Shown here piece by piece: positions 1-64,000 of a stretch of DNA of 64,000 nt. The translations under genes and the position numbers were made by a program. How positions within the stretch are numbered: the first letter of the stretch is position 1; each line of letters starts with the position of its first letter. The notes beneath the pieces were generated by a model, which was given only the letters and a program-made list of their open reading frames with translations, did not search any database and was not told the DNA's origin. The stretch is from Clostridia bacterium (GTDB lineage Bacteria > Bacillota > Clostridia > Oscillospirales > CAG-272). The stretch lies in assembly GCA_017408585.1 (NCBI GenBank), contig JAFQUJ010000017.1, positions 36,782 to 100,781 of the forward strand. The letters are read 5' to 3'.

Positions 1-2898
1 CACATGAGCAGGCATAGTAGCGTTTTCTATTGGACAACCATAGAAAGCATTGGTTCCTATTAAGGTTACACTATCAGGAATGGTTATTTCGGTTAGTCCG
101 GTACAGCCATTAAATGCGTAATTATTTATAATTTCCAAGCCAGCTGGGAGCGTTACGCTTTCAATTGAGGTACAGCCACTGAAGGTATATGATAAAATCC
201 TTAATGTTGTGCCTCCATCGCTCCAGCTTTCAACATATGTTCCCTTGGTTATGTTTACCTTTTTCAAGCTATTTGGAATATAATAGGTTTCGAAGTTTTG
301 GTCAACCTCGGTTGCGTTGGTAAAGCTAGATGTTCCAAAGAAATAGCCCAAAACGGTTGTGCTTGAAGCTCCTTCTGATGCCATAAGGGTTTTTCCAATA
401 TATGGAGTGGTGAGCTCCTCAAGGCTTGAACAGCCGTAGAATACCTTCTCGCCTATCTCGTCGATTTTGTCGCCGAGGGTTACCTTTTTAAGATTGGAGC
501 AGTTATAGAACGCGCCATAGAAAAGCTTTCCACCTGTTATTGTTACAGATTTAAGGCTTTCGGGGATATAATAGGTTGCGCTACTGCCCGATTTGTAATA
601 CTGTCTTGTTGCTACCCCACTCTTATTTGATGTGCCAAAAATATAGCCAAACAAGGTTTTTTGTGATGCTGATGATTCACTATTACTTGCGCCAACAAAA
701 GGAAGAGTTATGCTTTCAAGTCCTGTGCACGCACCAAACACACCCTCGGAGAGTGAGGTTACCTTGTCAGGAACGGTTATGCTTTTAAGTGAGGAACAGC
801 CCCAGAAGGCATATGCGCCAATCAAGGTTACATTATCTAATGCGATAACCTCAAGTGATTTACAGTCTAGGAATGCACGCTCGCTAATTGTGCTAGCGGT
901 GTTTTCGGGCATTCTTTTAAGGCTTGAACAACCCGAGAAGGCGTATGCGCCAATAGAATTTGCGGGCTTTTCGTATGTAACTCTTTCAAGTAGGTCACAG
1001 TTGACAAACGCATAATCGCAAATTGTTTGCTGATCTGTTACCTTTACTATTTTAAGAGATTTTGGGATTAAGAACGCATATCCGTTTTGCGTGGTGTGCT
1101 CGCTTGAATCACTTGTTACATATTGAGATGATGTAGATGACATTGAATTGTTGTCGCTTGAATCACCAAAAATATATCCAAGGGTTGAAAAGCGAACCTC
1201 CTCCGGTTGCTTGTTTTTACCAATGAACGGAAGTGTTATCTCCTCAAGAGAATCGCACTTTCCAAATGCGCCATAGCGAATTTGTGTTATGGTTTTTGGA
1301 ATAACGATGCTCTTAAGTCCTGTACAGCCATAGAATGAGTATTCACCGATTTCGGTCAAGGTGCTTGGAAGCGCTAATGCTTCAAGAGAGGTACAGTTTT
1401 TAAACACTCCCTTGCCGAGCGCCTTAAGCTCAAACTTAGGCATTGACTTCATTTTTGAGCAATTTTCAAATGCGTACTCTCCGACTTCGGTTAGAGTCTT
1501 TTCGTACACGATTTGCTCTAGCAAATCACAGTTGACAAATGCTCTTGCGCAAACAGAGCTTTGGTCTGTTATTGTTACCTTTTTAAGAGAGTCGGGAATC
1601 TTAAAGATATATCCCAATTGAGTGGTGTATTCGCTATCTTCACTGCTTGTCAAATAGCTTTTTGACGAGCTGTTCATGTTTCCGTCCTTGTCTCCATCAC
1701 CAAAAATGTAGCCGAAGGTTGACCAGCGTGTTTCGTCGGGATTTCTGGTTTTTCCTATAAATGGTATTGTCAATTCTTTAAGAGCAGGACAGCCACCAAA
1801 TGCGCCGAAGCCTATGGTTGTTACACTATTTGGAATAACCGCGCTTTCAAGAGAGGTGCAATCGAAAAACTCGTAGCTGGGAATTTCTGCTCCGCCATTG
1901 ATTACTACCTTTTTCAAGCTTGAACCAAAGCTCAAGCAGTTAAGTAGCTCTGCGGGAACATTTATTTCTTCTATATTTAAATTGCTATCTTCTCCAAAGG
2001 CATTTTTATATACTACAAGCTCTTTGATGGTTATAGCATCCGAGGATGGGTACGACACATTATAGTCTATATCGTCCTTTACTAAAACGGTTAAGCTCTT
2101 GATATCACAGCCATCAAACGCTTCCTCGCCAATAAAGGTTACGCCCATTGGAATTACAACAGTGCTTATATCGGTACGATCCTTAAATGCTCTTGATGCG
2201 ATTGCATAGCTTTGCCCCTTATAGCTATCGGGCAAAACAAGAACAGATGCGCTTCCGTCATAGCTTGTAAGATAGTAGCGTCCATCATTTTCCACGAATG
2301 AAAAATCGTCCTCTTGAGATATGAGTCCTGTTGTAAGTGAAATAAACACTATCGCTATTGCGAGCACAACTGCAATAACGAATATTGCCAGCGCTGAATA
2401 TTTCACCTTGCCCTCAACATGATTTCGATTGTAGTAAATTTCGTTTTGGTTAAGAGAACGAATTAGCACTACTGCAATCACGAGGGTAGCTAATGCGAAT
2501 AGCACCCAGAAAAAGATATATGGCGCGCCGGTTAGCTGGTCATACAGGGTTTTGTTTGAAAAAATATTAATTCCTGTAAATATTGCAAGAACTATTGGAA
2601 GCAAGAATGCGATGGTTTTGAGCATTTTGAAAAGCTTATATCTTGCCTTTGCGCCTTTTTCAAGGTCTGCCTCCTCGCTTCTTAGACGAGCGCTTTCGGC
2701 GCTTTGAACCTTGCTTAGTGCGCTATTAAATTCGCTTCTCTCCTGAGAGAGTCGATTATAGTATCGGTCACGCTTGCTTGAATAAGTGCGCGACGCGTCG
2801 ATTTCGACATCACCCTCGTATGGGGGTGGTGTCGAGCCATCGAGCATTTGTATGTATTTTCTATCGGCGTGTTGCCTTGTCGTTTTTTTGAAGTCCAT
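1..2898 (-). CDS. BspA/TpLRR-type leucine-rich repeat membrane protein (3' end outside window), paralogue of 2925-7577
   Basis: Not in the ORF track because no stop falls in the window. ATG at 2898 gives MDFKKTTRQHADRKYIQMLDGSTPPPY..., then hydrophobic segments and repeats such as IGTNAFYGC. Frame spot-checked as consistent at ~1770, 1230, 700, 400 and 1-60. Confidence 0.9.
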   Translation of the reverse strand, partial: MDFKKTTRQHADRKYIQMLDGSTPPPYEGDVEIDASRTYSSKRDRYYNRLSQERSEFNSALSKVQSAESARLRSEEADLEKGAKARYKLFKMLKTIAFLLPIVLAIFTGINIFSNKTLYDQLTGAPYIFFWVLFALATLVIAVVLIRSLNQNEIYYNRNHVEGKVKYSALAIFVIAVVLAIAIVFISLTTGLISQEDDFSFVENDGRYYLTSYDGSASVLVLPDSYKGQSYAIASRAFKDRTDISTVVIPMGVTFIGEEAFDGCDIKSLTVLVKDDIDYNVSYPSSDAITIKELVVYKNAFGEDSNLNIEEINVPAELLNCLSFGSSLKKVVINGGAEIPSYEFFDCTSLESAVIPNSVTTIGFGAFGGCPALKELTIPFIGKTRNPDETRWSTFGYIFGDGDKDGNMNSSSKSYLTSSEDSEYTTQLGYIFKIPDSLKKVTITDQSSVCARAFVNCDLLEQIVYEKTLTEVGEYAFENCSKMKSMPKFELKALGKGVFKNCTSLEALALPSTLTEIGEYSFYGCTGLKSIVIPKTITQIRYGAFGKCDSLEEITLPFIGKNKQPEEVRFSTLGYIFGDSSDNNSMSSTSSQYVTSDSSEHTTQNGYAFLIPKSLKIVKVTDQQTICDYAFVNCDLLERVTYEKPANSIGAYAFSGCSSLKRMPENTASTISERAFLDCKSLEVIALDNVTLIGAYAFWGCSSLKSITVPDKVTSLSEGVFGACTGLESITLPFVGASNSESSASQKTLFGYIFGTSNKSGVATRQYYKSGSSATYYIPESLKSVTITGGKLFYGAFYNCSNLKKVTLGDKIDEIGEKVFYGCSSLEELTTPYIGKTLMASEGASSTTVLGYFFGTSSFTNATEVDQNFETYYIPNSLKKVNITKGTYVESWSDGGTTLRILSYTFSGCTSIESVTLPAGLEIINNYAFNGCTGLTEITIPDSVTLIGTNAFYGCPIENATMPAHV
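2561..2898 (-). repeat. Near-identical 5' segment (~340 bp) shared with 7238-7577
   Basis: Long identical runs, e.g. gcgctattaaattcgcttctctcctgagagagtcgattatagtatcggtc, in both copies; the sequences diverge after GINIFS. Confidence 0.9.
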
Positions 2899-2924
2899 TG
2901 TTATTTTCCTGTTTTGTTTATTGT

Positions 2925-5900
2925 TTATTTGTTACGCCAATAATACTGGTCGTAACTAGATGTTAAATATTTCGCTGCAGTTGATGCATCTGACAAATAA
3001 TTCAACGAGTAGCTTGGCGAGAAGCCAGACCAGGTTGAGTATTCCCATCCGGATGCATCTTCAAATATTACGCTTTTAAGTGCTGTACAGTATGAGAACG
3101 CATATATTTCGATAGTCTTTACACTAGCCGGAATAGTTATGCTTTCTAGCGCAGAACAGCTAGAGAACGCATTACCTTCTATTGTTTCTAAGACGCTTGG
3201 AAGCGTTATACTCTTAAGCTTGCTGCAACCACTGAAGGCGTATCCTCCTATTTCGGTTACACCACTTGGAATTGTTATGCTTTCAAGCGATGAGCAATGA
3301 TAGAATGTTTGATATCCTATTTTTGTAAGACCACTTGGAAGAGTAACTGTTTTTAATCTGTAACAGCACCAAAATGTAGCGTTTCCCATTGAAATTACGC
3401 TATCTGGTATCAAAACCTCTTCGAGCGAATTACATTCAAGGAACACGCTTTTGCCCAGTTCAGTTACACTGTTTGGAATTTTCACTGTTTTGAGATATTT
3501 AGAATATGCAAACGCCTCGTCTGCAATTATAGCCACGCTGTTTGGTATTTCGAAAGTTGTATCCTGTTTACCAATAGCATATAAAACAAGTGTCTTTCCG
3601 TCCTTGGAATAAAGAGAGCCATCAACTGACTTGTAATTTGCGTTGTCTTTACTTACCACAATGTTTTCAATTGCGGTACACTCCAAAAATGCTTGCTCTC
3701 CTATCTTGGTTAGTCCCTTTCCAATCGTTATGCTCTTAATTGCGTTATTGCCATAGAATGCATATGGCTTTATTTCTGTAATAGCATCCGGTATTACCAG
3801 CTCTGTTATAGTAGCACCGTTTATGTTCAAGCTATGTGAATAATTTTGAGGATTTGACCACTCGTCAAAGAAAGATATATTACACCATTGCTCTAATGTT
3901 CCAAGATAATTTACGATTTCAAGGCGGTTACAATTTATAAATTGTTGTTCTCCTATTTCGGTTACACTAGATGGAATTGTTATGCTTGTAATTCCTGCGC
4001 AATTACTAAATACGCAATCTCCTATTTTGGTTACGCCGTTTGGAATAACAACGCTTGTTATTGAATCGCAATTATTGAAAATATAGTCTTTTATTTCAGT
4101 AATGGAGTTAGGTATCACAAGGTCTGTCAAAAGAACGCCCTTTATACTAAATGTTTCAGCATAATATGTTGGAGTGGAATATTCATTACTAAATGAAATA
4201 TTACACCATTTCTCTAGCGTTCCAAGATAATTGACTGTCGAAATGCTATAGCAGTAATCAAAGGCATCGTTTCCAACTTGGGATACACCATTTCCAATTG
4301 TCACGCTTTCAAGAGACTCACAAGAACGAAAAGCACTATCGCCTATTGTTGTCACACTATCAGGAATTGTTATGCTTGTAAGAGAGTCACAGTCGTAGAA
4401 CGCTGACGAATAGATAAATTTTGTATTCTCATGTATTTTACAAGAGGTAATATTTTCGTCCGTCACATTTAGCAATAGCAAATAAGGATTGGTATCGTTT
4501 CCTAAATATAATGCATTATCATATGCATTGCATTTCATAGCAACGCTATCTGGTAATATGTATTCTCCCATCTCGGTAATGCTACTTGGAATTGTTATTG
4601 TTTCAAGGAGATCGCAGTCATAGAATGCATAGTTTCCTATTTTGGTCACTCCGTCGGAAATTGTTGCGCTTATAAGCGAGGTGCAATCTGAGAACGCATA
4701 TGCACCTATTATTTTCACATTACCCGGAACAACTATGCTTGCAAGTGCAGTACAGTTTTGGAATGCCGATTTTCCAATTGTCGTAACACCATCAGGAATT
4801 GTTATGCTTGTAAGTGCTGTGCAATTATAAAATGCGCTATTGTTAATATACTTTGTATCTTCATGTATTTGACAAGAGGCAATCTTCTTGTCATTTGCGT
4901 TCATGAGCCAAAGGAACGGATTATCTGCGTTTCCAAGATAACTTGCTGTATCATACACATTATATTTAAGTGCGGTACAGTTAGAGAACGCATAATCAGC
5001 TATTGATGTTACGCTATTGGGGATTGTTACATTCTCAAGAGATGTGGCATTTGCAATCGCATATGTTCCTATTGCTGTCACACCTGATGGAATTGTTATC
5101 TTTGTTATGTCGTCCTGATAATAAAATGCATATTTATATATTTCGTAATCTTTACCATTATAGCTATCGGGCAAGGTTATTTCCGTTATGTTGCCCTTGT
5201 ACGCCATGAGATAAATTTTATTATCTCTTGTCCAAAATACATAGTCGTTTATTGTTTTTAATACGCTTTGTTCACTTGATGAGGTGTGTATTATCAAGTC
5301 AGAATCACTTGCTGACGAAATGTCAAGTGAGGTTAAATTGTAAATCTCCACTAACTTATTACAGTTGTTAAACGCATAATCTTCTATTGTAATAACATTA
5401 GACGGAATTGTTACGCTTAAAAGAGAATTACAGTTAGAAAATGCACTATTTCCTATTGTAGTCACACTAGATGGAATTGTTATCTGCGTAAGAGAGCTAC
5501 AATTGGAAAACGCATTAGCGCCTATTGTAATTACGCCTTCTGGAATGCTTATACTTTCAAGTGCGGTACAACTACTAAATACAGCTTTTTCTATTATTGT
5601 AATCTGGCTTGGGATATTTACACTTTTAAGCGAATGGCACGCACTAAATGCGCATTCTCCTATCTCTTTTACATTAGCGCCAAGAGATATCCTTTCAATT
5701 TCCGAGCAATTGCCAAACGCGCCATATGCAAGAGTTCCACCATTAACAGTAACGCTCTTTAATGTGTTTGGAATGAAATAATTATGATAATCTCTCCATT
5801 GATTTGAATAATGTTGTTCCGTTTTTTTTGCTCCGTCAAACTCGTTTGAACCAAAAATATGGCCAAAATTATTTGAATAATAGGAACTAGAGAAATCTTT

Positions 5901-7577
5901 ATTTGAGCCAACAAATGGGATTGTCAAGCTTTCGAGACTTGAGCACCCCTCTAATATCCCATCTGGTATCGTAGTTAATCCGTTTCCAATAACGAGTTCT
6001 TTTAGTGATGTGCAATATTTAAAGGCTTCTCTGCCCACTGAGGTTACACTATCTGGTATAGTTAAGCTTACAAGTGAGGAGCACCTAACAAACGCGCCAT
6101 TGCCTATCTGCGTTACTTTGCTTGGAATTGTTATGCTTTTAAGAACAGAACAGCCTTGAAATGCACCATTCTCTATTCTTGTTAAGCTTTCAGGAAGCGT
6201 TATGCTTTCAAGAGCAGAACAGCCTTGGAAGGCGGAGTTTCCAATTGCAGTTACGCTATCAGACATGGTTACACTTGTAAGCGCAGTACAGCCATGAAAT
6301 GCCCTTCCTCCTATTGAGGTCACGCTATTTATTGTTACGCTCTTAAGCAATGTGCAATTTTCAAATGCATAGCTTGGTATTTCCTCTCCACCAATTATTG
6401 ATACAGTTTCTACTGTATTAAACGAAAAATTATCAAGCACTCCTGCATAACAAGTAAGATTTTTTATGTTATTACAACCATTAAACGCCGAATATCCAAC
6501 TGACGCATTTCCCTTAATTGTCAAGTTCGTGAGCGAGGTACATCCTTCAAACATTCCACTTGATATAGAGGTTATACCGCTTCCAATCACAACCGTTTCA
6601 AGCGCGGTACAGCCGCTAAATGTGTCGCTTTGTATTGATTCAATGGTGTCAGCAATAATCAAGCTTTTAAGAGATGTATAATCTCGGAAATCTGCATACA
6701 TCTGACCTTTTCCACCATTTATGAAAAGTGTTTCTATTGTTTTTGGCAGATTACCAACACTAGAAGCCGGAGCCTCAACATCCTTAAGCGATGTACAATT
6801 TCTAAAATTGCAGCTGCCGGTTGCTGTGGCAGGAATAACAAGCTTTGTCATGCTTTTAACATTATCGCCGGAGAAGGCCTCGTAACTTATTTGGTAAGCT
6901 TCTCCTTCGTATTTCTCGGGCAAAATTACAATTTCGGCATCTCCCTTGTATTCAATAAGAACGCAACCTCTGTCGCCCTTAATAAAAACAAAATCGTCCT
7001 TGCTTGAAACTGATGGCTTTGCTGAAAGGAACAAAATTCCAACCAATATAGTAACCGCAGTAACTATAATGGCAAGTGCGGAAAATTTCACTCCGTTTTT
7101 AACATTTGTTCTACTATAATAAATTTCTTTTTTATATAGGCTAACGATAAGTATGATTGCCAAAATCACACTAGCAAACATACCAAAAATCCATATTGAC
7201 TCAAAATCAATGGAGCTTACATAATAATAGTTTCTTGAAAAAATATTAATTCCTGTAAAGACCACCAGCACAATTGGTAGCAAAAACGCAATGGTTTTGA
7301 GCATTTTGAAAAGCTTATATCTTGATCTTGCCTTTGCCTCAATGTCTGCCTCCTCGCTTCTTAGACGAGCACCTTCGGCGCTTTGAACCTTGCTCAGCGC
7401 GCTATTAAATTCGCTTCTCTCCTGAGAGAGTCGATTATAGTATCGGTCGCGCTTGCTTGAATAAGTGCGCGATGCGTCGATTTCGGTGTCGCTCTCGTAT
7501 GGGGGTGGTGTCGAGCCATCGAGCATTTGTATGTATTTTCTGTCGGCGTGTTGCCTTGTCGTTTTTTTGAAATCCAT
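2925..7577 (-). CDS. BspA/TpLRR-type leucine-rich repeat membrane protein, 1550 aa
   Basis: Dozens of 'LxSITIPxSVTxIGxxAFxxC' repeats (LRR_5); ~90-aa charged N-terminus followed by about three hydrophobic helices. Confidence 0.93.
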   Translation of the reverse strand: MDFKKTTRQHADRKYIQMLDGSTPPPYESDTEIDASRTYSSKRDRYYNRLSQERSEFNSALSKVQSAEGARLRSEEADIEAKARSRYKLFKMLKTIAFLLPIVLVVFTGINIFSRNYYYVSSIDFESIWIFGMFASVILAIILIVSLYKKEIYYSRTNVKNGVKFSALAIIVTAVTILVGILFLSAKPSVSSKDDFVFIKGDRGCVLIEYKGDAEIVILPEKYEGEAYQISYEAFSGDNVKSMTKLVIPATATGSCNFRNCTSLKDVEAPASSVGNLPKTIETLFINGGKGQMYADFRDYTSLKSLIIADTIESIQSDTFSGCTALETVVIGSGITSISSGMFEGCTSLTNLTIKGNASVGYSAFNGCNNIKNLTCYAGVLDNFSFNTVETVSIIGGEEIPSYAFENCTLLKSVTINSVTSIGGRAFHGCTALTSVTMSDSVTAIGNSAFQGCSALESITLPESLTRIENGAFQGCSVLKSITIPSKVTQIGNGAFVRCSSLVSLTIPDSVTSVGREAFKYCTSLKELVIGNGLTTIPDGILEGCSSLESLTIPFVGSNKDFSSSYYSNNFGHIFGSNEFDGAKKTEQHYSNQWRDYHNYFIPNTLKSVTVNGGTLAYGAFGNCSEIERISLGANVKEIGECAFSACHSLKSVNIPSQITIIEKAVFSSCTALESISIPEGVITIGANAFSNCSSLTQITIPSSVTTIGNSAFSNCNSLLSVTIPSNVITIEDYAFNNCNKLVEIYNLTSLDISSASDSDLIIHTSSSEQSVLKTINDYVFWTRDNKIYLMAYKGNITEITLPDSYNGKDYEIYKYAFYYQDDITKITIPSGVTAIGTYAIANATSLENVTIPNSVTSIADYAFSNCTALKYNVYDTASYLGNADNPFLWLMNANDKKIASCQIHEDTKYINNSAFYNCTALTSITIPDGVTTIGKSAFQNCTALASIVVPGNVKIIGAYAFSDCTSLISATISDGVTKIGNYAFYDCDLLETITIPSSITEMGEYILPDSVAMKCNAYDNALYLGNDTNPYLLLLNVTDENITSCKIHENTKFIYSSAFYDCDSLTSITIPDSVTTIGDSAFRSCESLESVTIGNGVSQVGNDAFDYCYSISTVNYLGTLEKWCNISFSNEYSTPTYYAETFSIKGVLLTDLVIPNSITEIKDYIFNNCDSITSVVIPNGVTKIGDCVFSNCAGITSITIPSSVTEIGEQQFINCNRLEIVNYLGTLEQWCNISFFDEWSNPQNYSHSLNINGATITELVIPDAITEIKPYAFYGNNAIKSITIGKGLTKIGEQAFLECTAIENIVVSKDNANYKSVDGSLYSKDGKTLVLYAIGKQDTTFEIPNSVAIIADEAFAYSKYLKTVKIPNSVTELGKSVFLECNSLEEVLIPDSVISMGNATFWCCYRLKTVTLPSGLTKIGYQTFYHCSSLESITIPSGVTEIGGYAFSGCSKLKSITLPSVLETIEGNAFSSCSALESITIPASVKTIEIYAFSYCTALKSVIFEDASGWEYSTWSGFSPSYSLNYLSDASTAAKYLTSSYDQYYWRNK

Positions 7578-7590
7578 TTCTCGCTCCTAC

Positions 7591-7884
7591 TTAATATACA
7601 TTTCTCTTTTTATAGATTTGCGCTTCGTATTCGGGCAATCTTGAAAGTCTTTCGTCGATTGATGCTTGATTTTCGTCAACACAGCCCTTAACTGATGCGT
7701 TAAATCGGTCTATTACCGATACAAATGCTTGAATTGCGCCATGAATGCTTTGGTCAAGGTTACCAATATTAGCATTTAGCTCCGAGGAGCACTTAATGGT
7801 GAGAGCCTCGACCTTGGCTTTGAACTGTTCTATTGCCGATCGAGCGCTTAAAAGCGCGTTATCTGTAACACTTATTTTATCCAT
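7591..7884 (-). CDS. Small helical WXG100/ESAT-6-like protein, 97 aa
   Basis: Size, two amphipathic helices around a central 'NLDQ' turn, and operon context. Confidence 0.55.
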   Translation of the reverse strand: MDKISVTDNALLSARSAIEQFKAKVEALTIKCSSELNANIGNLDQSIHGAIQAFVSVIDRFNASVKGCVDENQASIDERLSRLPEYEAQIYKKRNVY

Positions 7885-7888
7885 TACC

Positions 7889-8389
7889 CTAATCCTGCTC
7901 CTTTAATTCCTTGTATGCCCATTTGAAGAAATGGTGGCTATATTTATGATATAGCTTTCTTATTTTTCTATCGAACAAAACATCATAGATTGTCACTAGC
8001 TTTTTTAGAATACTCCTTTGCTCCTCACCCTTTATGTCGGTGAAAACAAATTCTCTTACTTTCATATAAAGCTCTGTAAAATCGCCGATGCTTGTTTCTC
8101 TGTCATAATTAAGCTCCCACTTTGAGTCTGCGTCTGTTGCCGAGATTGGCTCTACAAACTCGCCGAGGTCGAGCGTATCTATTTTCTGCTGATAAATTTC
8201 AGTCGGTGGCTCGATTTTTTCGATTGATCCGTTTCCCTCGTTTCTTGTCATTTTGCAAACGAGAAATTTATCAACTATGCTTCCGTTATTATCATATCCT
8301 AGTATTGGATAAAGCAGGCTTGATGGAAAGCTTCTGTCGTTTTCAAAAAACGATTTCATTGCCCTGCTTATAATTTCGCGATATTCCAT
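7889..8389 (-). CDS. Hypothetical protein, candidate immunity protein for the upstream effector, 166 aa
   Basis: Starts 6 bp after the effector stop; no signal peptide; role inferred from position only. Confidence 0.5.
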   Translation of the reverse strand: MEYREIISRAMKSFFENDRSFPSSLLYPILGYDNNGSIVDKFLVCKMTRNEGNGSIEKIEPPTEIYQQKIDTLDLGEFVEPISATDADSKWELNYDRETSIGDFTELYMKVREFVFTDIKGEEQRSILKKLVTIYDVLFDRKIRKLYHKYSHHFFKWAYKELKEQD

Positions 8390-8395
8390 TTTTAC

Positions 8396-9529
8396 CTACC
8401 TTATTATCGTTTTTGTTATGTTCATCTCTGCGCCTGTTGGAGCAAGTGCAAATCTCATTACCTCGACGGGAACGAGCCTTGCGCTTGATTCTCCCCTGTC
8501 ACCCGAGTCGCAAACATAAACGCCTGTTATTTCGTTTGTATGGGCATCTCTTTGAATGCTTGTTATAGTGATTGCGTGAAATGCGGGTACAGAGCCATGG
8601 CTTTGATACCATAGCATATTCGCGTCAACAGTAGCGATTACTCCTCGTCCCTGCTCAACATATTCTGCGATTTTCTCAACTGAGCCATATTCTATGTCCG
8701 ACTCAATTCCAAAATGTCTTAAAACCGCTTGTCTATCCTTGGCGTATGTACCACCATTATTTTCAGGTGAGCTATCAATTGTGCACATTGGACGAATTCC
8801 CTTAAATCCAATGATTTTATGCGTTCTTGCGTAATTAACCACCTTTTCCTCGGTGATGTTAACGCCTGCCATACGGAGTATGTTTTCGACGCTTACAAGT
8901 CCGCATGTTCCCTCAAAGCCCTCGACGCCCTCTCCACCACGGCTTACAGGAACGCCTTGGTTTGAGTTTAGCTTTTCACCGGTTTGCTTAGGGGTATTGA
9001 AGGTTTTTACATATCCGTCTCTTTGCCATGTCTGTCTTGTTCTATTTAGCTTTGTAGGGCGTATTCCGTCTGAGATAAATTCGCCCTTTTCAAGCCGATC
9101 TGCCGATTGTGTCGCGCTCGGTGCGCTTGTGCTTGGAGCTGTACTTGTTCTTTTCGGCGGTGTGCTTGCTGATGTTGCACCGCTATTTGCGCTAGCAGTC
9201 ACAGGTGACGATGCGGAATAGGTCGATGCCACAGGAGAAGATGATGCTATACCGATACCCGTTGTACGATCGACAATTTCAAGCGCCTTATCACGAAAAT
9301 ATCGTGGATATGTAGCGCTGATTTCCTCGATAATGGTGTGAATTCTGGTTCTTAGAACCTCAATTTCTCTCATTAAATTGCCAAATGTGTGGTCATCGTC
9401 CCACTCACCTTGCAAATTCACCATGTCTCTACAATAATCATCAAGTATTTGATTTTGACTTTCGCAGTATGCTTCTATTGAATCTGCAACCTCGCCTAGC
9501 ACATCGGGGTCTAATATAAGCTCATCCAT
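8396..9529 (-). CDS. WXG100-like N-terminus + S/T/A/P linker + C39-like (papain-fold) peptidase; candidate secreted effector
   Basis: N-terminus (MDELILDPDVL...GEWDDDHTFG) is paralogous to 10567-10851; putative catalytic residues in GTCGLVS, FHAITIT and VCDSG. Confidence 0.75.
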   Translation of the reverse strand: MDELILDPDVLGEVADSIEAYCESQNQILDDYCRDMVNLQGEWDDDHTFGNLMREIEVLRTRIHTIIEEISATYPRYFRDKALEIVDRTTGIGIASSSPVASTYSASSPVTASANSGATSASTPPKRTSTAPSTSAPSATQSADRLEKGEFISDGIRPTKLNRTRQTWQRDGYVKTFNTPKQTGEKLNSNQGVPVSRGGEGVEGFEGTCGLVSVENILRMAGVNITEEKVVNYARTHKIIGFKGIRPMCTIDSSPENNGGTYAKDRQAVLRHFGIESDIEYGSVEKIAEYVEQGRGVIATVDANMLWYQSHGSVPAFHAITITSIQRDAHTNEITGVYVCDSGDRGESSARLVPVEVMRFALAPTGAEMNITKTIIR

Positions 9530-9598
9530 AGTTTCTCCTAATGATTTATAGCATTGTGGGCAAGCGCCCTTCTCTTACTACTTAGAGTAATGCTTTGT

Positions 9599-10294
9599 TT
9601 ATTTCTTTAATTTTGCAGAGAAATCCTCGCTTTGAAGTCTTGATGGGAAAAATATTGGCTTACTTGCGAGATATTCATTTATTTTTGCGATTAATGCATT
9701 TAATTCCATCGCATTGTACTCAGCCTCCTCTTGCATAAGGCCTAAGTACTTTTTCATTTCATACATACATTCCTGTATTGTGTCAAGTGCGCTTGCTACC
9801 GCGTCCTCCATCTCCTTAAAATAGGTGACGGTTGCTGAGGCGTCGTTTGCGAGGCTACGCGCAAGCTCATACTTTTTTCTATAATGATTGTAGTTATTAG
9901 TCGCCTCTTCTAATCTTCGACGAGCAGCGCTAAGCGCATATTCGTCCACATCAGGCACTGTTTTTGTAGTTGAGTTTCCATCTGAATCGGTAACTGTCAC
10001 CGTTTTGGTTCTGCTAAGAATATAGTCTATTTCTCTTTCGATGCTTTGCATTTCTGCGTAATATTCCTGCATTTGATATTCATATGTTGTCGCCTTTGAG
10101 GACGCCTCGTCATATATTATCTCGGCACGATTGATTTGAATTCTTATCTTTTGCAGATCCGACTCAACATCAAAATACAAGCGCTGAGCCTTGAAAATCA
10201 GCTGATCTGCGATGCTCATGATTACATCGTATGTGTCATCAGTGTGGCTAGCAAATCTTTCAAGCGCTGATAGCTCTGTTTTTATACTTGCCAT
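9599..10294 (-). CDS. Long helical-hairpin/coiled-coil protein, 231 aa (LXG/ESX-partner-like)
   Basis: ORF track 9599-10348; ATG at 10294 has a GGAG RBS and follows the upstream stop; heptad-rich with a central beta-hairpin-like 'TVTVTDSDGNSTTKTV'. Confidence 0.7.
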   Translation of the reverse strand: MASIKTELSALERFASHTDDTYDVIMSIADQLIFKAQRLYFDVESDLQKIRIQINRAEIIYDEASSKATTYEYQMQEYYAEMQSIEREIDYILSRTKTVTVTDSDGNSTTKTVPDVDEYALSAARRRLEEATNNYNHYRKKYELARSLANDASATVTYFKEMEDAVASALDTIQECMYEMKKYLGLMQEEAEYNAMELNALIAKINEYLASKPIFFPSRLQSEDFSAKLKK

Positions 10295-10295
10295 A

Positions 10296-10550
10296 TCACA
10301 ACTCCGCCAATCTTGCGCTGAGCTTGTCGAGCATTTGATCAAACTCACTTTCGCTATAATTTTCCTTTACCAGCTCGTGCATTTCAACCGCAACAAGATT
10401 TTGTTGCCATGTATTAAACGAAAAACGCTCGAAGTTTTCGTGTATAGCCTCGTAGGAGGGAGCGGTTTGGTCCTTCCAAATCGCTCTTAACTCACTTACG
10501 CTATCCTTTAAGTTGAAAATTGACTGGGTAAACTCTCCGTAATTATCCAT
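10296..10550 (-). CDS. WXG100-like protein, 84 aa (W-K-D motif)
   Basis: Helical, 'AIWKDQTA' turn, tight operon packing. Confidence 0.6.
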   Translation of the reverse strand: MDNYGEFTQSIFNLKDSVSELRAIWKDQTAPSYEAIHENFERFSFNTWQQNLVAVEMHELVKENYSESEFDQMLDKLSARLAEL

Positions 10551-10566
10551 ATCTTATCTCTTTAAC

Positions 10567-10851
10567 TTATCCTATATCCTCTGGTCTTGACTCGATTAGT
10601 CTTGCCTTTTCTCTAAAGAATCTTGGGTATTCTCTCTTTATATCGTTCATTATTGATTCAATTCTGCTTTTGAGAGTCCTTACCTCCTCAAGAAGAGGGC
10701 CTATTGTCTGGTCGTCGTCCCACTCACTTTGCAAAGCGCCCATTTTTGAAAGATAATCTGCCATTACCTGTGTTTGAGTTTCGCAATAAAATCCAATATC
10801 GTCCGCAGTTTCATATAGCACTCTCGGGTCCAGCTCTAATATATCGTCCAT
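10567..10851 (-). CDS. WXG100-like protein, 94 aa (W-D-D motif)
   Basis: Central 'SEWDDDQ' at residue ~44; strong AGGAGG RBS. Confidence 0.7.
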   Translation of the reverse strand: MDDILELDPRVLYETADDIGFYCETQTQVMADYLSKMGALQSEWDDDQTIGPLLEEVRTLKSRIESIMNDIKREYPRFFREKARLIESRPEDIG

Positions 10852-10866
10852 ATTATCCCCCTCCTA

Positions 10867-11133
10867 TCAAGTGTTTCTATAATCGTTTATCCATTGGATT
10901 ATTCTTCGACAATAGGTTTCTATTTGCTCCATTTTGTCGCTAACTGTTCTGAGCATGATTTGCATTTCCTCGGATAATTCGAGATACTTTTTTATGGTTG
11001 GATCTTGAAGTCCGGCAAATTTAGCATTAACATCGGAATCAAGAACTCTCATGTTCATTGAAAGATCCTCGGCTGCCTCGTTTGAAAGCTTAATAGCCTC
11101 GTTAGCTGCTCTTTCAGAAATCTTAAATTTCAT
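10867..11133 (-). CDS. WXG100-like protein, 88 aa (L-Q-D turn)
   Basis: Helix-turn-helix pattern with 'GLQDP' at the midpoint; AAGGAG RBS. Confidence 0.6.
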   Translation of the reverse strand: MKFKISERAANEAIKLSNEAAEDLSMNMRVLDSDVNAKFAGLQDPTIKKYLELSEEMQIMLRTVSDKMEQIETYCRRIIQWINDYRNT

Positions 11134-11161
11134 AAAATTCTCCTTGGTGCTCTAAGAGCGT

Positions 11162-11238
11162 TTTATATTTTTATACCGCGTAAGCGTTTGATTTGATCTA
11201 GCTTTTCATTTACTCTGTGTAGGATTTGAGATGCTCCC
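11162..11238 (+). repeat. 77-bp exact direct repeat, copy 1 (copy 2 at 12117-12193)
   Basis: tttatatttttataccgcgtaagcgtttgatttgatctagcttttcatttactctgtgtaggatttgagatgctccc at both positions. Confidence 0.95.
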
Positions 11239-12094
11239 ACCTTTTTATTATTGATTTAATAATCTCTAAGCGTTCATTGTAATCTGCAAAGCCTATTTGA
11301 AGGTAAATGCCATTTCTGCCATAACGAATATCATTAAATAGCGATATTCCTGTTGGAGCATTTTTAAGCTCTTCTGCCCTTTGCAGATCAACATAAAAAC
11401 TCGTTAGCACACTTAAATCAGGGAGAGGAAGGTAGATTTTGCTTCCACATTGGCTAAGCACGGTGGTTCTTGTTATTGGATATTTTATAATGATACTACT
11501 GCTCAACGACATAACCACATTTATTCCAAATCGTCTTCCACACTTAAGTAAGAACTGCAGGCGATCAATTATACAGCTTCTTGTATTTTCATTTTCAAGA
11601 ACAAGATCAACCTCATCAATAACAATAAGAATTCTTGACTTTGCGACATATTGAGAGAGGGTTAGTCCCTGTTCTTTGCATTCCTGACCTCGACGCATAA
11701 TCTCCTCTTCAAGTTCGCAAAGAGCAGACTTGGTCGCGTCCATACCGCGAGCTACAAGTTTAATATGGGGCAAGTGCAGATTTTCATAGCACTCAAATTC
11801 CACGCTTCCCTTAGGATCTAAAAGGTAAACATTTAATTCATTGGGGCTGTATTTATAACATGCACTCATGATAAGAGTGTGAATAAAGTTGCTTTTTCCA
11901 CTTTTTTCTCCACCGAGCACCATCGCGTTCATTTGATTTTCTATCAGATCCAAGGAATGTACTCCCTCGTTTGACATACCAATTGGAATTCTTAATCCCT
12001 CCGACGCTGATATGCTTTCGGTATGCGTATCAATATGTGACAAAAGCGTTTCAACACATACGATATGAGATGCATCAGAACTTGTAAAATCCAT
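11210..12094 (-). CDS. Single-domain FtsK/SpoIIIE-family ATPase, divergent paralogue of the central domain of 12399-15980
   Basis: Walker A GGEKSGKS, Walker B IVIDE; shares 'IMSACYKYSP.ELN.YLLD.K' and 'NDIRYG' with the large ATPase. Confidence 0.8.
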   Translation of the reverse strand: MDFTSSDASHIVCVETLLSHIDTHTESISASEGLRIPIGMSNEGVHSLDLIENQMNAMVLGGEKSGKSNFIHTLIMSACYKYSPNELNVYLLDPKGSVEFECYENLHLPHIKLVARGMDATKSALCELEEEIMRRGQECKEQGLTLSQYVAKSRILIVIDEVDLVLENENTRSCIIDRLQFLLKCGRRFGINVVMSLSSSIIIKYPITRTTVLSQCGSKIYLPLPDLSVLTSFYVDLQRAEELKNAPTGISLFNDIRYGRNGIYLQIGFADYNERLEIIKSIIKRWEHLKSYTE

Positions 12095-12116
12095 ACCTTT
12101 TCTTTCCTATTCTTTA

Positions 12117-12193
12117 TTTATATTTTTATACCGCGTAAGCGTTTGATTTGATCTAGCTTTTCATTTACTCTGTGTAGGATTTGAGATGCTCCC
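12117..12193 (+). repeat. 77-bp exact direct repeat, copy 2 (the 3' end of the 92-aa gene)
   Basis: Identical to 11162-11238. Confidence 0.95.
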
Positions 12194-12396
12194 TGCTCAA
12201 TGGTATCTATATCTGCCATAAAAGAGCTTATGGCAGATAATAGATTTTCATAGTCCTCGTCATCCCAATCTCCGTTGTTTGATTGGATTCGTTTTAGCGT
12301 CTCATCGAGCGCTTCCTTTATTCCCTGAGTATATGTGCTAATGCTTAACGATGTAATCTCTAAGGCTTGCTCGTCAATGATTACGGTTTCACTCAT
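12118..12396 (-). CDS. WXG100-like protein, 92 aa (W-D-D motif)
   Basis: 'GDWDDEDY' at residue ~44; starts 2 bp after the FtsK stop. Confidence 0.7.
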   Translation of the reverse strand: MSETVIIDEQALEITSLSISTYTQGIKEALDETLKRIQSNNGDWDDEDYENLLSAISSFMADIDTIEQGASQILHRVNEKLDQIKRLRGIKI

Positions 12397-12398
12397 TA

Positions 12399-15300
12399 TT
12401 AGCCTCCAAGCTTTCTGTAGGTTTCACATAGCTTCTTATACCACTCGCTATCCACATCTGCATTATAACGATAGATTCTAATCTTGGTGGTTTCGTCAGC
12501 GTTTGCAACAATTGCAACCTTTGGATTGTTAAGTCCACTTGTTACCTTAAGATTGCTCATGAGGTGTGATACAGAGCTTGAATCAACACCCTTTGTCAAA
12601 ATCTTATATGTCATACTGCTACCAAGCTCATTTCTGATTGCAGAAATGGTTGAGGTATTGTTGATAGAAATGATAAAGTGAATTCCATACTGTCCACCCT
12701 TTTCAAGCAAGTCCTTAAATGCGGTAGCGAAAGAAATTCTATCGGGCATTTTTGAAGAGCTTGGTGTAGCGACAGATGAAGGTGCAGAGTTTCTGTTTTT
12801 GAACTTGCTACGAGCAGCGTCAGCAGAGCTTCCACCACTTGTTGTAGCCGGTTCCTCTTGTACCTCTGTTTCCTCGCTGAGAATAAGAGTTGGGTTTTCG
12901 TTAAAGAGGTCTGCGTATCTTTGGATAGAGTGAATAACGACATATCTTGGTGAGTTGTCGCTGATTTCTCCACCGAGAACATCACGCTCGTTATCTCTTT
13001 CCTTATAAAGCTTAAAGAGAGTCTTTATGCAGTTCTTGAGTGCCTCGGTCGAGGATACGGTTTCAACAACATTAGGAAAGTCGTCGCGTATTACATTGAA
13101 GAGGTCGCTCTTGTTCTCGGAGTTTATCATTTCTCCGTTTGCACAGTAAATCTTAGCTCCCTTTTGAGCGCAATCGGCATCAGTTAGTCTATTCGCTACA
13201 AGTGAAAGAAGTGAGAAACCCATCATATCTCTGATAACCTCAATATCGATACCTGCCAAAAGCATATTCATCTTTTCGCCGTCATTTCTCATATCGATAT
13301 TAAATGGCTTTCCTGTTACATAGTCTTGACCTAGCTGTAGTCTGTAGCTCTTCTTCTCTTGCTCGAGCTGTGGAGCAACAGTATAAATAGTTGTTCCCTC
13401 AACAGGTGATGGATCTTCGTTTCCACCGACAATAAACATAGGCTCTTGAGGTATGCTATCTGTAACCTTCTTCCATTTCTTAGTAATTTCTGTGGAGAAG
13501 CTTACACGCTCCTCTACGCTATATGCATAAGCGACACGGAACTCTACGCTATTGTTACCATAACGAATATCGTTGATAACACCAAGACCCTTTTCCGGTC
13601 TGTTAAGGTTTTTAACTGCTTTTGGATCGATTTTGATTTCCAACGCCTCATCCGGCTCGTTAAGACGCAAGCTGATTCTGTTTCCAATATGGTTGAGGAC
13701 CTCCTCGCGAAGTCTTGGGAACTTTGGAACATTTTGTGATGCCCAGAGAATGTTGATACCAAATGCACGGCCCTCTCTGAATAGGAAGCCAAGAGATTTG
13801 ATTGCCTCTGCGCCCGCCTGCTCGTCTGCGAAAAGAACCTGAATTTCGTCGATGATAACAAGAATTCTTGGCATCTTATAGCCCTTAGCAACATATTGAA
13901 CGATATCGGAAACTCCACACTCCTTGAACAGATTTCCTCTGCGCTCCTTCTCAATCATAAGGTTCTTGAAGATAGCAAGAGCGGAGTTGATGTCCTCGCG
14001 AAGATCAACACCCAAAAGCTTGATGTGAGGTAGGCGATGATTTTCGTAATACTTAAATTCTACGCCCTCCTTCAAGTCGAGAAGGTAAATGTTGAGCTCC
14101 TCGGGGCTATACTTATAGCAGGCACTCATAATGATAGCATGGAGAAGGTTAGATTTACCTGAACCGGTACCACCGATTGCAACTGCGTGAGCAGAGCCGT
14201 CGCCTGCGGTTTTAAGGACAAGGCTTTGTACCTCTGCACCTCTTTTACCAATAGGAATGTCGAGAACCTCTGCAGTTGGAGCGATACCCTTGGGGCTCTT
14301 AAGTCGAGCGTTGGTGTCGTCGAACATTTCTTCAAGATAAATTGGCTTACTTGCGATTTCTTGTGCGTGATCCTTCATCATTTCGATAATTGAATCAAGC
14401 TGTGAAACGCTAATGTCGCGCTTTGGCTCAAAGTAGTTGCTTACTCCAAGAGAAAGCTCAAATCTATTGCCTATTTTATTAATCACAAGAGCGCTCTTTG
14501 ATGCGGATTCAACAAAGCGCTGATGCTCAGCAGGCTTATACATAGAGCCTAGGGAGCAAGCCTTGTTGTTTATAATAATGCTAAATACGCCCGTCTTGTT
14601 TCCGGCTTGCATAAGTCTAAGGAGCTTCTTTGAGGTTTCATCTCTTAAGCCTGATGGATAGTTAGCAAGAACAAATAGATAAACATTTTGAGGGTTAGCC
14701 TGGAATTTTGAGTTGTACTCGTAAATATCCGAAACGCTATTGTAACTTAGAACCTCGTCATTAATTTTGTTCATTCTCTGCTCCATATCCTTGATGGTGT
14801 CCTCAAGCTGACGGTCATCACGAATAATTCCGCTGAGCAAAATTCCGTTACTTATTTTAGTTAGCTTTGCAAAATGTGAAAATTCCATTACATTATCAAT
14901 ATCCACTAGACAGAAATTAATTCTGTTTGCAGGGAATGACAAAAGGAATTGAATTATAAGCTGATTTACGAAATTTATCGTTTTCTCGGAGTAGTTTTCC
15001 TCGTCGATATTAAGCATGATATTTCCACACTTTTTAAGGTCGAGAACAAGAGGTGCGCTCAGGTGTCCCATCTCTAGATATCTGTCAAGAATTGGGCTAT
15101 CAGCAATATAGCCAAGATGCTTTAGGTTATCCTCAACAAGAAGCTTAATATCACCGATATTGATGCTTTGATTATAGGTATCCGTTCCTGCTACAATATC
15201 AACATCAGATTTCTTTCCGTCCTCTTCAAGCTCTACAAAAAACTTCTTTGGAATTGCCTCTACGCTTTCATCAACAAATAGCTCGTCAAAGCGCTTGGAA

Positions 15301-15980
15301 TATGTTGCGCGAAGCTTTGATTCAAACTCGGCAAGCCATGCGTTTGCGCTTCCTCCAACAAAGGAATTAAAGCCTGCGATATTGAATTTCTTATCGTAAA
15401 GCGCAATCAATGCGTCAATGCAAGCAATTGCCTTTTTACAGCAAGGGAAAATTTCGGATACGATGTTGGCAATTGGGCGTGGGTCATTAATTTGCTTCCT
15501 TTGTTTTGCGCCTGTGTCATATTTGGTTACATTTTGATGGTTACCTGTGTAGGTGATAAAGGTTTCTCCATCAACCTCAACCTTGATAGGTGGAACCAGC
15601 GCATCAAAGTCAACTGAATTTAGCTTTGCTATGCAATCGTTTATCTTGTCAAGAAGCTCGTGAAGAATCCTTTCGTTTTCCTCGTAGCTCTTGCGAGAAT
15701 ATTCCTTTGTGTCAACGCTTGTGCGATTCCACTCGTCCTTATAGTCTTTGCATAGAAGCTCGACTAAGTCGTTTATATCTTCTTGAATGCTGATAAAGTG
15801 CGTCGCCTTAAACTCCTCGTACTTTTGCTTCATTTCAGCTATCATTTCAGCTGACGCTCTCTCGATTGATCTCTTTTCGTTTGAGTATTGATTTGTCAAT
15901 CTCGCTTCAAGATTATCAATTTCAATACAATGGGAGTTGATTTTTCTAATCACTTCCATAATTTTGGTAATTTCTATCAT
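12399..15980 (-). CDS. FtsK/SpoIIIE-family (EccC/EssC-like) multi-domain ATPase, 1193 aa
   Basis: Coiled-coil N-terminus; degenerate first ATPase-like domain; intact central domain (GGTGSGKS, LVIIDEIQ, GRAFGI); degenerate third domain; no obvious transmembrane helix. Confidence 0.85.
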   Translation of the reverse strand: MIEITKIMEVIRKINSHCIEIDNLEARLTNQYSNEKRSIERASAEMIAEMKQKYEEFKATHFISIQEDINDLVELLCKDYKDEWNRTSVDTKEYSRKSYEENERILHELLDKINDCIAKLNSVDFDALVPPIKVEVDGETFITYTGNHQNVTKYDTGAKQRKQINDPRPIANIVSEIFPCCKKAIACIDALIALYDKKFNIAGFNSFVGGSANAWLAEFESKLRATYSKRFDELFVDESVEAIPKKFFVELEEDGKKSDVDIVAGTDTYNQSINIGDIKLLVEDNLKHLGYIADSPILDRYLEMGHLSAPLVLDLKKCGNIMLNIDEENYSEKTINFVNQLIIQFLLSFPANRINFCLVDIDNVMEFSHFAKLTKISNGILLSGIIRDDRQLEDTIKDMEQRMNKINDEVLSYNSVSDIYEYNSKFQANPQNVYLFVLANYPSGLRDETSKKLLRLMQAGNKTGVFSIIINNKACSLGSMYKPAEHQRFVESASKSALVINKIGNRFELSLGVSNYFEPKRDISVSQLDSIIEMMKDHAQEIASKPIYLEEMFDDTNARLKSPKGIAPTAEVLDIPIGKRGAEVQSLVLKTAGDGSAHAVAIGGTGSGKSNLLHAIIMSACYKYSPEELNIYLLDLKEGVEFKYYENHRLPHIKLLGVDLREDINSALAIFKNLMIEKERRGNLFKECGVSDIVQYVAKGYKMPRILVIIDEIQVLFADEQAGAEAIKSLGFLFREGRAFGINILWASQNVPKFPRLREEVLNHIGNRISLRLNEPDEALEIKIDPKAVKNLNRPEKGLGVINDIRYGNNSVEFRVAYAYSVEERVSFSTEITKKWKKVTDSIPQEPMFIVGGNEDPSPVEGTTIYTVAPQLEQEKKSYRLQLGQDYVTGKPFNIDMRNDGEKMNMLLAGIDIEVIRDMMGFSLLSLVANRLTDADCAQKGAKIYCANGEMINSENKSDLFNVIRDDFPNVVETVSSTEALKNCIKTLFKLYKERDNERDVLGGEISDNSPRYVVIHSIQRYADLFNENPTLILSEETEVQEEPATTSGGSSADAARSKFKNRNSAPSSVATPSSSKMPDRISFATAFKDLLEKGGQYGIHFIISINNTSTISAIRNELGSSMTYKILTKGVDSSSVSHLMSNLKVTSGLNNPKVAIVANADETTKIRIYRYNADVDSEWYKKLCETYRKLGG

Positions 15981-16025
15981 AATTAATCTCCTATTTCAAT
16001 GTTTTGTTTTTGTTAAATTTTTAAG

Positions 16026-16376
16026 CTAAGCGATTTTTCTCTCGCTCTCAAAAAAGAACAGTAATCTAACCACTCTTTCCTTGCGTCGTCTTAGCGCCTC
16101 GCTCATCTCATAGGCGTAACGCATATTTCCTTCTGCGATGGTGGCAAGCGTGTTGCGTAGCCCTTGTTGCTTGCGCTTGTAGGCGCGTAGCCTCTTAACA
16201 TATTCCTTAGTCGAGGAAATGCTATCCGGCTCTCTCTTATAAGGAGAGGGCGCATCGCCTAGGTACATATCAAAATATGTCTTATCGACAGTATCTAATA
16301 CGCTATTTTTGAAGCACTCGCCAAAACAGCTAATAGGTGGCGAGGTGGCTCTGTATTGTCCTGTTGTGTTTTTCAT
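16026..16376 (-). CDS. Hypothetical basic protein, 116 aa, first gene of the ESX-like operon
   Basis: ATG with AAGGA RBS downstream of a consensus promoter. Confidence 0.55.
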   Translation of the reverse strand: MKNTTGQYRATSPPISCFGECFKNSVLDTVDKTYFDMYLGDAPSPYKREPDSISSTKEYVKRLRAYKRKQQGLRNTLATIAEGNMRYAYEMSEALRRRKERVVRLLFFFESERKIA

Positions 16377-16446
16377 ATATCTTCCTTTATGTAATCCTTT
16401 AAGTTTTGTTTATATTCACTTTGCTTTCACAAAAAGCTCAATATAT

Positions 16447-16476
16447 ATTATACTATAATAAATATATAATTGTCAA
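16447..16476 (-). promoter_or_regulatory. Sigma-A promoter of the ESX-like operon
   Basis: TTGACA (16476-16471), 18 bp, TATAAT (16452-16447) on the minus strand. Confidence 0.7.
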
Positions 16477-16616
16477 TATGCACAATAAACAAAGCCCCCC
16501 CCCCCATTTTTTGTGCATTTTATACAAAAACTCCAAAATTTTGATACTTTCAACAAATTTATTCTTGTCGATTTTTAAAATTATTTAGAATGTGCAAAAA
16601 ATGGTACATATATCAT

Positions 16617-16645
16617 TTGACAGGGCACTTAATATATGGTACAAT
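16617..16645 (+). promoter_or_regulatory. Sigma-A promoter of the MBL-WYL unit
   Basis: TTGACA, 17 bp ending in TG-N, TACAAT. Confidence 0.75.
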
Positions 16646-16663
16646 TATTACGAGGTGATTAAG

Positions 16664-17260
16664 ATGATTAAATGCTTTTATGGTGGCGTTCTAGACTCAA
16701 ACGCCTATCTTTTATATGATGGTGGCGAGGCGATGCTAATTGACTGTGGAGTTGCCCCTCAAAAAATTTGCGAATTTTTGCGTGAAAGCTCCCTTAAATT
16801 AAAGTACATTATCCTAACTCATGGGCATTTTGACCATGTGGAATATTCCGAGGAATACGAAAAGCTTTTCCCTGATGCTATGGTGCTTTGCCATAAGGAC
16901 GAAATTCCCGTTTTACGCGACCCTGTGGCTAATGTTACTGCTCTTTTCTCGGCTGGGCGCACATACGAGCTTAGCGCCCACGCCCTAGAGGGTGGCGAGA
17001 GGCTATTTATCGGCAACACAGAGGTGGAAATCATACACACCCCCGGACATTCTGTCGGTGGAATATGTATTTTTTGTCCTAAGGAGAATGCTATTTTTGT
17101 GGGTGATACTCTATTTCGTAACGGATATGGCAGAACTGATTTTAAGGGTGGGAGCATGACGCTTCTTCGCGCCTCGCTCAAATTATTGTTCTCGCTTGAT
17201 GGTAGCATAGAGGTTTACTCGGGACATGGTCCTAAAACGACAATAGGTCAGGAGAGTTAA
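16664..17260 (+). CDS. MBL-fold metallo-hydrolase (glyoxalase II/YcbL-like)
   Basis: THGHFDH, HTPGHS, GDTLF and GHG motifs; ATG 16664 with GAGGTG RBS. Confidence 0.9.
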   Translation: MIKCFYGGVLDSNAYLLYDGGEAMLIDCGVAPQKICEFLRESSLKLKYIILTHGHFDHVEYSEEYEKLFPDAMVLCHKDEIPVLRDPVANVTALFSAGRTYELSAHALEGGERLFIGNTEVEIIHTPGHSVGGICIFCPKENAIFVGDTLFRNGYGRTDFKGGSMTLLRASLKLLFSLDGSIEVYSGHGPKTTIGQES

Positions 17261-17261
17261 A

Positions 17262-18260
17262 ATGGATTCACTTGAAAAAAAGAAGCTTGCGCTCCTTAGA
17301 ATTTTACAGATTTTATGGCGTGACAGTGACGAAAATCACCCTCTTATGCAAGAGGATATTATACGAATTCTCGACACAGAGTACGGTGTTTTAGTTGACA
17401 GACGCACAATTGGACGCAATATTGCGCTCTTAAAGGATGCGGGATTTGAGATTGAGTCCACAAGGCGTGGCTCTTATCTTGTACAGAGAGTCTTTGAGGA
17501 TAGCGAGCTACGACTTTTGATTGATAGCGTGCTTGCCAGCGCACACATAAGCCCAAGTCACTCTAAGGCTATAATTGAAAAGCTATGCTCTCTTTCGTGC
17601 AAGCATTTCAAAAGGCATGTAAAAAACATCTATTCAGTAAATGACTGGGGAAAAAGCGACAGCCCTCTTTTGTTTTTCAATATTGAAATAATTGACGAGG
17701 CAATTGAGCGTGGCCTTATGCTTTCCTTTGATTATAATAAGTATTCCTCGGATAAGCGCCTACATAAGTCGGCATCTCACATCGTAAGCCCTTACCAGAT
17801 GCTCCTTCACAATCAGCACTATTATCTTATGGCGCTAAACGAAAAATGGGGAAACATTACCTTTTATAGAATGGATAGAATTATGAACATCGCTCTTACC
17901 ACCAAACCACTAACTCCCTTGCGCTCGGTAAAGGGATACGAGGGTGGAATTGATTATAAAAAAATTGCGTGCTCTCTTCCCTATATGTTCACCGACGAGC
18001 CAAGGCGAATAACCTTTGTCGCAAAGGAGTGGGCAATTGATCAAATCGTCGATTGGTTTGGGCGTGATATTACGATTACTCCCGAGGGCGAGGACCTTCG
18101 CGTTAGTGTTTTGGCAAGCCCTAACGCTATGCTCTATTGGTGCTTGCAGTATTCGGGCGCAGTTGAGGTAATAGAGCCACAGGATCTAAGAGAAAGGGTA
18201 AAAAATGCACTACGAGAGGCACTCGAAAAATACGAAAAACAGCCCTCTCCAAATAGATAA
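17262..18260 (+). CDS. WYL-domain transcriptional regulator (wHTH-WYL-WCX)
   Basis: N-terminal HTH (VDRRTIGRNIALL); WYL core 'VSPY...YYLMA...FYRMDRI'; C-terminal 'VEVIEPQDLRERV'. Confidence 0.9.
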   Translation: MDSLEKKKLALLRILQILWRDSDENHPLMQEDIIRILDTEYGVLVDRRTIGRNIALLKDAGFEIESTRRGSYLVQRVFEDSELRLLIDSVLASAHISPSHSKAIIEKLCSLSCKHFKRHVKNIYSVNDWGKSDSPLLFFNIEIIDEAIERGLMLSFDYNKYSSDKRLHKSASHIVSPYQMLLHNQHYYLMALNEKWGNITFYRMDRIMNIALTTKPLTPLRSVKGYEGGIDYKKIACSLPYMFTDEPRRITFVAKEWAIDQIVDWFGRDITITPEGEDLRVSVLASPNAMLYWCLQYSGAVEVIEPQDLRERVKNALREALEKYEKQPSPNR

Positions 18261-18263
18261 AAG

Positions 18264-18371
18264 TGTCCCAAATTTTGGGACATTTTCTATCCTTATCTAT
18301 GTTACAATGCTATATGTAGTAATTGGCTTCAGACTTGTGTGCCAAATTTGGCTCATTATATATGAGATAAT
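18264..18371 (+). promoter_or_regulatory. Tandem promoters with palindromic operators upstream of the helicase operon
   Basis: TGTCCCA-AATTT-TGGGACA (18264-18282) then TGtTACAAT (18300-18308); TGTGCCAAATTTGGCTCA (18338-18355), 10 nt, GATAAT (18366-18371). Confidence 0.6.
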
Positions 18372-18403
18372 ATTGGCACTTAGTAAGGGAAAGGATGATT
18401 TGA

Positions 18404-21400
18404 ATGAAGCTATCACAAAAATATGTAGAGCTGTTTCTATCGGAGCTTAAGCTATACAGAAGGCTCACCGTCGCAGAGATGAACTACTACGCTCACCATC
18501 ACGACGAGCTTCTTATGGAGCTCAAGGAGCTACGCAAGCGTGCTAAGCTTGCGCGCGACAAGAAATGGTTAGAGGAGCAGGCTAGGCTCGAGGAAAAGAG
18601 GCTGGCGCGAGAGGAGGCGGAGCGTGCCGAGGCAGAGCGTCAAAGAATTCTCGAGGACGAGCGTGTTGAGAGCATAACCTGTATGGATTTGCCAACCGAT
18701 TTTGAGAACCTCTACACACAAGACGAAAATACAGAGCTTGAGCACACCGATAATGTCGGTGATGCGCTTATCAGCTCACTAAACAAGCTCGCAAGGGTTG
18801 ATATCGAATACATCTCAGCTATCACGGGGCTTGATTACAAGAGCGTTATTTTAGCGCTCAAGGGTGCGATTTATCAAAATCCGCAGAAGTGGAACGAGTG
18901 CTTCTATTTAGGCTGGGAAACGGCTGAGGAATATCTTAGTGGCTCTCTTCGTGAAAAGCTACAGGTTGCAATTGAGGCAAACGAGCGCTACAAGGGCTAC
19001 TTCTCCGACAATGTAAGAGCGCTTGAAAGGGTTATCCCATCAGGACTTAGCATAAATGATATATATGTAACTCTTGGCTCTCCGTGGCTACCCACTACTG
19101 TAATTGACGATTTTATAGTTTATTTGCTTGGCGATGTAAGCAATCGTTTTCCGGAGGGTGCTCTTAGATGCTATCACGACGAGGGTAGCGGAACATGGGA
19201 GATACCTGTCAAGAACAGATATACGGGTACAAGATACAATGGCAGATGCTTTGACACCTATGGCACGCGCGATTTGAATGCGCTGATTATCATTGAAAAA
19301 ACGCTAAATCAAGCGCCAATTGAGGTCTATGACGAATTTCCGTCAAGGACCAATCCGGGCAAGCTGGAAAAGCGCTTAAACGAGGGACGCACCTTCCGTG
19401 CGCTTGAAAAGCAAGAGGTCATTATCAAGGCGTTCAAGAGCTGGATTTGGACCTCGCCTGAGCGTCGAGCAGAGCTTGAAAGGATATATGAAACGAGGTA
19501 TTCCTCTAACAGAGTGCGTCATTTTGACGGCTCGTTTCTCACTTTACCGGGGCTTAGTCCTGACATAGAGCTTTATCCTTATCAAAGAAATGCGGTTGCT
19601 CGTATTCTCTTCACCCCTAACACTCTGCTTGCTCACGATGTTGGAAGCGGTAAAACCTACATTATGATTGCAAGCGCTATGGAGCTAAAAAGAACAGGCA
19701 TCTCCAAAAAGAACATATTTGTCGTTCCAAATAACCTGGTTGGTCAGTGGAAGGATATTTTCTTATCGATGTATCCCGAGGCTAAGCTCCTTTGCGTTGA
19801 GCCAAAGAGCTTTACTCCTAAAAAGCGTCTTGGTGTCTTAAAGCAGATGCGCGACGAGGAATTTGACGGAATTATTATTGCGTATAGCTCCTTTGAGCTT
19901 ATTCCATTTTCAAAGAAAGCACAAATCGAGGCGCTCGAGGCAGAGCTGGCAGAATACAACAAGGCAACAACCAATCTTTACACAGACCGCTATGCAAGGC
20001 AAAAGAAGGCGCTTGAAAAGAAAATAGCAGAGCTATACGAGAAAACAGAGCTATCCCTTGGCTCAATTTTCTTTGACGAGCTAGGTATAAGCACTATCTT
20101 CATTGACGAGGCGCACAACTATAAAAATGTGCCACTTCACACTCACACGGGCAGGGTTTTGGGAATTAGCTCCTCGGGTAGCACAAAGTGTCAGGATATA
20201 TTAAACAAGGTTCGCTATGTTCAAAGGACAAATGGCGGACGAGGCTGTGTTTTAGCGACAGGAACGCCCATTACAAACTCGATAACTGATGCGTTTATTA
20301 TGCAGAAATTTCTTCAAGATGGCGAGCTAAAGCTACTTGGACTTTCCAGCTTTGATGGCTGGATTGGTATGTTTGCCGAAAAGCACACGGACTTTGAAAT
20401 AGATGTCGATACAAGCTCGTATCGCTTGACCACTCGCTTTTCGAGATTTCACAACCTACCCGAGCTAACTAAGCTCCTTGCCAGCGTTGCCGACTTCCAT
20501 GTCGTTGACCAAAGCGATGGCGTTCCCTTGCTTGACGGATATACGGATTGCGTGTGCTCTCGCTCAAGCGAGTTTAAGGGCTATCTCAAGGTAATATCCG
20601 CTCGTGCTGAGGATGTGCGCTCACGCAGAGTTCCAAGAACGGAGGACAATATGCTTCTTATCACAACAGATGGTCGTAAGGCGGCGCTTGATATGCGTCT
20701 TATTGACGACACAATCGTGGTAAGTGGTCACTCCTCAAAGGCGCAGGCGTGCGCAGATAACGCCTTCGATATTTACAAGCGATATGAGCTTACGAAAAGC
20801 ACACAGCTTATATTCTGTGACTACTCTACCCCAAAGGCAACATTTAATCTCTATGACGAGATACGCACACTGCTTGTTGCTAAGGGCGTTCCCTATGACG
20901 AGATTGCGTTTGTTCATTCGGCGACAACACCCGCATCACGCGATAAGCTCTTTGAGGCAGTAAGGCGCGGAGAGATACGAATTTTGATTGGCTCTACCTT
21001 CAAGCTGGGGCTTGGCGTAAATGTTCAGGACAAGCTAATTGCAATCCATCACCTTGATGTTCCGTGGCGTCCTGCCGACATGACACAGCGTGAGGGCCGT
21101 ATTCTTCGTCAAGGAAATGAAAACGAGAGGGTTTTCATATTTAGATATATAACCAAGGGTAGCTTTGATGCGTATTCTTGGCAATTGCTTGAAACTAAGC
21201 AACGCTTTATCAGCTCTATTTTGTGTGGACACATGACAGAAAGAAGCGGAAGCGATGTGTGTGATACGGTGCTTTCATATGCCGAGGTAAAGGCGCTAGC
21301 TGTCGGAAATCCGCTTATCAAGAAAAGGGTTGAGATAGCAAACGAGCTTGACAGGCTATCAATTTTGAAGCGTGAGCGAGTTTTGCGCTTTGAGAGCTTA

Positions 21401-21910
21401 AAGCTAGAGCTTGAGGCTCTCCCATCTAAGATTGAGGCACAAGAGGTCATATTAGAGCGTGCAAGGCTTGACATGGCGTTTCTTGGCGAGCAAGAAGCTC
21501 CGCCCGAGCTTTCGCCCGACGAGCGTCGCGCATTTAGAGAGCGTCTTGAAATCGCTCTGCGCTCAAATACTCTTGCAAGCGAGGAAAGAGAGCTATTTGA
21601 GCATCGTGGCTTTATGCTTGTGCTGGGGGCAGGAATGAAGGCTGACGAGCCATTTATTTGGCTTACGCGCGAGGGCAAATACCACCTTGAGCTAGGCGAG
21701 GCCAGCCTTGGCTATTTACCTCGTATCAACAATTTCCTTGACAGCTTCAAAAAGCATCTTGAAAGGCTTGAGGAGGGCTACGAGGCGCTTATAAACAGGC
21801 GTCGAGATATTGAAATTGCACTTAGCGAGCGTGACGAGTACTCACAAAGAATAGAGGAGCTAAAAGCAGAGCTACAACAATTAGATAAGAAATTAGGAGT
21901 TACACAATGA
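18404..21910 (+). CDS. SNF2-related SF2 helicase (DarB/ICE methylase-helicase family) without a methyltransferase domain, 1168 aa
   Basis: LYPYQ, HDVGSGKT, DEAHNYKN, ATGTP, GLGVNVQ and QREGRILRQGN motifs; no NPPF/Y motif seen. Confidence 0.85.
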   Translation: MKLSQKYVELFLSELKLYRRLTVAEMNYYAHHHDELLMELKELRKRAKLARDKKWLEEQARLEEKRLAREEAERAEAERQRILEDERVESITCMDLPTDFENLYTQDENTELEHTDNVGDALISSLNKLARVDIEYISAITGLDYKSVILALKGAIYQNPQKWNECFYLGWETAEEYLSGSLREKLQVAIEANERYKGYFSDNVRALERVIPSGLSINDIYVTLGSPWLPTTVIDDFIVYLLGDVSNRFPEGALRCYHDEGSGTWEIPVKNRYTGTRYNGRCFDTYGTRDLNALIIIEKTLNQAPIEVYDEFPSRTNPGKLEKRLNEGRTFRALEKQEVIIKAFKSWIWTSPERRAELERIYETRYSSNRVRHFDGSFLTLPGLSPDIELYPYQRNAVARILFTPNTLLAHDVGSGKTYIMIASAMELKRTGISKKNIFVVPNNLVGQWKDIFLSMYPEAKLLCVEPKSFTPKKRLGVLKQMRDEEFDGIIIAYSSFELIPFSKKAQIEALEAELAEYNKATTNLYTDRYARQKKALEKKIAELYEKTELSLGSIFFDELGISTIFIDEAHNYKNVPLHTHTGRVLGISSSGSTKCQDILNKVRYVQRTNGGRGCVLATGTPITNSITDAFIMQKFLQDGELKLLGLSSFDGWIGMFAEKHTDFEIDVDTSSYRLTTRFSRFHNLPELTKLLASVADFHVVDQSDGVPLLDGYTDCVCSRSSEFKGYLKVISARAEDVRSRRVPRTEDNMLLITTDGRKAALDMRLIDDTIVVSGHSSKAQACADNAFDIYKRYELTKSTQLIFCDYSTPKATFNLYDEIRTLLVAKGVPYDEIAFVHSATTPASRDKLFEAVRRGEIRILIGSTFKLGLGVNVQDKLIAIHHLDVPWRPADMTQREGRILRQGNENERVFIFRYITKGSFDAYSWQLLETKQRFISSILCGHMTERSGSDVCDTVLSYAEVKALAVGNPLIKKRVEIANELDRLSILKRERVLRFESLKLELEALPSKIEAQEVILERARLDMAFLGEQEAPPELSPDERRAFRERLEIALRSNTLASEERELFEHRGFMLVLGAGMKADEPFIWLTREGKYHLELGEASLGYLPRINNFLDSFKKHLERLEEGYEALINRRRDIEIALSERDEYSQRIEELKAELQQLDKKLGVTQ

Positions 21911-23019
21911 AGGATTTTGGAAAAATAAACATTCCCATTTTGAGCGTTGACAAAACCGTTGAGGCTCTATCAAGCATATATATATCTGCTGTAATATCGG
22001 ACACCCCCTTTAAGAGCCTACCATCAATCATGCTCTGGGGTGCGCCCGGTATCGGTAAATCTCAGCTTGTGCGTGCTCTTGCCGAGGAAATTCAAGGCGG
22101 AACGGGCAAAAGGTGCGTTGTAACCGATGTGCGCTTGCTTTTGTTCAACCCGATTGACCTTCGTGGCATTCCAACCGCAAGCGCCGACAAGACCCTTGCG
22201 GTTTGGCTAAAGCCAAAGATATTCCAAATGGACGAAAGCGACGAGGTTGTAAACATTCTGTTCCTTGATGAGATTTCGGCTGCACCTCAATCGGTTCAAG
22301 CGGCGGCATACCAAATCACGCTTGACAGAATTATAGGTGAGCATTCTCTGCCCGACAACTGCATAGTTATTGCGGCAGGAAACAGAGTAACAGACAAGAG
22401 CGTTGCGTACAAGATGCCTCGTGCGCTTGCCAACCGTCTTTGCCACATTGAAATTGAGGCGAATTTTGATTCATGGCTTCGTTGGGCTGTATCACACGAA
22501 ATTTCACCAAAGATTGTCGGTTTTTTATCGTTTAGGCACGATATGCTTCTGGAAAATGATGCGTCAAGCGACAATCAAGCATTTCCAACTCCTCGTTCAT
22601 GGGAGATGGTAAGCAATCTATTAAAGGTTTCGGGTGATGACCCAAGCGCAATTTATCCACTTATATCGGGCTGTGTAGGTGGTGGCGTTGCAACTGAATT
22701 CTGCTCCTGGTGCAGAGTCTTTTCAAGGCTTCCAAAAATAGAGGATGTATTCACGGGACGCTACACAGAAATCCCCTCAGAAACAGATGTGCTTTATGCG
22801 CTGATTTCCTCGATGACCTCATATGTAAGGGAGCATCAAAATGATATAAGAGGAATTGAGCTTTCTATTCAATACGCTATGAGGCTTCCCGCCGACTTCT
22901 CTGTTGTTCTGCTTAAAAACTACATGGCAATAAACGAGGATTTCAAGCGATATCTTATGACCATTCCAAGCTTCACAAGATGGCTTAGCTCAAAGGGGAG
23001 ATACCTAAATGGCAATTGA
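21907..23019 (+). CDS. MoxR-like AAA+ ATPase, 370 aa
   Basis: GAPGIGKS, LFLDE, AAGN, ALANR and TPRSW motifs; ATGA overlap with the helicase. Confidence 0.88.
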   Translation: MKDFGKINIPILSVDKTVEALSSIYISAVISDTPFKSLPSIMLWGAPGIGKSQLVRALAEEIQGGTGKRCVVTDVRLLLFNPIDLRGIPTASADKTLAVWLKPKIFQMDESDEVVNILFLDEISAAPQSVQAAAYQITLDRIIGEHSLPDNCIVIAAGNRVTDKSVAYKMPRALANRLCHIEIEANFDSWLRWAVSHEISPKIVGFLSFRHDMLLENDASSDNQAFPTPRSWEMVSNLLKVSGDDPSAIYPLISGCVGGGVATEFCSWCRVFSRLPKIEDVFTGRYTEIPSETDVLYALISSMTSYVREHQNDIRGIELSIQYAMRLPADFSVVLLKNYMAINEDFKRYLMTIPSFTRWLSSKGRYLNGN

Positions 23020-24301
23020 TATGACAAGGGCTCGTGCCTGCGCTAACAGGCTTTTGATGTCGAGGCTTCGCATTCTTGGAAATCACGGCTTTTACGGACT
23101 TCTTTTGTCGCATATTACCTTCGCTCTTGACGAGAGCCTGGATACTGCGGCAACTGATGCGAAAAAAATCTACTTTTCGCCCGATTTTCTTGATAAGCTC
23201 TCCGACTCGGAGCTTGATTTTATTATGATGCACGAAATTATGCATGTGGTGCTTCAGCATTGCTTTCGTGATGGGGATAGAAACCCCGATGCGTTTAATA
23301 TCGCGTGTGACATTGTCGTAAATTCAAACATTTTAAAGAGCCTAGGTGGCAATTTAAGCAGTATTACTGTTAGGTGCGCCGGTGGTGAGTCGATGCATCT
23401 AGCTCCCGATGGCAAGGAGGGGCATCTATACACAGCCGAGGAGGTTTATGAGATGCTCCCCGATTCAATTAAAAATCAGCGTCCCAAGAGTGGCTCAGGC
23501 GAGGGTGACGGGGACAGTCAGGACAATTCCTCGGGCAATCCGCAGAGTCGTGGCTCTGCCTCGACGAGTGGCAAGCTAAAGCCACTTGATGACCATTCAA
23601 GATGGGGAACGGGCGAAATTGACAACGAAATAGTTGACCTTTGGGCAGGGCATCTGGAGGATGCGATTAAGGTTATCACCATAACAGAGCCCTCTAACAC
23701 ATGGGGCAACATTCCCGCCTTTGCACAAAGAATGCTACGCGAGCGAAGCGAGGGACAAACGAATTGGCGCGAGGTGCTAAGCAACTTCGTTCAAGAGGAG
23801 ATAAACGATTATTCCTTCTCTCCACCCGACAGGCGCTTTGGAGAATTCGATTTCTTCTTGCCCGATTACAACGAAACGGACGAGAGCGTAAAGGATATTT
23901 TATTTATGATAGATACCTCGGGCTCAATGACTGACCAAATGATAACTGATGCCTTTAACGAGGTGCGTGGAGCTATACTCCAATTTAACGGACGCCTCGA
24001 AGCGCATCTTGGCTTCTTTGATGCTACTGTCGTCGAACCTGTCACTCCGTTTTCGAGCATTGACGAGCTTGACATTATTCGTCCTATTGGTGGCGGTGGC
24101 ACGAATTTCCACTGTGTTTTCCATTATGTGCGCTCAAAAATGGACACTCTCCCCTCTAGTATTATAATTTTGACTGATGGCTACGCTCCGTTTCCACAAA
24201 AGCAGGATGCTATGGACATTCCTGTGCTTTGGGTTATCAACAATGAAGAGGTTGACCCACCGTGGGGCAAGGTTATAAGAATTAAGGACATCTCAAAATA
24301 A
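23009..24301 (+). CDS. Putative metallopeptidase (HExxH) + vWA domain protein (DUF2201-type)
   Basis: TAATD, HEIMH, NIACD; MIDAS DTSGS, GGGGT and LTDG. Confidence 0.85.
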   Translation: MAIDMTRARACANRLLMSRLRILGNHGFYGLLLSHITFALDESLDTAATDAKKIYFSPDFLDKLSDSELDFIMMHEIMHVVLQHCFRDGDRNPDAFNIACDIVVNSNILKSLGGNLSSITVRCAGGESMHLAPDGKEGHLYTAEEVYEMLPDSIKNQRPKSGSGEGDGDSQDNSSGNPQSRGSASTSGKLKPLDDHSRWGTGEIDNEIVDLWAGHLEDAIKVITITEPSNTWGNIPAFAQRMLRERSEGQTNWREVLSNFVQEEINDYSFSPPDRRFGEFDFFLPDYNETDESVKDILFMIDTSGSMTDQMITDAFNEVRGAILQFNGRLEAHLGFFDATVVEPVTPFSSIDELDIIRPIGGGGTNFHCVFHYVRSKMDTLPSSIIILTDGYAPFPQKQDAMDIPVLWVINNEEVDPPWGKVIRIKDISK

Positions 24302-24306
24302 AGCAA

Positions 24307-24332
24307 AAAATCTCGACATGTGTCGAGATTTT
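24307..24332. terminator. Bidirectional intrinsic terminator
   Basis: AAAATCTCGACA-TG-TGTCGAGATTTT between convergent genes. Confidence 0.75.
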
Positions 24333-24363
24333 CGCTTTTTGGGCTTTTATTTATGAATTGAGC

Positions 24364-25623
24364 TTAGGCAATATCAACCTTAACTATGCTATGCTCTGAG
24401 CGAATTCTTGCAATATCCGAGGCAAGAAGTGTTTTCCTTTCAAGGAGCTCTCTTGCAACTGCCTCGTAGAAGCCCCTGTTTTTGCAAAGCATTTCCTTTG
24501 CCTTGAACAAATATTCGTCAAGCTTTGCTCTTGTAAGTAGCTCACTTTCGTGCTGACTGCGCTCCGAGGTATCACTATATCCACATCCGAGAACATGGTT
24601 GCCCATAGTTCCGCTATCCGTTATTGCGTCCTTTATATGAGCTTGCGCTCTATACAAATCGTTTTGCGCTCCACTTGCGACTCTGCCTAAGGTAAGCTCC
24701 GCTCCTGCCTTGCCACCGAGAATAGTCAAGATTATGTGTGCTCGTCTTCTGTGCTCCTTGCATTTACGGACAAATCCTATTCTGTCCGAGCCACAAAGGG
24801 CAGAAATTGAAACCATTCCGACGCTTCCCTCCAAAATAAGCTCCGATATTACTGCGTGTCCCGCCTCGTGATAGGCTACCTCGGTTAGTTCGTCCTCAGT
24901 TAGCTCGTTAAGGCTTCTTATATGATAGTTTTCGCGTAGGGTTGCCATTACAAGATGACGCATTTCGACCTTGTCGCATCTTTCATATGCTGCGTAAACT
25001 GCGGCATCGTTAATTGTCGCCTCAAGTGTTGCACAGGAATCGCCTGCAAGCATTTTTGCAACATCGTCAATATTTACATCTGCGACAATCGGCTTGCCCT
25101 TAAGATAATGCTCTATTATCTTCGTTGCATCGTCTATGCTCGGCGCTTCAACAACAATTCGTCTATCAAAGCGACCACTTCTTATAAGTGATTTTGGGAT
25201 ATCTCCGAGATCATTTGCGGTGGCAATTATAAACACATCATCGCACTTAACCTTATCAATCCACGCTTGAACTGCCGATAGCTCCTCTTGACTTCCGTCT
25301 TGACAGGGGAACTTGTCAAGGTCGTCGAGAAGTATGATTGACGGGGCGTTTTGCTGTGCCTCGGTAAAGACTCTTTCTATCTCTCTTATAAAGTCCCCGT
25401 CGCCCTTTGTTCTGCGTAGAATATATGAATTTATGCCACACGCCTCAATCAAGGTATGCGCCATAAGTGATTTGCCAAGTCCGGGTGCGCCATTTATCAA
25501 AATTCCGTTGGGCATATTTGCGCCCATTTTCTTGTAAATGTCACGATTTTGCACGATGTCGCAGATTTGCTTTAATTCGTCCTTAATTTTCTCATAGCCA
25601 ATAATTTTTTCAAATGCTTTCAT
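24364..25623 (-). CDS. Soluble FtsH-like AAA+ / peptidase M41 protein with no membrane anchor, 419 aa
   Basis: ATG 25623 with AGGAG RBS; GAPGLGKS, LLDDLD, LIRSGRFD, AYHEAGH and GAQND. Confidence 0.85.
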   Translation of the reverse strand: MKAFEKIIGYEKIKDELKQICDIVQNRDIYKKMGANMPNGILINGAPGLGKSLMAHTLIEACGINSYILRRTKGDGDFIREIERVFTEAQQNAPSIILLDDLDKFPCQDGSQEELSAVQAWIDKVKCDDVFIIATANDLGDIPKSLIRSGRFDRRIVVEAPSIDDATKIIEHYLKGKPIVADVNIDDVAKMLAGDSCATLEATINDAAVYAAYERCDKVEMRHLVMATLRENYHIRSLNELTEDELTEVAYHEAGHAVISELILEGSVGMVSISALCGSDRIGFVRKCKEHRRRAHIILTILGGKAGAELTLGRVASGAQNDLYRAQAHIKDAITDSGTMGNHVLGCGYSDTSERSQHESELLTRAKLDEYLFKAKEMLCKNRGFYEAVARELLERKTLLASDIARIRSEHSIVKVDIA

Positions 25624-25662
25624 TTTCTTTTCTCCTGTTCGTTTTGGTTTTGGTGTACTAAT

Positions 25663-25820
25663 ATTGTACCATTTCTTATGTGCTAAAAATGGCACATAAA
25701 TGACGGTGGCGCGATTTTTTTCGTAATTACGATTTTCAAGGAGAAATCGCTTATCTCCCTCAGCTGTTTTTTGATTGTAGCACAGCATAGGGTCAAAAGT
25801 CTACTACATTTTGGGACTTT
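25663..25820 (-). promoter_or_regulatory. Tandem promoters mirroring those at 18264-18371
   Basis: Minus strand: GTCCCAAA...TGcTACAAT (25817-25774); TGTGCCATTTTTAGCACA (25696-25679), 10 nt, TACAAT (25668-25663). Confidence 0.6.
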
Positions 25821-25922
25821 TTTTCGCCACAGGGTATCTTGTCATATTTTTGCGACACCAAGGGCGATTTTGAGAGGTTTTTTGAAAATTTTTTATCAAA
25901 AATCGCACACAGGGTATCAAAA

Positions 25923-25967
25923 AAGTGAGTAGCTCTGCTCTTTTACAAGAGCATTACTTACTCACTT
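25923..25967. terminator. Long hairpin, probable terminator of the DUF4886-like gene
   Basis: AAGTGAGTA...TGCTCTT-TTAC-AAGAGCA...TACTCACTT. Confidence 0.55.
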
Positions 25968-26009
25968 ATTTTTATTAATTTTTTGACTATAATAATTTAT
26001 ATTAGAAAA

Positions 26010-26714
26010 TCAAAGCGCCTTTAGCTTTTCGATAATAGCGGGGTCTGTGCCCTCGGGTGCGAAGGCTACTGTTTTTTTGCTCTTGCCCGTAAAGAACTCG
26101 TACATTGTAAGTCCGGCAAGGTATCTGCCATAATCAAGTGACAGATGGAAGCCATCACGATTTATTGACACTCCACCCTTCTCCTCGTTAAATTCGTCAA
26201 GCGCACGCGCCCTTTGAATTGAGGTTGCGTTATCAATTATCGGCAAGGAATATTTTGATGTGATTTTACTTGTCGCCTCGACGATTTTTTCGTACATTAA
26301 ATTTGTATCTCTATTATAGTATGGGAAGCCACCATGGTTTGATTTTGGGTCGTATGACCATGTTCTGTGGAACACAATTTTAGCATTTGGGCAAGCGCTC
26401 TTGATGTAGTCTATTACATATTTAATAAAAGGCTCATATGTCCATTCAATTCCGGAAAAATGGCTTACCTGTTGGATTGTGATAAAGTCCCATTGCGCAA
26501 GAGTTAGCGCCTCGTTTATTGATTTCATTTCGAGCGCCTCGCCATCAAGCTGATACTCATAATATGCATTGTTTTCCTTGATATTGTTCATGTGCGTTTC
26601 AAGTGAGCAACCACCAATATAGAGATTACGCACATAGATTTCGTCATTTGAGATTTGTCTTAGGTATCTTGTTGCGTCCTGTGAAAAGCTGTTTCCAATA
26701 CATAATACATTCAT
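26010..26714 (-). CDS. SGNH/GDSL-like hydrolase (DUF4886-type)
   Basis: IGNSFS, LYIGGCSL and RDGFH motifs. Confidence 0.8.
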   Translation of the reverse strand: MNVLCIGNSFSQDATRYLRQISNDEIYVRNLYIGGCSLETHMNNIKENNAYYEYQLDGEALEMKSINEALTLAQWDFITIQQVSHFSGIEWTYEPFIKYVIDYIKSACPNAKIVFHRTWSYDPKSNHGGFPYYNRDTNLMYEKIVEATSKITSKYSLPIIDNATSIQRARALDEFNEEKGGVSINRDGFHLSLDYGRYLAGLTMYEFFTGKSKKTVAFAPEGTDPAIIEKLKAL

Positions 26715-26947
26715 TTTTCAAGCCCTCTTTTCGTCTTTTATAGCTATATTTTATCACTCCATTGGGCGTTTTTCAAGCCTTAGACGCAAAAATCACGCCT
26801 TGTCTTGATTTTTTGTTTTTCCTTTTAATATATGTGTATTATTGCTCATTTTTGGCAATACTTTAACAAAAGAGCTATGTCACAGCTAGGCGTATTTAAC
26901 GGTATAAATTATGGTTGTGTCAGAGCCTAAACAAAAACGAGGTACTT

Positions 26948-28579
26948 ATGATAAAATTCAAGGGCAAGGGCGCGTATGGCGCTATCGCAATCGGTAGGGC
27001 AAAAATCCTGAAGGGATACAGCACGAGGGTTAAGCGCATCAAGGTAGCAAGCGTTGAGGGCGAGCTATTACGCCTTAATGATGCCAAGGCACTAGCGCGC
27101 GAGCAGTTAAATGAGATTTATAACAGGGCAAGGGCCGAGGTAGGCGACGAGAGCGCGCAAATTTTCCAAATACATCTAATGATGCTTGATGACGAGGATT
27201 TTTGCGAGCTTATAGCCAACACCATTTGCACAGAGGGGGTAAACGCCGAGTGGGCGGTGAGTGTGGCAAGGGAGCGCTTTTCTGCTCTTTTTTCGTCGAT
27301 GGACGATCCCTATATGAGAGCGAGAGCAAGCGATATCGAGGACATTTCAAGACGGTTAATTCAATGCCTTGAAAATGGTGCGAGTGGTGAAAAAATAAGC
27401 GAGAAATCAATCATTTGCGCAAGCGATTTGTCACCTAGCGAAACGATTTTGCTAGGCAAGGACACTATTCTCGGCTTCGCTACTGCGCTCGGTTCAGAGA
27501 GCTCTCATACTGCCATTTTAGCGCGCAATATGGCAATTCCCGCAGTTGTTTCGCTAGGTGACAGATTTTTGTCCTGTGTTAGCGATGGCGATTTGCTTTG
27601 CGTTGATGGCTATACGGGCGAGGTCATTATAAATCCCGACCCAAAAACGCTTGAGGCTCTCAAGGTGCGACAGAGTGAGGACATGGCGGTGCGAGCGCTT
27701 TTAGAGGAACTACGAGGGCTTGACAGCGTAAGCCTAGATGGCACAAGGGTCAAGCTTTTTGCCAATGTTGGAAGCGTGCGTGAGGTCGAGGAGGCGATTA
27801 AAAACGATGCCGAGGGAATAGGGCTTTTCAGAAGCGAGTTTTTGTATCTTGGACGCGACTCTCTTCCTAGTGAGGACGAGCAATTCGAGGCTTACAGGGG
27901 AGCGCTTTTGGCGTCGAACGGGCGTCTTACCATAATACGCACGCTCGATATCGGAGCTGACAAAAGAGCGCCATATCTTGACCTTCCCAAAGAGGAAAAT
28001 CCTGCGCTTGGGCTTCGCGCAATACGAATTTGCCTTCGCTATCCCGAGATTTTTAGGTGTCAGCTACGCGCGCTTCTGCGTGCAAGCGTTCACGGGCGAC
28101 TTGGCATTATGTTTCCTATGATAACGAGCAAGGACGAGCTTGAAATGAGCCTAGATATATACAATGATGTAAAAAGGGAGCTTTTAGAGAGTGGCGTGAG
28201 CGTGTCCAATAATATCGAGCTGGGAATTATGATAGAAACTCCGGCGTCGGCGCTAATTAGCGAGGAGCTAGCCCCGTTAGTTGACTTTTTCAGCGTTGGC
28301 ACAAATGACTTAACGCAATATACGCTTGCGTGTGACAGGCAAAGCTCCTCTCTTGATGATTTTTGCGACACTCATCACGAGGCGATATTTAAGCTGATTG
28401 AGATGGCGACAAGGAGCATTCACGAAAATGGTGGGTGGATAGGAATTTGTGGGGAGCTGGGGGGTGACCTTTCGCTTACTGAGCGATTTTTAAGAATTGG
28501 AATTGACGAGCTTTCCGTACCCTCCAGCTATATTTTAAAGCTTCGTGACAGGATAAGAAAAATAGACCTTTCTAAATAA
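26948..28579 (+). CDS. ptsI: Phosphoenolpyruvate-protein phosphotransferase (PTS enzyme I)
   Basis: SHTAILAR, GIGLFRSEFL, RTLDIGADK, GTNDLTQY and ICGE; ATG 26948 with GAGGT RBS. Confidence 0.95.
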   Translation: MIKFKGKGAYGAIAIGRAKILKGYSTRVKRIKVASVEGELLRLNDAKALAREQLNEIYNRARAEVGDESAQIFQIHLMMLDDEDFCELIANTICTEGVNAEWAVSVARERFSALFSSMDDPYMRARASDIEDISRRLIQCLENGASGEKISEKSIICASDLSPSETILLGKDTILGFATALGSESSHTAILARNMAIPAVVSLGDRFLSCVSDGDLLCVDGYTGEVIINPDPKTLEALKVRQSEDMAVRALLEELRGLDSVSLDGTRVKLFANVGSVREVEEAIKNDAEGIGLFRSEFLYLGRDSLPSEDEQFEAYRGALLASNGRLTIIRTLDIGADKRAPYLDLPKEENPALGLRAIRICLRYPEIFRCQLRALLRASVHGRLGIMFPMITSKDELEMSLDIYNDVKRELLESGVSVSNNIELGIMIETPASALISEELAPLVDFFSVGTNDLTQYTLACDRQSSSLDDFCDTHHEAIFKLIEMATRSIHENGGWIGICGELGGDLSLTERFLRIGIDELSVPSSYILKLRDRIRKIDLSK

Positions 28580-28631
28580 TTTATTTGCTTTAATTAAATA
28601 TATGTTAATATGTTCATATATTTTATTAAAT

Positions 28632-28659
28632 AAAAAATCCGCTTGTTAAGCGGATTTTT
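28632..28659. terminator. Bidirectional intrinsic terminator
   Basis: AAAAAATCCGCTT-GT-TAAGCGGATTTTT. Confidence 0.75.
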
Positions 28660-28697
28660 CTTGTTTTTTGGTTTTTATATATGAGCGATAACTCATA

Positions 28698-30911
28698 TTA
28701 TTTCCACAAAACCCCATCTAAATTAAGAATATCGCCATTCTCAGCTGATGCGCTAAGTGTTGCCGAGCTATCACCTAAAACGATAACATATGCAGAAATT
28801 GACACCGGCATTTTTATTATCGCCATGGCATCGCCTATTTCTGCGCTTAGGTATTGACCTGTGCTAAGAGACATTGTTTTCTTTGTGCCAATGCTTGAAA
28901 AGTTAGACGCGTGCGTTGCCTCGCTCGACATTCCGCCCTGTGGCATAATAGCGATTACCTGTCCGCCCGTGTATGAGTAGCCCGCCTCTGTATCAATCGC
29001 CGAATTGCCACCCGAGGTTGTAATAACAACTGTCCTTCCTCCCTCAAAGCAAATTCCTGCGTACGATGCCCTTGAGTTTGTATCAAGTCCATCACCACTA
29101 CAATAAACATACAGCTCACCGCCCTTTATGGTAATGGCTGTGCCTTGCGTCGATGTGGCGTTCATTCCGTCGTCCCTTGCGATAACAGAAACGCTTCCAC
29201 CCACAAGCGTTATCGTGCTTCCCTCGACACCCTCGTATGAGTTTTCCACTCTTATGCTTCCGTCATTTATCAAAAGCTCGCCATCTGCGTGAATTCCATC
29301 ATCATTTGAGTACAAGGTGAGCGTGCCACCGTTTATTGTGATTTTGCCGAGTGGGCTTTCACCATTTTCAAGTGTGTCTGTGTTTTTTGCGTGGAGCGCA
29401 TCATCATATGATTTTATATTTATTTCGCCCGCGTTTACAACAATCTGATTTGACGCCTTAATTCCCTTTGTGGAATATTCGCCCTTGTCGCTATTGCCCT
29501 CCTGCATTCCACCCATTCCACCAAAGCCACCACCTACGCTTGTGGTGTAATTTGTCCATGAGTAGCCAAGGGACGAGCCTCTATTGCTTAATGCGATTGT
29601 ATCATATGCGTCATTTAGGCTCATATAGTCGGAGCAAGCAAGATAATCGTCCTCTTGGGATAGCGCCATGTCGCTTGAATAGATAAAGAACATAAGCTTT
29701 TCGTAGCTTGACCTTTTGGGAAACGAATAGTAATAGTAGGTGCTTCTGCCACCCGAGGCGCTAGAATGATATTCGGCGTTTACCCATTCGATATCGCTAT
29801 CGCTATTATAGTATTTTACAGAATATTTATATGCGTTACTGCTAAATCGTATATAGTATAGCTCCTCGTCAAGCTCGTCCTCGGTTACCTCGCCTGAATA
29901 GCTTGAATATTTATCCGTGTAGATATTTAAGACTGTGCCCTCGTTTATTACGACATCATAAGAGGCGTCAATTCCATCACACGCGCTATAAAGCTCGCAC
30001 GCAGAACCCGTTATAACGACACCTCCCCTTTGATTTCCTTTAGATGACAGGTCGCTATTTGTTGTCTTTATTGCATCACCCGATTTTGCAATTAGGGTAA
30101 GGGATGTGTCTGTAATTTCAATTCCGTCATTACCCTTTAAGGCATTATCCTGACAGATGACAAGAAGGGTTAGGTTTTTAATTTGAAGGTCCTTCTTCGA
30201 GTGTACTCCGTTATTTTCCTCAGACACTAGTTTAAGAGTGCCCCTTCCGCCGATTTCAAGGTCGATAAGAGAGTGAATTGCGCCACTATAAAGCGTTTCG
30301 TCGCTCTCATCAATTTTGGCTCTGTTATCGTAAATGTAGCTTGATGTGTCTTTTTTCGCCTGTATTTTGACCTCGTTACCACTCAAAATCGTTATTGGGC
30401 TCGTGGTGTCGCTTGATATTATCATATCGCTTAGCTCAAGCTCCAGCTTATAGTCATTTACAATATCAATTACTATCGCACCATTTAGCTTTCCGCTAAT
30501 TTGATATACGCTATCCTCGTTAAGCTCGCCAAAGGTGAGAATATTGTTTTCAAGCGTGTAGGCGTTTTGAGTGCCCGATACATATACAATTTTTATATCC
30601 TCGGGTGTGGTTTCGCCCTCGATTATGCCATCATACGCACCAAGCGATTCAAGCTCCGTGCCATAGGCGCTCTCGCTTTGGGTGGGAGGTGTGGCTGTAT
30701 TCGGGGTGCTTGGCGCTCCTGCCTGCCCTTTATTTCCCGTATCATTTGGTGGCATACTCGGGGCAAGTTGCTCGCCATCAGCATTTGGAAAGCTCGGGAA
30801 AAATCCACCGCTCTCGCTCTGCGTTCCCATCGCGCCTAAGCCTGTGGGCGTGCAAGCCACAAGCATAAGTGAAATTAATATTAAAATAGTCACAAAGCCC
30901 TTTATTTTCAT
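28698..30911 (-). CDS. Cthe_2159/DUF4353-type carbohydrate-binding beta-helix lipoprotein, 737 aa
   Basis: Lipobox LVAC; repeated 'xDDGIHA/DGIDA/DGLDTN' beta-helix motifs. Confidence 0.85.
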   Translation of the reverse strand: MKIKGFVTILILISLMLVACTPTGLGAMGTQSESGGFFPSFPNADGEQLAPSMPPNDTGNKGQAGAPSTPNTATPPTQSESAYGTELESLGAYDGIIEGETTPEDIKIVYVSGTQNAYTLENNILTFGELNEDSVYQISGKLNGAIVIDIVNDYKLELELSDMIISSDTTSPITILSGNEVKIQAKKDTSSYIYDNRAKIDESDETLYSGAIHSLIDLEIGGRGTLKLVSEENNGVHSKKDLQIKNLTLLVICQDNALKGNDGIEITDTSLTLIAKSGDAIKTTNSDLSSKGNQRGGVVITGSACELYSACDGIDASYDVVINEGTVLNIYTDKYSSYSGEVTEDELDEELYYIRFSSNAYKYSVKYYNSDSDIEWVNAEYHSSASGGRSTYYYYSFPKRSSYEKLMFFIYSSDMALSQEDDYLACSDYMSLNDAYDTIALSNRGSSLGYSWTNYTTSVGGGFGGMGGMQEGNSDKGEYSTKGIKASNQIVVNAGEINIKSYDDALHAKNTDTLENGESPLGKITINGGTLTLYSNDDGIHADGELLINDGSIRVENSYEGVEGSTITLVGGSVSVIARDDGMNATSTQGTAITIKGGELYVYCSGDGLDTNSRASYAGICFEGGRTVVITTSGGNSAIDTEAGYSYTGGQVIAIMPQGGMSSEATHASNFSSIGTKKTMSLSTGQYLSAEIGDAMAIIKMPVSISAYVIVLGDSSATLSASAENGDILNLDGVLWK

Positions 30912-30969
30912 AGTGCTCTCCTTTGCGTTCTTTTATGGCTATTTTATCATATCTTCCTAAATTTTTGCT

Positions 30970-31004
30970 AAAAGAAATCGGCTTTTTAGAGCCGATTTTT
31001 CTTT
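30970..31004. terminator. Intrinsic terminator after pyk
   Basis: AAAAGAAATCGGCT-TTTTAG-AGCCGATTTTTCTTTT. Confidence 0.7.
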
Positions 31005-32415
31005 TATATAGTTTCCATTCTAATTGTGTTTGTGTTTCCGCTAGCACCTGTTTGAGAACCACCGGTGATAACGATTTTATCGCCAATCGCAAGGCCGAGC
31101 TTATCCTTAACCAGCTTCTTTGCGGTATAGAACAGCACCTCAATTTGTGGGTAAACCTCACACATAACAGGGATTACGCCCCATGATAGTGCAAGCTGAT
31201 GCCATGTCTTTTCGCTAACTGTAAGTCCTACAATATCAACAGGTGAACGGAAGCGTGATACCATTCTTGCGGTCATACCCGACATTGAGCAAACAACGAT
31301 TGCCTTTGCACCGATATCCATCGCCATTCCACACACGGAGTGCGAGATTGCGTCCATTGAATTCTTAATTCTAAAATCTGTTGTGTAGAAAATCCTTCTG
31401 TAATCAACATTCTTTTCAGCCTGCTCTGCAATCTTTGCCATTGTTTGTACTGTGAGAACAGGGTATTTGCCCGCAGCGGTTTCGCCCGATAGCATAATTG
31501 CACTTGTGCCATCAAAAACTGCGTTAGCAACATCGGAAATCTCCGCTCTTGTCGGGCGTGGATTTGTTGTCATGCTTTCGAGCATTTCGGTTGCGGTAAT
31601 AACTCGCTTACCGAGCATACGGCATTTGGTGATAATCTTCTTTTGGATTGCAGGCACTTCCTCGAATGGAATTTCAACGCCCATATCTCCACGGCCAATC
31701 ATAATTCCGTCGCACTCGGAGCAAATAGACTCGATATTATCAACTCAGATTGATTTTCAATCTTTGCAATAATGCCGATATTGGTTGCGCCATTCGCCTT
31801 TAAAAACTCCTTGACATCGAGCACATCCTGTACTCTTGAAACGAATGAGCACGCTATGTATTCAAAATCGTTTTCGATAGCGAAAAGAAGGTCTCTTTTA
31901 TCCTGCTCGCTAAGATATACCTGATTCATTACCTGTCCCGGGAAGCTCATGCTCTTACGATTTGAAATCTCACCGCCCGCAACAATTTTACAAACAATTT
32001 CGGTATCCTCGATTTTTTCAACCTTAAACACCAAAAGTCCGTTATTTACAAGAATTGTATCGCCAACATCAAGCTCAGCATTAAGATTTTTGTAGCTTAC
32101 TGATACGATAGTGCTATTGCCTACAATATCACGAGTTGTAAAGGTGAATGTATCGCCCTCCTTTATCGTTTCCTTGCCATTTTCAAATGTGCCGATACGA
32201 TATTCGGGGCCCTTTGTGTCAAGCATAATAGCAAGAGGAATATTCAGCTCACGACGCACACGCTTTAGCATATCAACATTACGCTGATGATCCTCGTGAG
32301 TTCCGTGTGAAAAGTTAAGCCTTGCAACATTCATTCCGGCAAGAGCCATTTGTGTTAGTGTCGCCTCGTTGTTACACGCAGGACCGATTGTGCATACGAT
32401 TTTAGTTTTTCTCAT
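31004..32415 (-). pseudogene. pyk: Pyruvate kinase split by a 1-bp deletion near 31746 (real lesion or sequencing error)
   Basis: MRKTKIVCTIGP...AKIENQS in one frame, continuing as (G)VDNIESICSECDGIMIGRGDMGVE...PTRAE in another; adding one G (TCT GGA GTT) restores the frame. Confidence 0.85.
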
Positions 32416-32521
32416 AGTTTTCGCCTTCTTTTTTTGTTCATTATATAAATTTTATCACATTACACTTATCTTTTCAATATATTAATGTTAAAATTTTGCG
32501 ACAGGATAAAAATTTTTTCTG

Positions 32522-32550
32522 TTGCGCGATGGAATTATATATGCTAAAAT
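32522..32550 (+). promoter_or_regulatory. Probable promoter of rmuC
   Basis: TTGCGC, 17 bp ending in TG-N, TAAAAT. Confidence 0.5.
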
Positions 32551-32591
32551 AAGATTAGAAAATACAGCGGTACAGCCCACAAGGAGAATTT

Positions 32592-33884
32592 ATGGAAGCA
32601 CTTTTAATTATTAGTATTATTCTTAGCTTTGTTGCTCTTATCGGTGTTGGCGTCTTGCTTTTTAAGCTAAGAGGTCAAGAAAAAATAAACGAGAGCGCAC
32701 TCAGCCTTGCAATCGGCAAGGCGCTGGGTGATTTTGGTGGAGCAATTTCAAGAGAGGTAGCGTCATCGAATAGCGCTCTTACGCTTTCGATAAAGAGCGA
32801 AATCGAGCATCTAACGAGCGAGATAAGGGTGCTTGGCGAGCGTGGCTCGTCAAATCATATTGCGATAATCAACACCTTAAACGAGAGCTTCAAGGGCGTT
32901 TTAGAGGCAAACCGGAAAAACAGCGAGGCAATTCTTAGCAAGGTGAGTGAGGGGCTTGAGGCAATCCGTCAGCAGACGAAGGAGCGCCTTGACGAAATCC
33001 AAAGGGCAGTTGATGAAAAGCTTGATGCTACGCTTAGCGCAAGGCTTAAGGCATCGTTTGACAATGTGATAAAGCAGATTGCCGATGTCAATGTTGCGGT
33101 GGGCGAGATAAAGGTGCTTGCAAGTGATGTAAGCTCCCTTAATCGTGTGCTGACAAATGTCAAAACAAAGGGTATTGTGGGCGAGATTGCGCTCGAAAAC
33201 ATTATTTGCGAGATACTCACCCCCGACCAATACGAAACGAATTTTGTCACCAAGGCAGGCACGCACGACCCTGTTGAATTTGCAATTAAGATGCCCGGCA
33301 AGAGTGACTCGTTTGTGTATTTGCCAATTGATGCGAAGTTTCCGTTAGAGGCATATCACGAGATGCGAGACGCCTCTGACGAGCTTGACAAGGAAAGATA
33401 CGAGAGTGCGAAAAAATCTCTTCGCTCACTTCTTAAGCAGTTTGCCAAGAAAATTCACGATAAGTATATTGACCCACCTACAACAACTGATTTTGCCATT
33501 ATGTTTTTGCCTATCGAGGGGCTTTATGTCGAGGCGCTTAATATGGGACTTTTCGAGGAGCTTCAGCGAGAGTACAAGATAAACATAGCAGGGCCGTCAA
33601 CCCTTGGAGCGCTACTCAATGCACTTCAAATGGGCTTTAGGTCTATGATAATTCAAAAGCGCACCTCACAGGTATTTGAGCTACTGGGCGCAATAAAAAC
33701 GGAATTTGGTAGATTTGGAGAGGTGCTTGCGAAGGCGCAGAAAAAGTTCGAGGAGGCAGGCGTGGAGCTTGAAAGGCTTGTCGGCACAAGAACGAGAATG
33801 ATAAATGCCAAGCTCCGTGAAATCACAGCGCTTGACGATGACCTAGCCGATGCAATTCTTTGCCCACCCGATGACGAGGAATAG
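32592..33884 (+). CDS. rmuC: DNA recombination protein RmuC
   Basis: N-terminal TM helix, coiled coil, K.KG..GE, LPIDAKFP, DFAIMFLPIEGLY and GTRTR. Confidence 0.92.
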   Translation: MEALLIISIILSFVALIGVGVLLFKLRGQEKINESALSLAIGKALGDFGGAISREVASSNSALTLSIKSEIEHLTSEIRVLGERGSSNHIAIINTLNESFKGVLEANRKNSEAILSKVSEGLEAIRQQTKERLDEIQRAVDEKLDATLSARLKASFDNVIKQIADVNVAVGEIKVLASDVSSLNRVLTNVKTKGIVGEIALENIICEILTPDQYETNFVTKAGTHDPVEFAIKMPGKSDSFVYLPIDAKFPLEAYHEMRDASDELDKERYESAKKSLRSLLKQFAKKIHDKYIDPPTTTDFAIMFLPIEGLYVEALNMGLFEELQREYKINIAGPSTLGALLNALQMGFRSMIIQKRTSQVFELLGAIKTEFGRFGEVLAKAQKKFEEAGVELERLVGTRTRMINAKLREITALDDDLADAILCPPDDEE

Positions 33885-33914
33885 CGCACCCTGTGTCGCA
33901 TTAGCTCAAATTTA

Positions 33915-33964
33915 AAACGCCCCGACTGCGTTCACCTTGACGGAGAACACGCATTGGGGCGTTT
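33915..33964. terminator. Long interrupted hairpin between convergent genes
   Basis: AAACGCCCC..TGCGTTC...GAAC.CGCA..GGGGCGTTT. Confidence 0.6.
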
Positions 33965-33981
33965 GTTTTTAAGATTATAGC

Positions 33982-34776
33982 TTATTCAAGGTAGTTTTTG
34001 CGAATTCGGTCGATATATTCCTCGTCAATTCCCATTTTAGCCTTGAAAAATTCCTCGGGGGTGGGATAGGTATCAATATAGGCGAAAACTGCGTCTGCGT
34101 ATTCCTTATGCACGCCATTTACGCTTGCGATATCCTCAATTATTTTTTCGTCAACGCCTCGTTCCCTTGCGAGAGCCTGCGCCTCGGCAACATCGAGCAT
34201 TGCGCTTTCGTTGGTTCTTAGGTAGTCCTCGAGAATTTGCTCTCTTTTTACGCCAAGGAGCGTAAGAAGGAAAATTGCGCCGACTCCTGTGCGATCCTTG
34301 CCTGCGGTACAATGGAAAATGGTCGCACCCTGTGTCGATTCTTTTAGGTAATCAAGGAAAATTTTATACTGCGAGAGCGAATAATCGCTTGAATATATAT
34401 CACGATAGAAATTGATCATCCACTCGTGTCCCTTGCCCTCAAAATCAGCGGTAAAGCGAAGAAGAATTTCGCCAATTGAGCGCTTCTCGTAATCGCCCTT
34501 GCTTGTAACTCTTGATACGAGGTCCTTTACTATTGGAATGTGTATGTATTCTACGCCCTCAAGCTTGACATTAGGAGATGCGTCAATTACCGCCTTGGTG
34601 CGCAAATCAAGCACTCTTTTAAGAGAATAGCCCCTTAAGATTTCGGCGTCGCTCTCGCTTAGCATTGACATATTGCCTGTGCGAAGCAAGCGTCCGAGCT
34701 TTACTCGTCTGCCATCATATGTGGTAAGTCCGCCTAGGTCACGGGCGTTTTTTACTGTTTGCAAATTAAGCTTCAT
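33982..34776 (-). CDS. Protein tyrosine/serine phosphatase (IphP/PtpB-like)
   Basis: NARDLGG, DLR, HCTAGKDRTG and DYL.TN; likely start 34776 (GAGG RBS). Confidence 0.9.
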   Translation of the reverse strand: MKLNLQTVKNARDLGGLTTYDGRRVKLGRLLRTGNMSMLSESDAEILRGYSLKRVLDLRTKAVIDASPNVKLEGVEYIHIPIVKDLVSRVTSKGDYEKRSIGEILLRFTADFEGKGHEWMINFYRDIYSSDYSLSQYKIFLDYLKESTQGATIFHCTAGKDRTGVGAIFLLTLLGVKREQILEDYLRTNESAMLDVAEAQALARERGVDEKIIEDIASVNGVHKEYADAVFAYIDTYPTPEEFFKAKMGIDEEYIDRIRKNYLE

Positions 34777-34901
34777 TTTGTCCTCTTTTGTTTTTTCGCT
34801 CATTATAAAAAATTATAGCATATGTTCTTGATATTTTCAAGCACTTATGATATTATTAATATTAGAATATTTATCGTGCCTCGGCACATTAAGGAGATAA
34901 C

Positions 34902-35771
34902 ATGGCTGATATTTCAAGAGTTGCCACTCAAATGGCAGAAAGCTACGACGCCTCTCAAATCACAATGGTCGGTGGTGAGCTTGCGTTGCCCGACAGAGAG
35001 GAAATTATCGAGATTTTGGGAGATATTAAAAAGCTTCTATTCCCCGCTTATTTTGCATCGGGCGAGAGCAAGGGGGATTCCGCGTCCTTTGCGGAAACGC
35101 TTTTATACTCAATTTACGGAAGAATTAAAAAGCAAATTTCGCTTTCACTTTCATTTAAGGAAAAGAAAAATTTAGCGGAGCACGCCGAGGAAATTGCCTC
35201 ATGCTTTATTGAGGCTCTGCCCGAGGTTCACAGGGTTCTTTTAACTGATGTTGAGGCTGCGTACGAGGGCGACCCCGCAGCGCAAAGCAAGGAAGAAATT
35301 GTGTTCACCTACCCCGGATTTTATGCGATTTTCGTGTACAGGGTGGCACATTTGCTCTATTGCGATGGCGTTCCCTTTGTGCCTCGTGTTATGACGGAGC
35401 ACGCGCACGCGCTCACGGGAATTGATATAAACCCAGGTGCGACGATTGGAGAATATTTCTTTATCGACCACGGAACAGGTATCGTTATCGGTGAAACGAC
35501 GATTATCGGCAACAGGGTTCGTCTATATCAGGGCGTTACTCTCGGTGCGCTATCCCCAAGAAAGGGTCAAATTCTATCGGGCGTAAAAAGACACCCAACC
35601 ATAAGAGATAATGTTACAATTTATTCGGGAGCATCTATTTTAGGCGGTGACACCATCATAGGCGAGGGCGCAGTTATCGGCGGTAACTCGTTTATTTGCG
35701 AGAGCGTCGCTGATGGAGCAAGAGTCAGCATTAAGCTCCCCGAGCTGATCATAAAGGAAACTAAGAAATGA
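34902..35771 (+). CDS. cysE: Serine O-acetyltransferase
   Basis: GDPAA, YPG, GIDINPGA, FFIDHGTG, QGVTLG and KRHPT. Confidence 0.92.
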   Translation: MADISRVATQMAESYDASQITMVGGELALPDREEIIEILGDIKKLLFPAYFASGESKGDSASFAETLLYSIYGRIKKQISLSLSFKEKKNLAEHAEEIASCFIEALPEVHRVLLTDVEAAYEGDPAAQSKEEIVFTYPGFYAIFVYRVAHLLYCDGVPFVPRVMTEHAHALTGIDINPGATIGEYFFIDHGTGIVIGETTIIGNRVRLYQGVTLGALSPRKGQILSGVKRHPTIRDNVTIYSGASILGGDTIIGEGAVIGGNSFICESVADGARVSIKLPELIIKETKK

Positions 35772-36268
35772 AATGCAAAATAATTACAACATCAAGACAG
35801 GCGCAGGACGATAGAATTTCGATTTTTGACAATGCGTTTTTTGCCTCGGAGCCTATGCTTGACAATCAATATAACGATATTGACCCAAGCGAGATTGACA
35901 CCATAACCACCTATCTTGACGGTGAAATCACCGTCGAGGGTGACGATGTACGCATCACCTATCACGAGGATAGCGGTAGTGGAATGGAGGGCGTTGACGC
36001 TGTTGTGGCGTTTAAGATAAGCGAGCCACACGAGGTCACGATTACTCGCTCCGGCGAGGTCAACACCATCATGCTGTTTTCACAGGGCGAGAGGACTATT
36101 TCCGTTTATCAAACGCCGTTTATGCCCTTTGAGCTTGGCATTTATGCAAAGCGCGTTGACAACAGAATTTTAAGCGACGGAGTGCTTGAAATTTTCTACA
36201 TTGTTGAAATCAAGGGCGCTTTGGCACAAAAAACAGAATTAAAATTGGAAGTTAAAAAATATGACTGA
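35768..36268 (+). CDS. DUF1934-family beta-barrel protein
   Basis: 'ITY.E', 'R.G.V...M.F..G...S.YQTP' pattern. Confidence 0.7.
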   Translation: MKCKIITTSRQAQDDRISIFDNAFFASEPMLDNQYNDIDPSEIDTITTYLDGEITVEGDDVRITYHEDSGSGMEGVDAVVAFKISEPHEVTITRSGEVNTIMLFSQGERTISVYQTPFMPFELGIYAKRVDNRILSDGVLEIFYIVEIKGALAQKTELKLEVKKYD

Positions 36269-37289
36269 AGCAGAATTTCGCGCAGAGCTATCACAGCTTA
36301 AGGGTGGCTATCTCTTTTACGGTGACGAGGATTATCTTAAATTCTCCTATTCAAAGGAGGTTTGTAAAAGAGTTCTTGATGGCTCGTTTGACGAATTTAA
36401 CCATATTGTAATTTATGGTGAGGACTATTCTCCCGCCTCTCTTTCGCAGGCGATTGCGTCCCTTCCCATGATGGCTGAGCAAAAGCTGGTTGAGCTTCGC
36501 TCACTTGATTTTAAGGCGCTCAAAAAGGACGATTTATCGGCGCTTTCCGAGGCACTTTCCACGCTTGAGGATTGCGACCATACAATACTTATCGTGCGTG
36601 CCGATTCGCATTTATTTGACCCCGGCAGGCCAAAATCGCCAAGCGAGGCGTTTAAGGTATTGACTAAATATCTTACGCCCGTTGAGTTCTCATTCCCACA
36701 GCCCAACAGGCTCGCCTCTTGGATTTTGAGGCACTTTGCCGAGGGCAAGATTTCATTTGATGCCTCGCTTGCGACTTATCTTGTTGAGATTTGCGGTCAC
36801 AGTATGTGGACTCTTTCGTGTGAGATTGAGAAGCTTTGCGCCTACGCAAAGGCTAACGAAATTGTGGAGATTACACAGGAAATCATTGATGATGTGTGCT
36901 GTAAGACCATTGAATATGACGATTTTCAGCTGACAAATATGCTCCTTGAGGGCAGACCGGAGCAGGTGTTTGAAACGCTTCGTCGCCAACGCCTTGCGCA
37001 CGAGCCACCGAATATCATTCTTTTCTCCGTTGTTAAAATGTACACCGAGCTTTATGCGGTTTGTCGTCTTAATATGACGGGTATGACGAAGGGGCAGATT
37101 GCCTCGACGCTCAAAATTCACGAGTTCAAGGTTGGAAAATATTTAAACAAGCTTGCACGCACAACTCCCGCAAGAATTGAGCGCTCGCTCGAGCTTTGTC
37201 GCGATGCGGATATTCAATCCAAGACTGCGCAAAATCTCGGTCAATATGGCGCTCTTGAAAGGTTAATCAGCACATTGTGTGCGCTTTAA
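36261..37289 (+). CDS. holA: DNA polymerase III delta subunit
   Basis: YLFYGDEDYL, FN, SLPMMAEQKLV, EIEKL and ADIQSKT. Confidence 0.88.
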   Translation: MTEAEFRAELSQLKGGYLFYGDEDYLKFSYSKEVCKRVLDGSFDEFNHIVIYGEDYSPASLSQAIASLPMMAEQKLVELRSLDFKALKKDDLSALSEALSTLEDCDHTILIVRADSHLFDPGRPKSPSEAFKVLTKYLTPVEFSFPQPNRLASWILRHFAEGKISFDASLATYLVEICGHSMWTLSCEIEKLCAYAKANEIVEITQEIIDDVCCKTIEYDDFQLTNMLLEGRPEQVFETLRRQRLAHEPPNIILFSVVKMYTELYAVCRLNMTGMTKGQIASTLKIHEFKVGKYLNKLARTTPARIERSLELCRDADIQSKTAQNLGQYGALERLISTLCAL

Positions 37290-37293
37290 GGAC

Positions 37294-37878
37294 ATGAAAA
37301 AAAGAATTAAGTATCCTATAATTGTTGAGGGCAAGTACGACAAAATCAAGCTTTGCTCGCTTTTTGACGCCGATGTCATTGTGACGGGTGGCTTTGCGAT
37401 TTTCTCACACGGTGAGCGTCTTGCGCTTCTGCGCTCCCTTGCCGATAAGGCGGGAAAAATAATTATACTCACCGATTCCGATGGGGGTGGGCATCTCATT
37501 CGCTCTCATATTAAGAGCGCAATTTCGCCCGAAAAAATCATAAATTTATACACTCCCAAGACACAGGGTAAGGAAAAACGAAAAAGAGAGCCCTCTCGCG
37601 AGGGGTATCTTGGAGTTGAGGGAATTGATGCTCAAGTGCTAACGGAGCTTCTTTTGCCATTTTGCGAGGACTCGCTAACAGAGGCTAAAACGCCAATCAC
37701 AAAAGCGGATTTATATGCTCTCGGGCTTAGTGGTCGCCCTGATAGCAAATCTAAGCGAGAGGCGCTTTTAAAAGCGCTCAAGCTCCCCCACGATATGACG
37801 CCAAACGCTATGCTTAGCGCGCTCAATATTCTCTTTTCAAGGGAAGAGATTGAACAAAAAATCAAGGATTTATCATAA
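37294..37878 (+). CDS. rnmV: Ribonuclease M5-like TOPRIM protein with DUF4093-like C-terminus
   Basis: IIVEGKYD, LTDSDGGG, LGVEG and GLSG.PDSK.KRE. Confidence 0.8.
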   Translation: MKKRIKYPIIVEGKYDKIKLCSLFDADVIVTGGFAIFSHGERLALLRSLADKAGKIIILTDSDGGGHLIRSHIKSAISPEKIINLYTPKTQGKEKRKREPSREGYLGVEGIDAQVLTELLLPFCEDSLTEAKTPITKADLYALGLSGRPDSKSKREALLKALKLPHDMTPNAMLSALNILFSREEIEQKIKDLS

Positions 37879-37884
37879 CACATC

Positions 37885-37916
37885 AAAGCAGGCTGTTGAA
37901 ATCAACAGCCTGCTTT
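37885..37916. terminator. Bidirectional intrinsic terminator
   Basis: AAAGCAGGCTGTTGA-AA-TCAACAGCCTGCTTT. Confidence 0.8.
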
Positions 37917-37947
37917 CGTTTTTACACGCCAATCGTATGCGTTTTAT

Positions 37948-38010
37948 AGCTCCTTTTGAAACGGTGCGAGGGTCGCACCCTTGTTTGCTTTTGCTAAGAC
38001 ACAGAACCAT
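37948..38010 (-). repeat. Inter-cassette repeat R1 (terminal copy; RBS with no downstream gene)
   Basis: Minus strand ATGGTTCTGTGTCTTAGCAAAAGCAAACAAGGGTGCGACCCTCGCACCGTTTCAAAAGGAGCT. Confidence 0.9.
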
Positions 38011-38027
38011 TCTTTGTCTGTTCTTGT

Positions 38028-38717
38028 TTATTCAGGCAAATAGATTATAACCTCACAGCTTGAATTGTAAAGCAATGTGTCAAAAACATATTCCTTTTTT
38101 ACAACCTCTATTTTAACGCTTGAGGATTCATTTTTAAATATAGTCTTTGGCACTATCACAATGTCTGAGTAATGCTGTATGGCATCAGAAAAGCCCTGTC
38201 CATGTCTTGAAATCAAATTGTATGTCAGTGTATAACACTCGTTTTCCTTTACGAGATTAGAATAGTATATATCCTCAGAGCGAATATGACCGGACTCACC
38301 CTCTACTACTAAGACATAATTGTTCTCGAATGTTTGCTCTGTTACAGCATCAAAAACACAATCCTCAGCCACTCCACCTAAAAACTCTTCGTAGCTTAAA
38401 AATAACTTTGTAACATAATGATATCTTGATGTCCAATTATCATCGTCAACCAAGCTATGATAGCTACTATGTAGATAGACGACATATGAATTAAAGCTTT
38501 CGGAATTTACTCCCGTCAAGGTTTCCCTTGTTGGATTTTCGTAATTCCATCTTCCTAAAAACAATTCGGAGGAAACAGGCTCAATAAAACTCGATTCCTC
38601 GCTTATGCTCTCTTGGGTGCTCTCACTCGAACTTTCTGTTTGTGTTTCGTTATCACACGACACAAAAGCCCCAAAGCATAGAATCAAAAATAGAATAAGT
38701 GATAGGATTTTTTTCAT
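38028..38717 (-). CDS. Lipoprotein, 229 aa (cassette E), PrcB-C-like mature domain
   Basis: MKKILSLILFLILCFGAFVSC lipobox; paralogous to 38794-39459. Confidence 0.8.
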   Translation of the reverse strand: MKKILSLILFLILCFGAFVSCDNETQTESSSESTQESISEESSFIEPVSSELFLGRWNYENPTRETLTGVNSESFNSYVVYLHSSYHSLVDDDNWTSRYHYVTKLFLSYEEFLGGVAEDCVFDAVTEQTFENNYVLVVEGESGHIRSEDIYYSNLVKENECYTLTYNLISRHGQGFSDAIQHYSDIVIVPKTIFKNESSSVKIEVVKKEYVFDTLLYNSSCEVIIYLPE

Positions 38718-38723
38718 AAAATC

Positions 38724-38787
38724 AGCTCCTTTTGGGAAGGGTGCGAGGATCGCACCCTTGTTTGCTTTTGCTAAGACACAGAACCAT
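38724..38787 (-). repeat. Inter-cassette repeat R2
   Basis: Same core tcgcacccttgtttgcttttgctaagacacagaacc (plus strand). Confidence 0.9.
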
Positions 38788-38793
38788 CGACTG

Positions 38794-39459
38794 TCAGTTC
38801 TGTTCTGTCTGTTCATCACCTATTACATTATGAATTTTAGTATATACCTCGCAAGGACTGCTATATTTTTCGCCTCTAAATATATATTGTTTTTCAATTA
38901 TTTTGATTTCAAGATTCGGATTATCACAAAGCTCCTTAGGTATTATACAAACATCGCAAAAAGGATCGTGCGCATCTGGCGCCTCTGTAAGTATATTGCA
39001 TACTGTGTTATAAGTTATAGTGTAATAGTTATCTTCTTTTTTGAAATCAGTATAGTATATATCAGCATTCCGAATGTGTCCACTAAACCCTCTCACTATG
39101 AGGACAAAATTTTCCTCAAAGGTTTGTTCTGTAACTTCTGTAAGACAATCCTCTCGACCCTCTATTATCCCCTTTTCAAAATCCTCGTAGTCAAAAATGG
39201 CTTTGACATATGAAAACATATGGTAATTATTTTCCAAAACACCTGTTTCATAATACCAGCCTATCCACGATTCATACGCATCAGCAAAGGTATCACGAGT
39301 TACGATGTTTAATGCGGACTCTTCTTTTGCGCTTTCTTCCTTGCTTATGCTCTCTTGGGTGCTCTCGCTCGAACTTTCCGTTTGCGTTTCGTTATCACAC
39401 GACACGAAAGCCCCAAAACATAGAATCAAAAATAGAATAAGTGATAGGATTTTTTTCAT
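38794..39459 (-). CDS. Lipoprotein, 221 aa (cassette D)
   Basis: Same first ~38 aa as cassette E; shares 'VTEQTFE.N.VL', 'SGHIR' and 'IYY'. Confidence 0.85.
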   Translation of the reverse strand: MKKILSLILFLILCFGAFVSCDNETQTESSSESTQESISKEESAKEESALNIVTRDTFADAYESWIGWYYETGVLENNYHMFSYVKAIFDYEDFEKGIIEGREDCLTEVTEQTFEENFVLIVRGFSGHIRNADIYYTDFKKEDNYYTITYNTVCNILTEAPDAHDPFCDVCIIPKELCDNPNLEIKIIEKQYIFRGEKYSSPCEVYTKIHNVIGDEQTEQN

Positions 39460-39465
39460 AAAATC

Positions 39466-39528
39466 AACTCCTTTTGAAATGGCGCGAGGGTCGCACCCTT
39501 GTTTGCTTTTGCTAAGACACAGAACTAT
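39466..39528 (-). repeat. Inter-cassette repeat R3
   Basis: Same core sequence. Confidence 0.9.
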
Positions 39529-39544
39529 CGACTGTCCGTTTCTA

Positions 39545-40090
39545 TTATTCGTAATGCCTTTTTATCGCTCTGTGATGAATTTGATTTATTGATATTGAGT
39601 CAAACTGTTCAGGGGTGTTGCTTTCTGTTTTGAAAACATACACAAGGTCACATTTCGCGTAAGCTTTTTCGCCATCACTCGCGTCAAAGCATATTTCGCC
39701 ATTCTCCAAGTATGCTTTGCGAGAAGCCACGGTTTCAACAGTTACAGTGCATTTGCCGTCTGCAACCTCAACACCACGATATCCTATAGTACCGGGACCC
39801 GCTTTACCGTATGAAATTACGATTATGTAGTTGTAATCAAAGAAATCCTCTGCTACTCGATAATACGAACTTGTTTCTTGAGCGGTTTCCAAAAAGCTCT
39901 CAAGCTGTTCGCGATTTTCTATTAGCTGTGGCTCGTAAAAACCAAACGGTATTTCCGCTTCCGTATGAACCGTTTTGTAGTAAAGATATTCGGAATCATC
40001 GAAGGTATCGGTCTGACTTGTACGGTTATCTTTTACTATCGGTGACAAATTCAAAATAACCGCTAAAATTAAAATCATAATCTTTCTCAT
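39545..40090 (-). CDS. Exported protein, 181 aa (cassette C), distant paralogue of B/D/E
   Basis: Signal-like N-terminus without a lipobox Cys; ATGA overlap with B; 'EDFFDYNYIIVI' resembles 'EKDFEENIVL'. Confidence 0.75.
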   Translation of the reverse strand: MRKIMILILAVILNLSPIVKDNRTSQTDTFDDSEYLYYKTVHTEAEIPFGFYEPQLIENREQLESFLETAQETSSYYRVAEDFFDYNYIIVISYGKAGPGTIGYRGVEVADGKCTVTVETVASRKAYLENGEICFDASDGEKAYAKCDLVYVFKTESNTPEQFDSISINQIHHRAIKRHYE

Positions 40091-40665
40091 TCAATTATCA
40101 CCACCTGTTCCTCGATAAAAGTGCGTTTTATTTGTATTTTTTCCTCTTCGTCAACAGACCTTGTCAGCTCTGATTTTGGAACGAGAATTACCTCGTAATA
40201 TCTTGTAGTAACATTAACTGCGTCAAGATAAATAGCACCATAAACCTTTTCGCCTGTTTTGTATTTGTAATCAAATGCATTAAAGTATCTTGATCTTGAT
40301 TCAATAGTGCTACCCTCGTCATTTGAGGAGAAATTACAATATCCCAAAAATGAATCGCCTGAAGGAGTTATTGTTGAAAAAAGCACTATATTTTCTTCAA
40401 AATCCTTTTCGGTTATATATGATTTTGTGTAGTCATATTCTTCGAAAAGAGCTTGCAATTCAGAATAGTCCTTTATCAAACGACAATCCGCCACAGGAGA
40501 AACAACCAGTGGCTCCTTGTATATTGTTTCAAAGTAATAGTAGTCCACATATTCTATGGCTTTTGCACTCTCACTTGAACTTTCTGTCGGTGTTTCATTA
40601 TCACACGATACGAAAATGCCAAGGCAGAAAACAAGTGTTAAAAGTATTGATAGTAGTTTTTTCAT
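40087..40665 (-). CDS. Lipoprotein, 192 aa (cassette B)
   Basis: MKKLLSILLTLVFCLGIFVSCDNETPTESSSE. Confidence 0.85.
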   Translation of the reverse strand: MKKLLSILLTLVFCLGIFVSCDNETPTESSSESAKAIEYVDYYYFETIYKEPLVVSPVADCRLIKDYSELQALFEEYDYTKSYITEKDFEENIVLFSTITPSGDSFLGYCNFSSNDEGSTIESRSRYFNAFDYKYKTGEKVYGAIYLDAVNVTTRYYEVILVPKSELTRSVDEEEKIQIKRTFIEEQVVIIE

Positions 40666-40671
40666 AAAATC

Positions 40672-40729
40672 AACTCCTTTTGAAGTGGCGCGAGGGTCGC
40701 ACCCTTATTTGCTTTTGCTAAGACACAGA
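40672..40729 (-). repeat. Inter-cassette repeat R4
   Basis: Same core with one substitution (cttatttgc). Confidence 0.9.
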
Positions 40730-40739
40730 GTTGTCCATG

Positions 40740-41636
40740 TCAGTTCCCTATCAGTTTCGTTGTAGCAAATGTTGGATAGAATGTTTTTTCACTTTCATCT
40801 GATAGTTTTAGGTTAATCCACATTCCTGATAATATAGTTATTTCCCCACTCGCCTCATCTTTAAAAATGCTTTGTTCATAAAACGCTTTATCCACAATTT
40901 TAGCTCCATTTGTTTCATATTGCTTTTTTAACTCACTTTCAATGCTTTCACGAAGCTTTGAATTGTCTATCTTATAAAGGTCGTCAAACACTCCGATTTG
41001 ACCTATGGATATTTCTGCAACAATTCCACTATTCGTTATAACTGTATAGAAATAATCATTTGTGTAATATCCTTGCACCTTTTTTACATAAATGAACATT
41101 TCGGCATAGGGCATTTCATTAGTGCCGGGATATTCATAAAGTTTTTCGGAGTGCACCTCATACAAAGAAGTGTCAGTTAGATATCGATTTGCCAATTCTT
41201 GTGCTATAAGCATAAGATCTTCGTTTGGTACATTATTTTTTTCGTCACTATAATTTGAAATTTTCTGCTTGAAGTATTTAAGATTGTCGGTATTTTCAAG
41301 AAATGCAAAGCTAACTCCGGATTCTTTGTTTTCGTAGTAATCTATTTTTGCATTCGTTAGGTTTATTTGATTTGTAGAAATATAGCTCCCATCATATAAC
41401 TTTCCATACACGAGAAGCTGTTTATCTAGCATATTATCCTTTTCGCAAAATACCACTCCTATATTGCAAATATCGTTATCAAATGGCAAAACAACTCCCG
41501 ATGTATCCAAGTGAATTTCTTCGCTTTTATAGAGAATATCCTCGCTTGAGCTTTCTGTCGGTGTTTCATTATCACACGATACGAAAATGCCAAGGCAGAA
41601 AATAAGTGTTAAAAGTATTGCTACTAGCTTTTTCAT
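40740..41636 (-). CDS. Lipoprotein, 298 aa (cassette A); mature domain not visibly related to B-E
   Basis: ATG 41636 with AAGGAG RBS; MKKLVAILLTLIFCLGIFVSCDNETPTESSSE. Confidence 0.85.
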   Translation of the reverse strand: MKKLVAILLTLIFCLGIFVSCDNETPTESSSEDILYKSEEIHLDTSGVVLPFDNDICNIGVVFCEKDNMLDKQLLVYGKLYDGSYISTNQINLTNAKIDYYENKESGVSFAFLENTDNLKYFKQKISNYSDEKNNVPNEDLMLIAQELANRYLTDTSLYEVHSEKLYEYPGTNEMPYAEMFIYVKKVQGYYTNDYFYTVITNSGIVAEISIGQIGVFDDLYKIDNSKLRESIESELKKQYETNGAKIVDKAFYEQSIFKDEASGEITILSGMWINLKLSDESEKTFYPTFATTKLIGN

Positions 41637-41930
41637 AAAATCAGCTCCTTTGTTTATCTCGTTCCTTTCTAATTTCATTTTAGCATACAAATTCATAAAA
41701 TTCCTTAGTGTTCACAATTTTTTCACACAAGGCTTCCTGATTTTTCTGTTTTGCACAAATTTTGATTTTTTTATTGTCCTTTGAAATTATTATTTTTGTG
41801 CAAGATAACGATAATTTCCGCTTTTAATTTTTCTTCTATTTAATAAAACAATGGAAAATGAAAAGTGTGACAAGATTTTTAAAATTTTTTTAGATTTTTT
41901 ATTTTTTCTTGTTTTTAGGCTGAAAAAAGG

Positions 41931-41960
41931 AAAATCCTCTTGCACTCTCAAGAGGATTTT
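41931..41960 (-). terminator. Intrinsic terminator after xylB
   Basis: AAAATCCTCTTG-CACTCT-CAAGAGGATTTT. Confidence 0.75.
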
Positions 41961-41966
41961 TGTTAT

Positions 41967-43439
41967 TTATATTAGCTTATATGCGTCCTTTAGGGCTGGG
42001 TAGAGCACCTTGAAGGCTTGATATTTTTTCTCGTAGGCTTCGACAAGGTCGGGGCTTGGGAGAATGCTATCCTTGATTTTTATAAGTGCTCTTGTGGCGC
42101 TCTCTACGCTATCGTATTCGCCACAGCCGACCATTGCAAGAATTGCTCCACCATAGGCAGGGCCCTCCTCGATTTCGGGGCGACAAATCTCAATGCCGAG
42201 GGCATTTGCGCACACGATACGCCAAATCTCGTTCTTTGCTCCACCACCACAAATTAGGCTTTTCTCGATACATACCCCACTCTTTTTTGCAATTTCGATA
42301 CAATCACGAAGAGCGAAGGTAACTCCCTCCATTACAGCCAGAGTCATTTGCTCTCTTGTGGTATTGGGGCGCATACCGATAAATGCACCTCTTGCATCTA
42401 CATCATTATGAGGGCTTCTTTCACCCATGAGATAAGGTAGAAAATACACATCGTTTTTGCCAAGATACTTATAAAGTCCCTTTTGCTCGCCTGCGTAATC
42501 GTCGCTTTCAAGCACATTCTCCATCCACCATTTATTACATGATGCGGCGCTTAAAATACAGCCCATCAGGTGATATGCTCCACTTGCGTGACAGAAGGAG
42601 TGAAGCGCGTTTGCGCTATCAACTGAGAACTCGTTTTTCGAGATAAACACAGTTCCGCTTGTGCCAAGAGAGATATTACAAGAGCCGTCCTCGACTGTGC
42701 CTGTACCAACTGCGGCAGCGGCATTATCTCCTGCGCCGGCGCATATTACAACGCTCTCGCTAAGTCCTGTCACCCTTGCCATTTGAGGCAAGAGCGTGCC
42801 GATTGGCTCGTATGACTCATAAAGCGTTGGTAGCCATTCACGCTTGACATGGCAAATTTCTATCATTTCATCGCTCCATTTGCGATTTTTCACATCAAGC
42901 AAAAGCATTCCGCTGGCATCGGAATAGTCGGTTGCGTGTACTCCGCTTAGCTTATATGCAAGATAGTCCTTAGGAAGCATAATTTTTGCGATTTTTGCAA
43001 AGTTATCGCTCTCGTTTTGCTCCAGCCAAAGAATTTTTGGTGCTGTGAAGCCTGCAAAGGAAATGTTTGCAGTATATTTTGAGAGCGTTTCCTTTCCAAT
43101 TACCTCGTTTAGATAATCGCTTTGCTCCTGTGTTCTACCATCGTTCCAAAGAATTGCGGGGCGAATTACATTATCGTTTTCGTCAAGAACGACAAGACCG
43201 TGCATCTGTCCACCAAAGGAAATTCCCTTGATTTGTGATTTATCGTAGCCCTGTGTCAGAGCGTCGAGCGCACGAAGGGTGGCGTCCAGCCAATCCTGCG
43301 GATTTTGCTCGCTCCAGCCGTTTCTCGGGTATGCGATTGGGTAGTCGCGACTTACGCTATTTATGATTTTTCCGTCGGCACTCACCAAAAGAAGCTTGAC
43401 TGATGATGTGCCGAGGTCAATTCCAATATAACTGTTCAT
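41967..43439 (-). CDS. xylB: Xylulokinase
   Basis: IGIDLGTSSVK, GQMHG, ILWND, GDNAA, YLMGERSP and GGGA; follows xylA. Confidence 0.93.
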   Translation of the reverse strand: MNSYIGIDLGTSSVKLLLVSADGKIINSVSRDYPIAYPRNGWSEQNPQDWLDATLRALDALTQGYDKSQIKGISFGGQMHGLVVLDENDNVIRPAILWNDGRTQEQSDYLNEVIGKETLSKYTANISFAGFTAPKILWLEQNESDNFAKIAKIMLPKDYLAYKLSGVHATDYSDASGMLLLDVKNRKWSDEMIEICHVKREWLPTLYESYEPIGTLLPQMARVTGLSESVVICAGAGDNAAAAVGTGTVEDGSCNISLGTSGTVFISKNEFSVDSANALHSFCHASGAYHLMGCILSAASCNKWWMENVLESDDYAGEQKGLYKYLGKNDVYFLPYLMGERSPHNDVDARGAFIGMRPNTTREQMTLAVMEGVTFALRDCIEIAKKSGVCIEKSLICGGGAKNEIWRIVCANALGIEICRPEIEEGPAYGGAILAMVGCGEYDSVESATRALIKIKDSILPSPDLVEAYEKKYQAFKVLYPALKDAYKLI

Positions 43440-43440
43440 A

Positions 43441-44757
43441 TTAACCAAATAGTATGCTATTTACGATTGCCTCGAGGCTCTCCTGCTTTCCACTACCCGG
43501 AAGCTCACAAGTGCCTCTGTCGCACGCATACTGTGCAATTTCCTCGAGCGTTGCACCCTCGCTCATGATTTTTTGACCGATTTCGGTGCTTGTATAGCTT
43601 GAATATCTTTTTTCGATAAAGCCATCAATCCTGCCGTCCTCGATTAGCTCCGCTGCCTTGATAAGACCAAGAGCAAAGGTATCCATACCGAGAATGAACG
43701 CCTCAAACATATCCTCGTAGGTGTATGATGGGCGACGGTTCTTAGCGTCAAAGTTAAAGCCACCTGTGAGTCCGCCCGCCTTGAGAACCTCGTACATACA
43801 CATAGTTGCAGTATAAACATCGAATGGGAACTCGTCGGTATCCCAGCCGAGAAGCATATCGCCTTGGTTTGCGTCGATTGAGCCGAGCATTCCGTTAATT
43901 GCGCTAACTCTTAGGTCGTGCTGGAAGGTGTGACCTGCAAGTGTTGCGTGGTTTGCCTCAATGTTCATTTTGAAGTCCTTATCAAGACCATGCGCCTTCA
44001 AAAAGCCGATTGCGGTTGCAGCGTCAAAATCGTATTGATGCTTCATTGGCTCTTTCGGCTTAGGCTCAATGTAGAAATCACCTGTAAAGCCAATCTTGCG
44101 TCCGTATTCAACTGCCATTTTCATTAGGCGTGCGATATTGTCCTGCTCAAACGCCATATCGGTATTGAGAAGGGTTTCGTAGCCCTCTCGTCCACCCCAA
44201 AACACATATCCTCGTCCACCGAGCTTTACTGTTAGCTCGAGCGCCTTTTTAACCTGTGCGCAAGCAAAGGCGAAAACCTCTGCGCTATTTGACGAGCCTG
44301 CGCCATTTACAAAGCGAGGATTTGAGAACATATTAGCAGTTCCCCAAAGGCACTTAATGTCTGTGCCCTCCATCTTTTCGAGAATGTAATCTGTTATCTC
44401 GTCAAGACGGCGATTTGTTTCGTTGATGTCCTGTGCCTCAGGAACGATATCAACATCGTGGAAGCAGAAATATTTGATGCCGAGCTTCTGCATAAACTCA
44501 AATCCTGCATCAACCTTAGCCTTAGCGTGCTCCATTGTGCCATACTCTTGTCCAAAGGACTTGTCGGCAACTCCACGACCGAACATATCTGTTCCCTCAG
44601 CGCAAAGATTGTGCCACCAAGCCATAGCGAATGGTAGGTGCTCGCTCATTTTTTTGCCGAAAATTACTCTGTCGGCATCGTAATACTTGAAGGCAAGAGG
44701 GTTTTTGCTCTTTGAGCCCTCGTATTTAATTTGTGGGATATTTTTGAAAATTTCCAT
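43441..44757 (-). CDS. xylA: Xylose isomerase (class II)
   Basis: [26 protein letters not shown] and WDTD. Confidence 0.97.
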
Positions 44758-44826
44758 ATTAGCTCTCCTTAAATTATTATTACTTATATTTTAATATATA
44801 TTCATGCTTTTTTCAATACCTCGTGC

Positions 44827-44857
44827 AAAAAATCCAAGGATTTCTCCTTGGATTTTT
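44827..44857 (-). terminator. Intrinsic terminator after the serpin gene
   Basis: AAAAATCCAAGGA-TTTC-TCCTTGGATTTTT. Confidence 0.75.
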
Positions 44858-44870
44858 AATATTTTACTGT

Positions 44871-46295
44871 CTAAATGTCCATTACCGCACCGATAAACAC
44901 AGGAAGATTGGTTGCGTTATCGACAATCATATAAACAAAGGGGCGGTCAAGCGTTACGCTCCAATAAATCTTGCTTTCGCTTTCTGCGCTATCCTCAACC
45001 ATCGTAACCGCACCTGCCCTTGTACCGAGGTTGTCAAGGGAGATAAAGGTTTTGTGGACAACTTGGCTTATGTACAGGCTCTCGTTTGAGATATTTCCAA
45101 AATCGGCACTGCCCTGCAAAAATGCGGTTGGCATTCCGAGCTCGCTCAAAAGCTCATTCATTTCAAGCGAATATTCGTGCTCGAATTTAGGTACTTGAAT
45201 TATGCCCTCTCCGCCGTGCTTTACACTGCCCAAGGTATCAAGCAGGGTCTGTGCGTCAAGTGACGCAATATAGTCATTTATCGACACAGCCTCGCCCGGA
45301 AGCAACGCCACAAAGCTATAAGCGCCACCCTCGTAGTTCTTTTTAAAGCCCGTTGCGCTATCTGTTTCGATATACATATATTCGCCGTCACGATACATCA
45401 TCTCAACCTGCTTTTTATTGCCTGAAATGTTGGTGAATTCACCGTCATAGTTGCAATTTTCGTTAAACGGTCTTTCCCATTTTGCATCAAACATAATCGC
45501 GTTTATCAGATACATCACCGCCTCTTGCGGTATTTCCTTTAAGATTTCCTTTATCATTGAGTCGGTGTTTTTATCGACCCATGCGTTGATGCTGTTGACT
45601 GTTGTATCGTCAAATTTTGCCCTGTAAAGCTCTGCGCGGAAATATCTTTGATTTTTCTCTAAAAATTCACTCTTTACCACAAAGGAATCCGAGCTTTTAA
45701 ACCATATGGAGTTCGCAATTTTAAGCGTTGCGCCCTCGCTTGATGGCAGGCTCTGTCTGTAAGATGCAAGATAATTATTCAACTCCTCGAGGGTAATGTT
45801 ATCGGCAAGAAGCGCCTCCATTTCCGCTCTTGTTTGTCCGCACGCGCCGTTTGCATTCATCGCAAGCGCCATTTGTACGGATAGCGGAGAAATAAAGACA
45901 TTCTCATTTTCGCTCTTTTTTGCAAACGCCTTAAAAAGGTCGAGTGACAGCTTCATTTGAGAGGATATAAATCTCTGATCTAAGATTTTAATAAAATCTA
46001 TTTCCTCCATCATATCCGCTGTGAGATTTACCACACTGTCATCGAGCTCCTTTTCGACAGGCTCGTCTAAAGCACTTGACGACTCCTCACTTGATGATGA
46101 CTCATTTGATGTCGTTTCGCTTGATGGCTCTCCCGGTGACTCTTGGGTATCAAGAGTGCTGCTTTGCTCTTGCACTTTTTCGGACTCTGAGCTTTGTGCC
46201 ATCTCACTTGAGGATTCTGTGCTATCGGTCGCGCACGATGCAAGCACGCCTAAAAGCATACACGCTAAAAGGAATATTGCTATTGTTTTTTTCAT
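44871..46295 (-). CDS. Serpin-family lipoprotein, 474 aa
   Basis: Lipobox LASC; S/E-rich linker; NVFISPLS, LINAIMF.AKW, PKF, hinge GTRAGAVT, DRPF and PVFIG. Confidence 0.93.
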   Translation of the reverse strand: MKKTIAIFLLACMLLGVLASCATDSTESSSEMAQSSESEKVQEQSSTLDTQESPGEPSSETTSNESSSSEESSSALDEPVEKELDDSVVNLTADMMEEIDFIKILDQRFISSQMKLSLDLFKAFAKKSENENVFISPLSVQMALAMNANGACGQTRAEMEALLADNITLEELNNYLASYRQSLPSSEGATLKIANSIWFKSSDSFVVKSEFLEKNQRYFRAELYRAKFDDTTVNSINAWVDKNTDSMIKEILKEIPQEAVMYLINAIMFDAKWERPFNENCNYDGEFTNISGNKKQVEMMYRDGEYMYIETDSATGFKKNYEGGAYSFVALLPGEAVSINDYIASLDAQTLLDTLGSVKHGGEGIIQVPKFEHEYSLEMNELLSELGMPTAFLQGSADFGNISNESLYISQVVHKTFISLDNLGTRAGAVTMVEDSAESESKIYWSVTLDRPFVYMIVDNATNLPVFIGAVMDI

Positions 46296-46425
46296 AGTCT
46301 GTGCCTCCTATATTATTTGTTCTCCCATTTTTAGGATAGCACGCACATTTGACAATGTCAACAAATTACACAAAGCTTTCAGGCTGTTTTCACAAAATCC
46401 TCAAAAAACCACTCTATATCACAAA

Positions 46426-46455
46426 AAATCACTCAAGGAAAGCCTTGAGTGATTT
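46426..46455 (-). terminator. Intrinsic terminator of the MoxR-vWA operon
   Basis: AAATCACTCAAGG-AAAG-CCTTGAGTGATTT. Confidence 0.75.
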
Positions 46456-46466
46456 AATTGATTGGA

Positions 46467-49382
46467 TTATCTACCTCTCATGGAAGCAATACGCTCTTCC
46501 TCGGTCATTGTATTGCCCTTATCCTTCTTCTTAGGTGAGAAGTGACGGAATACGATGTCGAGAAGGAACAATAGTAGGATTGCGATTACAGTAGGTGTTG
46601 AAATGTCCTTTGGAATCTCAACAAATTCGTCCTTTTGGATATCATAGAAGCTTTCGCTATCCGGCATGATTTTTCCACCGCCCGCTGTTGCAAGGTCCTC
46701 AATTACCGCACCACCATTAACGAGGTTTAGGTTATATTCGTCAGGATAGAAGCCAACTACCGCGTACTCAGTTCTATCTATGGTTTGAGCATCTTCCTTG
46801 GATTGAAGCTTAATTTCCAAATGATATGTGCCTGATTCATCGTCAGTTGTGATTTCTGTTCTGTATCTTGTATCTGCAACACGGTTGTCAGAGGTGATTA
46901 CGATTTCTGTTCTAGTGCCATCGGGATCAACCTTGTAAACGACAATATGCTCATCATCTCTGAGTCTCTTTTGAGTTTCGATGGTTAGTCTTGTAACATC
47001 GTCAACACGCTGGCTTGTAACCTTAAGACCGCTTGAGCCTATCTTATCGTTTATTGAGTTTATAAGAAGGTTTTCTACGATTTTACTATTTGCAAAGCCA
47101 TCGTTATCATTGAATAGCGATCTTGACCATGCGCCACCGAGATCACTCATATAAACGGTTGTATGTCCTAGTCCGTAATCCCATTCAGCGATAATTGGTC
47201 TTAGGTCATCAGCGGAGAGTATCATCTTCGCTCCGTTTTTGATGGTTGTACCATAGTAACCGCCGATTGTATCAAACTCTGTGCCCTCGCCTGTTGGAAT
47301 TCCAACAAGAATAGCGCCATCGTTTCTCTTTTCAAGCTTTGTATCTCTTTCGTTGATTGGCTCACCCTTTATCATTTGAGCAATTTTGATAAGTGATTGC
47401 TCAAGGTCAAGGCTCTTTGATACATAGCTGAAGTTACCGTGACCGATAGCGGCAAGCTTACTAAGCTCATCAAGCATTGTTGCTTGGTCTCTACCGATAG
47501 CGATTGTAGATGTGGTAACGCCTGCGTCAGCCATTCTACGAACGGTGTTATCATAGCCTGAGCCCTTATCAGATGGTTCACCATCGGAGAGGAATACCAT
47601 TTGCTTTAGGTCTGCGTCAGATTCGGAGAGCATCTTATTAGCTGCGTCGATTGCGAACTTATAGTTTGTACCATAAGGCTTCATCAAGTATCCGTTTGCA
47701 TCGTTGTGATTCTTTAATGGCTCACCACCACCAACACGGTTTGAGTATGATGGGTTTGTCTCATCACTATGAGCATAGAAGAATGACTCAAACGAGTAGT
47801 TGATTTGCTCAATCATCCACTCCTTTTCCTCAAGCTGAGTAAGTGGCATAGCTATTGATGCGTCTGCGTCAAAGAATACAAGTCCTACATAATCCTCGGG
47901 TGTGAATTGCTCTGTATCAAGAAGAGCAATAACGCTTTCAAGGACCATGTCATAACGCGTCATCTTTTGACCATATTTATTGGTCTGTCCCTCAACAGGC
48001 TGACCCATTGATGATGAAAGGTCAACTGTGAGAATTGTCGCAATTACCTCTCTTCTTTCGTCGATTTTAAGGTCAACAGGAAGAATGTCAATGAGTGGGT
48101 TATTTGCGTAGGTTTTGTCATTATAATTATAGGTGTTGCTTCCACAGGTGAATACAACTCCACGACCAATCTCCTCAACATATCTCTTTACTAGGTCAAC
48201 TCCACCTGTTGGAAGATCTGCGAAATCAATGTTCATGAACACAATCTCGTCATATAGAAGGAGCTCCTCCATTACATCGGGGAAGTCTGTTGTTGAGATT
48301 TCCTCGTAGGTGCAACCATTCTTTTCTACCATTGATTTGATGGTGCTTGTTACCTGCTTGCCATCTCCGTCAACCAGAAGAATATTTGCTACTCCATCAA
48401 TTGAGAACCATGAGTAAAGAACATTATTTTGGGATATGGTATCTCCACCCTCCTCGGGCTCTACTACCGCATATACAGAGTGAATTCCTGCGCCCTCTGC
48501 CATATACTTGAAGGAATATGTATTGTTTCCTTCCTTTATGGAGATGGTGCTGGAAAATACCTCGATATCATCTTGCTCGTCCCCCTCGGTTGAGCCTTGT
48601 GGAACCTCGTAGAAGGTGATTTTTCCGCTAAGGGTTTCCTTGCTTGTGCTTGTTAGGGCAAGGTCGATAGAAACATTTGCGTTCTTTTCCTCAATTACTG
48701 TTGCATTCATTGAGAGCATTTGAACCTCAACTGTTGCCTCGTCATTTAATACATCAAAGTAAGCTGCGTCAAGACGAATGTTTTCGCTTGATAGCTTTTT
48801 AGCTGCGCTCCATGCGTTTCCTATTGTTTGACGACCGTCGGAGAGCAAGATAACGCGCTTATTTACCTTTTCTGTATCAACCTTGAATATATCTGTAACA
48901 ATGTATTCAAGAGCGCTTTGAATATTGGTGTTTCCCGGCTTTATAGTAGCCTCGGTTACATCTAGGTAATCGTCAAGCTTCTCGCCAAAATCGCTAAAAT
49001 ATGTATATTTTTCAGCGAAAACCAAAACGCCAATTTCTGTAAATTCATCCTCGCCTTCCTTTAAGCTCTTAATATAGTCGTTCATTTTATCCTTCATGGC
49101 AGAGTTTGACTGCGACATGTCGGCTACTACGACTATTTTTGTATCCTCAGGAGCAGTTGTTGTTTCAACAACCGCAATATCTGTGATAAGAGCAGTTGAA
49201 AGCGCAAGAATTAGTATGTGAAGAATAAGCGGAACTACATGCTTTATATTCCATCTACGGCTCTTATGAAGTCTAAAGAATGGGAATATAGCAAGTATGA
49301 ACGCCGGCACCATTACAAGAAACAGCCATGGGCGTCCTATATCAATGGTTGTGCCTACCTCAGTAGCTAGGAATAGGTGCAT
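46467..49382 (-). CDS. Membrane protein with two vWA domains and glutamine-amidotransferase-like segments
   Basis: N-terminal BatA-like TM pair, DMSQS/LLSDG, DLSSSM/FLSDG and a C-terminal TM; start uncertain (49421, 49397 or 49382). Confidence 0.8.
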   Translation of the reverse strand: MHLFLATEVGTTIDIGRPWLFLVMVPAFILAIFPFFRLHKSRRWNIKHVVPLILHILILALSTALITDIAVVETTTAPEDTKIVVVADMSQSNSAMKDKMNDYIKSLKEGEDEFTEIGVLVFAEKYTYFSDFGEKLDDYLDVTEATIKPGNTNIQSALEYIVTDIFKVDTEKVNKRVILLSDGRQTIGNAWSAAKKLSSENIRLDAAYFDVLNDEATVEVQMLSMNATVIEEKNANVSIDLALTSTSKETLSGKITFYEVPQGSTEGDEQDDIEVFSSTISIKEGNNTYSFKYMAEGAGIHSVYAVVEPEEGGDTISQNNVLYSWFSIDGVANILLVDGDGKQVTSTIKSMVEKNGCTYEEISTTDFPDVMEELLLYDEIVFMNIDFADLPTGGVDLVKRYVEEIGRGVVFTCGSNTYNYNDKTYANNPLIDILPVDLKIDERREVIATILTVDLSSSMGQPVEGQTNKYGQKMTRYDMVLESVIALLDTEQFTPEDYVGLVFFDADASIAMPLTQLEEKEWMIEQINYSFESFFYAHSDETNPSYSNRVGGGEPLKNHNDANGYLMKPYGTNYKFAIDAANKMLSESDADLKQMVFLSDGEPSDKGSGYDNTVRRMADAGVTTSTIAIGRDQATMLDELSKLAAIGHGNFSYVSKSLDLEQSLIKIAQMIKGEPINERDTKLEKRNDGAILVGIPTGEGTEFDTIGGYYGTTIKNGAKMILSADDLRPIIAEWDYGLGHTTVYMSDLGGAWSRSLFNDNDGFANSKIVENLLINSINDKIGSSGLKVTSQRVDDVTRLTIETQKRLRDDEHIVVYKVDPDGTRTEIVITSDNRVADTRYRTEITTDDESGTYHLEIKLQSKEDAQTIDRTEYAVVGFYPDEYNLNLVNGGAVIEDLATAGGGKIMPDSESFYDIQKDEFVEIPKDISTPTVIAILLLFLLDIVFRHFSPKKKDKGNTMTEEERIASMRGR

Positions 49383-49386
49383 AAAA

Positions 49387-51420
49387 TTAGAACTCATCAC
49401 GATAATATACCCCCCATTCAACTACAAGTATTACGAGAAGCGCCATTACAATATATGGCCAAATCTCCATTGGCTCTTTTTTAACCTCAATGCCCGGGAG
49501 CACCTCTTTTGCAACAACCGTATCGCCTCTCATTTCGATATCGCTTTCGTCAGATGGAATGCTTGTTGGAAGCATGATTGTTTGCTCGTGTCCGTTTGCA
49601 TATGTGATTGTTATTGCATAGTTTCCAAGAAGCTCAAGATCAAGCTCTGCGTCTGTTGCCTCAAAGCTATCCTTTGTATCAAACTCGCCCTCTTCCTCGT
49701 TGAAATACTTAAATTCAAGACCTGTTGCGCCAACAGGAGCGTTGAACTTAACTGTTTCTCCTACATCGAAGGATCTGTCTGAAACTACGCTGGGAAGGGA
49801 GAAGTTGATCATATTCATTGTAAGAAGTGGGAAGTCAATGAGCATATGTAGGTTAGTGTCATGAATGTCAAAGGACATACAAATAACTCTTACATTAGCC
49901 TCACGGCCAGCCATTATGATAGGCGTATTATTACAAACGAACATTTCCTCGTACTTGGAATAGTCACTACATTCCAAGGGGCGGAACCTACCGATTGCAA
50001 TATTTCTTCTCTTTCCTATATTTTTTGTGATTGTTTTATAAGCCTCAGAGCCTGTATCAACAGCAGGAATCATGTAAAGCGTTTGGTCCAAATCCTCTGC
50101 TTTAACAGGTGTTGCAGATACTTGAAGGCTTGTGCCGACAGGGTCCTTTTGTGGATTGATAAACCACACAGCACCATCGTCAGGGAGAACATCAGGCATA
50201 ACACCGTCGAAGATGTAGAGGTTATAGCCCTCAATTGCTCCGCCGTTGTTTACTTGGCTGATCTCGCTCTTGATGTCTGTCTTGTTGCTAATTGAATAGC
50301 CTATATTACGAAGTAGCGTAATTAGGTATGTTGTCTTTGCAGGGTCTGCCTCTTGGCGTCCCTCTGTTTCCAGCATGGTTACATATGAGCTGACAACAAG
50401 AATTTTAACTCTTTCGCCCTCTTTTGCAAAGATATAGCGTTGGTTGTCCTCTAAAAGACCATCATTAATTACAGCGTCTGCGTTGCCGGCCTCTGTAATC
50501 TTATCAATTGTGATCCTCATGCTCTGATATTCAGCAAGCGAGCTGATTTGATAATAGATTGCATTAGGAGCAACAAGGTTTTCCTTATGTGTAAAGGTAA
50601 CTGTGTTTTTGCTTGATGTTAAGGTAACAGGCTGAGTGCTTACGAGTGAGCCATCAATATATAGGCTAATATAAGCATCTACCGGACGAGTTTCTTGATC
50701 CTCACCGTCAAGCGAGTACATGTTTATGGAAGCATTGAAGCTATACTTTCCACCCATGTATGTGTCTGTTAAATTAGTGATTGCAACATTGAAATCACTT
50801 TCCTTCGAGAAGCTCCTAATCTCAACTCCGTCCGCATCGTAGTATTCCTTGTCGGTATAGAACAAGATCTTAGCGTCAGGGTTGATGCTCTGAACATTGT
50901 TTGCAAGCTCAAGAGCTCCGTCTATATCAGCTGTTCCAAGACCACATACGAGATCCTTTGCAGCAGATACAACTTCTACCTTTTGCGAGGTTCTAAACAC
51001 TTGTGTATTTGGCTCTACTCCCGCGGTAATAAGCGTAAACTTATTGTTATCGCCGGCGGAGTTTGACTCCTTTTCGATTTCCTCGATTGCAAGCTCAAAG
51101 CGTGTTTTTCCGTCCTCGTTCTTTGTCAGCATACTAGCTGACGAGTCAAGAATTATTATCGTGTCCTTAGTCGTAAATGGTATAATTGTCGGCCTTGTAA
51201 GTGCAAGAGTTGCCAAAATAACAGCAAGAATTTGCAATACAAGTAAAAGTGAAAATACGAAGTTGATAGGTAAACGATTTTTTACATATTTGAGGCTTCG
51301 TTTCCAAATAAATGTACTTGATACCGGCTTAGATACATACTTTGACTTGAGTATGTAAATAAGAATAATAATCGGTATAGCAAGTAAGCCAAGGAAGCCT
51401 AGTGCTTGAATAAAACCCAT
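49387..51420 (-). CDS. BatA/WFA-type vWA membrane protein, 677 aa
   Basis: 'PIIILIYILK...VSSTFIW', DSSASM and C-terminal 'LVVEW'. Confidence 0.85.
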   Translation of the reverse strand: MGFIQALGFLGLLAIPIIILIYILKSKYVSKPVSSTFIWKRSLKYVKNRLPINFVFSLLLVLQILAVILATLALTRPTIIPFTTKDTIIILDSSASMLTKNEDGKTRFELAIEEIEKESNSAGDNNKFTLITAGVEPNTQVFRTSQKVEVVSAAKDLVCGLGTADIDGALELANNVQSINPDAKILFYTDKEYYDADGVEIRSFSKESDFNVAITNLTDTYMGGKYSFNASINMYSLDGEDQETRPVDAYISLYIDGSLVSTQPVTLTSSKNTVTFTHKENLVAPNAIYYQISSLAEYQSMRITIDKITEAGNADAVINDGLLEDNQRYIFAKEGERVKILVVSSYVTMLETEGRQEADPAKTTYLITLLRNIGYSISNKTDIKSEISQVNNGGAIEGYNLYIFDGVMPDVLPDDGAVWFINPQKDPVGTSLQVSATPVKAEDLDQTLYMIPAVDTGSEAYKTITKNIGKRRNIAIGRFRPLECSDYSKYEEMFVCNNTPIIMAGREANVRVICMSFDIHDTNLHMLIDFPLLTMNMINFSLPSVVSDRSFDVGETVKFNAPVGATGLEFKYFNEEEGEFDTKDSFEATDAELDLELLGNYAITITYANGHEQTIMLPTSIPSDESDIEMRGDTVVAKEVLPGIEVKKEPMEIWPYIVMALLVILVVEWGVYYRDEF

Positions 51421-52319
51421 TATTTAATTAATTCCACCTCTGCTCCCTTTCCAAATATAACCTTTTCAATTGGATCGTCTGATGATACGGTGAAGAAGGT
51501 TGCCTCTCTTGAGGCACAGAAATCTATTAGCTCCTTCTCGTAATCGTCAAATGCCCTTTGGTAGGCCTCAACCATTTTTCTTGTGACACGCATTCTCATG
51601 TTTTTGGGGTCATCAAAGCTGATTGACTCCGCATCGATCATGTGAACACGACCATCAAAGTTTGGATATAGCTCGTCTGGAGATAATACCTGAATCATCA
51701 ATACCTCTCTACGCTTAAAGGTCAAGAAGTCAACTGCCTTTTTCCAGTTACTCTCAGTCAAGAAATCCGAAATTATAATTGTTAAACCGTCATCATATCC
51801 AGGGTTTTCAATATTTACTATAGCTTCTTCAAGGTCTGTTTCTCCCTCAAATTCTACATCCTCAAGAAATTGAGCTGCACGATAGAAGGAGTCCTTGTTA
51901 TATACAGTAATACCAATGTCCTCTGCCTTATTGCCCTTGAGCAATTTAAAGGTAACTCTGTCCATTGCTGAAACCGAAAGATATCCAAATGCCGCTGCTA
52001 TACGAAGCGCTGCCTGAGCCTTCTCGGGCTCACCGCACGCCATAGATCCTGACAGGTCAATCAAGATATGATTGTGCATCTGTCTTTCGTCTGTGAAAAG
52101 TCTTATAAAGTACTTTTCAAAACGGGCGTAAACATTCCAGTCGATACGCCTAATATCATCGCCGGGGAAATACTCACGGAAATCGGCAAATTCAACCGTA
52201 TTTCCGTATGAACGAGCCTTTCTTCCACCACCGAAGTAACCTGTCATTGGATTTTTTAGCAATAATGAAGCGGCATCAAGACGGTCAAGAAATGCACCGT
52301 CTAATATTCTTCTTTTCAT
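51420..52319 (-). CDS. DUF58 protein (MoxR-associated)
   Basis: EFADFREY.PGDDIRRIDWNVYAR, DLSGSM and ISDFL. Confidence 0.92.
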   Translation of the reverse strand: MKRRILDGAFLDRLDAASLLLKNPMTGYFGGGRKARSYGNTVEFADFREYFPGDDIRRIDWNVYARFEKYFIRLFTDERQMHNHILIDLSGSMACGEPEKAQAALRIAAAFGYLSVSAMDRVTFKLLKGNKAEDIGITVYNKDSFYRAAQFLEDVEFEGETDLEEAIVNIENPGYDDGLTIIISDFLTESNWKKAVDFLTFKRREVLMIQVLSPDELYPNFDGRVHMIDAESISFDDPKNMRMRVTRKMVEAYQRAFDDYEKELIDFCASREATFFTVSSDDPIEKVIFGKGAEVELIK

Positions 52320-52331
52320 CTCAACCGCCTA

Positions 52332-54467
52332 TTATCTTCTCTTCTTTTTGCCTTCTCTTTTGCCTTCACGCCTTTCTACTGCGTCAGTAGATGTGTTGTT
52401 AAGGTCTGCAATCAAGCTTCTTACTACATCGTCCGGTGTCATCTTAGATGTTACAGCCTCAAAGCCGAGCTTAAGTCTGTGACGAAGTACAGGAATTGCG
52501 AGTGAGTTGATATCATCATAGGATACATTGTATCTACCGTTAATAAGAGCTCTTACCTGAGCGGCAGTAATAATAGCCTGAGCCGCACGAGGTGATGCTC
52601 CTGCACGGATAAATCTCTTTGTTGTTTCGGTTGCAACCTCACTGTCCGGGTGAGTTGATGCGATAAGAACCATCGCATAGTGGAGAACCTCGCTTGATAC
52701 AGGAATTGTCTTAGCAACAGCTCTCATGCGGAGAAGCTCCTCACCGTTACATGCTGCTTGCGCGGTTTCGTCCATTGTCTTATGTGTCATATTAACGATT
52801 TGTCCGAGCTCCTCAGCGCTTGGGTTAGGAACGAGAATCTTGAACATGAAACGGTCCATCTGCGCCTCAGGAAGTGGGTATGTACCATCTTGCTCAATTG
52901 GGTTCTGTGTAGCCAATACGAAGAATGGCTCGCTCATGCGTCTTGTTACACCCATTACAGTAACCTTATGCTCCTGCATGGCCTCAAGGAGAGCCGCCTG
53001 TGTCTTAGGCGTAGCACGGTTAATTTCGTCCGCCAAAACGATGTTTGAGAAGATAGGACCGGGCTGGAATTCAAACCTGGAATTTCCTTCCTCGTCCTTT
53101 GTAATAACATTAGTACCTGTTACATCGGCAGGCATCAAGTCAGGAGTAAACTGAATACGAGAGAATGGAAGGTCGAATACCTTACCAAGTGATCTTACAA
53201 GACGGGTTTTACCAAGTCCGGGAGCACCCTCGAGAAGTACATTACCACCGGCGATAATAGCAGCGATTGTTGATTGAACAACCTCCTCTTGACCGATAAT
53301 ATCCTTACGAACCTCTTCGAAAATTCTCTTACATTTTTCAGCGAACATTTTAAGCTCTTCCTCAGCTAGCTTATCAAGCTGAAGCTCTTCAGCTGTACGA
53401 GGTGGCTCTGCGTTAGGAGCCGGCTTTTCTTCGGGCTTTTCCTCAGGCTTTTCCTCTGCTACAGGCGCTTCTGCGGGAGCTTCCTCTGCAGGTGCTTCTG
53501 CAGGAGCTTCCTCGGCTACGGGTGCTTCCTCAGCTACGGGTTGCTCTTGTGGTTGTTCTACTGGTGTTTCCTCTGTTACTACAGCCTCTTCAGCTGGTGT
53601 TGTAGCTGCCTCTTCAGCTACTCTTTTCTTTTCCTTCTTTAGCATTTCTTCTGCCTCCACTCTAGAATTTTCTTCTTCTGTTGCTGCAGCCTCCTCAGCC
53701 GCTTGTCTTTCTGCCTCCTCACGAGCTAGGCGTTCTGCCTCCTCACGAGCTTGGCGCTCGGCCTCCTCGGCCTTTAGTCTTTCTGCCTCTTGGCGCTCCG
53801 CCTCCTCACGAGCTTGGCGTTCAGCCTCTTCAGCAGCTAATCTTTCTGCTTCCAGACGCTCTGCCTCTTCTCTCGCTTGGCGCTCGGCCTCTTCAGCGGC
53901 TAATCGTTCTGCCTCAGCGCGCTCTGCTTCCTCTCTCGCTTGACGCTCTGCCTCCTCAGCGGCTAATCTTTCCGCCTCGGCACGCTCTGCCTCCTCGCGA
54001 GCTATACGCTCCGCCTCTTCAGCTTCCCTTCTTTGAGCCTCAGCCCTTTCGGCTTCCTCTCTTGCTTGACGCTCAGCTTCCTCTCGAGCTAGGCGCTCTG
54101 CCTCTTCTCTGGCTTGACGCTCCGCCTCTGCCTTAGCAAGCTTTTCTGCCTCCTCAGCGGCACGGCGCTCAGCCTTTTCGCGTTTTTCCGCCTCCGCTCT
54201 GGCTCTTTTTTCAGCCTTCGCATTGGTTCTTTCTTCCTCGGCTCTCGCTCTTGCCTCCTCGCGTGCTAAACGCTCAGCTTCCTCTCTTGCAATACGCTCT
54301 GCCTCGGCTTTTTCTCTTTCTGTCATTTCGGGCTGTGGCTTTGTTCTGTCCCTACCTACGGTAGAGATGGAAAGACCGCCAGTCCTTTTATTAGCAGCAG
54401 AAGCACCTGCTGGGGGTTTTGCCCCAGCAGATGCTCCTCTATTAGTTCCGTTATCTGTGCTTCCCAT
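52332..54467 (-). CDS. MoxR AAA+ ATPase with a ~350-aa E/A/R-rich and P/A/E-rich N-terminal extension
   Basis: [37 protein letters not shown] and GASPR. Confidence 0.92.
53690..54310 (-). repeat. Degenerate tandem coding repeats ([21 protein letters not shown]-type)
   Basis: Visible in both protein and DNA. Confidence 0.85.
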
Positions 54468-54511
54468 ATCTCTAAATTCTCCCTACTAATATTAACTTAT
54501 ACTGTCAGCTA

Positions 54512-57487
54512 TTAGTTACCCTTTGCAGCTGTTCCCCAGCCGTTAAGGTTTTCAAAATAGTTATTAATAATCTCTTGCTCTTCAGCTGTCAAGCTATCGT
54601 CGCTCTTAGAGTTGTCGAGCTCGTTGTTAATGTGTCCTTGGTTATTTTCAAGGAAAATGTCAAGGTCAACAAATCCGTCCTCAGGGTCATATACAGAACC
54701 ATTTACAGATCCAACACCCGATCCGTCACTGATTTGATCGCTCTTCTCAGTTTCTTCCTCTTCCTTCTCAGTTTCTTCGTCACTGTCGCCGGATGATGGC
54801 TGTTGTTGTTGGTTTTGCTGTTGGTTTTGCTGTTGGTTTTGCTGCTGATTTTGATTTTGCTGCTGGTTCATTTGGTCTTGAGCCTGCTGCATCTCATTCT
54901 TAAGCTGCTCACCTGTTTGCTCCTGCTTTTGTTGCTCGTCGATTGCGCTATCGAACTCCTTATTGAGCTCGTCGATTACCGCGTCAGCAGCTTCCTTCTT
55001 TTCCTCATCGGTCATGTTTTCGTCCTTCGCGATTTGGTCCATTTGGTCTGCAGCGTTCTCGAGAGGTGCCTTGAAGTCGTTATTCTCGGGGAGCTGTTCG
55101 GCTGATGATTGCATATCCTTTGAGATTTCCTCAAGCTTTTCATCAAGCTCTGAGCCCTCAAGATTCTCGTACTGATCCTTCATGTTCTCGAAGGCGTTAT
55201 CAAGATCCTCTTGTGCATCGTCGTATTCTTGGTCGGTTTCTGCGTTTTCAACCTTTTCCATAGCGTCTCCAACCTCTTCCATGGTTTCCTTATCCTGCAT
55301 GGAGTCGGATGCGCTTTCTTGCTTTTCCTTGTCCTCTTGAATCATATTATCAATCTCATTCTTAGCGTCAGAAATTTCTTGATTGATTTCTGCCTTCAAG
55401 TCGGAGTCAACCTTATCCATAGCCTCTTGCTTTTCGGACTCGGTCATGTTTGGATCCTTTTGGATCTCTTCCTTCTTTTGCTCTGCGTTCTCAAATGAGC
55501 TGTCAAGCTTGTTTTCAAGATCCTCAACAACATCATTCATTTCGTCCTTAGCCTCTTGGCTAGCGTCAGAGTTTTCGATGGTTTCCTTCATATCATCGAG
55601 CATATCGTCGGTGAACTTTTGGTCACCTGCGAGCTCTTGCTCGGTTTGCTCAAGCTTATCTGTAACCTCTTGGCCTACCTGCTCAAGCTTATCCATTGAC
55701 TCCATAGAGTCTTGAATGTCCTGCTTGAAGTCCTCGAAGGCGTCCGAGATTTCCTCGTCCATGATTTCGCCCTGCTCCATGTCTTGAGTGATTTGGTCAA
55801 GCTTATCGGAGAGGTCCTTCATGTCCTCTGAAAGCTCAGAGTCAGGAGAGTTTTCTGTGATTTTATCGAGCTGGTCCTTTAGATCCTCGAGCTTATCCTG
55901 CTTTTCTTGCTCTGTTGAAGAGTTTTCGATATCCTGTTGCATATTATCAACAGCCTGTTGGATATCCTCCATAGCCTCTTGCTTTTCTTGCTCTGTGGTT
56001 GCATCCTTGTAATCCTCAAGTGCATCCTTTAGATCGTCCATCTTATCTTGAGTTTCAAGAGTGTCTTGGAGATCGTCCTTCGCTTGATCTACTGTTTCTT
56101 CAACATTTTCCTTGAGCTCCTCATCTGTTTGAGAGTTTTCAAGGTCTTCCTTTAGGTTATCCTTAAGGTCCTCGAATACATCTTGCATTGTAGAATCCTT
56201 TGTGTTTTCTACAACCTGCTCAAGATCCTCAACTGTTTCTTCTAGCTCTTCTCTGTCCATGTCCTTGATTTGGTCCATGGCATCGTTTAGCTCTTGCTTT
56301 GCATCCTCAAGCTCTTGCTTTGCATCCTCGAGCTCTTGTTGAGCATTGTCAAGCTCCTCTTGAGCCTCTTGCTTTTGTTGCTCATTTTGAGCTTGGTCAA
56401 GCTTATCCTGAGCTTGATCTACTTGCTCTTGCTTTTCGTCAACCTGATCCTGCTTCTCCTCAACCTGCTCCATCTTGTCAGCGATGTCTTGGAGAGTTTC
56501 GTTTTCGGTCTTTTCAAGCTCTTCCTTGATGTCCTCGTTGTCCTGTTCCATTTGGTCGAGGGTTTCTTCCATCTTTAGAAGCTCTTCCTTAATAAGCTCT
56601 TCGATTTCTTTTCTGGTTTGACGAACATCCTCGTATTTTTCAATATCGCTCTCTGTTACATCAAGTCTTTCTACGAGCTTATCAACGATTGCGTGAAGCT
56701 TTTGAGTGAAGTTCTCTGAAAGGCCGGCCTCAGCTGCAGCATCAATGATTTCACGAATTTCGTAAATTTGCTTTTGAATGTCGATTGATGTTTCAAGTCT
56801 TGCCTTAAGCGAATTAGCCAAGAAAATCTTTTGAGGATTTGTAAGATTTTCGTCGTTCTTAATTTCCTCAATTCTTTGGTCAACCTGCTCCTTTGACTTG
56901 TTCTTGAACACATCGTCGGTATCAGAGTTGTCGATTATCTCGTAAAGCTCTTCCTTGATTTCCTCAAGTCTGTTTTCTAGCTCTATTTGCTCTAGCTCAG
57001 GGCTACCAACAACTGCGTTTGCAACTACTGAGAACAGAAGAATGATTGCTAGAAGTAAAGCTGTACAAGAAATGATTCTTATAAGTGGAAGTCTAATCTT
57101 GAATTGCTTTACATTGAGTCTTGAAACTCTGTCCATTGTGTCCTCACGCTGAACCTTTGCAACATAAGAACGATCTCTTTTGTACTCAACCATTGTGACT
57201 ACACGCTCATCAAGGCCCAGAGCATCAATTCTCTTTGCGAGCTTGTTTTGATTTGATCTAAAGCGCTTTAGATAAGTGCTAACGCCAACTGCGATTGCGG
57301 TTACTGCTCCAACAGCGATTGTTACACCGATTGCGAGTCCGTCTCTCATCTTAGCGATGAACACGAATCCACAGCCTGTTAGAAGCGAAAGTGAAAGACC
57401 GAAGAATAGGCCTGTCATAATTGCCTTAATAAGTGCTTCTATGATAAGTCTTAATCTGTACGGCTTCATTGCCTCATTAAAATCCAT
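54512..57487 (-). CDS. Membrane-anchored acidic coiled-coil protein, 991 aa
   Basis: About three N-terminal TM helices with 'AKRID..GLDERVVTMVE'; ~800 aa rich in D/E/Q/K; Q/N tract; 'IINNYFENL' end. Confidence 0.85.
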   Translation of the reverse strand: MDFNEAMKPYRLRLIIEALIKAIMTGLFFGLSLSLLTGCGFVFIAKMRDGLAIGVTIAVGAVTAIAVGVSTYLKRFRSNQNKLAKRIDALGLDERVVTMVEYKRDRSYVAKVQREDTMDRVSRLNVKQFKIRLPLIRIISCTALLLAIILLFSVVANAVVGSPELEQIELENRLEEIKEELYEIIDNSDTDDVFKNKSKEQVDQRIEEIKNDENLTNPQKIFLANSLKARLETSIDIQKQIYEIREIIDAAAEAGLSENFTQKLHAIVDKLVERLDVTESDIEKYEDVRQTRKEIEELIKEELLKMEETLDQMEQDNEDIKEELEKTENETLQDIADKMEQVEEKQDQVDEKQEQVDQAQDKLDQAQNEQQKQEAQEELDNAQQELEDAKQELEDAKQELNDAMDQIKDMDREELEETVEDLEQVVENTKDSTMQDVFEDLKDNLKEDLENSQTDEELKENVEETVDQAKDDLQDTLETQDKMDDLKDALEDYKDATTEQEKQEAMEDIQQAVDNMQQDIENSSTEQEKQDKLEDLKDQLDKITENSPDSELSEDMKDLSDKLDQITQDMEQGEIMDEEISDAFEDFKQDIQDSMESMDKLEQVGQEVTDKLEQTEQELAGDQKFTDDMLDDMKETIENSDASQEAKDEMNDVVEDLENKLDSSFENAEQKKEEIQKDPNMTESEKQEAMDKVDSDLKAEINQEISDAKNEIDNMIQEDKEKQESASDSMQDKETMEEVGDAMEKVENAETDQEYDDAQEDLDNAFENMKDQYENLEGSELDEKLEEISKDMQSSAEQLPENNDFKAPLENAADQMDQIAKDENMTDEEKKEAADAVIDELNKEFDSAIDEQQKQEQTGEQLKNEMQQAQDQMNQQQNQNQQQNQQQNQQQNQQQQPSSGDSDEETEKEEEETEKSDQISDGSGVGSVNGSVYDPEDGFVDLDIFLENNQGHINNELDNSKSDDSLTAEEQEIINNYFENLNGWGTAAKGN

Positions 57488-57533
57488 TTTTTACTCCTTT
57501 TCCTAGTTAAAATAACTAATTATATATATTAAT

Positions 57534-57562
57534 ATTATAGCACGCGGTTCGATTTTTTTCAA
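57534..57562 (-). promoter_or_regulatory. Sigma-A promoter of the coiled-coil/MoxR operon
   Basis: TTGAAA, 17 bp ending in TG-N, TATAAT. Confidence 0.7.
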
Positions 57563-57649
57563 CCTGAAATGGCTTTTTAACCGCTACCATTTCGATTTTT
57601 GGCACTTTTCACAAAAAATCGAATAATTGCTTTTTATTTAAAGCCTATT

Positions 57650-57791
57650 TTTTGTGGAAACTGCCCAAAAGCTTGGGGACGCTCCCAAACCTTTTTTGAG
57701 GCTCTAGTCGTTTTCACGCTCCTTTTTGTCATAGCCCCTAAAGGTGGGGGCCGAATTTAGAGATTAGGGATTGCGGGTTTTTTCACCCCGC
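57650..57791 (-). ncRNA. Candidate structured sRNA or long leader RNA
   Basis: Three GC-rich hairpins directly downstream of a consensus promoter; no family recognised. Confidence 0.3.
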
Positions 57792-57797
57792 ACTGTC

Positions 57798-57826
57798 ATT
57801 ATATGTGAAACTTTTTCCAATTTCAA
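57798..57826 (-). promoter_or_regulatory. Sigma-A promoter upstream of the structured segment
   Basis: TTGAAA (57826-57821), 17 bp, TATAAT (57803-57798). Confidence 0.6.
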
Positions 57827-57987
57827 TAGACTTCATTCTCTTTTCGATAACTCTTCACAAAACTTTCACATTAATGTATATTTCATCACATAACTACTAT
57901 ATTTCTATACTAGATATAGCTATTTTGTAGTATCTATCTCTTGATATTCTTGTAATATTTATATTTTAGTAATATATGATAAAACAA

Positions 57988-58015
57988 CAAAAGCAAGGCT
58001 TGCGCCTTGCTTTTG
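57988..58015 (-). terminator. Intrinsic terminator
   Basis: CAAAAGCAAGGC-TTGC-GCCTTGCTTTTG. Confidence 0.75.
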
Positions 58016-58047
58016 GAAGCTTTATTAAGATTTAGAGCTTACCTAGA

Positions 58048-61000
58048 TTAGTTAGCCTTTGTGATAACAACCTCGCCACCGTCGGGAACTGCGTCAAAGT
58101 AGAGTGTTCCGTTGATGATTGTGCAAGCCATATCCTCAGCCATATTAGGCTTATATAAGCTTGGATCAACAACAGGAATGTTAACGCCGTTTTGTGTAAC
58201 GGTTACATTTGTCCAGCCCTGTGGAAGTGTCATCTTAAGGGTTAGTGGGAACTGGAACATAATATCGTCGAGATCGTCTGTTACTGTGAGTGAAATGCTT
58301 GTATCCGTGGTTGTCATTTGGTTAACATATGCTCTGTGGCTCTCTCTTATATACTGAGTTCCCTCTGTGAAGGATGCTACCCATACGCCCTTGGTGATGA
58401 AGTAGTCAAGCTTAACGAGGAATGCGTTTATATCAGTAGAGAATTGAGGAGTAGCCTTTGACACGCTGAGGTCATGGTGACACTCAACTGTCCAATAGTT
58501 GTTTTTAACAAGCTCGTCGATTGCCTTCTTGTAATCGTCGCCTGTTGTGGTTGTATAGGATACATAAGAGGATAGGTTACCCCATTGCTCTCTTGTCTTG
58601 AGCTCGTCAACATTCTTAATCCATGAGCCTGTTTGACCACCGTTACGGCCGGCTGCCATAAGGTCGTTTACATAATCAGCCATAGCGTCACTTGTCGCAC
58701 CGTTAGGTGTTACAAAGCCAAGAATTCTTTGACCGGGGAAGTAGCTCATAAACTTGTAGTGAGCCTCGTCAACCTCTTTTGCCATGGTTGCCTCGTCGAT
58801 TGTTGCATCGCTAAATCCGTCACCGTGGTTGAGTGAGTGAGATGCAACATCCCACGCACCGGTTGAGATCCATTCTGTCCACTCTGCGATAAGCGAGCTT
58901 GAGAATTGGTCTGTAAGACCGGCTGTCGCCTTCATGTGTCTCTTTACGAGCTCAGGTGTTGCCCATTCGTAGGTTGCGGTATAGTTACCGTCGTCAAATA
59001 CCATTGTCCATGCAGCAGGAGCGTTATGGTAGTATCTTGTGATTTCAATATTTCCAACTGATGACGAGCCAACGCTTGCAGAAACTGCCTCTCTGTAGCT
59101 TGCGGTACAGCCCGATACGATACACATGTGCTTTTCGTAGTTTACATTGCCCTCAGTTTCCTTGATGGCGTTGCCCCATGTGTGATCCTTAACATCTGTT
59201 GAGTCTGTCTTCCATGTGAGATCACAGCTTACGCACTTAAATACAGAATAGCCGGGAGTTCTACATGTTGGAGCAACTGTTTCTACAGGATCTGGCTGTG
59301 CAAACTTGTGCAAGCACTCTGTGCTCTTAGGAAGCTCTGTTGCTACCTCTGCTACTGTATATGGGGTAATATCGTAAATGTACGCACCAAAGATTGCAGG
59401 TTCCTTTACGATTTCAACACGGAACTTAGAATGATAATCGCCAACATCTGTTGTGAAGGTTGCAATACCTGTTTGTGACGAGGTTTCAAGAACCTCTATT
59501 CTGGTGTATTCTTCCCAATATCCGCCCTTTTCGTAAGAGGAATCCTCTACCCAGAACTGAAGGGACATAACTCTTCCTGCGTCCTTTGCACAAACGATGT
59601 CAATGTACGCAAGATATTGCTCTTGTGGGAACTCGAAGGAAGCGTAAACCTTCTTTCTCTCGTTCCACTCAAGGTCGTCATAGTTTACCTCACCCTCGCC
59701 TGTTGTAGCAACAACAGAGGTGATTGTGTGGTGATCCTTGTTTTCATCTACGCCATAGTTGTCAACCTCGACACGAAGCATAACAACATCTTCAATCGAG
59801 CCTGCGCTTTCAACGCCGTCGGGATCCTTTACGACAGGAATAAATTCAAATGATCCGCCAAAGCTACTATCAATTTCCTTAACGCCAAGGCTTATCCATT
59901 CGTTCTTAAGCTCCTGAATGGTTTCCTTGATAGGATTGCCCTCAGAGTCCTTCATTACCTCGCCTGTGGTTGGGTCTTTTTTATCTACAACCTTGTCTTG
60001 CATATAGCCACGGCAAACGAGAACCTCAATGGTTTCGCCAACGAGCTTATCTGCATTTACAACCACCTTGGAGATGGTTTGCTTATTATCAACTGTATAA
60101 TCCTCGCTCCAGAAGGTTGTGTGTGAGGATCTATTGTACTCCTTATAATCCTCCCATCTACGAGCATCAGTACACCAAGAGGTCTGAGTGCTGTTATCCA
60201 AGAGGTTTGCATGGCTGGAGTTAACCCATGAGTTGTATGAGCCTGTAATCTTACCACCGGCAAGAGCAGAAATAGAGGTAGGTACTCTACCAAACTTTTC
60301 AACCTTACCATACACCTGAAGCTCATAAATCATAGCGGGTGTGTAACGGGTTGCGTGAGTTACTGTTGCTCTGATTTGGTCTGCCTTGTAAATTCTGTCA
60401 AGCTCAAGAGCTACAACAGCGTTCTTTGATAGAGAATCTCTTACATCGCTGTCGGAAACTGTTCCAACCTTAATCCATTCTCCGTTTTCGAGAACCTCAA
60501 CATCGTATTTAACGGTTGCGTCCTCGCCGAGCTTCCATGCCCAATAGTTAGGAATTGTAAACTCGATAACTGCAATGTCAAAGGTGGAAGCGAGCTTCAA
60601 ATTGAATACATCGCCCGAGTATTCGCTTCTGTTTGTAAGAGTATCAGCTCTCCAATATGTGTTTGGTCTGCCGTCAATTGCGTTTGCGGCGGTGGTTATT
60701 CTATAAAGCGATGTCGCAGATGCGCTTGCGGTTTCATTTACGCCTACATAAATTTGGCCGTCAACGATAACCTGCTTAATTGGAAGTGTTGCGTATTCGT
60801 CAATCTTGTCTGGAAGAAGGTCCCTAAATTCAAGGCTTCCGCAGACAACACAGGCTCTCTTCTCTTGACCATAAGCATAATCGGTTTGAGCCTTTACAAG
60901 TATCCATTTTGGTGAATAGTTGTGATAATCGAGCTTTGCAACGACGTCTGTCTTTTCCTCGTAAGGACAACCCTTTCTTGTACAATGCGTGAGAGTATAG

Positions 61001-61506
61001 CCCTCCGACTTACAGGTAGGAGCAACAGGGTCCTCTGTCTTCATTTTGTGGCCAAGAGGCTGTTGCAGAGTCGTTGTTTTTGTGTAGCCACACATAATGT
61101 TGGTGCATCTTTCAATAAGAACACCGGGCTCTGTACAGGTTGCCTCGGTAAGTCCTGCAGACTCTAGCATTGGGTGAAGACACGGTGGAATTTCAGTCCA
61201 TTGTGCGTAAAGCACCATGTCCTCATCTACCTTAGTAGTGGATTTTACATCCTTTCCGTCCTCTGTTTTCCAGCCGTCAAAGGTAAATCCATCTCTTGCA
61301 GGAGTTGGAAGCTTTCCTATTCTGCCACCCTCCTCGATCTCTCGATCCTCGATTGGTGTTGCGCCCTCGTAGCCAAGGTCAAAGCTGACAACAAAGGTAT
61401 CAAGCTCCTCCTCACCCGACGAGGTTTCCTCGTCACCGCCACAGGATACGAGCACCATCATAAAGGCAAGCAAAATAGTTAAAAGCACTAATAATTTCTT
61501 TTTCAT
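58048..61506 (-). CDS. Modular lipoprotein: InlB-B/Flg_new repeat, Cys/His repeats, discoidin-like domains, C-terminal NodB-type polysaccharide deacetylase, 1152 aa
   Basis: Lipobox LVSC; LPTPARDGFTFDGW...LYAQW; PTC..G..C..C repeats; NAIDG.PNTYW; FDDG and SHSLNH. Confidence 0.8.
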   Translation of the reverse strand: MKKKLLVLLTILLAFMMVLVSCGGDEETSSGEEELDTFVVSFDLGYEGATPIEDREIEEGGRIGKLPTPARDGFTFDGWKTEDGKDVKSTTKVDEDMVLYAQWTEIPPCLHPMLESAGLTEATCTEPGVLIERCTNIMCGYTKTTTLQQPLGHKMKTEDPVAPTCKSEGYTLTHCTRKGCPYEEKTDVVAKLDYHNYSPKWILVKAQTDYAYGQEKRACVVCGSLEFRDLLPDKIDEYATLPIKQVIVDGQIYVGVNETASASATSLYRITTAANAIDGRPNTYWRADTLTNRSEYSGDVFNLKLASTFDIAVIEFTIPNYWAWKLGEDATVKYDVEVLENGEWIKVGTVSDSDVRDSLSKNAVVALELDRIYKADQIRATVTHATRYTPAMIYELQVYGKVEKFGRVPTSISALAGGKITGSYNSWVNSSHANLLDNSTQTSWCTDARRWEDYKEYNRSSHTTFWSEDYTVDNKQTISKVVVNADKLVGETIEVLVCRGYMQDKVVDKKDPTTGEVMKDSEGNPIKETIQELKNEWISLGVKEIDSSFGGSFEFIPVVKDPDGVESAGSIEDVVMLRVEVDNYGVDENKDHHTITSVVATTGEGEVNYDDLEWNERKKVYASFEFPQEQYLAYIDIVCAKDAGRVMSLQFWVEDSSYEKGGYWEEYTRIEVLETSSQTGIATFTTDVGDYHSKFRVEIVKEPAIFGAYIYDITPYTVAEVATELPKSTECLHKFAQPDPVETVAPTCRTPGYSVFKCVSCDLTWKTDSTDVKDHTWGNAIKETEGNVNYEKHMCIVSGCTASYREAVSASVGSSSVGNIEITRYYHNAPAAWTMVFDDGNYTATYEWATPELVKRHMKATAGLTDQFSSSLIAEWTEWISTGAWDVASHSLNHGDGFSDATIDEATMAKEVDEAHYKFMSYFPGQRILGFVTPNGATSDAMADYVNDLMAAGRNGGQTGSWIKNVDELKTREQWGNLSSYVSYTTTTGDDYKKAIDELVKNNYWTVECHHDLSVSKATPQFSTDINAFLVKLDYFITKGVWVASFTEGTQYIRESHRAYVNQMTTTDTSISLTVTDDLDDIMFQFPLTLKMTLPQGWTNVTVTQNGVNIPVVDPSLYKPNMAEDMACTIINGTLYFDAVPDGGEVVITKAN

Positions 61507-61541
61507 AATTTGCCTCGGTTTATTATTTTTATTTTGTTAAC

Positions 61542-61570
61542 TTGACCCCCTCGAATAACAAGGGGGTCAA
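61542..61570 (-). terminator. Hairpin between the two lipoprotein genes (terminator or stabiliser)
   Basis: TTGACCCCCT...AGGGGGTCAA. Confidence 0.55.
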
Positions 61571-61583
61571 TTCTTCTGCTATA

Positions 61584-62693
61584 TTATTCCTCTTCTGGAG
61601 CAACTGCAATTGCAATCTCTCTAAAGAGCTCCTCACCATTTCTTGTGGTTGGGAAAACGATTTTAATACCCATAAGAGGTTGATCGTCCATTGTTCTGTC
61701 GATACAATATGCAGTTTCCTTTGTACCGTTGGTGCTTTCGAGATAGCCTGTTGCTGCAGGGTCAGCTCTGAAGTCTTCCTCTGCTGCGTACCAGAAATAA
61801 ATCTCAAACTTACTTGAGTTACCACCGTCACGGTCACCAAGTCCACAAACACTCATTGCGAGCTGGTCAATCTCTGATGGTGTATTGAAGATAAGCTGAA
61901 TTGTAAGAGGTCCACCACCCTTAGGTGCGCAACCCTTATTGTTAGGACCTGTGTCCCACTTACCGTCTGTTAGGTTAGCAGGCCACTCAGCCATACCTGG
62001 CCATGCACCTGCCTCAAGTGTGCATGTCATTGTTGCATATGATGTAATATTTTGAAGCTGTTTTGTTTCGGTGTACTCACAGCCCTCTCTGTGACACTTT
62101 CTCTGTCTTGCAAGAGCGATGTATGTCCAACCACCATCGTCAACTGCGCCCTCTTCTACCCATTGGTGACCAAGAGCCGGGTTTTGTGACTTGTAAACTG
62201 CGTCACTTGTTGAGTAACGGCAAACCTCACAGGTCATTGTCTTTGTTCCGTCTGCATCACAGGTTGCAGGGGTTGTTTCTGTTACCCATCTGTGTCCTGA
62301 GGTGTTACAGTTGTGTGTTGGCTCAGATGGTGTATCGTCGCCTGTTGAAGCCTTAACGAACCAAGCATAAAGCGTTGCGTCCTCTGTTGGCTTCCATGAT
62401 GACTTGATCTTGTCAAGTTCAGCCAAAGCATCTGGGTCCTCTTGGAGCAATGCGAAATCGTCCTCGCTGAACCAGCCCTTGAAGGTGTAGCCATCAAGAG
62501 AAGGCTTTGGAAGAGTTCCTATCTTCGCTCCGGCATCTACATCTCTTTCGTCCTCGTCACAGTCTGCATCAAACTCGGAGTAGTCAAATGTGATAACTAC
62601 GCTCTCAGGCTCTTTTTCGCCACAAGAAACTGCAGCAAAAACAAGCACAAATGCAAAAACGAGACACATTAAAATTTTAAGTGTGTTTTTCAT
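61584..62693 (-). CDS. Lipoprotein with InlB-B repeat, Cys/His repeats and a discoidin-like C-terminus, 369 aa
   Basis: Lipobox AVSC; LPKPSLDGYTFKGW, LYAWF, PATCDADG and NLTDG.W. Confidence 0.8.
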   Translation of the reverse strand: MKNTLKILMCLVFAFVLVFAAVSCGEKEPESVVITFDYSEFDADCDEDERDVDAGAKIGTLPKPSLDGYTFKGWFSEDDFALLQEDPDALAELDKIKSSWKPTEDATLYAWFVKASTGDDTPSEPTHNCNTSGHRWVTETTPATCDADGTKTMTCEVCRYSTSDAVYKSQNPALGHQWVEEGAVDDGGWTYIALARQRKCHREGCEYTETKQLQNITSYATMTCTLEAGAWPGMAEWPANLTDGKWDTGPNNKGCAPKGGGPLTIQLIFNTPSEIDQLAMSVCGLGDRDGGNSSKFEIYFWYAAEEDFRADPAATGYLESTNGTKETAYCIDRTMDDQPLMGIKIVFPTTRNGEELFREIAIAVAPEEE

Positions 62694-63103
62694 TTTTAAA
62701 ACTCCTTATAAATTCCACTATAGTGGTTTATTTTGCTTTTTTATTATAACTCTAAAAACAGAAAAAGTCAATAGTGGTCAGCTCGTGGCGAGCTTTTTTG
62801 TAGGATTGCACAAAATTTTAAACAATTTGGGGTGGGCAAAAATTCGTTTTTTGTGCATTTTGCCTATTGAGAGAATAAAACTTCAGACAAAATTCGACCT
62901 TGGATTTTTTCGATTTTCATCATTAAATTAATATAAAAAACAAAAGCGAGATAGGAAAATTCCCTCTCGCCCTTTGTTTTAGTTAAATTGTAATGCTACA
63001 CACTCGACGCGGGTCGAGAGCCAAATTCCGCTTTCGTGTAGCCGAAATTGCCATACTCTCACGAAGCAAATTTATTCACTCCGCACTCAGCGTTCCGCAT
63101 TCC

Positions 63104-64000
63104 TCATTCCACTGTGTAGCCACAGGCAGTTATTGCGTTCTTTAGAGCTTGCATATCTACCTCGCCATCAACAGAGATTTTTACAATGCTCTTTTTATGG
63201 TTGGGCTTTGCTTCCTTTACGCCCTCGATTGCCTCAAGCGCACTTTTAACTCTTGCCTCACAATGTGGGCACATCATTCCACTTACCTTTAATACAATTG
63301 ACATTTCGTCGTCCTCCTCGTCGATTTCGTTTTCGATATTTTCATTTTTATCTAATTTTAACATTTTAAAGAAATTCAATCTTAGCGCATTTGTCACCAC
63401 GCAAACGCTTGACAGGCTCATAGCAAGAGCGCCTATCATTGGACTAAGGGTAAAGCCTATGCCGGCAAGAGCGCCCGATGCGATTGGAATTGCAATCACA
63501 TTATAGAAAAACGCCCAAAACAGATTTTGTCTTATGTTCCTTAGCGTTGCGCGTCCCAGCCTTATGGCGTTGCACACATCAAGGAGCGAGCTTTTTATTA
63601 TAACCACCTCGGCTGTATCGATTGCGACATCTGTGCCTGCGCCGATTGCCACGCCGATATCTGCGCTTGCAAGAGCGGGAGCGTCATTTATTCCGTCGCC
63701 GACCATCATAACTCTGCCATCTGCCTTAAGGGTGCGTATCGCGCTTTCCTTTTCGCTTGGGAGCACTCCCGCAATCACGCTATCAATTCCCGCCTCGTGT
63801 GCGATTGCCTTAGCTGTGCGCTCGTTATCTCCCGTTATCATAACCACTCGAACCTTGTTCGCCTTTAGCCACGAGATCGCCTGTGCGCTATCGTCCTTTA
63901 AGGTGTCGGCGATAGCAATTATTCCTATAAATTGCTCGCCATGAGCAAAGAACAGGGGCGTTTTGCCACTATCAGCTAGCGTGAGGGCATGATTTATAAA
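63104..64000 (-). CDS. copA: Heavy-metal (Cu+) P1B-type ATPase with C-terminal HMA domain (5' part outside window)
   Basis: Frame open to the window end; TGDN, GDGINDAPAL, YN, MSLSS and GMMCPHC. Confidence 0.88.
   Translation of the reverse strand, partial: FINHALTLADSGKTPLFFAHGEQFIGIIAIADTLKDDSAQAISWLKANKVRVVMITGDNERTAKAIAHEAGIDSVIAGVLPSEKESAIRTLKADGRVMMVGDGINDAPALASADIGVAIGAGTDVAIDTAEVVIIKSSLLDVCNAIRLGRATLRNIRQNLFWAFFYNVIAIPIASGALAGIGFTLSPMIGALAMSLSSVCVVTNALRLNFFKMLKLDKNENIENEIDEEDDEMSIVLKVSGMMCPHCEARVKSALEAIEGVKEAKPNHKKSIVKISVDGEVDMQALKNAITACGYTVE

Follow-up and report, generated by a model that had tools for sequence, protein, structure and literature searches.

EccC, the ATPase of T7SSa (ESX) secretion systems, combines four ATPase-like domains (DUF, D1-D3) with two transmembrane (TM) helices at its N-terminus and has EccB, EccD and EccE as partners. 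The T7SSb of Bacillota comprises EssC, EsxA, LXG toxins, Lap, EssA, EssB, EsaA and EsaB. Further Bacillota systems, T7SSc-T7SSj, are described by Garrett, Higginson and Palmer 2024 (PMC11217815), according to whose main text every ATPase with a stated location is membrane-bound, a YukD-like TsxB occurs in most variants, and TsdI/TseI are large repeat-domain envelope proteins; nowhere does that text use the words 'soluble', 'without transmembrane', 'Christensenell' or 'leucine-rich'. Zhang et al. 2012 (PMC3482391, table footnote 6) record ATPases in other phyla with three FtsK domains of which the middle one alone is active. Likened by description alone, these share their domain plan and adjoining WXG-like genes with the locus reported here, whereas a membrane partner is not mentioned in that part of the account.

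We analysed a 64,000-nucleotide stretch of a Clostridia bacterium genome (contig JAFQUJ010000017.1; the window), and consider it rather likely that it encodes a new T7SS (ESX) variant of uncultured gut Clostridia, in which the ATPase is split from its membrane anchor and which exports polymorphic antibacterial toxins. We found no description of this system in the literature. The locus has 13 closely packed genes, all on the minus strand like every feature below, with intergenic distances of 1-76 nt, downstream of a single perfect sigma-70-type promoter (TTGACA-18-TATAAT, 16447..16476, a consensus-based prediction matching at 12/12 positions). Region 2500-17000 holds 50 promoter-like sites, of which this is the sole perfect one; shuffled sequences average 38.7 such sites, so their number alone says little. 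All features that the first-pass annotation had listed for 7591-16476 were located, including the single promoter and the close gene spacing. The gene set is larger than listed there, with A294, g116 and two membrane proteins (2925-7577 and 1-2898) in addition: the operon extends past 7591, a 3-TM LRR gene beginning 13 nt beyond s97 and its paralogue 26 nt further. TM helices were called throughout by a hydropathy threshold only (19-residue Kyte-Doolittle window, 1.6), and the operon proteins from g116 through s97 all stay at or below it. Chromosomal genes (PtsI, RmuC, FtsH-like) flank the locus, and neither relaxase nor phage genes are among the neighbours. Genes for a WYL regulator, an SNF2 helicase and a MoxR AAA plus vWA pair also adjoin the locus.

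By profile, structure and hydropathy comparisons the 1193-aa ATPase (12399..15980) is EccC/EssC-like and lacks TM helices. It consists of a coiled-coil N-domain (1-~260), a degenerate FtsK domain (272-545), an active one (572-842) and a second degenerate one (878-1193). As had been proposed, only the middle domain is intact, with the single Walker A motif (603-610), D711/E712 and the one Pfam FtsK_SpoIIIE match (7e-34, residues 595-779). The proposed absence of a TM helix was likewise borne out: the hydropathy peak is 1.52, and the open frame offers at most 5 extra codons upstream (1198 vs 1193). The ~260-residue N-domain occupies the place of the EccC/EssC TM helices. In sequence searches the best matches are EccC 4nh0 (2.1e-26) and EccC5 (4.1e-23), with FtsK at 7e-6, and the NCBIfam scores are 105 bits for EssC, 97 for EccCa, 80 for EccCb and 26 for FtsK. 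The AF2 model (pLDDT 82.8) has three alpha/beta domains, and its top Foldseek match is the three-ATPase structure of T. curvata EccC (4nh0, E 1.3e-27, 1021 columns), followed by EssC (3e-19), FtsK (1e-12) and TcpA (2e-10). The ATPase therefore groups with EccC/EssC and not with FtsK or TcpA, in agreement with the earlier description of the locus as ESX-like and non-canonical. EccC of T7SSa (4nh0, 4n1a, 7np7) is the best match in both sequence and structure, its tandem ATPase domains aligning over ~1000 columns, with one catalytically dominant domain between degenerate ones in both; it differs in the TM segment, which is replaced here by the coiled-coil N-domain. In comparison with T7SSb, the locus shares a multi-domain FtsK-family ATPase, but one without FHA domains or TM helices and with three ATPase-like domains rather than four. 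Additionally, A294 (11210-12094) is a stand-alone single FtsK domain (Pfam FtsK_SpoIIIE 4.2e-20, Walker A and B intact), 42% identical to ATPase residues 569-839 and found at just two of the related loci surveyed, this one and the closest, L028.

The five helical proteins of 84-97 aa reported earlier, with WDD, WKD, LQD or LDQ turns, are all present. On sequence and model evidence they are predicted to be divergent WXG100-like hairpins in which a W-x-D or L-x-D turn replaces W-x-G, as the first-pass annotation had suggested and as is also a difference from T7SSb, with which the WXG100 fold is shared. s92 (12118-12396, WDD, with W44-x-D46-x-D48 invariant in alignment A3) is always the first gene directly after the ATPase. 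s88 (10867-11133, 88 aa, LQD) has a conserved G-L-Q-D-P turn that is W-x-D-D in distant members (alignment A4). s94 (10567-10851), assigned by profile matches as a free-standing WXG100-like W-D-D-D hairpin, is a paralogue of the toxin tox377 (49% identity to its residues 1-93). s84 (10296-10550, 84 aa, WKD) has an invariant W25-x-D27 (alignment A9), and for it nothing in the ESM Atlas exceeds leads <0.9. s97 (7591-7884, LDQ, alignment A5) is always the last of the small genes, immediately ahead of the membrane protein gene. In hhalign against 10 canonical WXG100 sequences taken from relatives, the probabilities were 97.2% for s94, 93.5% for s92, 81.7% for s97, 41.7% for s84 and 28% for s88, with tryptophan aligned on tryptophan for s94, s92 and s84, while an unrelated control profile reached 0.3%. 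The PDB profile matches of the small proteins are SAG1039, GBS1074, EsxA and EsxB (for s94, SAG1039 5.4e-5, GBS1074 8.5e-5 and EsxA 0.0088). ESAT-6-like hairpin modelling had been set beforehand as a refuting test; the AF2 model of s92 is a hairpin (H9-39/H46-89, pLDDT 84), and EsxA/EsxB dominate its top Foldseek list at TM 0.7-0.86. Those Foldseek matches all have E of at least 0.2, and none of the small proteins reaches the Pfam WXG100 cut-off, both of which weigh against the split-anchor T7SS.

The toxin-like gene and its partner were also confirmed. In the polymorphic toxin tox377 (8396-9529), a WXG-like domain with a W-D-D-D motif (1-~95) is joined by a Ser/Thr/Pro/Ala linker to a papain-fold peptidase (~177-377; Pfam Peptidase_C39_2 2.1e-6, 28.8 bits, cut-off 24), with predicted catalytic residues Q191, C209, H318 and D341 invariant in 5/5 homologues. 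Its neighbour imm166 (7889-8389) begins 6 nt past tox377, has no TM helix and is kept beside the same toxin in L028 (44% identity); Pfam, NCBIfam and PADLOC profile searches gave no family match, and its gene position suggests a cytoplasmic immunity protein. The 231-aa helical hairpin, h231 (9599-10294), is present as described, but its identity is a different one: it corresponds to the long LXG-like targeting domain of a family of 374-560-aa toxins, without a toxin domain. The listed GTG open reading frame has 249 aa and homologue alignments begin at codon 19 (alignment A8); BLAST homologues occur in 8 loci, 7/8 of them 374-560 aa long and 5 with ADP-ribosyltransferase C-termini. On these sequence comparisons, h231 is probably an orphan or truncated member of this family. 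Among 20 toxin-like proteins scanned, including tox377, ADPrib_exo_Tox was found in 5 and Peptidase_C39_2 in 4, and both toxin types share the same N-domains. Thus the ~95-aa W-D-D-D hairpin and the ~230-aa LXG-like domain both carry interchangeable C-terminal toxins, papain-like peptidase in the window and ADP-ribosyltransferase in relatives, each followed by a small gene at the immunity-gene position. Toxins with helical N-terminal targeting domains beside small helical partner and immunity genes are shared with T7SSb, and the locus has in common with T7SSc-T7SSj, as far as the main text describes them, a non-canonical Bacillota layout with LXG/Rhs substrates, accessory genes that vary and additional WXG100-like 'Lap' genes, while differing in its soluble ATPase and in that YukD was not found (PMC11217815).

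The earlier statement that the locus has no membrane genes does not hold, since a conserved family of membrane proteins lies just beyond the coordinates then given. In its members a novel cytoplasmic head of ~70 residues precedes 1-5 TM helices, and the ectodomain varies greatly. LRR1550 (2925..7577; LRR_5 2.8e-248) has a head at 1-~71, TM helices at 95-113, 127-146 and 166-186, and a BspA-type LRR ectodomain, and its N-tail and two loops contain 20, 1 and 5 K+R residues respectively, which fits an N-in, LRR-out topology. A second head-3TM-LRR paralogue (1..2898, 3' end beyond the window; TM at 88, 122 and 161; head HMM 1.1e-36) shares 92% head identity with LRR1550. Between promoter and ATPase lies g116 (16026..16376), a TM-less head-domain copy of 116 aa that aligns with the heads (alignment A6) and may be a regulator, decoy or remnant; L028 has an independent 121-aa counterpart at the same position (head HMM E 6.7e-10). 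The head is invariably N-terminal, and at least one TM helix follows it in 122/123 relatives of at least 180 aa. In the 80 relatives of at least 300 aa we observed LRR_5 (27), RHS (2), Hint (3), PEGA (2), C-type lectin (1) and laminin G (1) domains. Head proteins occur as tandem paralogues that have almost the same head but different C-termini, with 2-4 per locus in 8 further loci (including L028, L029, L031, L033, L039, L040 and L045). In T7SSb the analogue is EsaA, likewise a membrane protein whose ectodomain is large, but the partner here belongs to a new family in which the head is cytoplasmic.

Upon docking ATPase residues 1-270 with the LRR1550 head, we obtained an ipSAE of 0.73 in 3/3 runs (best control 0.12; partner pLDDT 88), with contacts agreeing by at least 97% between runs. 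This mark was reached by 58/80 solved complexes and 2/110 mismatched pairs, counts that are only approximate because our own alignments were used. We know of no similar complex, which makes recall of a solved structure unlikely. Of the N-domain residues with a conservation of at least 90%, 10/18 fall within the predicted interface (Fisher p 0.0017), as do 16/18 of the conserved head residues (p 2e-4), the invariant F125 of the ATPase contacting the invariant Y46 of the head; this test shares its alignments with the fold prediction and is hence not independent. The ATPase N-terminal domain is accordingly modelled as binding the head of a separate membrane protein, and the label 'minimal' given to the system was not supported, whereas its T7SS-like, non-canonical and WXG100-like character stood.

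From 185,579 species genomes we collected 23 loci, which with the window make 24 family loci; three distant loci bring those scanned with profiles to 27, of which s92 matched 22, s88 21, s94 19, s97 17, the LXG-like domain 17 and s84 14. ATPase homologues thus retain their small-gene neighbours, contrary to the loss of these neighbours that, with grouping of the ATPase among conjugative FtsK/TcpA proteins, had been set beforehand as a second refuting test. A head protein lies downstream in 18/24 family loci. Of the headless loci, 3/6 have less than 2 kb of downstream DNA, while L044, L046 and L050 have ample flanks, which counts against the split-anchor T7SS; L046 lacks the small genes too.

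Several other explanations were weighed. The ATPase could be a DNA-translocating or conjugative FtsK/TcpA-type enzyme with unrelated small genes beside it, as Pfam giving FtsK_SpoIIIE alone and the database names of two relatives ('DNA translocase FtsK', 'AAA family ATPase') would allow; already disfavoured, this has next to no credence given its FtsK and TcpA scores far under those of EccC/EssC, its three tandem domains, the conserved small-gene synteny and the chromosomal neighbours, and tblastn returned no plasmid match and otherwise just FtsK-like genes of Bacillus phages, unrelated and 25% identical across residues 270-476. It is also very improbable that the locus is a substrate and accessory-ATPase island serving a canonical T7SS elsewhere in the genome. 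As the window's genome is only 69% complete, some components could lie elsewhere, which also weighs against the split-anchor T7SS; canonical WXG100 genes occur in 5/81 sampled genomes of the same order. However, EssA, EssB, EsaA, YukD and Pfam-level WXG100 proteins were not found in the window's genome, in keeping with the earlier remark that EssA, EssB and EsaA are unrecognisable and as a further difference from T7SSb, and its three FtsK matches (ftsK, the 1193-aa ATPase and A294) include no second multi-domain ATPase. In 5/5 other carrier genomes the FtsK-family genes are the housekeeping ftsK and this ATPase only, with neither YukD nor above-cut-off WXG100 (sub-threshold matches adjoin the ATPase in 2/5); by these searches there appears to be no canonical T7SS to feed there, which supports the split-anchor T7SS.

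The head proteins may instead be cargo or clients, with a head that the ATPase N-domain reads as a signal for targeting and a system that helps to insert or display polymorphic surface proteins (LRR, RHS/Hint, lectin); the true channel would be located elsewhere or unrecognised. The tandem paralogues, the effector- or adhesin-like pattern of C-termini and the range of 1-5 TM helices speak for this, but a head that is inside with an odd TM number would need only ordinary Sec/YidC insertion, the head would itself stay cytoplasmic rather than be exported, and the constant last-gene position in 18/24 loci suits a core component; taken as a whole we regard it as unlikely. A similarly low probability attaches, again jointly, to an intracellular conflict or anti-phage system, in which the ATPase and repeat-domain sensors would free or activate toxins within the producer, as abortive infection, with antitoxins encoded by the small partner genes and no secretion. 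Consistent with it are the TM-less ATPase, the WYL, SNF2 and MoxR/vWA neighbours, the N-terminal Sel1, LRR_5 or NACHT/STAND fusions without TM helices in some family ATPases, TM-less LRR or Sel1 genes at some loci, and the P-loop domain's matches to the PADLOC defence models SspH (80 bits), mad8 (74 bits) and HerA. The fusions and the TM-less genes form a pattern commoner in intracellular sensing systems, and both they and the SspH and mad8 matches weigh against the split-anchor T7SS. The PADLOC matches are limited to the generic FtsK domain and lie below EssC (80 vs 105 bits), and the conflict reading is further opposed by the end-to-end EccC match of the three-domain ATPase, a layout resembling T7SS substrate loci (WXG100-like hairpins, LXG-like domains, tandem toxin/immunity cassettes), swappable toxins that include exoenzyme-type ADP-ribosyltransferases, and a predicted ATPase partner that sits in the membrane and has a large ectodomain.

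Under the split-anchor T7SS, the ATPase N-domain would clasp the head and so recruit the soluble ATPase to the membrane. The W-x-D proteins would act as EsxA-like co-substrates and Lap-like chaperones, pairing with the helical domains of the toxins and presenting them to the ATPase, with export powered by ATP hydrolysis in the single active domain. The ectodomain (LRR here) may span the wall like EsaA or TsdI, or bind target cells. We saw no dedicated channel-like protein in the locus, and the TM number of 1-5 together with the variable C-terminal part is more in keeping with adaptors or cargo than with a conserved pore, points that count against this reading. If the split-anchor T7SS is correct, the membrane anchor of EccC/EssC would in these Clostridia have been split off as a separate, exchangeable protein.

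We found that a perfect consensus promoter (TTGACA-18-TATAAT, 16476..16447, minus strand, 12/12 consensus positions), the only such site among 50 promoter-like sites in the region 2500-17000, precedes 13 minus-strand genes separated by gaps of 1-76 nt. The operon opens with g116 (16026-16376) and the 1193-aa ATPase (12399-15980), followed by s92 (12118-12396), the stand-alone FtsK domain A294 (11210-12094), s88 (10867-11133), s94 (10567-10851), s84 (10296-10550), the LXG-like protein h231 (9599-10294), the toxin tox377 (8396-9529), its candidate immunity partner imm166 (7889-8389) and s97 (7591-7884), the s-numbered genes encoding small helical proteins named by their length. It continues with the leucine-rich-repeat membrane protein LRR1550 (2925-7577) and a second LRR paralogue (1-2898) that leaves the window. 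The first-pass annotation had placed an operon at 7591-16476, and every item that it listed is present as a minus-strand open reading frame, but it overlooked A294 and g116, and its end at 7591 without membrane genes has to be moved, as two membrane proteins start directly beyond. The operon is surrounded by chromosomal genes (PtsI, RmuC, an FtsH-like protease), with a WYL regulator, an SNF2 helicase and a MoxR/vWA set on the opposite strand. This divergent set (16592-24301, plus strand) comprises a metallo-beta-lactamase-fold protein, a WYL+WCX regulator, a 1168-aa SNF2/ResIII helicase with DrmD/BrxH-like domain matches in PADLOC, a MoxR-like AAA protein and a DUF2201 vWA-metallopeptidase; it is possibly a defence module, and all of it except the WYL regulator clusters with ORFs lying upstream of the ATPase of L028, the closest related locus.

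The modelled domains, the structure, PDB and NCBIfam rankings, the single Walker A motif and the lack of a TM helix together indicate that the ATPase is an EccC/EssC-type motor with the middle domain alone active and a coiled coil replacing the TM helices. The AlphaFold2 model, built on 39 family sequences (mean pLDDT 82.8), has long N-terminal helices (4-86, 99-121, 171-236) with a small sheet (132-154), and then three alpha/beta domains (272-545, 572-842, 878-1193). The top Foldseek match is the cytoplasmic structure of Thermomonospora curvata EccC with its three ATPases (4nh0, E 1.3e-27, 1021 aligned columns), followed by EccC D2-D3 and EssC, and then by FtsK (1e-12) and TcpA (2e-10), so that the grouping with FtsK/TcpA proteins, which the first-pass annotation had named as evidence against its own reading, was not seen. 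A sequence search of the PDB gave 2.1e-26 for EccC versus 7e-6 for FtsK, and the best NCBIfam models were EssC (105 bits), EccCa (97) and EccCb (80) versus 26 for FtsK, yet all were far under their equivalog cut-offs (105 versus 778 bits for EssC). By its modelled domains, Foldseek matches and NCBIfam ranking the protein is a tandem P-loop FtsK/SpoIIIE-family ATPase of the EccC/EssC type. Walker A occurs once, at residue 603, and the Walker B residues D711 and E712 are invariant across 39 family members, in agreement with the earlier proposal that only the middle domain is intact. The ATPase had also been called soluble, and we observe no 19-residue hydropathy window above 1.6 (maximum 1.52) and no credible TM helix by hydropathy in 76 relatives, in which the sole flagged hydrophobic stretch, around residue 341, is buried within the degenerate ATPase domain. 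The reading frame upstream of the start has room for 5 codons only, and the N-terminal TM anchor of its own that marks a T7SS ATPase is missing from the protein. A conjugative coupling protein or DNA translocase of the FtsK/TcpA kind was rejected, given the three domains, the lack of a TM helix or plasmid match and the absence of transfer genes nearby. A294, a lone FtsK domain with intact Walker motifs and 42% identity to the active domain of the ATPase, has a counterpart only in L028 among the loci compared. Separately, six family ATPases (P0004, P0006, P0034, P0042, P0055, P0072) carry extra N-terminal NACHT/STAND, Sel1 or BspA-LRR domains without TM helices, and in loci L036, L037, L039 and L040 the ATPase has TM-less stand-alone LRR or Sel1 genes as flanking neighbours.

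The five small proteins, the toxin N-domain and imm166 had nothing over cut-off in Pfam or NCBIfam. PF06013 (WXG100) matched no operon small protein at gathering score and nothing genome-wide over cut-off, its best hit (E 0.11) lying elsewhere in the genome. Alignments built from syntenic homologues revealed a conserved turn motif in every family, namely invariant W44, D46 and D48 in s92, W-x-D-D in s94, invariant W25 and D27 in s84, G-L-Q-D-P in s88 (W-x-D-D in distant members) and L-x-D in s97. When aligned by hhalign to a canonical WXG100 profile of 10 PF06013 matches, drawn from the 5/81 sampled same-order genomes with any match, the families reached probabilities of 97.2% (s94), 93.5% (s92), 81.7% (s97), 41.7% (s84) and 28% (s88), versus 0.3% for an unrelated control, the head-domain profile. 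The W of s94, s92 and s84 aligned on the W of W-x-G, with D replacing G. Profile searches of the PDB reached the streptococcal WXG100 proteins SAG1039 / GBS1074 at 5.4e-5 and 8.5e-5 and S. aureus EsxA at 0.0088 and 0.018, with designed helical bundles scoring beside the WXG100 proteins in the same searches. As the first-pass annotation had anticipated, s92, the protein modelled, is predicted to fold as an ESAT-6-like two-helix hairpin (pLDDT 84) with W-x-D at the turn; its Foldseek list consists mostly of EsxA/EsxB structures (TM 0.7-0.86) and serves as a ranking only, since none reaches an E of 0.001 or better, or indeed improves on 0.2. In the ESM Atlas, s84 obtained best scores of 0.86-0.88, under the 0.9 lead level, with uninformative structure rows and with WXG100 making up 20% of the members of one matched cluster. 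By profile and fold we assign s94 and s92 to the WXG100 superfamily; s97 probably belongs there too, and for s84 and s88, both helical partners, the affinity is uncertain.

The toxin tox377 comprises an N-domain with 49% identity to s94, a Ser/Thr/Pro/Ala-rich linker and a Peptidase_C39_2 domain (E 2.1e-6, over the Pfam cut-off), and its residues Q191, C209, H318 and D341 are invariant in 5/5 homologues; phmmer against the PDB gave no match. The candidate immunity gene imm166 follows 6 nt after tox377, encodes no TM helix and is kept with the same toxin in L028, and neither these two proteins nor g116 match PADLOC models. Sequence relatives of h231 indicate that it corresponds to the LXG-like N-domain in a second family of toxins: eight BLAST homologues align from h231 codon 19, seven of them 374-560 aa long, h231 itself has no toxin part, and an ADP-ribosyltransferase exoenzyme domain forms the C-terminal end of five family members, among them relatives at profile level in L036 and L039. 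The family resembles LXG toxins (PF04740) in length, helical nature, position and toxin fusions. PF04740 matched neither h231 nor the long toxins, its only match among operon proteins being s88 (E 0.059), and the profile of the LXG-like domain alignment, A8, returned only coiled-coil and viral fusion proteins from the PDB. Across loci the same two N-domains bear Peptidase_C39_2, ADPrib_exo_Tox or unknown C-termini, with a small ORF after each. Because of these shared N-domains, varied C-termini and adjoining small ORFs, the locus appears to be a polymorphic toxin system in the sense of Zhang et al. 2012, with a putative immunity role for the small genes. An s94-like domain is also found at the C-terminus of ~445-aa zinc-ribbon/TPR proteins in L042, L045 and L047, a reverse arrangement in which a head-TM-LRR gene precedes the s94-domain protein.

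The gene after s97 always opens with one segment of ~70 residues (M-x-F ... K-Y-x-x-M-L-x-G ... Y-x-x-x-R-x-x-Y-x-x-R-L-x-x-E ... N-x-A-L), which we call the head, followed by TM helices and then a portion that varies between loci. The head profile matches 18/24 family loci; among the six others, three have <2 kb of DNA downstream and L044, L046 and L050 are true misses. A search of 1.84 billion representative proteins yielded 155 matches at E of 0.001 or better, and among the 150 of these listed the head starts within the first few residues in nearly all. At least one TM helix is predicted by hydropathy in 122/123 head proteins of at least 180 aa, three being the commonest count (55/123), and the 80 proteins of at least 300 aa include 27 with LRR_5 (BspA-type), three with Hint, two each with RHS and PEGA, and one each with C-type lectin and laminin G. 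In LRR1550 (TM helices 95-113, 127-146, 166-186) the N-tail holds 20 K+R, the first loop 1 and the second loop 5, and therefore the head would lie inside the cell and the LRR domain outside. The heads of the two tandem head-3TM-LRR paralogues (1-7300, minus strand) are 92% identical; a terminator scan also brought up a stretch at 2865-2882 identical to 7544-7561, and the LRR region is repeat-rich and yields numerous joints in contigs from other metagenome samples. The gene that opens the operon, g116, is a TM-less copy of this head with an independent equivalent at the same place in L028 (L028:9608-9973); g116 could serve as a regulator that competes for the N-domain of the ATPase, or be a remnant.

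We co-folded ATPase residues 1-270 with head residues 1-100, together with controls. The pair obtained an ipSAE of 0.73 in 3/3 runs versus 0.00, 0.01 and 0.12 for controls, with a partner pLDDT of 88 and contacts agreeing at least 97% between runs. This mark was attained by 58/80 solved complexes and 2/110 mismatched pairs, counts that are only approximate because our own alignments were used for the ATPase-head folding. To our knowledge neither family has solved relatives, so that recall from a solved structure is unlikely. The modelled interface includes 10/18 residues of the ATPase N-domain with at least 90% conservation (F62, D79, L106, N114, L120, N121, F125, P131, E139, F141; Fisher p 0.0017) and 16/18 conserved head residues (p 2e-4), with invariant ATPase F125 contacting invariant head Y46. 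The model thus supports a predicted binding of the head protein by the ATPase N-domain.

Searching with the ATPase N-terminal 570 residues, we obtained 76 clusters at 90% identity (39-100% identity to the query, 951-1691 aa), only two of which are named, as 'DNA translocase FtsK' and 'AAA family ATPase'. When one genome per species was scanned, 23 loci emerged, almost all of them in gut MAGs labelled Clostridia, Eubacteriales, Christensenellales/-aceae, Lachnospiraceae or Bacillota. L036, L037 and L039 are contigs in MAGs labelled Acholeplasmataceae, Prolixibacteraceae and Methanocorpusculum, which reflects either mis-binning or a mobile locus; L036 and L037 have equal protein lengths and order, and the one protein compared is identical. 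The recurrent order is ATPase, s92, s88, s94, s84, LXG-like toxin and small gene, s94-domain toxin and small gene, s97 and membrane protein. Profiles run on 2620 ORFs of 27 loci (the window, these 23 and three distant ones) matched s92 in 22, s88 in 21, s94 in 19, s97 and the LXG-like domain in 17 each and s84 in 14, and the loss of small-gene neighbours that would have told against the earlier reading was thus not seen. A whole-ATPase search of 300 other same-order genomes found only G213, G250 and G278 better than 1e-20, the other 149 matching genomes aligning in the P-loop domain only, mostly in ftsK-sized ORFs. These three genomes hold more distant long EssC-like ATPases (L027, L026 and L025, respectively; 23-35% identity), with one flagged hydropathy window each in L026 and L027 and no TM window in L025; all three loci have their own small helical neighbour genes, W-x-D in L027, and no head protein, and in L025 genes that by eye look kinase-like, vWA-like and PP2C-like come after a C39-like toxin, which recalls T7SSc. 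Near-identical copies of 7549-16501 occur in assembled contigs from animal gut metagenome runs of several studies. By tblastn with ATPase residues 1-570, a plasmid collection gave no match and a phage collection gave 23 records (22 Bacillus phages), which were rejected as family members since they reach ~25% identity over residues 270-476 only.

At cut-off, the genome (1.48 Mb, 69% complete) has no match to WXG100, YukC/EssB, YukD, EssA or EsaA models, PF10140 falling short with a best E of 0.033, and PF08817, PF10661 and TIGR03929 have no match in it. The T7SSb core of EssA, EssB (YukC), EsaA and EsaB (YukD) is thus not found in this 69%-complete genome, and the absence of EssA, EssB and EsaA proposed for the locus extends to the genome-wide search. 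EccB, EccD, EccE and MycP have no match among operon proteins in Pfam and NCBIfam scans. The FtsK-family genes are ftsK, the ATPase and A294 only, and 5/5 other carrier genomes hold ftsK and the family ATPase alone; all five lack YukD, and in two of them sub-threshold WXG100 matches adjoin the family ATPase. Since canonical parts were not found and carrier genomes have no further EssC-like ATPase, the system does not appear to be an add-on to a standard T7SS. In the main text of Garrett, Higginson and Palmer 2024 (PMC11217815), which defines T7SSa-j, the ATPase is membrane-embedded in every variant for which its location is stated, most variants have a YukD-like protein, and 'soluble', 'without transmembrane', 'Christensenell' and 'leucine-rich' are not mentioned. 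The ATPase plan is not new in kind, because Zhang et al. 2012 (PMC3482391) noted ATPases with only the middle domain active in Gram-negative lineages, in the passages concerned labelling loci with the same three-FtsK-domain plan 'mobile versions of T7SS'. Searches of the open full-text literature brought up no account of a TM-less EssC-like ATPase whose head-TM partner is a separate protein, of the toxin-bearing Clostridia system or of the W-x-D motif.

Overall, the T7SS-like locus is real, conserved and unusual. The reading that we favour, with moderate confidence, is a type VII system that exports polymorphic toxins and in which the membrane anchor has shifted from the ATPase to a separate, variable protein; here we infer export, the anchoring role of the head protein and the place of the channel. 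The head protein to which the ATPase is predicted to bind might instead be a client rather than an anchor, which we regard as unlikely. The main alternative, an intracellular conflict system, is in keeping with the soluble ATPase, with the Sel1, LRR and NACHT fusions in its relatives and with FtsK-domain matches to SspH and mad8; we judge it improbable. Returning to toxin export with a separate anchor, a more specific and still tentative version is a 'plug-in' type VII system, in which the soluble ATPase would dock by its coiled-coil N-domain onto whichever head-family surface protein is present. These surface proteins would share the cytoplasmic head and differ in the outer domain (LRR, RHS/Hint, lectin, PEGA), the ectodomain would select the target or contact site with toxin export coupled to it, and g116 could act as a brake by competing for the same ATPase site. 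If true, Gram-positive gut anaerobes would possess a secretion machine that is gated by contact and has exchangeable receptors.

How substrates pass the membrane in Bacillota T7SS is still unsettled. With ATPase and anchor on separate polypeptides and a small, sharply conserved predicted interface between them, a split system would permit part-mixing studies of docking, assembly and gating, and the locus yields a specific, testable prediction of how a soluble EccC-like motor meets the membrane. The W-x-D hairpins and the head domain, two protein families that Pfam does not model, are now assigned a context, and the family is sizeable, falling into at least 76 clusters by ATPase (90% identity) and 155 by head domain (50% identity). 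In abundant uncultured gut Clostridia, the findings point to an unrecognised antibacterial toxin route that involves papain-like peptidases and ADP-ribosyltransferases.

Follow-up and report, generated by a model that had tools for sequence, protein, structure and literature searches.

A conserved helicase, MoxR and metallopeptidase-vWA cassette of gut Clostridia as a candidate ternary conflict system

Among the described systems in which MoxR-type AAA+ ATPases and vWA proteins are paired, the ternary conflict systems centred on MoxR and vWA are the closest to the locus considered here; in the part of the account available to us, VMAP, iSTAND, FtsH and beta-propeller types are distinguished, and one class adds an FtsH-type ATPase (Kaur, Burroughs, Iyer, Aravind 2020, PMC7159879). 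A pair consisting of a MoxR ATPase and a metallopeptidase-vWA protein has also been noted in jumbo phages, where, according to the accessible sections, a function in virion assembly and processing is proposed (Iyer et al. 2021, PMC7824862). DarB of phage P1 belongs to the methylase-SNF2 'dyad' of polyvalent proteins, and neither 'MoxR' nor 'vWA' occurs in the available text of the study concerned (Iyer et al. 2017, PMC5512222). For regulators of the WYL type, the excerpt at hand records that BrxR binds inverted repeats and that one repeat can suffice (Picton et al. 2022, PMC9122601).

The window (the whole 64-kb stretch of clostridial DNA that was analysed) contains genes for a WYL regulator, a helicase, a MoxR-like ATPase, a HExxH metallopeptidase-vWA protein and an FtsH-like protease. 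The genes for the helicase, the MoxR-like ATPase and the HExxH-vWA protein make up a conserved three-gene cassette of gut Clostridia that is undescribed. The original prediction had taken the combination not to be a named system, and this agrees with a targeted literature search, in which the triad was not found described. PADLOC likewise returned no matching system, as had been anticipated: the helicase, AAA+ and FtsH-like proteins gave weak or domain-level matches only, the hits being to generic helicase, IetA and WYL domain models, and the vWA protein gave none. We assign a probability of about 0.5 to the reading that the locus consists of two separable modules, the core being a new ternary MoxR-vWA conflict cassette with a DNA motor as its third component.

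The locus and its proteins

The five genes of the 17262..25860 region are intact, and the open reading frames and coordinates originally given for them are correct (Table 1). The helicase and AAA+ genes overlap by 4 nt, and the AAA+ and metallopeptidase-vWA genes by 11 nt; the three appear to be translationally coupled. A hairpin lies between the convergent metallopeptidase-vWA and FtsH-like genes. Catalytic motifs are present in the helicase (GSGKT and DEAH), the AAA+ ATPase (Walker A and B), the vWA protein (HEIMH and DTSGS) and the M41 domain (HEAGH). Upstream is an MBL-fold hydrolase gene with a consensus-like promoter (TTGACA-17-TACAAT) at 16617-16645; 1 nt separates the end of this gene from the start of the WYL gene. 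The WYL gene probably shares the promoter of the hydrolase gene, which would then be the first gene of the unit. In the closest relatives an MBL gene stands beside the triad in changing positions, and the hydrolase gene may be merely the ancestral neighbour. A Pfam scan of 47 ORFs in the window agrees with the earlier observation that no integrase, relaxase or phage genes are nearby. The best match of the FtsK/SpoIIIE ATPases encoded upstream is T7SS EssC, below the curated cut-offs.

Table 1. Genes and candidate signals at the locus (window coordinates)
Feature	Coordinates	Strand	Support
MBL-fold hydrolase gene	16592..17260	+	Pfam Lactamase_B 4.5e-31
WYL/WCX regulator, 332 aa	17262..18260	+	Pfam WYL 1.9e-9, WCX 5.5e-8, HTH_11 5e-4
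Candidate regulatory element: palindrome GTCCCAAATTTTGGGAC (18265-18281), then TGTTACAAT, extended -10-like	18265..18309	+	Upstream of helicase operon
Stand-alone SNF2-type translocase, 1168 aa	18404..21910	+	Pfam ResIII, SNF2-rel_dom, Helicase_C
MoxR-like AAA+ ATPase, 370 aa	21907..23019	+	Pfam AAA; AAA_3 31.3 bits vs cut-off 27
HExxH metallopeptidase-vWA protein, 430 aa	23009..24301	+	Pfam DUF2201_N 5e-31, DUF2201 vWA 1e-14
Terminator-like hairpin, bidirectional	24307..24332		12-nt perfect inverted repeat, T-rich tails on both strands
FtsH-like AAA+/M41 gene, convergent ORF	24364..25788	-	Pfam AAA 1e-19, Peptidase_M41 1.6e-12
Second copy of GTCCCAAA-N30-TACAAT (site 25810-25817)	25774..25817	-	Upstream of FtsH-like gene

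The helicase, in which a Pfam scan finds no methyltransferase domain, matches phrog_10089, 'DarB-like antirestriction' (4.8e-226). It is homologous to the DarB family over about 1050 residues, with 37-42% identity to giant relatives in Clostridia. In all eight giants examined, N6_Mtase/Eco57I domains are found directly N-terminal of the helicase part, and in a quick tree the triad helicases are set apart from these methylase-fused proteins by a branch with 100% SH-aLRT. Plasmid records with relatives number 1340, of which 680 are predicted to be conjugative, and phage records number 102; some of the relatives bear a DarB-like antirestriction annotation, and no plasmid or phage record has a helicase more than 38.6% identical. 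The phrog match, clade placement and domain comparison thus bear out the description of a methylase-less DarB/SNF2 helicase; the giants and the plasmid and phage records do the same for the statement that its family is usually N6-methylase-fused and carried on mobile elements. The protein comprises an N-terminal coiled coil, a conserved acidic peptide (about residues 92-103), the motor, a C-terminal coiled coil and a small beta domain; motifs I, II (DEAH), III and VI do not vary among 28 sequences. The acidic peptide, with the motif [STC][MWL][DE]L[PA]xx[FWY]x[NDS] in 60 of the 80 helicase ORFs that are the best of 522 matches, is a segment with pLDDT <50 in an AF2 model of pLDDT 70.9, and ends where the alignment to the giants starts (residues 104-116). 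The top Foldseek matches of this model are SMARCAD1, Mot1, Chd1, ISWI, CSB and ZorD; the fold thus resembles that of ZorD, a Zorya protein, and of dsDNA translocases whose substrates are DNA-bound proteins.

In 36 sequences, the MoxR-like ATPase (phrog_1297, 8.2e-93) has invariant Walker A and B motifs and a mean column identity of 75%, and the metallopeptidase-vWA protein (phrog_1314, 6.2e-79) has invariant H75, E76 and H79 together with the MIDAS residues D302, S304, S306, T389 and D390. The vWA fold matches integrin I domains with a Z of 13.3, and the Foldseek list also includes the MIDAS domain of MDN1. DUF2201_N gives weak SprT-like (0.0084) and M48 (0.0032) matches, both under the Pfam cut-offs. 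Judged by its sequence, the third triad protein is a zinc-metallopeptidase/vWA-MIDAS protein, proposed to act as an adaptor. The MoxR/metallopeptidase-vWA pair occurs in 599 phage records, including N4-like phages, phage G and cyanophage S-TIM5, and jumbo-phage contigs have MoxR at 41-44% identity. Its counterparts are N4 gp24 and the neighbouring metallopeptidase gene of the N4-like phage Pokken; in Pokken, a P-loop NTPase gene whose annotation records similarity to N4 gene 24 adjoins a 'putative metallopeptidase' gene. With phrog_10089, phrog_1297 and phrog_1314, all three core families are phage-linked.

The FtsH-like ORF is open to 25788, but the gene probably starts at Met56 (25623), with GGAG 9 nt upstream; from there the protein has 419 aa (24364..25623, minus strand), its relatives having 426-436 aa. 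Over its whole length it can be aligned to FtsH, but solely to the cytosolic part (2dhr residues 29-465), and we regard it as soluble, in keeping with the original prediction, because its N-terminus, read by eye, has no hydrophobic stretch. It scores 176.6 bits against the TIGR01241 FtsH model (cut-off 600) and 51.3 bits against the IteA model (cut-off 510), and the PADLOC IetA model matches its AAA domain at 6.5e-17. The gene is a second M41 gene in the genome, besides canonical FtsH. Among 17 orthologs there is no variation in Walker A, the SRH arginines or HExxH, and Walker B is DD instead of DE in every one.

The WYL protein has a wHTH-WYL-WCX architecture (PADLOC WYL model, 6.9e-25). Among proteins of solved structure, those nearest to it in sequence are PafC (3.7e-5) and DriD-type WYL proteins, and no protein named BrxR or CapW is among its solved-structure matches with E <= 1. 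The source genome has only two WYL genes in 1.48 Mb. The candidate sites are one palindrome and one half-site, and are predicted targets of the WYL protein. The composite GTCCCAAA-N30-TACAAT, a pattern fixed post hoc, once both sites had been seen, has just two occurrences in the window, one before the helicase operon and one before the FtsH-like gene, and none in 100 shuffles; at both promoters the octamer has the same orientation and is spaced 30 nt from a TGnTACAAT box. Taken by itself, the octamer is not over-represented in the window (3 against 1.57 expected; 20 of 100 shuffles reach 3). Beyond the window, it is found in the helicase 5' regions of just four more loci, two of them close kin. 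Shared control of the helicase operon and the FtsH-like gene is possible in this window, and the WYL control originally proposed is likewise a possibility, suggested by this post hoc pattern.

Conservation of the triad and its optional companions

The loci compared are the best 80 of 522 helicase matches and are therefore a sample restricted to the closest clade. Of these loci, 70 have at least 2.5 kb of sequence downstream, and in 68 of the 70 the helicase gene is immediately followed by MoxR and vWA genes in the same orientation. Exceptions are a helicase without partners (L081), one with decayed partners (L089), one with none in 1.5 kb (L103) and, in genome G208, a stand-alone helicase without MoxR/vWA partners. 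Between the three genes, pairwise-identity matrices for 55 loci are correlated (Spearman 0.80-0.86), and the median pairwise identity is 58-69% across Clostridia families; such conservation is unlike that of fast-evolving immune sensors and counts against a conflict function. In a class-wide sample, DUF2201_N is present in 42 of 400 genomes. It adjoins the helicase in exactly the five with a stand-alone helicase of the triad clade (G000, G278, G363, G396 and G185), and in eight genomes with a distant, mostly methylase-fused, helicase relative and DUF2201_N the two are on separate contigs. Contigs of three other studies contain the same 9.5-kb arrangement at about 99% identity. In one metatranscriptome, four small near-identical contigs fall on the helicase, vWA and FtsH-like genes, contigs from an RNA library being no proof of transcription.

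Among the same best 80 of 522 matches, a WYL gene is nearby in 35 loci (at >=50% identity in 17) and an FtsH-like gene in eight, the other 72 being without one. In L036, the closest relative (74% helicase identity), the triad occupies the same chromosomal place and neither companion is present. Of the five-gene module originally proposed, the triad thus stands as a conserved unit, whereas the WYL and FtsH-like genes are not obligate and the five are not a single system. In the class sample 12 genomes have an FtsH-like ortholog, ten of them without the triad, and among eight loci there are five clear cases and one weak case of WYL and FtsH-like genes paired without it; the two are a separate optional pair, also found alone in other Clostridia. 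Six of the eight triad loci with an FtsH-like gene also have a WYL gene. All five genes recur as one co-oriented group in L052; L064, L080, L082, L098 and L099 have them along with extra genes.

The setting of the triad is island-like; the flanks vary by locus, with housekeeping genes mixed with conflict genes. The latter include GmrSD/HEC-06-type type IV restriction genes, McrBC, PDC-S02, PDC-S26, PDC-S23 (Fic), BnzB and TIR-TPR; by raw count at least 15 of 84 loci have one in their flanks, a floor because the PADLOC scan covered 62 neighbour proteins only. Many flanking genes are housekeeping genes (ATP synthase, gyrase, AspRS, PtsI), which counts against a conflict function. Others belong to DNA metabolism: UDG-like, Cas4/DUF2779-like nuclease (nine loci), DnaE/PHP-like, LigA-like, Macro and NADAR. 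Large serine recombinases adjoin the triad on two IMG/VR contigs (L134, L135) and in three genome loci (L054, L083, L092), as fits mobile-element cargo, and PcfJ-like, ParB-like and DnaB-like genes are present in some islands. A decayed ICE was considered and rejected, because every ORF and motif is intact, the relatives L036-L039 retain synteny with housekeeping flanks, and the arrangement is stable across the three other studies.

A proposed mechanism and its alternatives

The core cassette is most likely a new MoxR-vWA-type conflict cassette and, as far as its genes and their surroundings indicate, probably a defensive one. We infer both this direction and the following steps. The WYL factor would sense a nucleic-acid or ligand signal and, in this genome, would control the helicase operon and the FtsH-like gene via the shared upstream element. 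The translocase would track along foreign or abnormal DNA, and its acidic peptide, which is disordered, specific to the clade and situated immediately ahead of the DarB-homologous part, might dock on the MIDAS of the vWA protein. With remodelling force supplied by the MoxR hexamer, the metallopeptidase could then cut either the N-terminal coiled coil of the helicase itself, as an activation step, or a protein on the tracked DNA. The outcome would be interference with phage or other mobile DNA.

The same proteins could instead form a module for DNA damage or roadblock removal. The WYL protein would then be activated by ssDNA, like PafBC or DriD, the SNF2 translocase would find stuck or cross-linked proteins, and the MoxR-vWA-metallopeptidase (with the FtsH-like protease here) would extract and degrade them, as a bacterial functional analogue of p97 and SPRTN/Wss1 in DNA-protein crosslink repair, or in restriction alleviation by proteolysis. 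The nearest solved relatives of the WYL protein are DNA-damage activators, the helicase fold is like that of Mot1, CSB and other motors on DNA-bound proteins, the three proteins are highly conserved and DNA-metabolism neighbours recur; the SprT-like and M48 matches point the same way, but are sub-threshold. We nevertheless consider this unlikely, given the patchy distribution (5 of 399 sampled Clostridia genomes), the widely varying insertion sites, the recurrence of type IV restriction genes and PDC candidates in the neighbourhood, and the phage links of all three core families. Those links are also what would be expected of counter-defence cargo which, like DarB/ArdC-type proteins, shields mobile DNA from host restriction, the copy in the window being domesticated or stranded. 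The plasmid and phage relatives of the helicase, the frequency of the MoxR/metallopeptidase-vWA pair in phages, and the recombinases and PcfJ-, ParB- and DnaB-like genes of some islands argue for such a role. It is made quite improbable by the distance of the phage and plasmid helicases, the absence of the methylase half of the DarB dyad, the lack of a recombinase at most loci, the presence of the triad in only 2 of 14 IMG/VR loci returned, the syntenic chromosomal site with housekeeping flanks that the triad has in the lineage of the window (L036-L039), and the stability of the triad across samples.

A different question is whether the two modules have anything to do with one another. They may be unrelated tenants of a variable island, with their adjacency and the shared octamer coincidental: the companions are missing from the closest relative, the FtsH-like gene from most triad loci and the triad from most genomes with an FtsH-like ortholog; in relatives the WYL genes adjoin other cargo (GmrSD, PDC-S02, PDC-S26), and the octamer count alone is not significant. 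We regard such independence as possible but doubtful, since the five genes do occur together in six other loci, a WYL gene usually accompanies the FtsH-like gene beside the triad, the octamer is identical in orientation and spacing at both promoters, and the genome has so few WYL genes.

Comparison with known systems

The FtsH-like protein and FtsH have AAA+ and M41 domains in common over the full length of the former, which is without the transmembrane and periplasmic part. A second comparison is with the IetAS system, reportedly the subject of work by Gao et al. in 2020; unlike in IetAS, no IetS-type serine protease partner is seen with the FtsH-like gene at the locus. The WYL protein shares the wHTH-WYL-WCX architecture with the BrxR family, and both are found at the edges of variable islands, including beside GmrSD-family enzymes (L064, L080 and L082), as far as the available part of the BrxR study goes (PMC9122601). 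It differs from BrxR in being nearest, among solved structures, to PafC and DriD, and its regulatory role is a predicted one.

With the phage MoxR/metallopeptidase-vWA pair, the cassette has in common the same two families, adjacent to one another. The phage pairs are without a DarB-type helicase alongside, and the vWA protein is at most 31% identical to phage versions among the records listed. The cassette is chromosomal and without virion genes; the function in virion assembly and processing is therefore inapplicable to it. The motor is homologous to that of the P1 DarB dyad. In contrast to the dyad, the triad helicase has no methyltransferase, stands alone at about 1150 aa and has an N-terminal coiled coil and an acidic peptide of its own; as compared with the giants, it forms a separate clade, is chromosomal and is partnered by MoxR and vWA, which the giants are not.

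The ternary MoxR-vWA systems, as presented in the part of the account available, share with the cassette a MoxR AAA+ ATPase, a vWA/MIDAS protein, which may carry a peptidase, and a conserved third component; for both, invaders are the proposed trigger (PMC7159879). In the cassette the third component is an SNF2/DarB-type translocase, whereas in that part of the account an SNF2-clade helicase appears only as an effector partner of restriction-endonuclease (REase) domains, and the peptidase of the cassette, unlike theirs, is a DUF2201_N HExxH domain. Their FtsH has two AAA domains, M41 not being mentioned in that part of the text, in contrast to the single AAA domain with M41 encoded here by an optional gene. 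The ternary systems are concentrated in multicellular bacteria (PMC7159879); the cassette is found in gut Clostridia.

The helicase cassette and its locus

It was originally predicted that a WYL regulator, a helicase, a MoxR-like ATPase, a metallopeptidase-vWA protein and a soluble FtsH-like protease, the genes of which are all intact and lie exactly as described (see the table), constitute a single WYL-controlled system. The part of this that stands is the co-occurrence of the three overlapping genes, and we are highly confident that what is conserved is the cassette of helicase, MoxR and metallopeptidase/vWA genes (hereafter the triad). The larger grouping does not stand: amongst 80 related triad loci, the WYL gene is found within the retrieved flanks in 35 and the FtsH-like gene in eight.

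To collect relatives, one genome per species was scanned with an alignment as the query. Of 598 pattern matches, 522 contained relatives; the 80 best of these were kept, so that the loci (numbered with L) represent the clade at 52-74% identity. In 68 of the 70 helicase loci with at least 2.5 kb of downstream DNA, the MoxR and vWA genes lie directly downstream and co-oriented, the exceptions being L089, where the partners have decayed, and L081, which is without them. Where the downstream DNA is shorter (10 loci), at least the start of the MoxR gene is seen in eight; L103 has no partner within 1.5 kb and the sequence of L105 stops at the helicase. DUF2201_N occurs in 42 of 400 sampled Clostridia genomes (numbered with G, G000 being that of the window), and the genomes in which it adjoins the helicase are precisely the five with the triad; in eight genomes with both DUF2201_N and a distant, mostly methylase-fused, helicase relative, the two genes are on different contigs. 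The pairwise-identity matrices of the three triad proteins are correlated (Spearman 0.80-0.86, 55 loci); the genes are passed on, by inheritance or by transfer, as one block.

Features of the window locus and of its surroundings (positions within the 64-kb window)
Feature	Position	Strand	Remarks
T7SS-like cluster	2925-16376	-	EssC-like 1193-aa FtsK/SpoIIIE ATPase, 294-aa FtsK-domain protein, several 84-97-aa ORFs, C39-like peptidase, 1550-aa BspA-type LRR protein
C run, ~11 nt	16506-16516		intergenic, between T7SS-like cluster and MBL gene
MBL-fold hydrolase	16592-17260		
WYL/WCX regulator	17262-18260	+	Pfam WYL, WCX, weak HTH_11
SF2/SNF2 helicase, 1168 aa	18404-21910	+	
MoxR-like AAA+ ATPase	21907-23019	+	4-nt overlap with helicase gene
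DUF2201_N (HExxH) + DUF2201 (vWA) protein	23009-24301	+	11-nt overlap with AAA+ gene
AAA+/M41 FtsH-like gene	24364-25788	-	convergent; Pfam AAA 1e-19, Peptidase_M41 1.6e-12
Pyruvate kinase, split	31004-32415	-	N-terminal part 31699-32415, C-terminal part 31004-31702, 4-nt overlap
Bacterial serpin	44871-46295	-	Pfam Serpin 2e-91
Bat-like operon	46467-54467	-	second, canonical MoxR system: AAA_3 MoxR (711 aa, N-terminal extension), DUF58, BatA-vWA, 984-aa vWA protein

The MBL-fold hydrolase gene ends 1 nt before the start of the WYL gene and has a strong promoter, from which the WYL gene is probably also transcribed. The closest relatives also have an MBL gene beside the triad, which it precedes in L036-L038 and follows in L040, L042 and L043, and a second MBL family lies downstream of the triad in L044-L046 and L067; the hydrolase could be a fourth component or merely an ancestral neighbour. 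A bidirectional terminator-like hairpin separates the convergent vWA and FtsH-like genes, and an 81-aa ORF (18205-18450) is taken as spurious since it forms no homolog cluster among 84 loci. Further out, the triad-proximal part of the T7SS-like cluster is syntenic in the closest relative, L036; the C run may be a tract subject to phase variation or an artefact of sequencing; and pyruvate kinase, a single 470-aa gene in L037, is split in the window by a frameshift or an assembly error.

The helicase is a relative of DarB that lacks the methylase. It matches phrog_10089 (‘DarB-like antirestriction’) at 4.8e-226, motifs I, II, III and VI are invariant in 28 sequences, and a Pfam search of the protein found no methyltransferase family. 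That its family is usually fused to an N6-methylase and carried on mobile elements is borne out: in all eight of the large DarB-type relatives (giants) examined, N6_Mtase/Eco57I domains lie directly N-terminal of the helicase part, and relatives with identities of up to 38.6% appear in 1340 plasmid and 102 phage records. A helicase relative (E <= 1e-50) is present in 75 of 399 scored Clostridia genomes, most long matches being open frames of 2000-3945 aa with 36-42% identity; in this sample, stand-alone helicases at 48-55% identity are confined to G396, G363, G185, G278 and the window's genome, with a more distant one (44%) in G208. A quick maximum-likelihood tree of the motor core was built from 57 sequences: that of the window, those of L035 and of every third locus in L036-L115, and 28 from the 29 sample loci L002-L030 (L015 was excluded for a stop codon). 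It separates its 23 giants from its 34 stand-alone helicases by branches with 100% SH-aLRT. Family labels are mixed throughout the triad clade of the same tree, and the helicase cores of L096 (a MAG labelled Lachnospiraceae) and L002 (G396, of another family) sit on near-zero branches (0 and 0.016), which suggests either horizontal transfer in the recent past or bins with the wrong label.

By sequence, the helicase has no close relative amongst solved structures. Its AF2 model (pLDDT 70.9) contains the SNF2 motor, and the best structural matches are double-stranded DNA translocases that remodel or displace DNA-bound proteins, together with Zorya ZorD. Helicase relatives of similar length form 3734 protein clusters at 90% identity, the best 120 of which are all at least 54% identical, so that a function for this protein would annotate many genes in animal gut Clostridia.

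The MoxR-like ATPase scores 31.3 bits against the Pfam AAA_3 cut-off of 27, and its Walker A and B motifs are invariant in 36 sequences; a sequence-profile search returned no solved relative, which leaves Pfam and PHROG as the basis of the clade assignment. In the metallopeptidase-vWA protein, the residues H75, E76 and H79 and the MIDAS residues D302, S304, S306, T389 and D390 are likewise invariant in 36 sequences. The vWA fold is confirmed (Z 13.3) and dominates the Foldseek and VIA match lists for this protein; the metallopeptidase domain, compared with the PDB by sequence, gave only a marginal match to the minigluzincin MJ1213 (E 0.076).

The WYL regulator and the FtsH-like protease

Where the WYL gene accompanies the triad, it is at least 50% identical to that of the window in 17 loci, and both its position and its strand vary; of the eight loci with an FtsH-like gene, six have a WYL gene too. 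The gene order in L036 is EssC-MBL-helicase-MoxR-vWA-DUF4886-PtsI, with neither companion, and L037-L039 are alike in this. Of the 399 genomes, 12 encode an ortholog of the soluble FtsH-like protein, counted at 38% identity or more and with frames of 416-480 aa; the triad is present as well in just two of them, G000 and G363 (20 kb away in G363). Of eight triad-less FtsH-like genes retrieved with wider flanks, five have a WYL gene either next to them or separated by one gene, and a sixth has a weak match, at 23% identity. We regard the WYL and FtsH-like genes, with high confidence, as a separate pair that often shares islands with the triad. The set of five does recur: it is co-oriented in L052, has an inserted GmrSD pair in L080 and L082, and includes more genes in L064, L098 and L099.

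In genomes without the triad (L148, L149 and L152-L155), the WYL and soluble FtsH-like genes recur as a small operon; between them, L152 and L153 encode a protein distantly related (26-27% identity) to a 543-aa protein of unknown family. The pair, with or without this middle gene, is a candidate two- or three-gene system and provides a second lead. Other proteins recur in the islands: a 674-aa AAA+ protein (AAA + AAA_lid_6) in 13 loci and a 278-aa protein, which matched no family in database scans, in 10, the loci including L052, L058, L060, L063, L064, L066, L080, L082, L096, L099 and L107. The gene for the 278-aa protein usually directly adjoins that of the 674-aa ATPase or the FtsH-like gene.

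The likeliest start of the FtsH-like protein is Met56, with GGAG 9 nt upstream. It has in common with FtsH the AAA+ and M41 domains, the latter with HExxH, but it is without the N-terminal transmembrane anchor and aligns with the cytosolic part of FtsH only. It scores 176.6 bits against TIGR01241, for which the cut-off is 600, and a separate gene of this genome encodes a canonical FtsH. Neither Walker A nor the SRH arginines nor HExxH vary amongst 17 orthologs, the Walker B of which reads DD rather than DE. The WYL protein and its orthologs share with the BrxR family the wHTH-WYL-WCX architecture and a position at the edge of defence islands, the orthologs adjoining GmrSD, PDC-S02 and PDC-S26 genes. 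Its nearest solved relatives by sequence are PafC and DriD, and no protein named BrxR or CapW was amongst the solved structures matched at E <= 1.

BrxR-type WYL regulators are reported to bind inverted repeats, and even single repeats (PMC9122601). For repression through inverted repeats, a feature of the BrxR family, the window offers a candidate palindrome and a candidate half-site. The octamer GTCCCAAA has three copies in the 64-kb window: two make up a palindrome situated 122 nt before the helicase start, and the third, in the sense orientation, precedes the FtsH-like gene. At both sites the octamer stands exactly 30 nt before a TGnTACAAT box, a composite pattern that the window contains twice and that 100 shuffles never produced; since the pattern was defined after the sites had been seen and the octamer count is itself unremarkable, we treat this as a lead rather than a result. 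Taken over the relatives, the density of the exact octamer is raised 8.4-fold in helicase 5' regions (8 in 31 kb compared with 40 in 1308 kb); besides the window, four loci account for the 8 matches there, two of these loci being close kin. An operator conserved across loci was rejected, given that this enrichment is weak and that a palindrome scan found none common to the regions upstream of the helicase; the motif is treated as specific to the window.

Genomic setting and possible functions

The flanks of the triad vary from locus to locus. Housekeeping neighbours include ATP synthase, gyrase, AspRS and glutamine synthetase; neighbours of the conflict type are GmrSD/HEC-06/Orf5-like type IV restriction, McrBC, PDC-S02, PDC-S26, PDC-S23 (Fic), BnzB and TIR-TPR; and those related to DNA or nucleotides are DUF2779/Cas4-like, UDG-like, PHP/DnaE-like, LigA-like, Macro, NADAR, NT5C and metallophosphoesterases. 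The Pfam scan covered 114 neighbour proteins and the PADLOC scan 62, out of 1116 called ORFs and with no control set, so that tallies of neighbour genes are floors.

A possible reading of the window locus was that it is the remnant of a decayed integrative and conjugative element (ICE). Elsewhere, large serine recombinases do lie near the triad (L054, L083, L092 and the IMG/VR contigs L134 and L135, the two IMG/VR contigs found to carry the triad). For the window this reading was dropped: the genes are intact, the relatives L036-L039 preserve synteny with the housekeeping flanks, and the arrangement is almost unchanged in contigs from other studies. In a Pfam scan of 47 ORFs across the window, housekeeping genes (PtsI, pyruvate kinase, RmuC and HolA) and the T7SS-like cluster were seen, and the claimed absence of integrase, relaxase and phage genes was upheld, none, phage structural genes included, being present amongst these 47 ORFs. 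The window's genome is a 1.48-Mb Clostridia assembly, 69% complete. Contigs from three other studies contain the whole 9.5-kb stretch at ~99% identity, which indicates that the arrangement is stable in the species. In one metatranscriptome, four small contigs are nearly identical to the region, two of them on the helicase gene and one each on the vWA and FtsH-like genes; as contigs, in which strand, transcript ends and level are unreadable and uncovered parts uninformative, they are compatible with expression of these three genes. In L134 (4216-6902) the helicase is cut to its last 275 residues, following and overlapping a 671-aa large serine recombinase gene, and the MoxR and vWA genes are intact despite this; an element may have integrated into that helicase gene.

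As to what the triad does, we put the odds at about even that it acts on the host's side against invading DNA. The live alternatives are that it has a role in DNA damage or in roadblock removal, or that it serves in counter-defence. A conserved acidic peptide in 60 of the 80 helicase ORFs, in a disordered stretch just before the DarB-homologous part, allows a mechanism to be proposed. The peptide would dock on the vWA MIDAS site and so couple the DNA motor to the MoxR-driven protease. A more far-reaching reading makes the triad a DNA-tracking protease machine: the SNF2 translocase would patrol DNA and, by way of the docked peptide, pass the proteins it encounters to the MoxR-powered zinc protease, possible targets being phage or plasmid nucleoproteins, stalled enzymes and covalent adducts. 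In the window's genome, a WYL activator that senses single-stranded DNA would co-induce the triad with the soluble FtsH-like unfoldase-protease. We consider this further reading unlikely, with a probability of roughly 15%. If real, it would be a prokaryotic counterpart of p97-SPRTN/Wss1-type proteolysis on DNA, and would provide a first function for the widespread pair of the phage N4 gp24/gp25 type.

To our knowledge, the mechanism is understood neither for DarB-type motors nor for the phage MoxR/metallopeptidase-vWA pair, both of which are very common in mobile DNA. The triad joins the two in one compact, clonable chromosomal operon, and is a tractable entry with clear sites for point mutants: Walker A in the two ATPases, HExxH, MIDAS and the acidic peptide.

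Relation to described systems

Neither the triad nor the WYL/FtsH-like pair was found described in the literature searched, the scope of which did not extend to supplementary tables. As had been expected, PADLOC gave no full match: there are matches at the level of domains for the helicase (DrmD, BrxHI/BrxHII, ZorD, DpdE and others), the FtsH-like protein (IetA) and the WYL protein, and none for the vWA protein. The helicase has no full-length match to DISARM DrmD, Zorya ZorD, BREX BrxHI/BrxHII, Hachiman HmaA or Dpd DpdE; models of named defence helicases align only with Helicase_C or the region of motif I (E 1e-14 to 1e-5), NCBIfam scores are 20-61 bits against cut-offs of 610-1500, and no partner genes of DISARM, Zorya, BREX, Hachiman or Dpd are amongst the neighbours scanned.

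With the DarB/methylase-SNF2 dyad, the window helicase shares a homologous SF2/SNF2 motor but not the N-terminal methylase; DarB-like helicases are borne by phages and conjugative elements and delivered with the DNA, whereas no mobile-element gene was found amongst the 47 ORFs scanned in the window. The words ‘MoxR’ and ‘vWA’ do not occur in the text of the polyvalent-protein paper in which that dyad was defined (PMC5512222). The adjacent MoxR and vWA genes correspond to phrog_1297 (8.2e-93) and phrog_1314 (6.2e-79), families that are likewise adjacent in phages, as in the N4-like phages, where they are N4 gene 24 and its neighbour. Apart from L134 and L135, twelve IMG/VR contigs, several of them as large as jumbo-phage genomes, have the pair without the helicase, and in six of them MoxR is 41-44% identical. 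Judged by titles and abstracts, no paper on DUF2201 function was found; the jumbo-phage MoxR/vWA pair has been proposed to act in virion assembly (PMC7824862).

There is a parallel in organization with the ternary MoxR-vWA conflict systems of Kaur et al. (2020), in which a MoxR-clade AAA+ protein similarly adjoins a MIDAS-bearing vWA protein, and the partners are VMAP, iSTAND, two-domain FtsH or beta-propeller proteins (PMC7159879). Their third component is absent from the triad, the conserved third gene of which encodes an SNF2 translocase, and their FtsH-type ATPase has two domains, whereas the FtsH-like protein of the window has one AAA domain plus M41 and is only occasionally present. Should the triad prove to be defensive, it would add a DNA-motor class to the MoxR-vWA conflict systems.

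Follow-up and report, generated by a model that had tools for sequence, protein, structure and literature searches.

The closest described counterparts of the system reported here are activators with WYL domains. According to the available text of PMC8635444, PafBC promoters follow the consensus tGTCgg(N10)tA(N3)T, are contacted from -23 to -28, and have a normal -10 box and no -35 box, which bears out a point made in an earlier sequence-only reading of the present locus, namely that PafBC recognises a motif close to the -10 in place of a -35. DriD of Caulobacter crescentus is a homodimeric wHTH-3HB-WYL-WCX activator, and its box is a pseudo-palindrome over the -35 position that keeps one fixed distance to the -10 in promoters without a -35 (PMC13004042, accessible portion). 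SiwR of Mycobacterium smegmatis requires the -26 region, as stated in the accessible part of PMC10693628.

The predicted WYL box in the window and in related loci

The window is the whole 64,000-nucleotide stretch of Clostridia DNA that we analysed; Table 1 lists the features of its WYL island. The element called b in the sequence-only reading is found at both places given there. In the plus copy, the 18-mer (18338-18355) is followed by an N10 spacer (18356-18365) ending in TGA and by GATAAT (18366-18371); in the minus copy, the 18-mer (25696-25679) is followed by an N10 spacer ending in TGG and by TACAAT (25668-25663), and the TG reported for both spacers is there. The consensus is TGTNCC-N6-GGNACA, located exactly 10 nt 5' of the -10 hexamer, without a -35. 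The two 18-mers are identical at 14 of 18 positions, as had been counted before, and the whole b modules at 30 of 42. TGn precedes the -10 at both window promoters, P2 and P2'. Numbered from the predicted starts, the box would span about -40 to -23, the usual place of a -35 hexamer, and its promoter-proximal half-site (about -28 to -23) stops 10 nt short of the -10, provided these hexamers do serve as -10 boxes. From the same predicted starts it would be 26 nt to the ATG at 18404 and 33 nt to the ATG of the FtsH-like gene. The contigs of the one RNA run are short pieces of the SNF2, VWA and FtsH-like genes, from which neither starts nor induction can be read.

Table 1. Features of the WYL island (positions within the window; a dot marks features given without a strand)
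Feature	Position	Strand	Evidence
Third WYL box, 18-bp palindrome	16591-16608	.	matrix 20.2 on one strand, 15.5 on the other
Sigma-70 promoter of MBL-WYL operon, TTGACA-17 nt-TACAAT, TG before -10	16617-16645	+	promoter scan 11/12 with TG
Metallo-beta-lactamase-fold (MBL) hydrolase gene	16664-17260	+	Pfam Lactamase_B, E = 4.5e-31
WYL1, WYL-WCX transcription regulator with a probable wHTH	17262-18260	+	Pfam, PDB sequence matches, Foldseek
Element a, plus copy, 19-bp perfect palindrome	18264-18282	.	matrix 22.0 with one core base removed
P1, extended -10 TGnTACAAT	18300-18308	+	sequence; 30/44 in register with P1'
Element b, predicted WYL box of SNF2-MoxR-VWA operon	18338-18355	.	matrix 17.7, genome rank 4
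P2, TGn then -10 GATAAT	18363-18371	+	sequence; predicted start near 18378
Operon of three genes	18404-24301	+	Pfam; same order in 11/15 fetched SNF2 loci
SNF2-type helicase	18404-21910	+	Pfam
MoxR-like AAA+ ATPase	21907-23019	+	Pfam
DUF2201 metallopeptidase with VWA domain	23009-24301	+	Pfam
Bidirectional terminator hairpin between convergent units	24306-24333	.	terminator scan, both strands, 11-12 pairs
Soluble FtsH-like protein, 419 aa	24364-25623	-	Pfam AAA 7.8e-20, Peptidase_M41 8.9e-13
P2', TGG then -10 TACAAT	25663-25671	-	sequence; predicted start near 25656
Element b', predicted WYL box of FtsH-like gene	25679-25696	.	matrix 17.6, genome rank 5
P1', extended -10 TGnTACAAT	25774-25782	-	promoter scan TAGACT-18-TACAAT with TG
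Element a, minus copy	25809-25817	-	sequence; one half-site GTCCCAAAA only
Weak box-like palindrome TGTC-N10-GACA	25840-25857	.	matrix 11.9; no -10 hexamer 10 nt after
Second weak box-like site, upstream of FtsH-like gene	25892-25909	.	matrix 11.9, minus strand

The strict b pattern occurs in the 1,481,775-bp genome only at the two window places, and its reversed control has 0 occurrences across the same genome. For scoring we used a matrix derived solely from foreign genomes, with 20 training sites in 10 loci; these sites were chosen using the N10 criterion, and the results free of that choice are only the own-genome scan, the first spacing histogram (whose consensus was read from the window) and the second locus set. 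Across the 1.48-Mb genome, the foreign-trained matrix gives ranks 1, 4 and 5 to 16591-16608, 18338-18355 and 25679-25696, respectively. A score of at least 15 is reached by only 14 strand-specific genome positions (5 of the 14 being the three island sites), and 91 are counted in the bins from 12 upward. The top-scoring third box lies 8 nt 5' of the -35 of the MBL-WYL promoter and 31 nt from its -10; the true start of the hydrolase gene in this operon is the ATG at 16664, after a GAGGTGA ribosome-binding site. The additional TGTC-N10-GACA that had been listed at 25840-25857 is present as well, with a score of 11.9 only. Using a loose consensus, genome-wide N10 enrichment is absent in the window's own genome (54 vs 27-69), so the predicted regulon there is tiny, and this genome, which is 69% complete, yielded three boxes only.

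The layout is conserved in many related gut Clostridia. Among 15 SNF2-anchored loci and the island, -10-like hexamers peak at N10 (23, as compared to 2-9 at the other 40 spacings), and a replicate with 30 loci fetched by WYL similarity alone gave 106 matches, including 21 at N10 and 0-5 at each spacing elsewhere. At least one N10 site is found in 22 of these 30 loci, often directly flanking the WYL gene, and the layout is kept where WYL protein identity is only 44-58%. The motif search in homologous loci that the sequence-only reading had suggested came out in favor of element b. Scoring at least 12.8, the N10 layout precedes SNF2 in 12 of 16 loci (L090 has it too); in many loci it precedes the WYL gene, and in related loci other genes as well. 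At a spacing of 16-18 nt, 57 of the 59 distinct sites (32 loci) match the -35 at no more than 3/6 positions; as a comparison, 18% of 1248 random TAnAAT hexamers from the same loci reach a -35 match of at least 4. TG at -15/-14 is found in only 20 of the 59. Because a -35 is lacking and TG is present in only these 20, most box promoters should be weak without a helper.

FtsH-like orthologues adjoin WYL orthologues in 6 other loci, and the box layout is found directly 5' of all 6 FtsH-like genes (scores of 10.0-18.1 in five; L098 has the distal half-site only). In one locus (L079), SNF2-MoxR-VWA and another AAA+ gene are followed, across short gaps, by the FtsH-like gene in the same orientation. 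Since all 6 carry the layout, placing the FtsH-like gene in one regulon with the SNF2 operon, as had been proposed before from the window alone, has good comparative support. By this comparison, element b is a conserved cis-element, placed like the operators of PafBC-type WYL activators.

Element a

Upstream of element b, the sequence-only reading had described a second shared element, a, which is confirmed within the window: from GTCCCAAA to TACAAT there are 44 nt in each copy (18265-18308 and 25817-25774), and, in register, 30 of 44 positions are identical between the two modules. When the 832 TGnTAnAAT anchors of the genome are compared, each a module has the other as its best match, with 22 of 35 free positions shared (next best: 18 and 19; random pairs reach at least 22 at a frequency of 0.0021), while the 8-mer GTCCCAAA alone is common (49 genome copies, both strands). 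P1 sits 20 nt past the plus palindrome. Neither an N20 peak nor a recurrent 19-mer class was found for element a in the 45 other loci searched, so that, of the two-part architecture claimed for both units, the b part is conserved at N10 and the a part is not. The best explanation is that element a represents a separate upstream extended -10 promoter module common to both units.

The plus palindrome has half-sites that are perfect for the WYL-box family, but it has a 7-nt core; once shortened by one core base, its score of 22.0 exceeds every 18-mer in the genome. As RNA, the same letters would give an 11-bp hairpin (-17.7 kcal/mol, z = -5.54) that begins 4 nt after the TAA at 18258-18260 and is followed by UUUUCU, in which the U run is short; in the terminator scan it appears as terminator-like, on the minus strand. 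The palindrome may act as a variant box, terminate the WYL operon, or do both, and it reads equally well as a terminator. Under the latter reading, 18264-18282 would be the intrinsic terminator of the MBL-WYL transcript, and the likeness of the a modules would be that of two ordinary extended -10 promoters related by common descent, without a regulator site. We consider this quite possible, if slightly on the doubtful side: hairpin, tail and distance to the stop codon all fit, the minus copy has one half-site only (there is no palindrome, and no 18- or 19-mer there scores at least 6), and neither the N20 spacing nor a 19-mer class recurs in the other loci searched, but the half-sites and score of the 19-mer are those of a box, several orthologous loci have a box at the same place just past the WYL stop codon, and the two modules find each other among all the anchors.

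Candidate regulator and rival readings

WYL1 contains a WYL domain (PF13280, 37.8 bits vs cut-off 21.8, residues 141-210) and a WCX domain (PF25583, 33.5 bits vs cut-off 23.9, residues 255-321), and its YYL and RxDR strands align with PafC and DriD. Its N-terminus matches HTH_11 at 20.3 bits, under the cut-off of 25; in the AF2 model, residues 4-73 form three helices and a two-strand wing (pLDDT 85-91), and the full-length Foldseek alignments to DriD take in these residues. The PDB sequence search (E at most 0.01) returned only PafC (3.7e-5) and DriD (1.6e-4 to 5.6e-4), with BrxR and CapW absent at this threshold. Foldseek using the AF2 model (pLDDT 76.4) gave DriD 1.4e-13, PafBC 6.5e-13, BrxR 1.1e-7 and CapW 8.5e-7, with low TM-scores (0.24-0.30) because the domain arrangement of the model differs from that of the solved structures. 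Judged by this model, the fold of WYL1 resembles DriD and PafBC more closely than it does BrxR and CapW. That WYL1 would form a homodimer is suggested by the box being two-fold symmetric.

We think it rather probable that element b is the operator of a homodimeric wHTH-WYL-WCX activator, probably ssDNA-triggered, that works in the mode of PafBC, SiwR and DriD; we infer the binding protein, the sign of control, the ssDNA signal and the start sites alike. Once ssDNA is exposed, by DNA damage or otherwise, the WYL domain would bind it (after PafBC, SiwR and DriD), the WYL dimer would then bind the box, and housekeeping RNA polymerase would start at -10-only promoters without a -35. The promoters turned on in this way within the window would be P2, which precedes the SNF2-MoxR-VWA operon, and P2', which precedes the convergent FtsH-like gene; the MBL-WYL operon itself would be tuned through the third box, which sits next to a full sigma-70 promoter. 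Indirect support for activation upon ssDNA binding comes from WYL1 matching DriD and PafBC better than it does BrxR and CapW.

A palindromic operator overlapping the promoter is present at both b sites, and this does not separate an activator from a repressor because both kinds have one. If element b were a repressor operator of the CapW/BrxR kind, a WYL dimer on -40 to -23 would block RNA polymerase in cells free of stress until ssDNA releases it, and the extended -10 would then fire alone. CapW and BrxR belong to the same family, have palindromes in the promoters of neighboring operons and are released by ssDNA (PMC11662680, in the part available), and P2 and P2' might fire without an activator because both have a TGn extended -10. 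This reading nevertheless seems unlikely to us: the spacing to the -10 is invariant over the 59 sites from 32 loci, while repressor operators need no fixed register; with TGn at only a third of these sites, promoters lacking both -35 and TGn would be poor even if de-repressed; and Foldseek favors DriD and PafBC over BrxR and CapW about a million-fold, the latter two also missing among the PDB sequence matches. The neighboring genes do match defense-type models in PADLOC weakly, at the level of partial domains (helicase parts of DrmD, BrxH and ZorD, and IetA for the AAA+ domain of the FtsH-like protein), but PADLOC calls no complete known defense system at the island.

Somewhat less likely still, the boxes are real and are read mainly by the order-wide paralogue WYL2 (29% identical to WYL1 and encoded about 2.3 kb past the window's end in the window's genome), not by WYL1, or the paralogues divide the sites, e.g. 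b versus the TGTCCC-type palindrome a. A WYL match is found in 52 of 61 related genomes, mostly at the paralogue level (27-31%), and because in five genomes (G159, G198, G247, G112 and G168) the SNF2 promoter has a box and the only WYL protein is a 27-30% identical paralogue, the binder may be a WYL2-type paralogue, or both proteins. Paralogue loci also carry palindromes of the same family in a palindrome-N8-TTGnnn-N17-(-10) layout, which peaks there (8 of 34 matches at N8) and is shared by the third box of the window. On the other side, the 22 of 30 loci with N10 boxes were fetched by similarity to WYL1 and often have them flanking that gene, the three best boxes of the genome are all within 9.1 kb around the WYL1 gene, and the half-site variants TGTACC, TGTGCC and TGTCCC do not sort cleanly by paralogue in the loci seen. 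That the two b regions resemble each other by chance, or through a functionless local duplication, is very improbable: both are A+T-rich stretches between genes, a setting in which palindromes and -10-like strings occur often, but a foreign-trained matrix picks exactly these sites among 2.96 million positions, and the layout persists in loci with WYL proteins of only 44-58% identity.

Comparison with known WYL systems

The comparisons below refer to what the available parts of the cited papers describe. Like PafBC (mycobacteria, sigma adaptation; Muller et al. 2021), the system predicted here, with element b as an activator site, would combine a WYL-WCX regulator with an element whose hexamer lies 10 nt 5' of the -10, without a -35, and the window's proximal half-site GGNACA is at N10 as is PafBC's hexamer. 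PafBC is a heterodimer on a single asymmetric element, whereas the full 18-bp palindrome in the window implies a homodimer and two half-sites; it controls about 150 genes, compared with three boxes, and comes from Actinobacteria, whereas the window is from Bacillota (Clostridia). DriD is the best structural match to WYL1 (Foldseek) and its box placement resembles that of element b, but the DriD box, ATACGAC(X)7GTCGTAT (21 bp, 7-nt core), is unrelated in sequence, and its targets are didA, bapE, recJ and dnaG, as compared to SNF2-MoxR-VWA and the FtsH-like protease.

SiwR can be likened to the window's system: it is a homodimeric WYL activator, acts on adjacent genes in a small local regulon, and binds ssDNA. 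Its targets are DinB/YfiT-like genes, and its conserved element is a GGA triplet and not an 18-bp palindrome. DdaA of Moraxellaceae is likewise a WYL activator with a palindromic motif at DNA-damage and defense promoters, found by a similar comparative search (PMC12392091); unlike the window's box, its motif is CGWCA-N5-TGWCG, and its regulon is genome-wide and replaces SOS. As compared to the PafBC and DdaA regulons, the one in the window's genome would be tiny. CapW and BrxR are of the same family as WYL1, sense ssDNA and bind palindromes adjacent to the operon they control, but they repress and leave DNA on ssDNA binding, and their match to WYL1 is much weaker (PMC11662680). In the window, the conserved box layout, which matches that of known WYL activators that sense DNA damage, would bring a soluble FtsH-like protease and a helicase operon into one regulon.

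Conservation and specificity of element b

The two convergent units of the island are each preceded by an 18-mer, element b for the plus unit and b' for the minus unit. All coordinates that the sequence-only reading had assigned to the b and a elements proved correct when checked in the window sequence, as did the identity of the two b 18-mers at 14 of 18 positions (30/42 over the whole 42-nt module). The 10-nt spacer after both 18-mers ends in TGn, and is followed by GATAAT (plus) or TACAAT (minus). The table lists the features of the island.

Features of the WYL island and its putative control elements (window positions)
Feature	Position	Strand	Remark
Third box	16591-16608		upstream of the MBL-WYL operon
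Metallo-beta-lactamase-fold gene (MBL)	16664-17260	+	true ATG at 16664
wHTH-WYL-WCX regulator WYL1	17262-18260	+	
Element a, plus copy	18265-18308	+	
Element b	18338-18355	+	
SNF2-type helicase	18404-21910	+	
MoxR-like AAA+ ATPase	21907-23019	+	
DUF2201 metallopeptidase with VWA domain	23009-24301	+	
Bidirectional hairpin	24306-24333	both	between the two convergent units
Soluble FtsH-like protein (AAA+ and M41 peptidase domains)	25623-24364	-	convergent to the other island genes
Element b'	25679-25696	-	
Element a, minus copy	25817-25774	-	

Conservation of the b motif at homologous loci, the check named in the earlier reading, was found in two locus sets, both of which have a spacing peak at N10 (10 nt between the box and the next promoter hexamer). 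The first set contains 15 loci anchored on SNF2 orthologues (46–56% identity, found within the same order) and fetched with flanks, for which the search consensus was taken from the window's two b sites. An 18-bp palindrome, followed by exactly 10 nt and a TAnAAT-like hexamer, is found upstream of SNF2, WYL and other genes in these loci, with 23 hexamers at N10 as compared to 2–9 at any one of the 40 alternative spacings. The replication set contains 30 loci from named public MAGs (record titles include Clostridia, Christensenellaceae, Acutalibacteraceae and others), fetched by WYL protein similarity alone, 29 of them at 44–58% identity. It gave 106 matrix matches, with 21 hexamers at N10 and 0–5 elsewhere, and 22 of the 30 loci have at least one N10 site.

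Pooling both sets resulted in 59 distinct sites in 32 loci, with the consensus A-TGTaCCgtaTaTGGTACA-T-N10-TATAAT (because the site filter demanded A at hexamer position 2 and T at position 6, part of the -10 consensus follows from this selection). TG at -15/-14 is found in 20 of the 59 sites. The best -35 match at 16–18 nt reaches at most 3 of 6 positions in 57/59 sites, whereas the proportion of random TAnAAT hexamers from these loci with a -35 match of at least 4 is 18% (n = 1248). Palindromes with 5-, 7- and 8-nt cores gave 16, 12 and 9 matches, respectively, and no spacing peak in 45 loci. From this comparison, we conclude that b is a genuine and conserved box of the WYL type, which has a PafBC-like register and a DriD-like symmetry.

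We note that two SNF2 orthologues (L076 and L077, from genomes G086 and G057) are not followed by MoxR/VWA genes and have no box upstream; their promoters have the TGGTATAAT extended -10 only, and their genomes do not contain the 50% WYL orthologue. As a natural negative case, these two loci would fit a link between box and regulator. Several other SNF2 orthologues are broken: the L079 gene (10249-13775) is split into two frames, the L083 gene contains in-frame stops, and in L082 (7352-9412) a truncated copy precedes genes for an AraC-type regulator and a GH31 protein.

In the window's own genome (1,481,775 bp in 20 contigs, 41.9% G+C, 69% complete), the strict b pattern matches the two b sites alone. 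Using a position matrix trained on 20 sites from 10 loci, with the window excluded, a whole-genome scan placed the third box at rank 1 (score 20.2), and b and b' at ranks 4 and 5 (17.7 and 17.6); scores of at least 15 were observed at 14 strand-specific positions, of which five are accounted for by these three island sites. With a loose consensus, no N10 enrichment was seen across this genome. When the layout was taken into account, the two b sites and one weak, chance-like match passed the matrix scan for N10, and the third box and four weak matches passed for N8-(-35), i.e. a box 8 nt upstream of a -35. A genome-wide regulon was therefore rejected for this genome, given the missing enrichment and the few, weak extra sites, and the weak N8-(-35) matches upstream of nrdG-nrdD and of a 61-aa ORF are not claimed as members. 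A close variant of the b box is found on another contig (G000:C10:73219-73236; approximately 420-437 of locus L129), with a score of 13.9, a 9-nt spacing to TATAAT and a downstream 153-aa ORF without a Pfam family; it may mark an additional member of the regulon that lies away from the island.

Upstream of the FtsH-like gene, two further sites, 25840-25857 (TGTC-N10-GACA) and 25892-25909, are weak (matrix score 11.9 each, in a genome with 91 positions in the score bins from 12 upwards), and two such sites in 386 bp are more than expected. Both promoters also have ATATT(G/A)G(C/T)AC, an inverted half-site, right after the b-type -10 (25654-25671, 18372-18379), which at the FtsH-like promoter gives a second palindrome embedding the -10 (matrix score 9.3); this half-site is absent from the 59-site consensus of the other loci. 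A contig of run X2, a sequencing run with a related strain, has A instead of G at 25682 inside b', which on the FtsH-like coding strand shifts the proximal half-site towards the family consensus GGTACA.

Island genes and candidate regulon members

Six other loci (L079, L093, L098, L101, L104 and L108) have an FtsH-like orthologue (33–40% identity) next to a WYL orthologue, and a box in N10 layout lies directly upstream of the FtsH-like gene in all six. These boxes score 10.0–18.1 in five loci, and L098 retains the distal half-site and the spacing only. In L079, the FtsH-like gene is on the same strand, behind SNF2-MoxR-VWA and a further AAA+ gene with short gaps. The proposal that the FtsH-like gene belongs to the same regulon is thus well supported by comparison, because the N10 box is found at all six other loci, and by this measure the gene is a recurrent regulon member.

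Other genes recurrently found behind N10 boxes include the WYL gene itself and those encoding a CbbX-like AAA+ protein, a DUF2779 protein, LigA-like and DnaE-like proteins, and small ORFs without a family. GmrSD-like genes are found directly 3' of the WYL gene, in tandem, in two loci. In ten of the WYL islands (L070, L075, L079, L080, L082, L087, L097 and L101–L103), most genes of the set stand behind N10 boxes. The CbbX-like protein of these islands has 650–720 aa (AAA and AAA_lid_6 domains), the LigA-like gene is a second NAD-dependent DNA-ligase-like gene (with BRCT), and the DnaE-like gene encodes a PHP/DnaE-like polymerase. The gene set suggests a role in the processing of DNA or of protein-DNA adducts, as opposed to a classic defence system. 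PADLOC called no complete defence system in the island (domain-level matches alone), and no Rfam families were found within 16300-26100.

Just upstream of the island, a gene on the minus strand (12399-15980) encodes a 1193-aa FtsK/SpoIIIE-domain protein, which is also matched by the PADLOC SspH and mad8 models. It adjoins a 116-aa ORF without a family (orf116, 16376-16026, minus), which has a perfect sigma-70 promoter (TTGACA-18-TATAAT at 16476-16447). The divergent promoter region of orf116 and the MBL-WYL operon contains a run of 11 C (16495-16505), and part of the depth (4.95 of 12.2) of the related strain in run X2 has a 1-base deletion at 16507; this C tract may be a homopolymer of variable length, or its assembly may be uncertain.

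One gut metatranscriptome (6% of sampled words) contains contigs matching 18883-19071, 19151-19359, 23578-23815 and 24641-24862, which are small segments of the SNF2, VWA and FtsH-like genes; these contigs, the only form of the data, carry no starts, strand or induction, and may reflect DNA carry-over. A second sequencing run (X2) contains a strain 95–99% identical.

Element a as a putative second promoter

The a modules are each exactly 44 nt long, in agreement with the sequence-only reading, and are identical at 30/44 positions in register. The 8-mer GTCCCAAA alone is not unusual (49 copies in the genome). When the 832 extended -10 anchors of the genome are compared, each module has the other as its best match, with 22 of 35 free positions in common (next best 18 and 19; random pairs reach 22 at a frequency of 0.0021).

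The plus copy contains a perfect 19-bp palindrome (18264-18282), whose half-sites, with one core base removed, score 22.0 with the matrix, above any 18-mer in the genome, and several orthologous loci have a box at the equivalent place, just 3' of the WYL stop codon. The reading of this palindrome as a box is weakened by its distance to TACAAT (20 nt, not 10), by the lack of an N20 peak or a 19-mer class in 45 other loci, and by its folding as RNA into an 11-bp hairpin, located 4 nt past the stop codon and followed by a short U run (-17.7 kcal/mol, z = -5.54); the terminator scan reported this hairpin as a terminator-like structure of the minus strand. Only one half-site is found in the minus copy, and the 73-nt stretch between the extended -10 of this copy and b' folds no better than shuffles (z = -0.95). 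Of the two-part architecture proposed earlier, a thus stands as real shared sequence and b as a conserved box, and a is not established as an operator. The a modules are probably a second, constitutive extended -10 promoter before each unit. If all hexamers are true -10 boxes, the palindrome centres would lie at about -31.5 (b), -42 (a) and -52.5 (third box), and these coordinates give at most a hint that the three are about one helical turn apart.

Candidate regulators and comparison with known WYL systems

The identity of the protein that binds the box is the least secure step. Five genomes have a box at the SNF2 promoter but, as their only WYL protein, a paralogue 27–30% identical to WYL1; three others (G134, G225 and G103) contain a 52–57% WYL orthologue, which in G134 and G225 is on a different contig from the SNF2 locus. 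A WYL match is found in 52 of 61 relatives, mostly at the paralogue identity level. In the window's genome, the paralogue (WYL2; G000:C12:103055-104068, or 2274-3287 of L130, minus) lies about 2.3 kb past the window's end; it is a WYL-WCX protein with 29% identity to WYL1, its gene precedes an MntP-like gene, and most genomes of the order have it. In related genomes, the paralogue loci contain palindromes of the box family in another layout (box, 8 nt, TTGnnn -35, 17 nt, -10), in 8 of 34 matches as compared to 3 of 201 in WYL1/SNF2 loci. The third box has exactly this layout, before the canonical promoter of the MBL-WYL operon, and WYL1 and WYL2 may therefore share or divide sites. By eye, a degenerate box in the N8-(-35) register also precedes WYL2's own promoter in the window's genome.

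For the b promoters, we infer which protein binds, whether it activates or represses, and where transcription begins. PDB sequence matches of WYL1 at E of at most 0.01 are PafC and DriD only, and its AF2 model (pLDDT 76.4, pTM 0.50) matches the structures of DriD (1.4e-13) and PafBC (6.5e-13), followed by BrxR (1.1e-7) and CapW (8.5e-7); TM-scores are low (0.24–0.30) as a result of a different domain arrangement in the model. Owing to these matches and the PafBC/DriD-like layout, WYL1 is favoured to be an ssDNA-triggered activator, as predicted from sequence, model and analogy. A repressor of the CapW/BrxR kind (PMC11662680) is unlikely by our estimate, and is kept mainly because both window promoters have TGn and could be self-sufficient.

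We put forward, as a tentative and rather doubtful model, that gut/rumen Clostridia (Christensenellaceae, Acutalibacteraceae and relatives) have an undescribed SOS-independent stress regulon with two paralogous WYL regulators and two promoter geometries, one with the box in place of the -35 at N10, and the other with the box 8 nt upstream of a full -35. In the window, both units would be served by two promoters in tandem, of which a would be a constitutive extended -10 and b would depend on WYL. The toolkit would include an SNF2 translocase, a MoxR ATPase, a SprT-like/VWA metallopeptidase and a soluble FtsH-like protease, together with a CbbX-like AAA+ protein, a DUF2779 nuclease-like protein, and extra LigA-like and DnaE-like genes. 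If true, this toolkit would suit protein-DNA adduct removal and repair, and would differ from the PafBC, DriD and DdaA regulons.

Our full-text literature search, which covered the main text of articles, found neither a WYL activator regulon nor this box in Bacillota/Clostridia, and no link among DNA-protein crosslink, SprT, MoxR, WYL and vWA genes; the -35-replacing WYL activators found are from Actinobacteria, Caulobacter and Moraxellaceae only. According to this literature, the phylum and the target-gene set of the WYL box have not been described before. The box provides a sequence-level handle on a regulon of uncultured gut Clostridia, ties together genes whose role is unknown (the SNF2-MoxR-VWA/metallopeptidase operon, the soluble FtsH-like protease and other AAA+ proteins), and predicts that its target genes are co-induced by a DNA-derived signal.

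For PafBC, Muller et al. 2021 (PMC8635444) report the consensus tGTCgg(N10)tA(N3)T, contact at -23 to -28 and promoters without a -35, a mechanism that they name "sigma adaptation"; SiwR is reported to require the same -26 region (PMC10693628). A 2026 cryo-EM paper (PMC13004042) describes DriD as a homodimer whose pseudo-palindromic site overlaps the -35 position; all regulated promoters lack a -35 and have this site at the same fixed distance from the -10. If the hexamers in the window are -10 boxes, the b box would span -40 to -23, with the proximal half-site at -28 to -23. The window box would thus combine the PafBC register with the DriD symmetry, and provides a natural case for asking whether the N10 register of PafBC, an asymmetric heterodimer, is also open to a symmetric homodimer.
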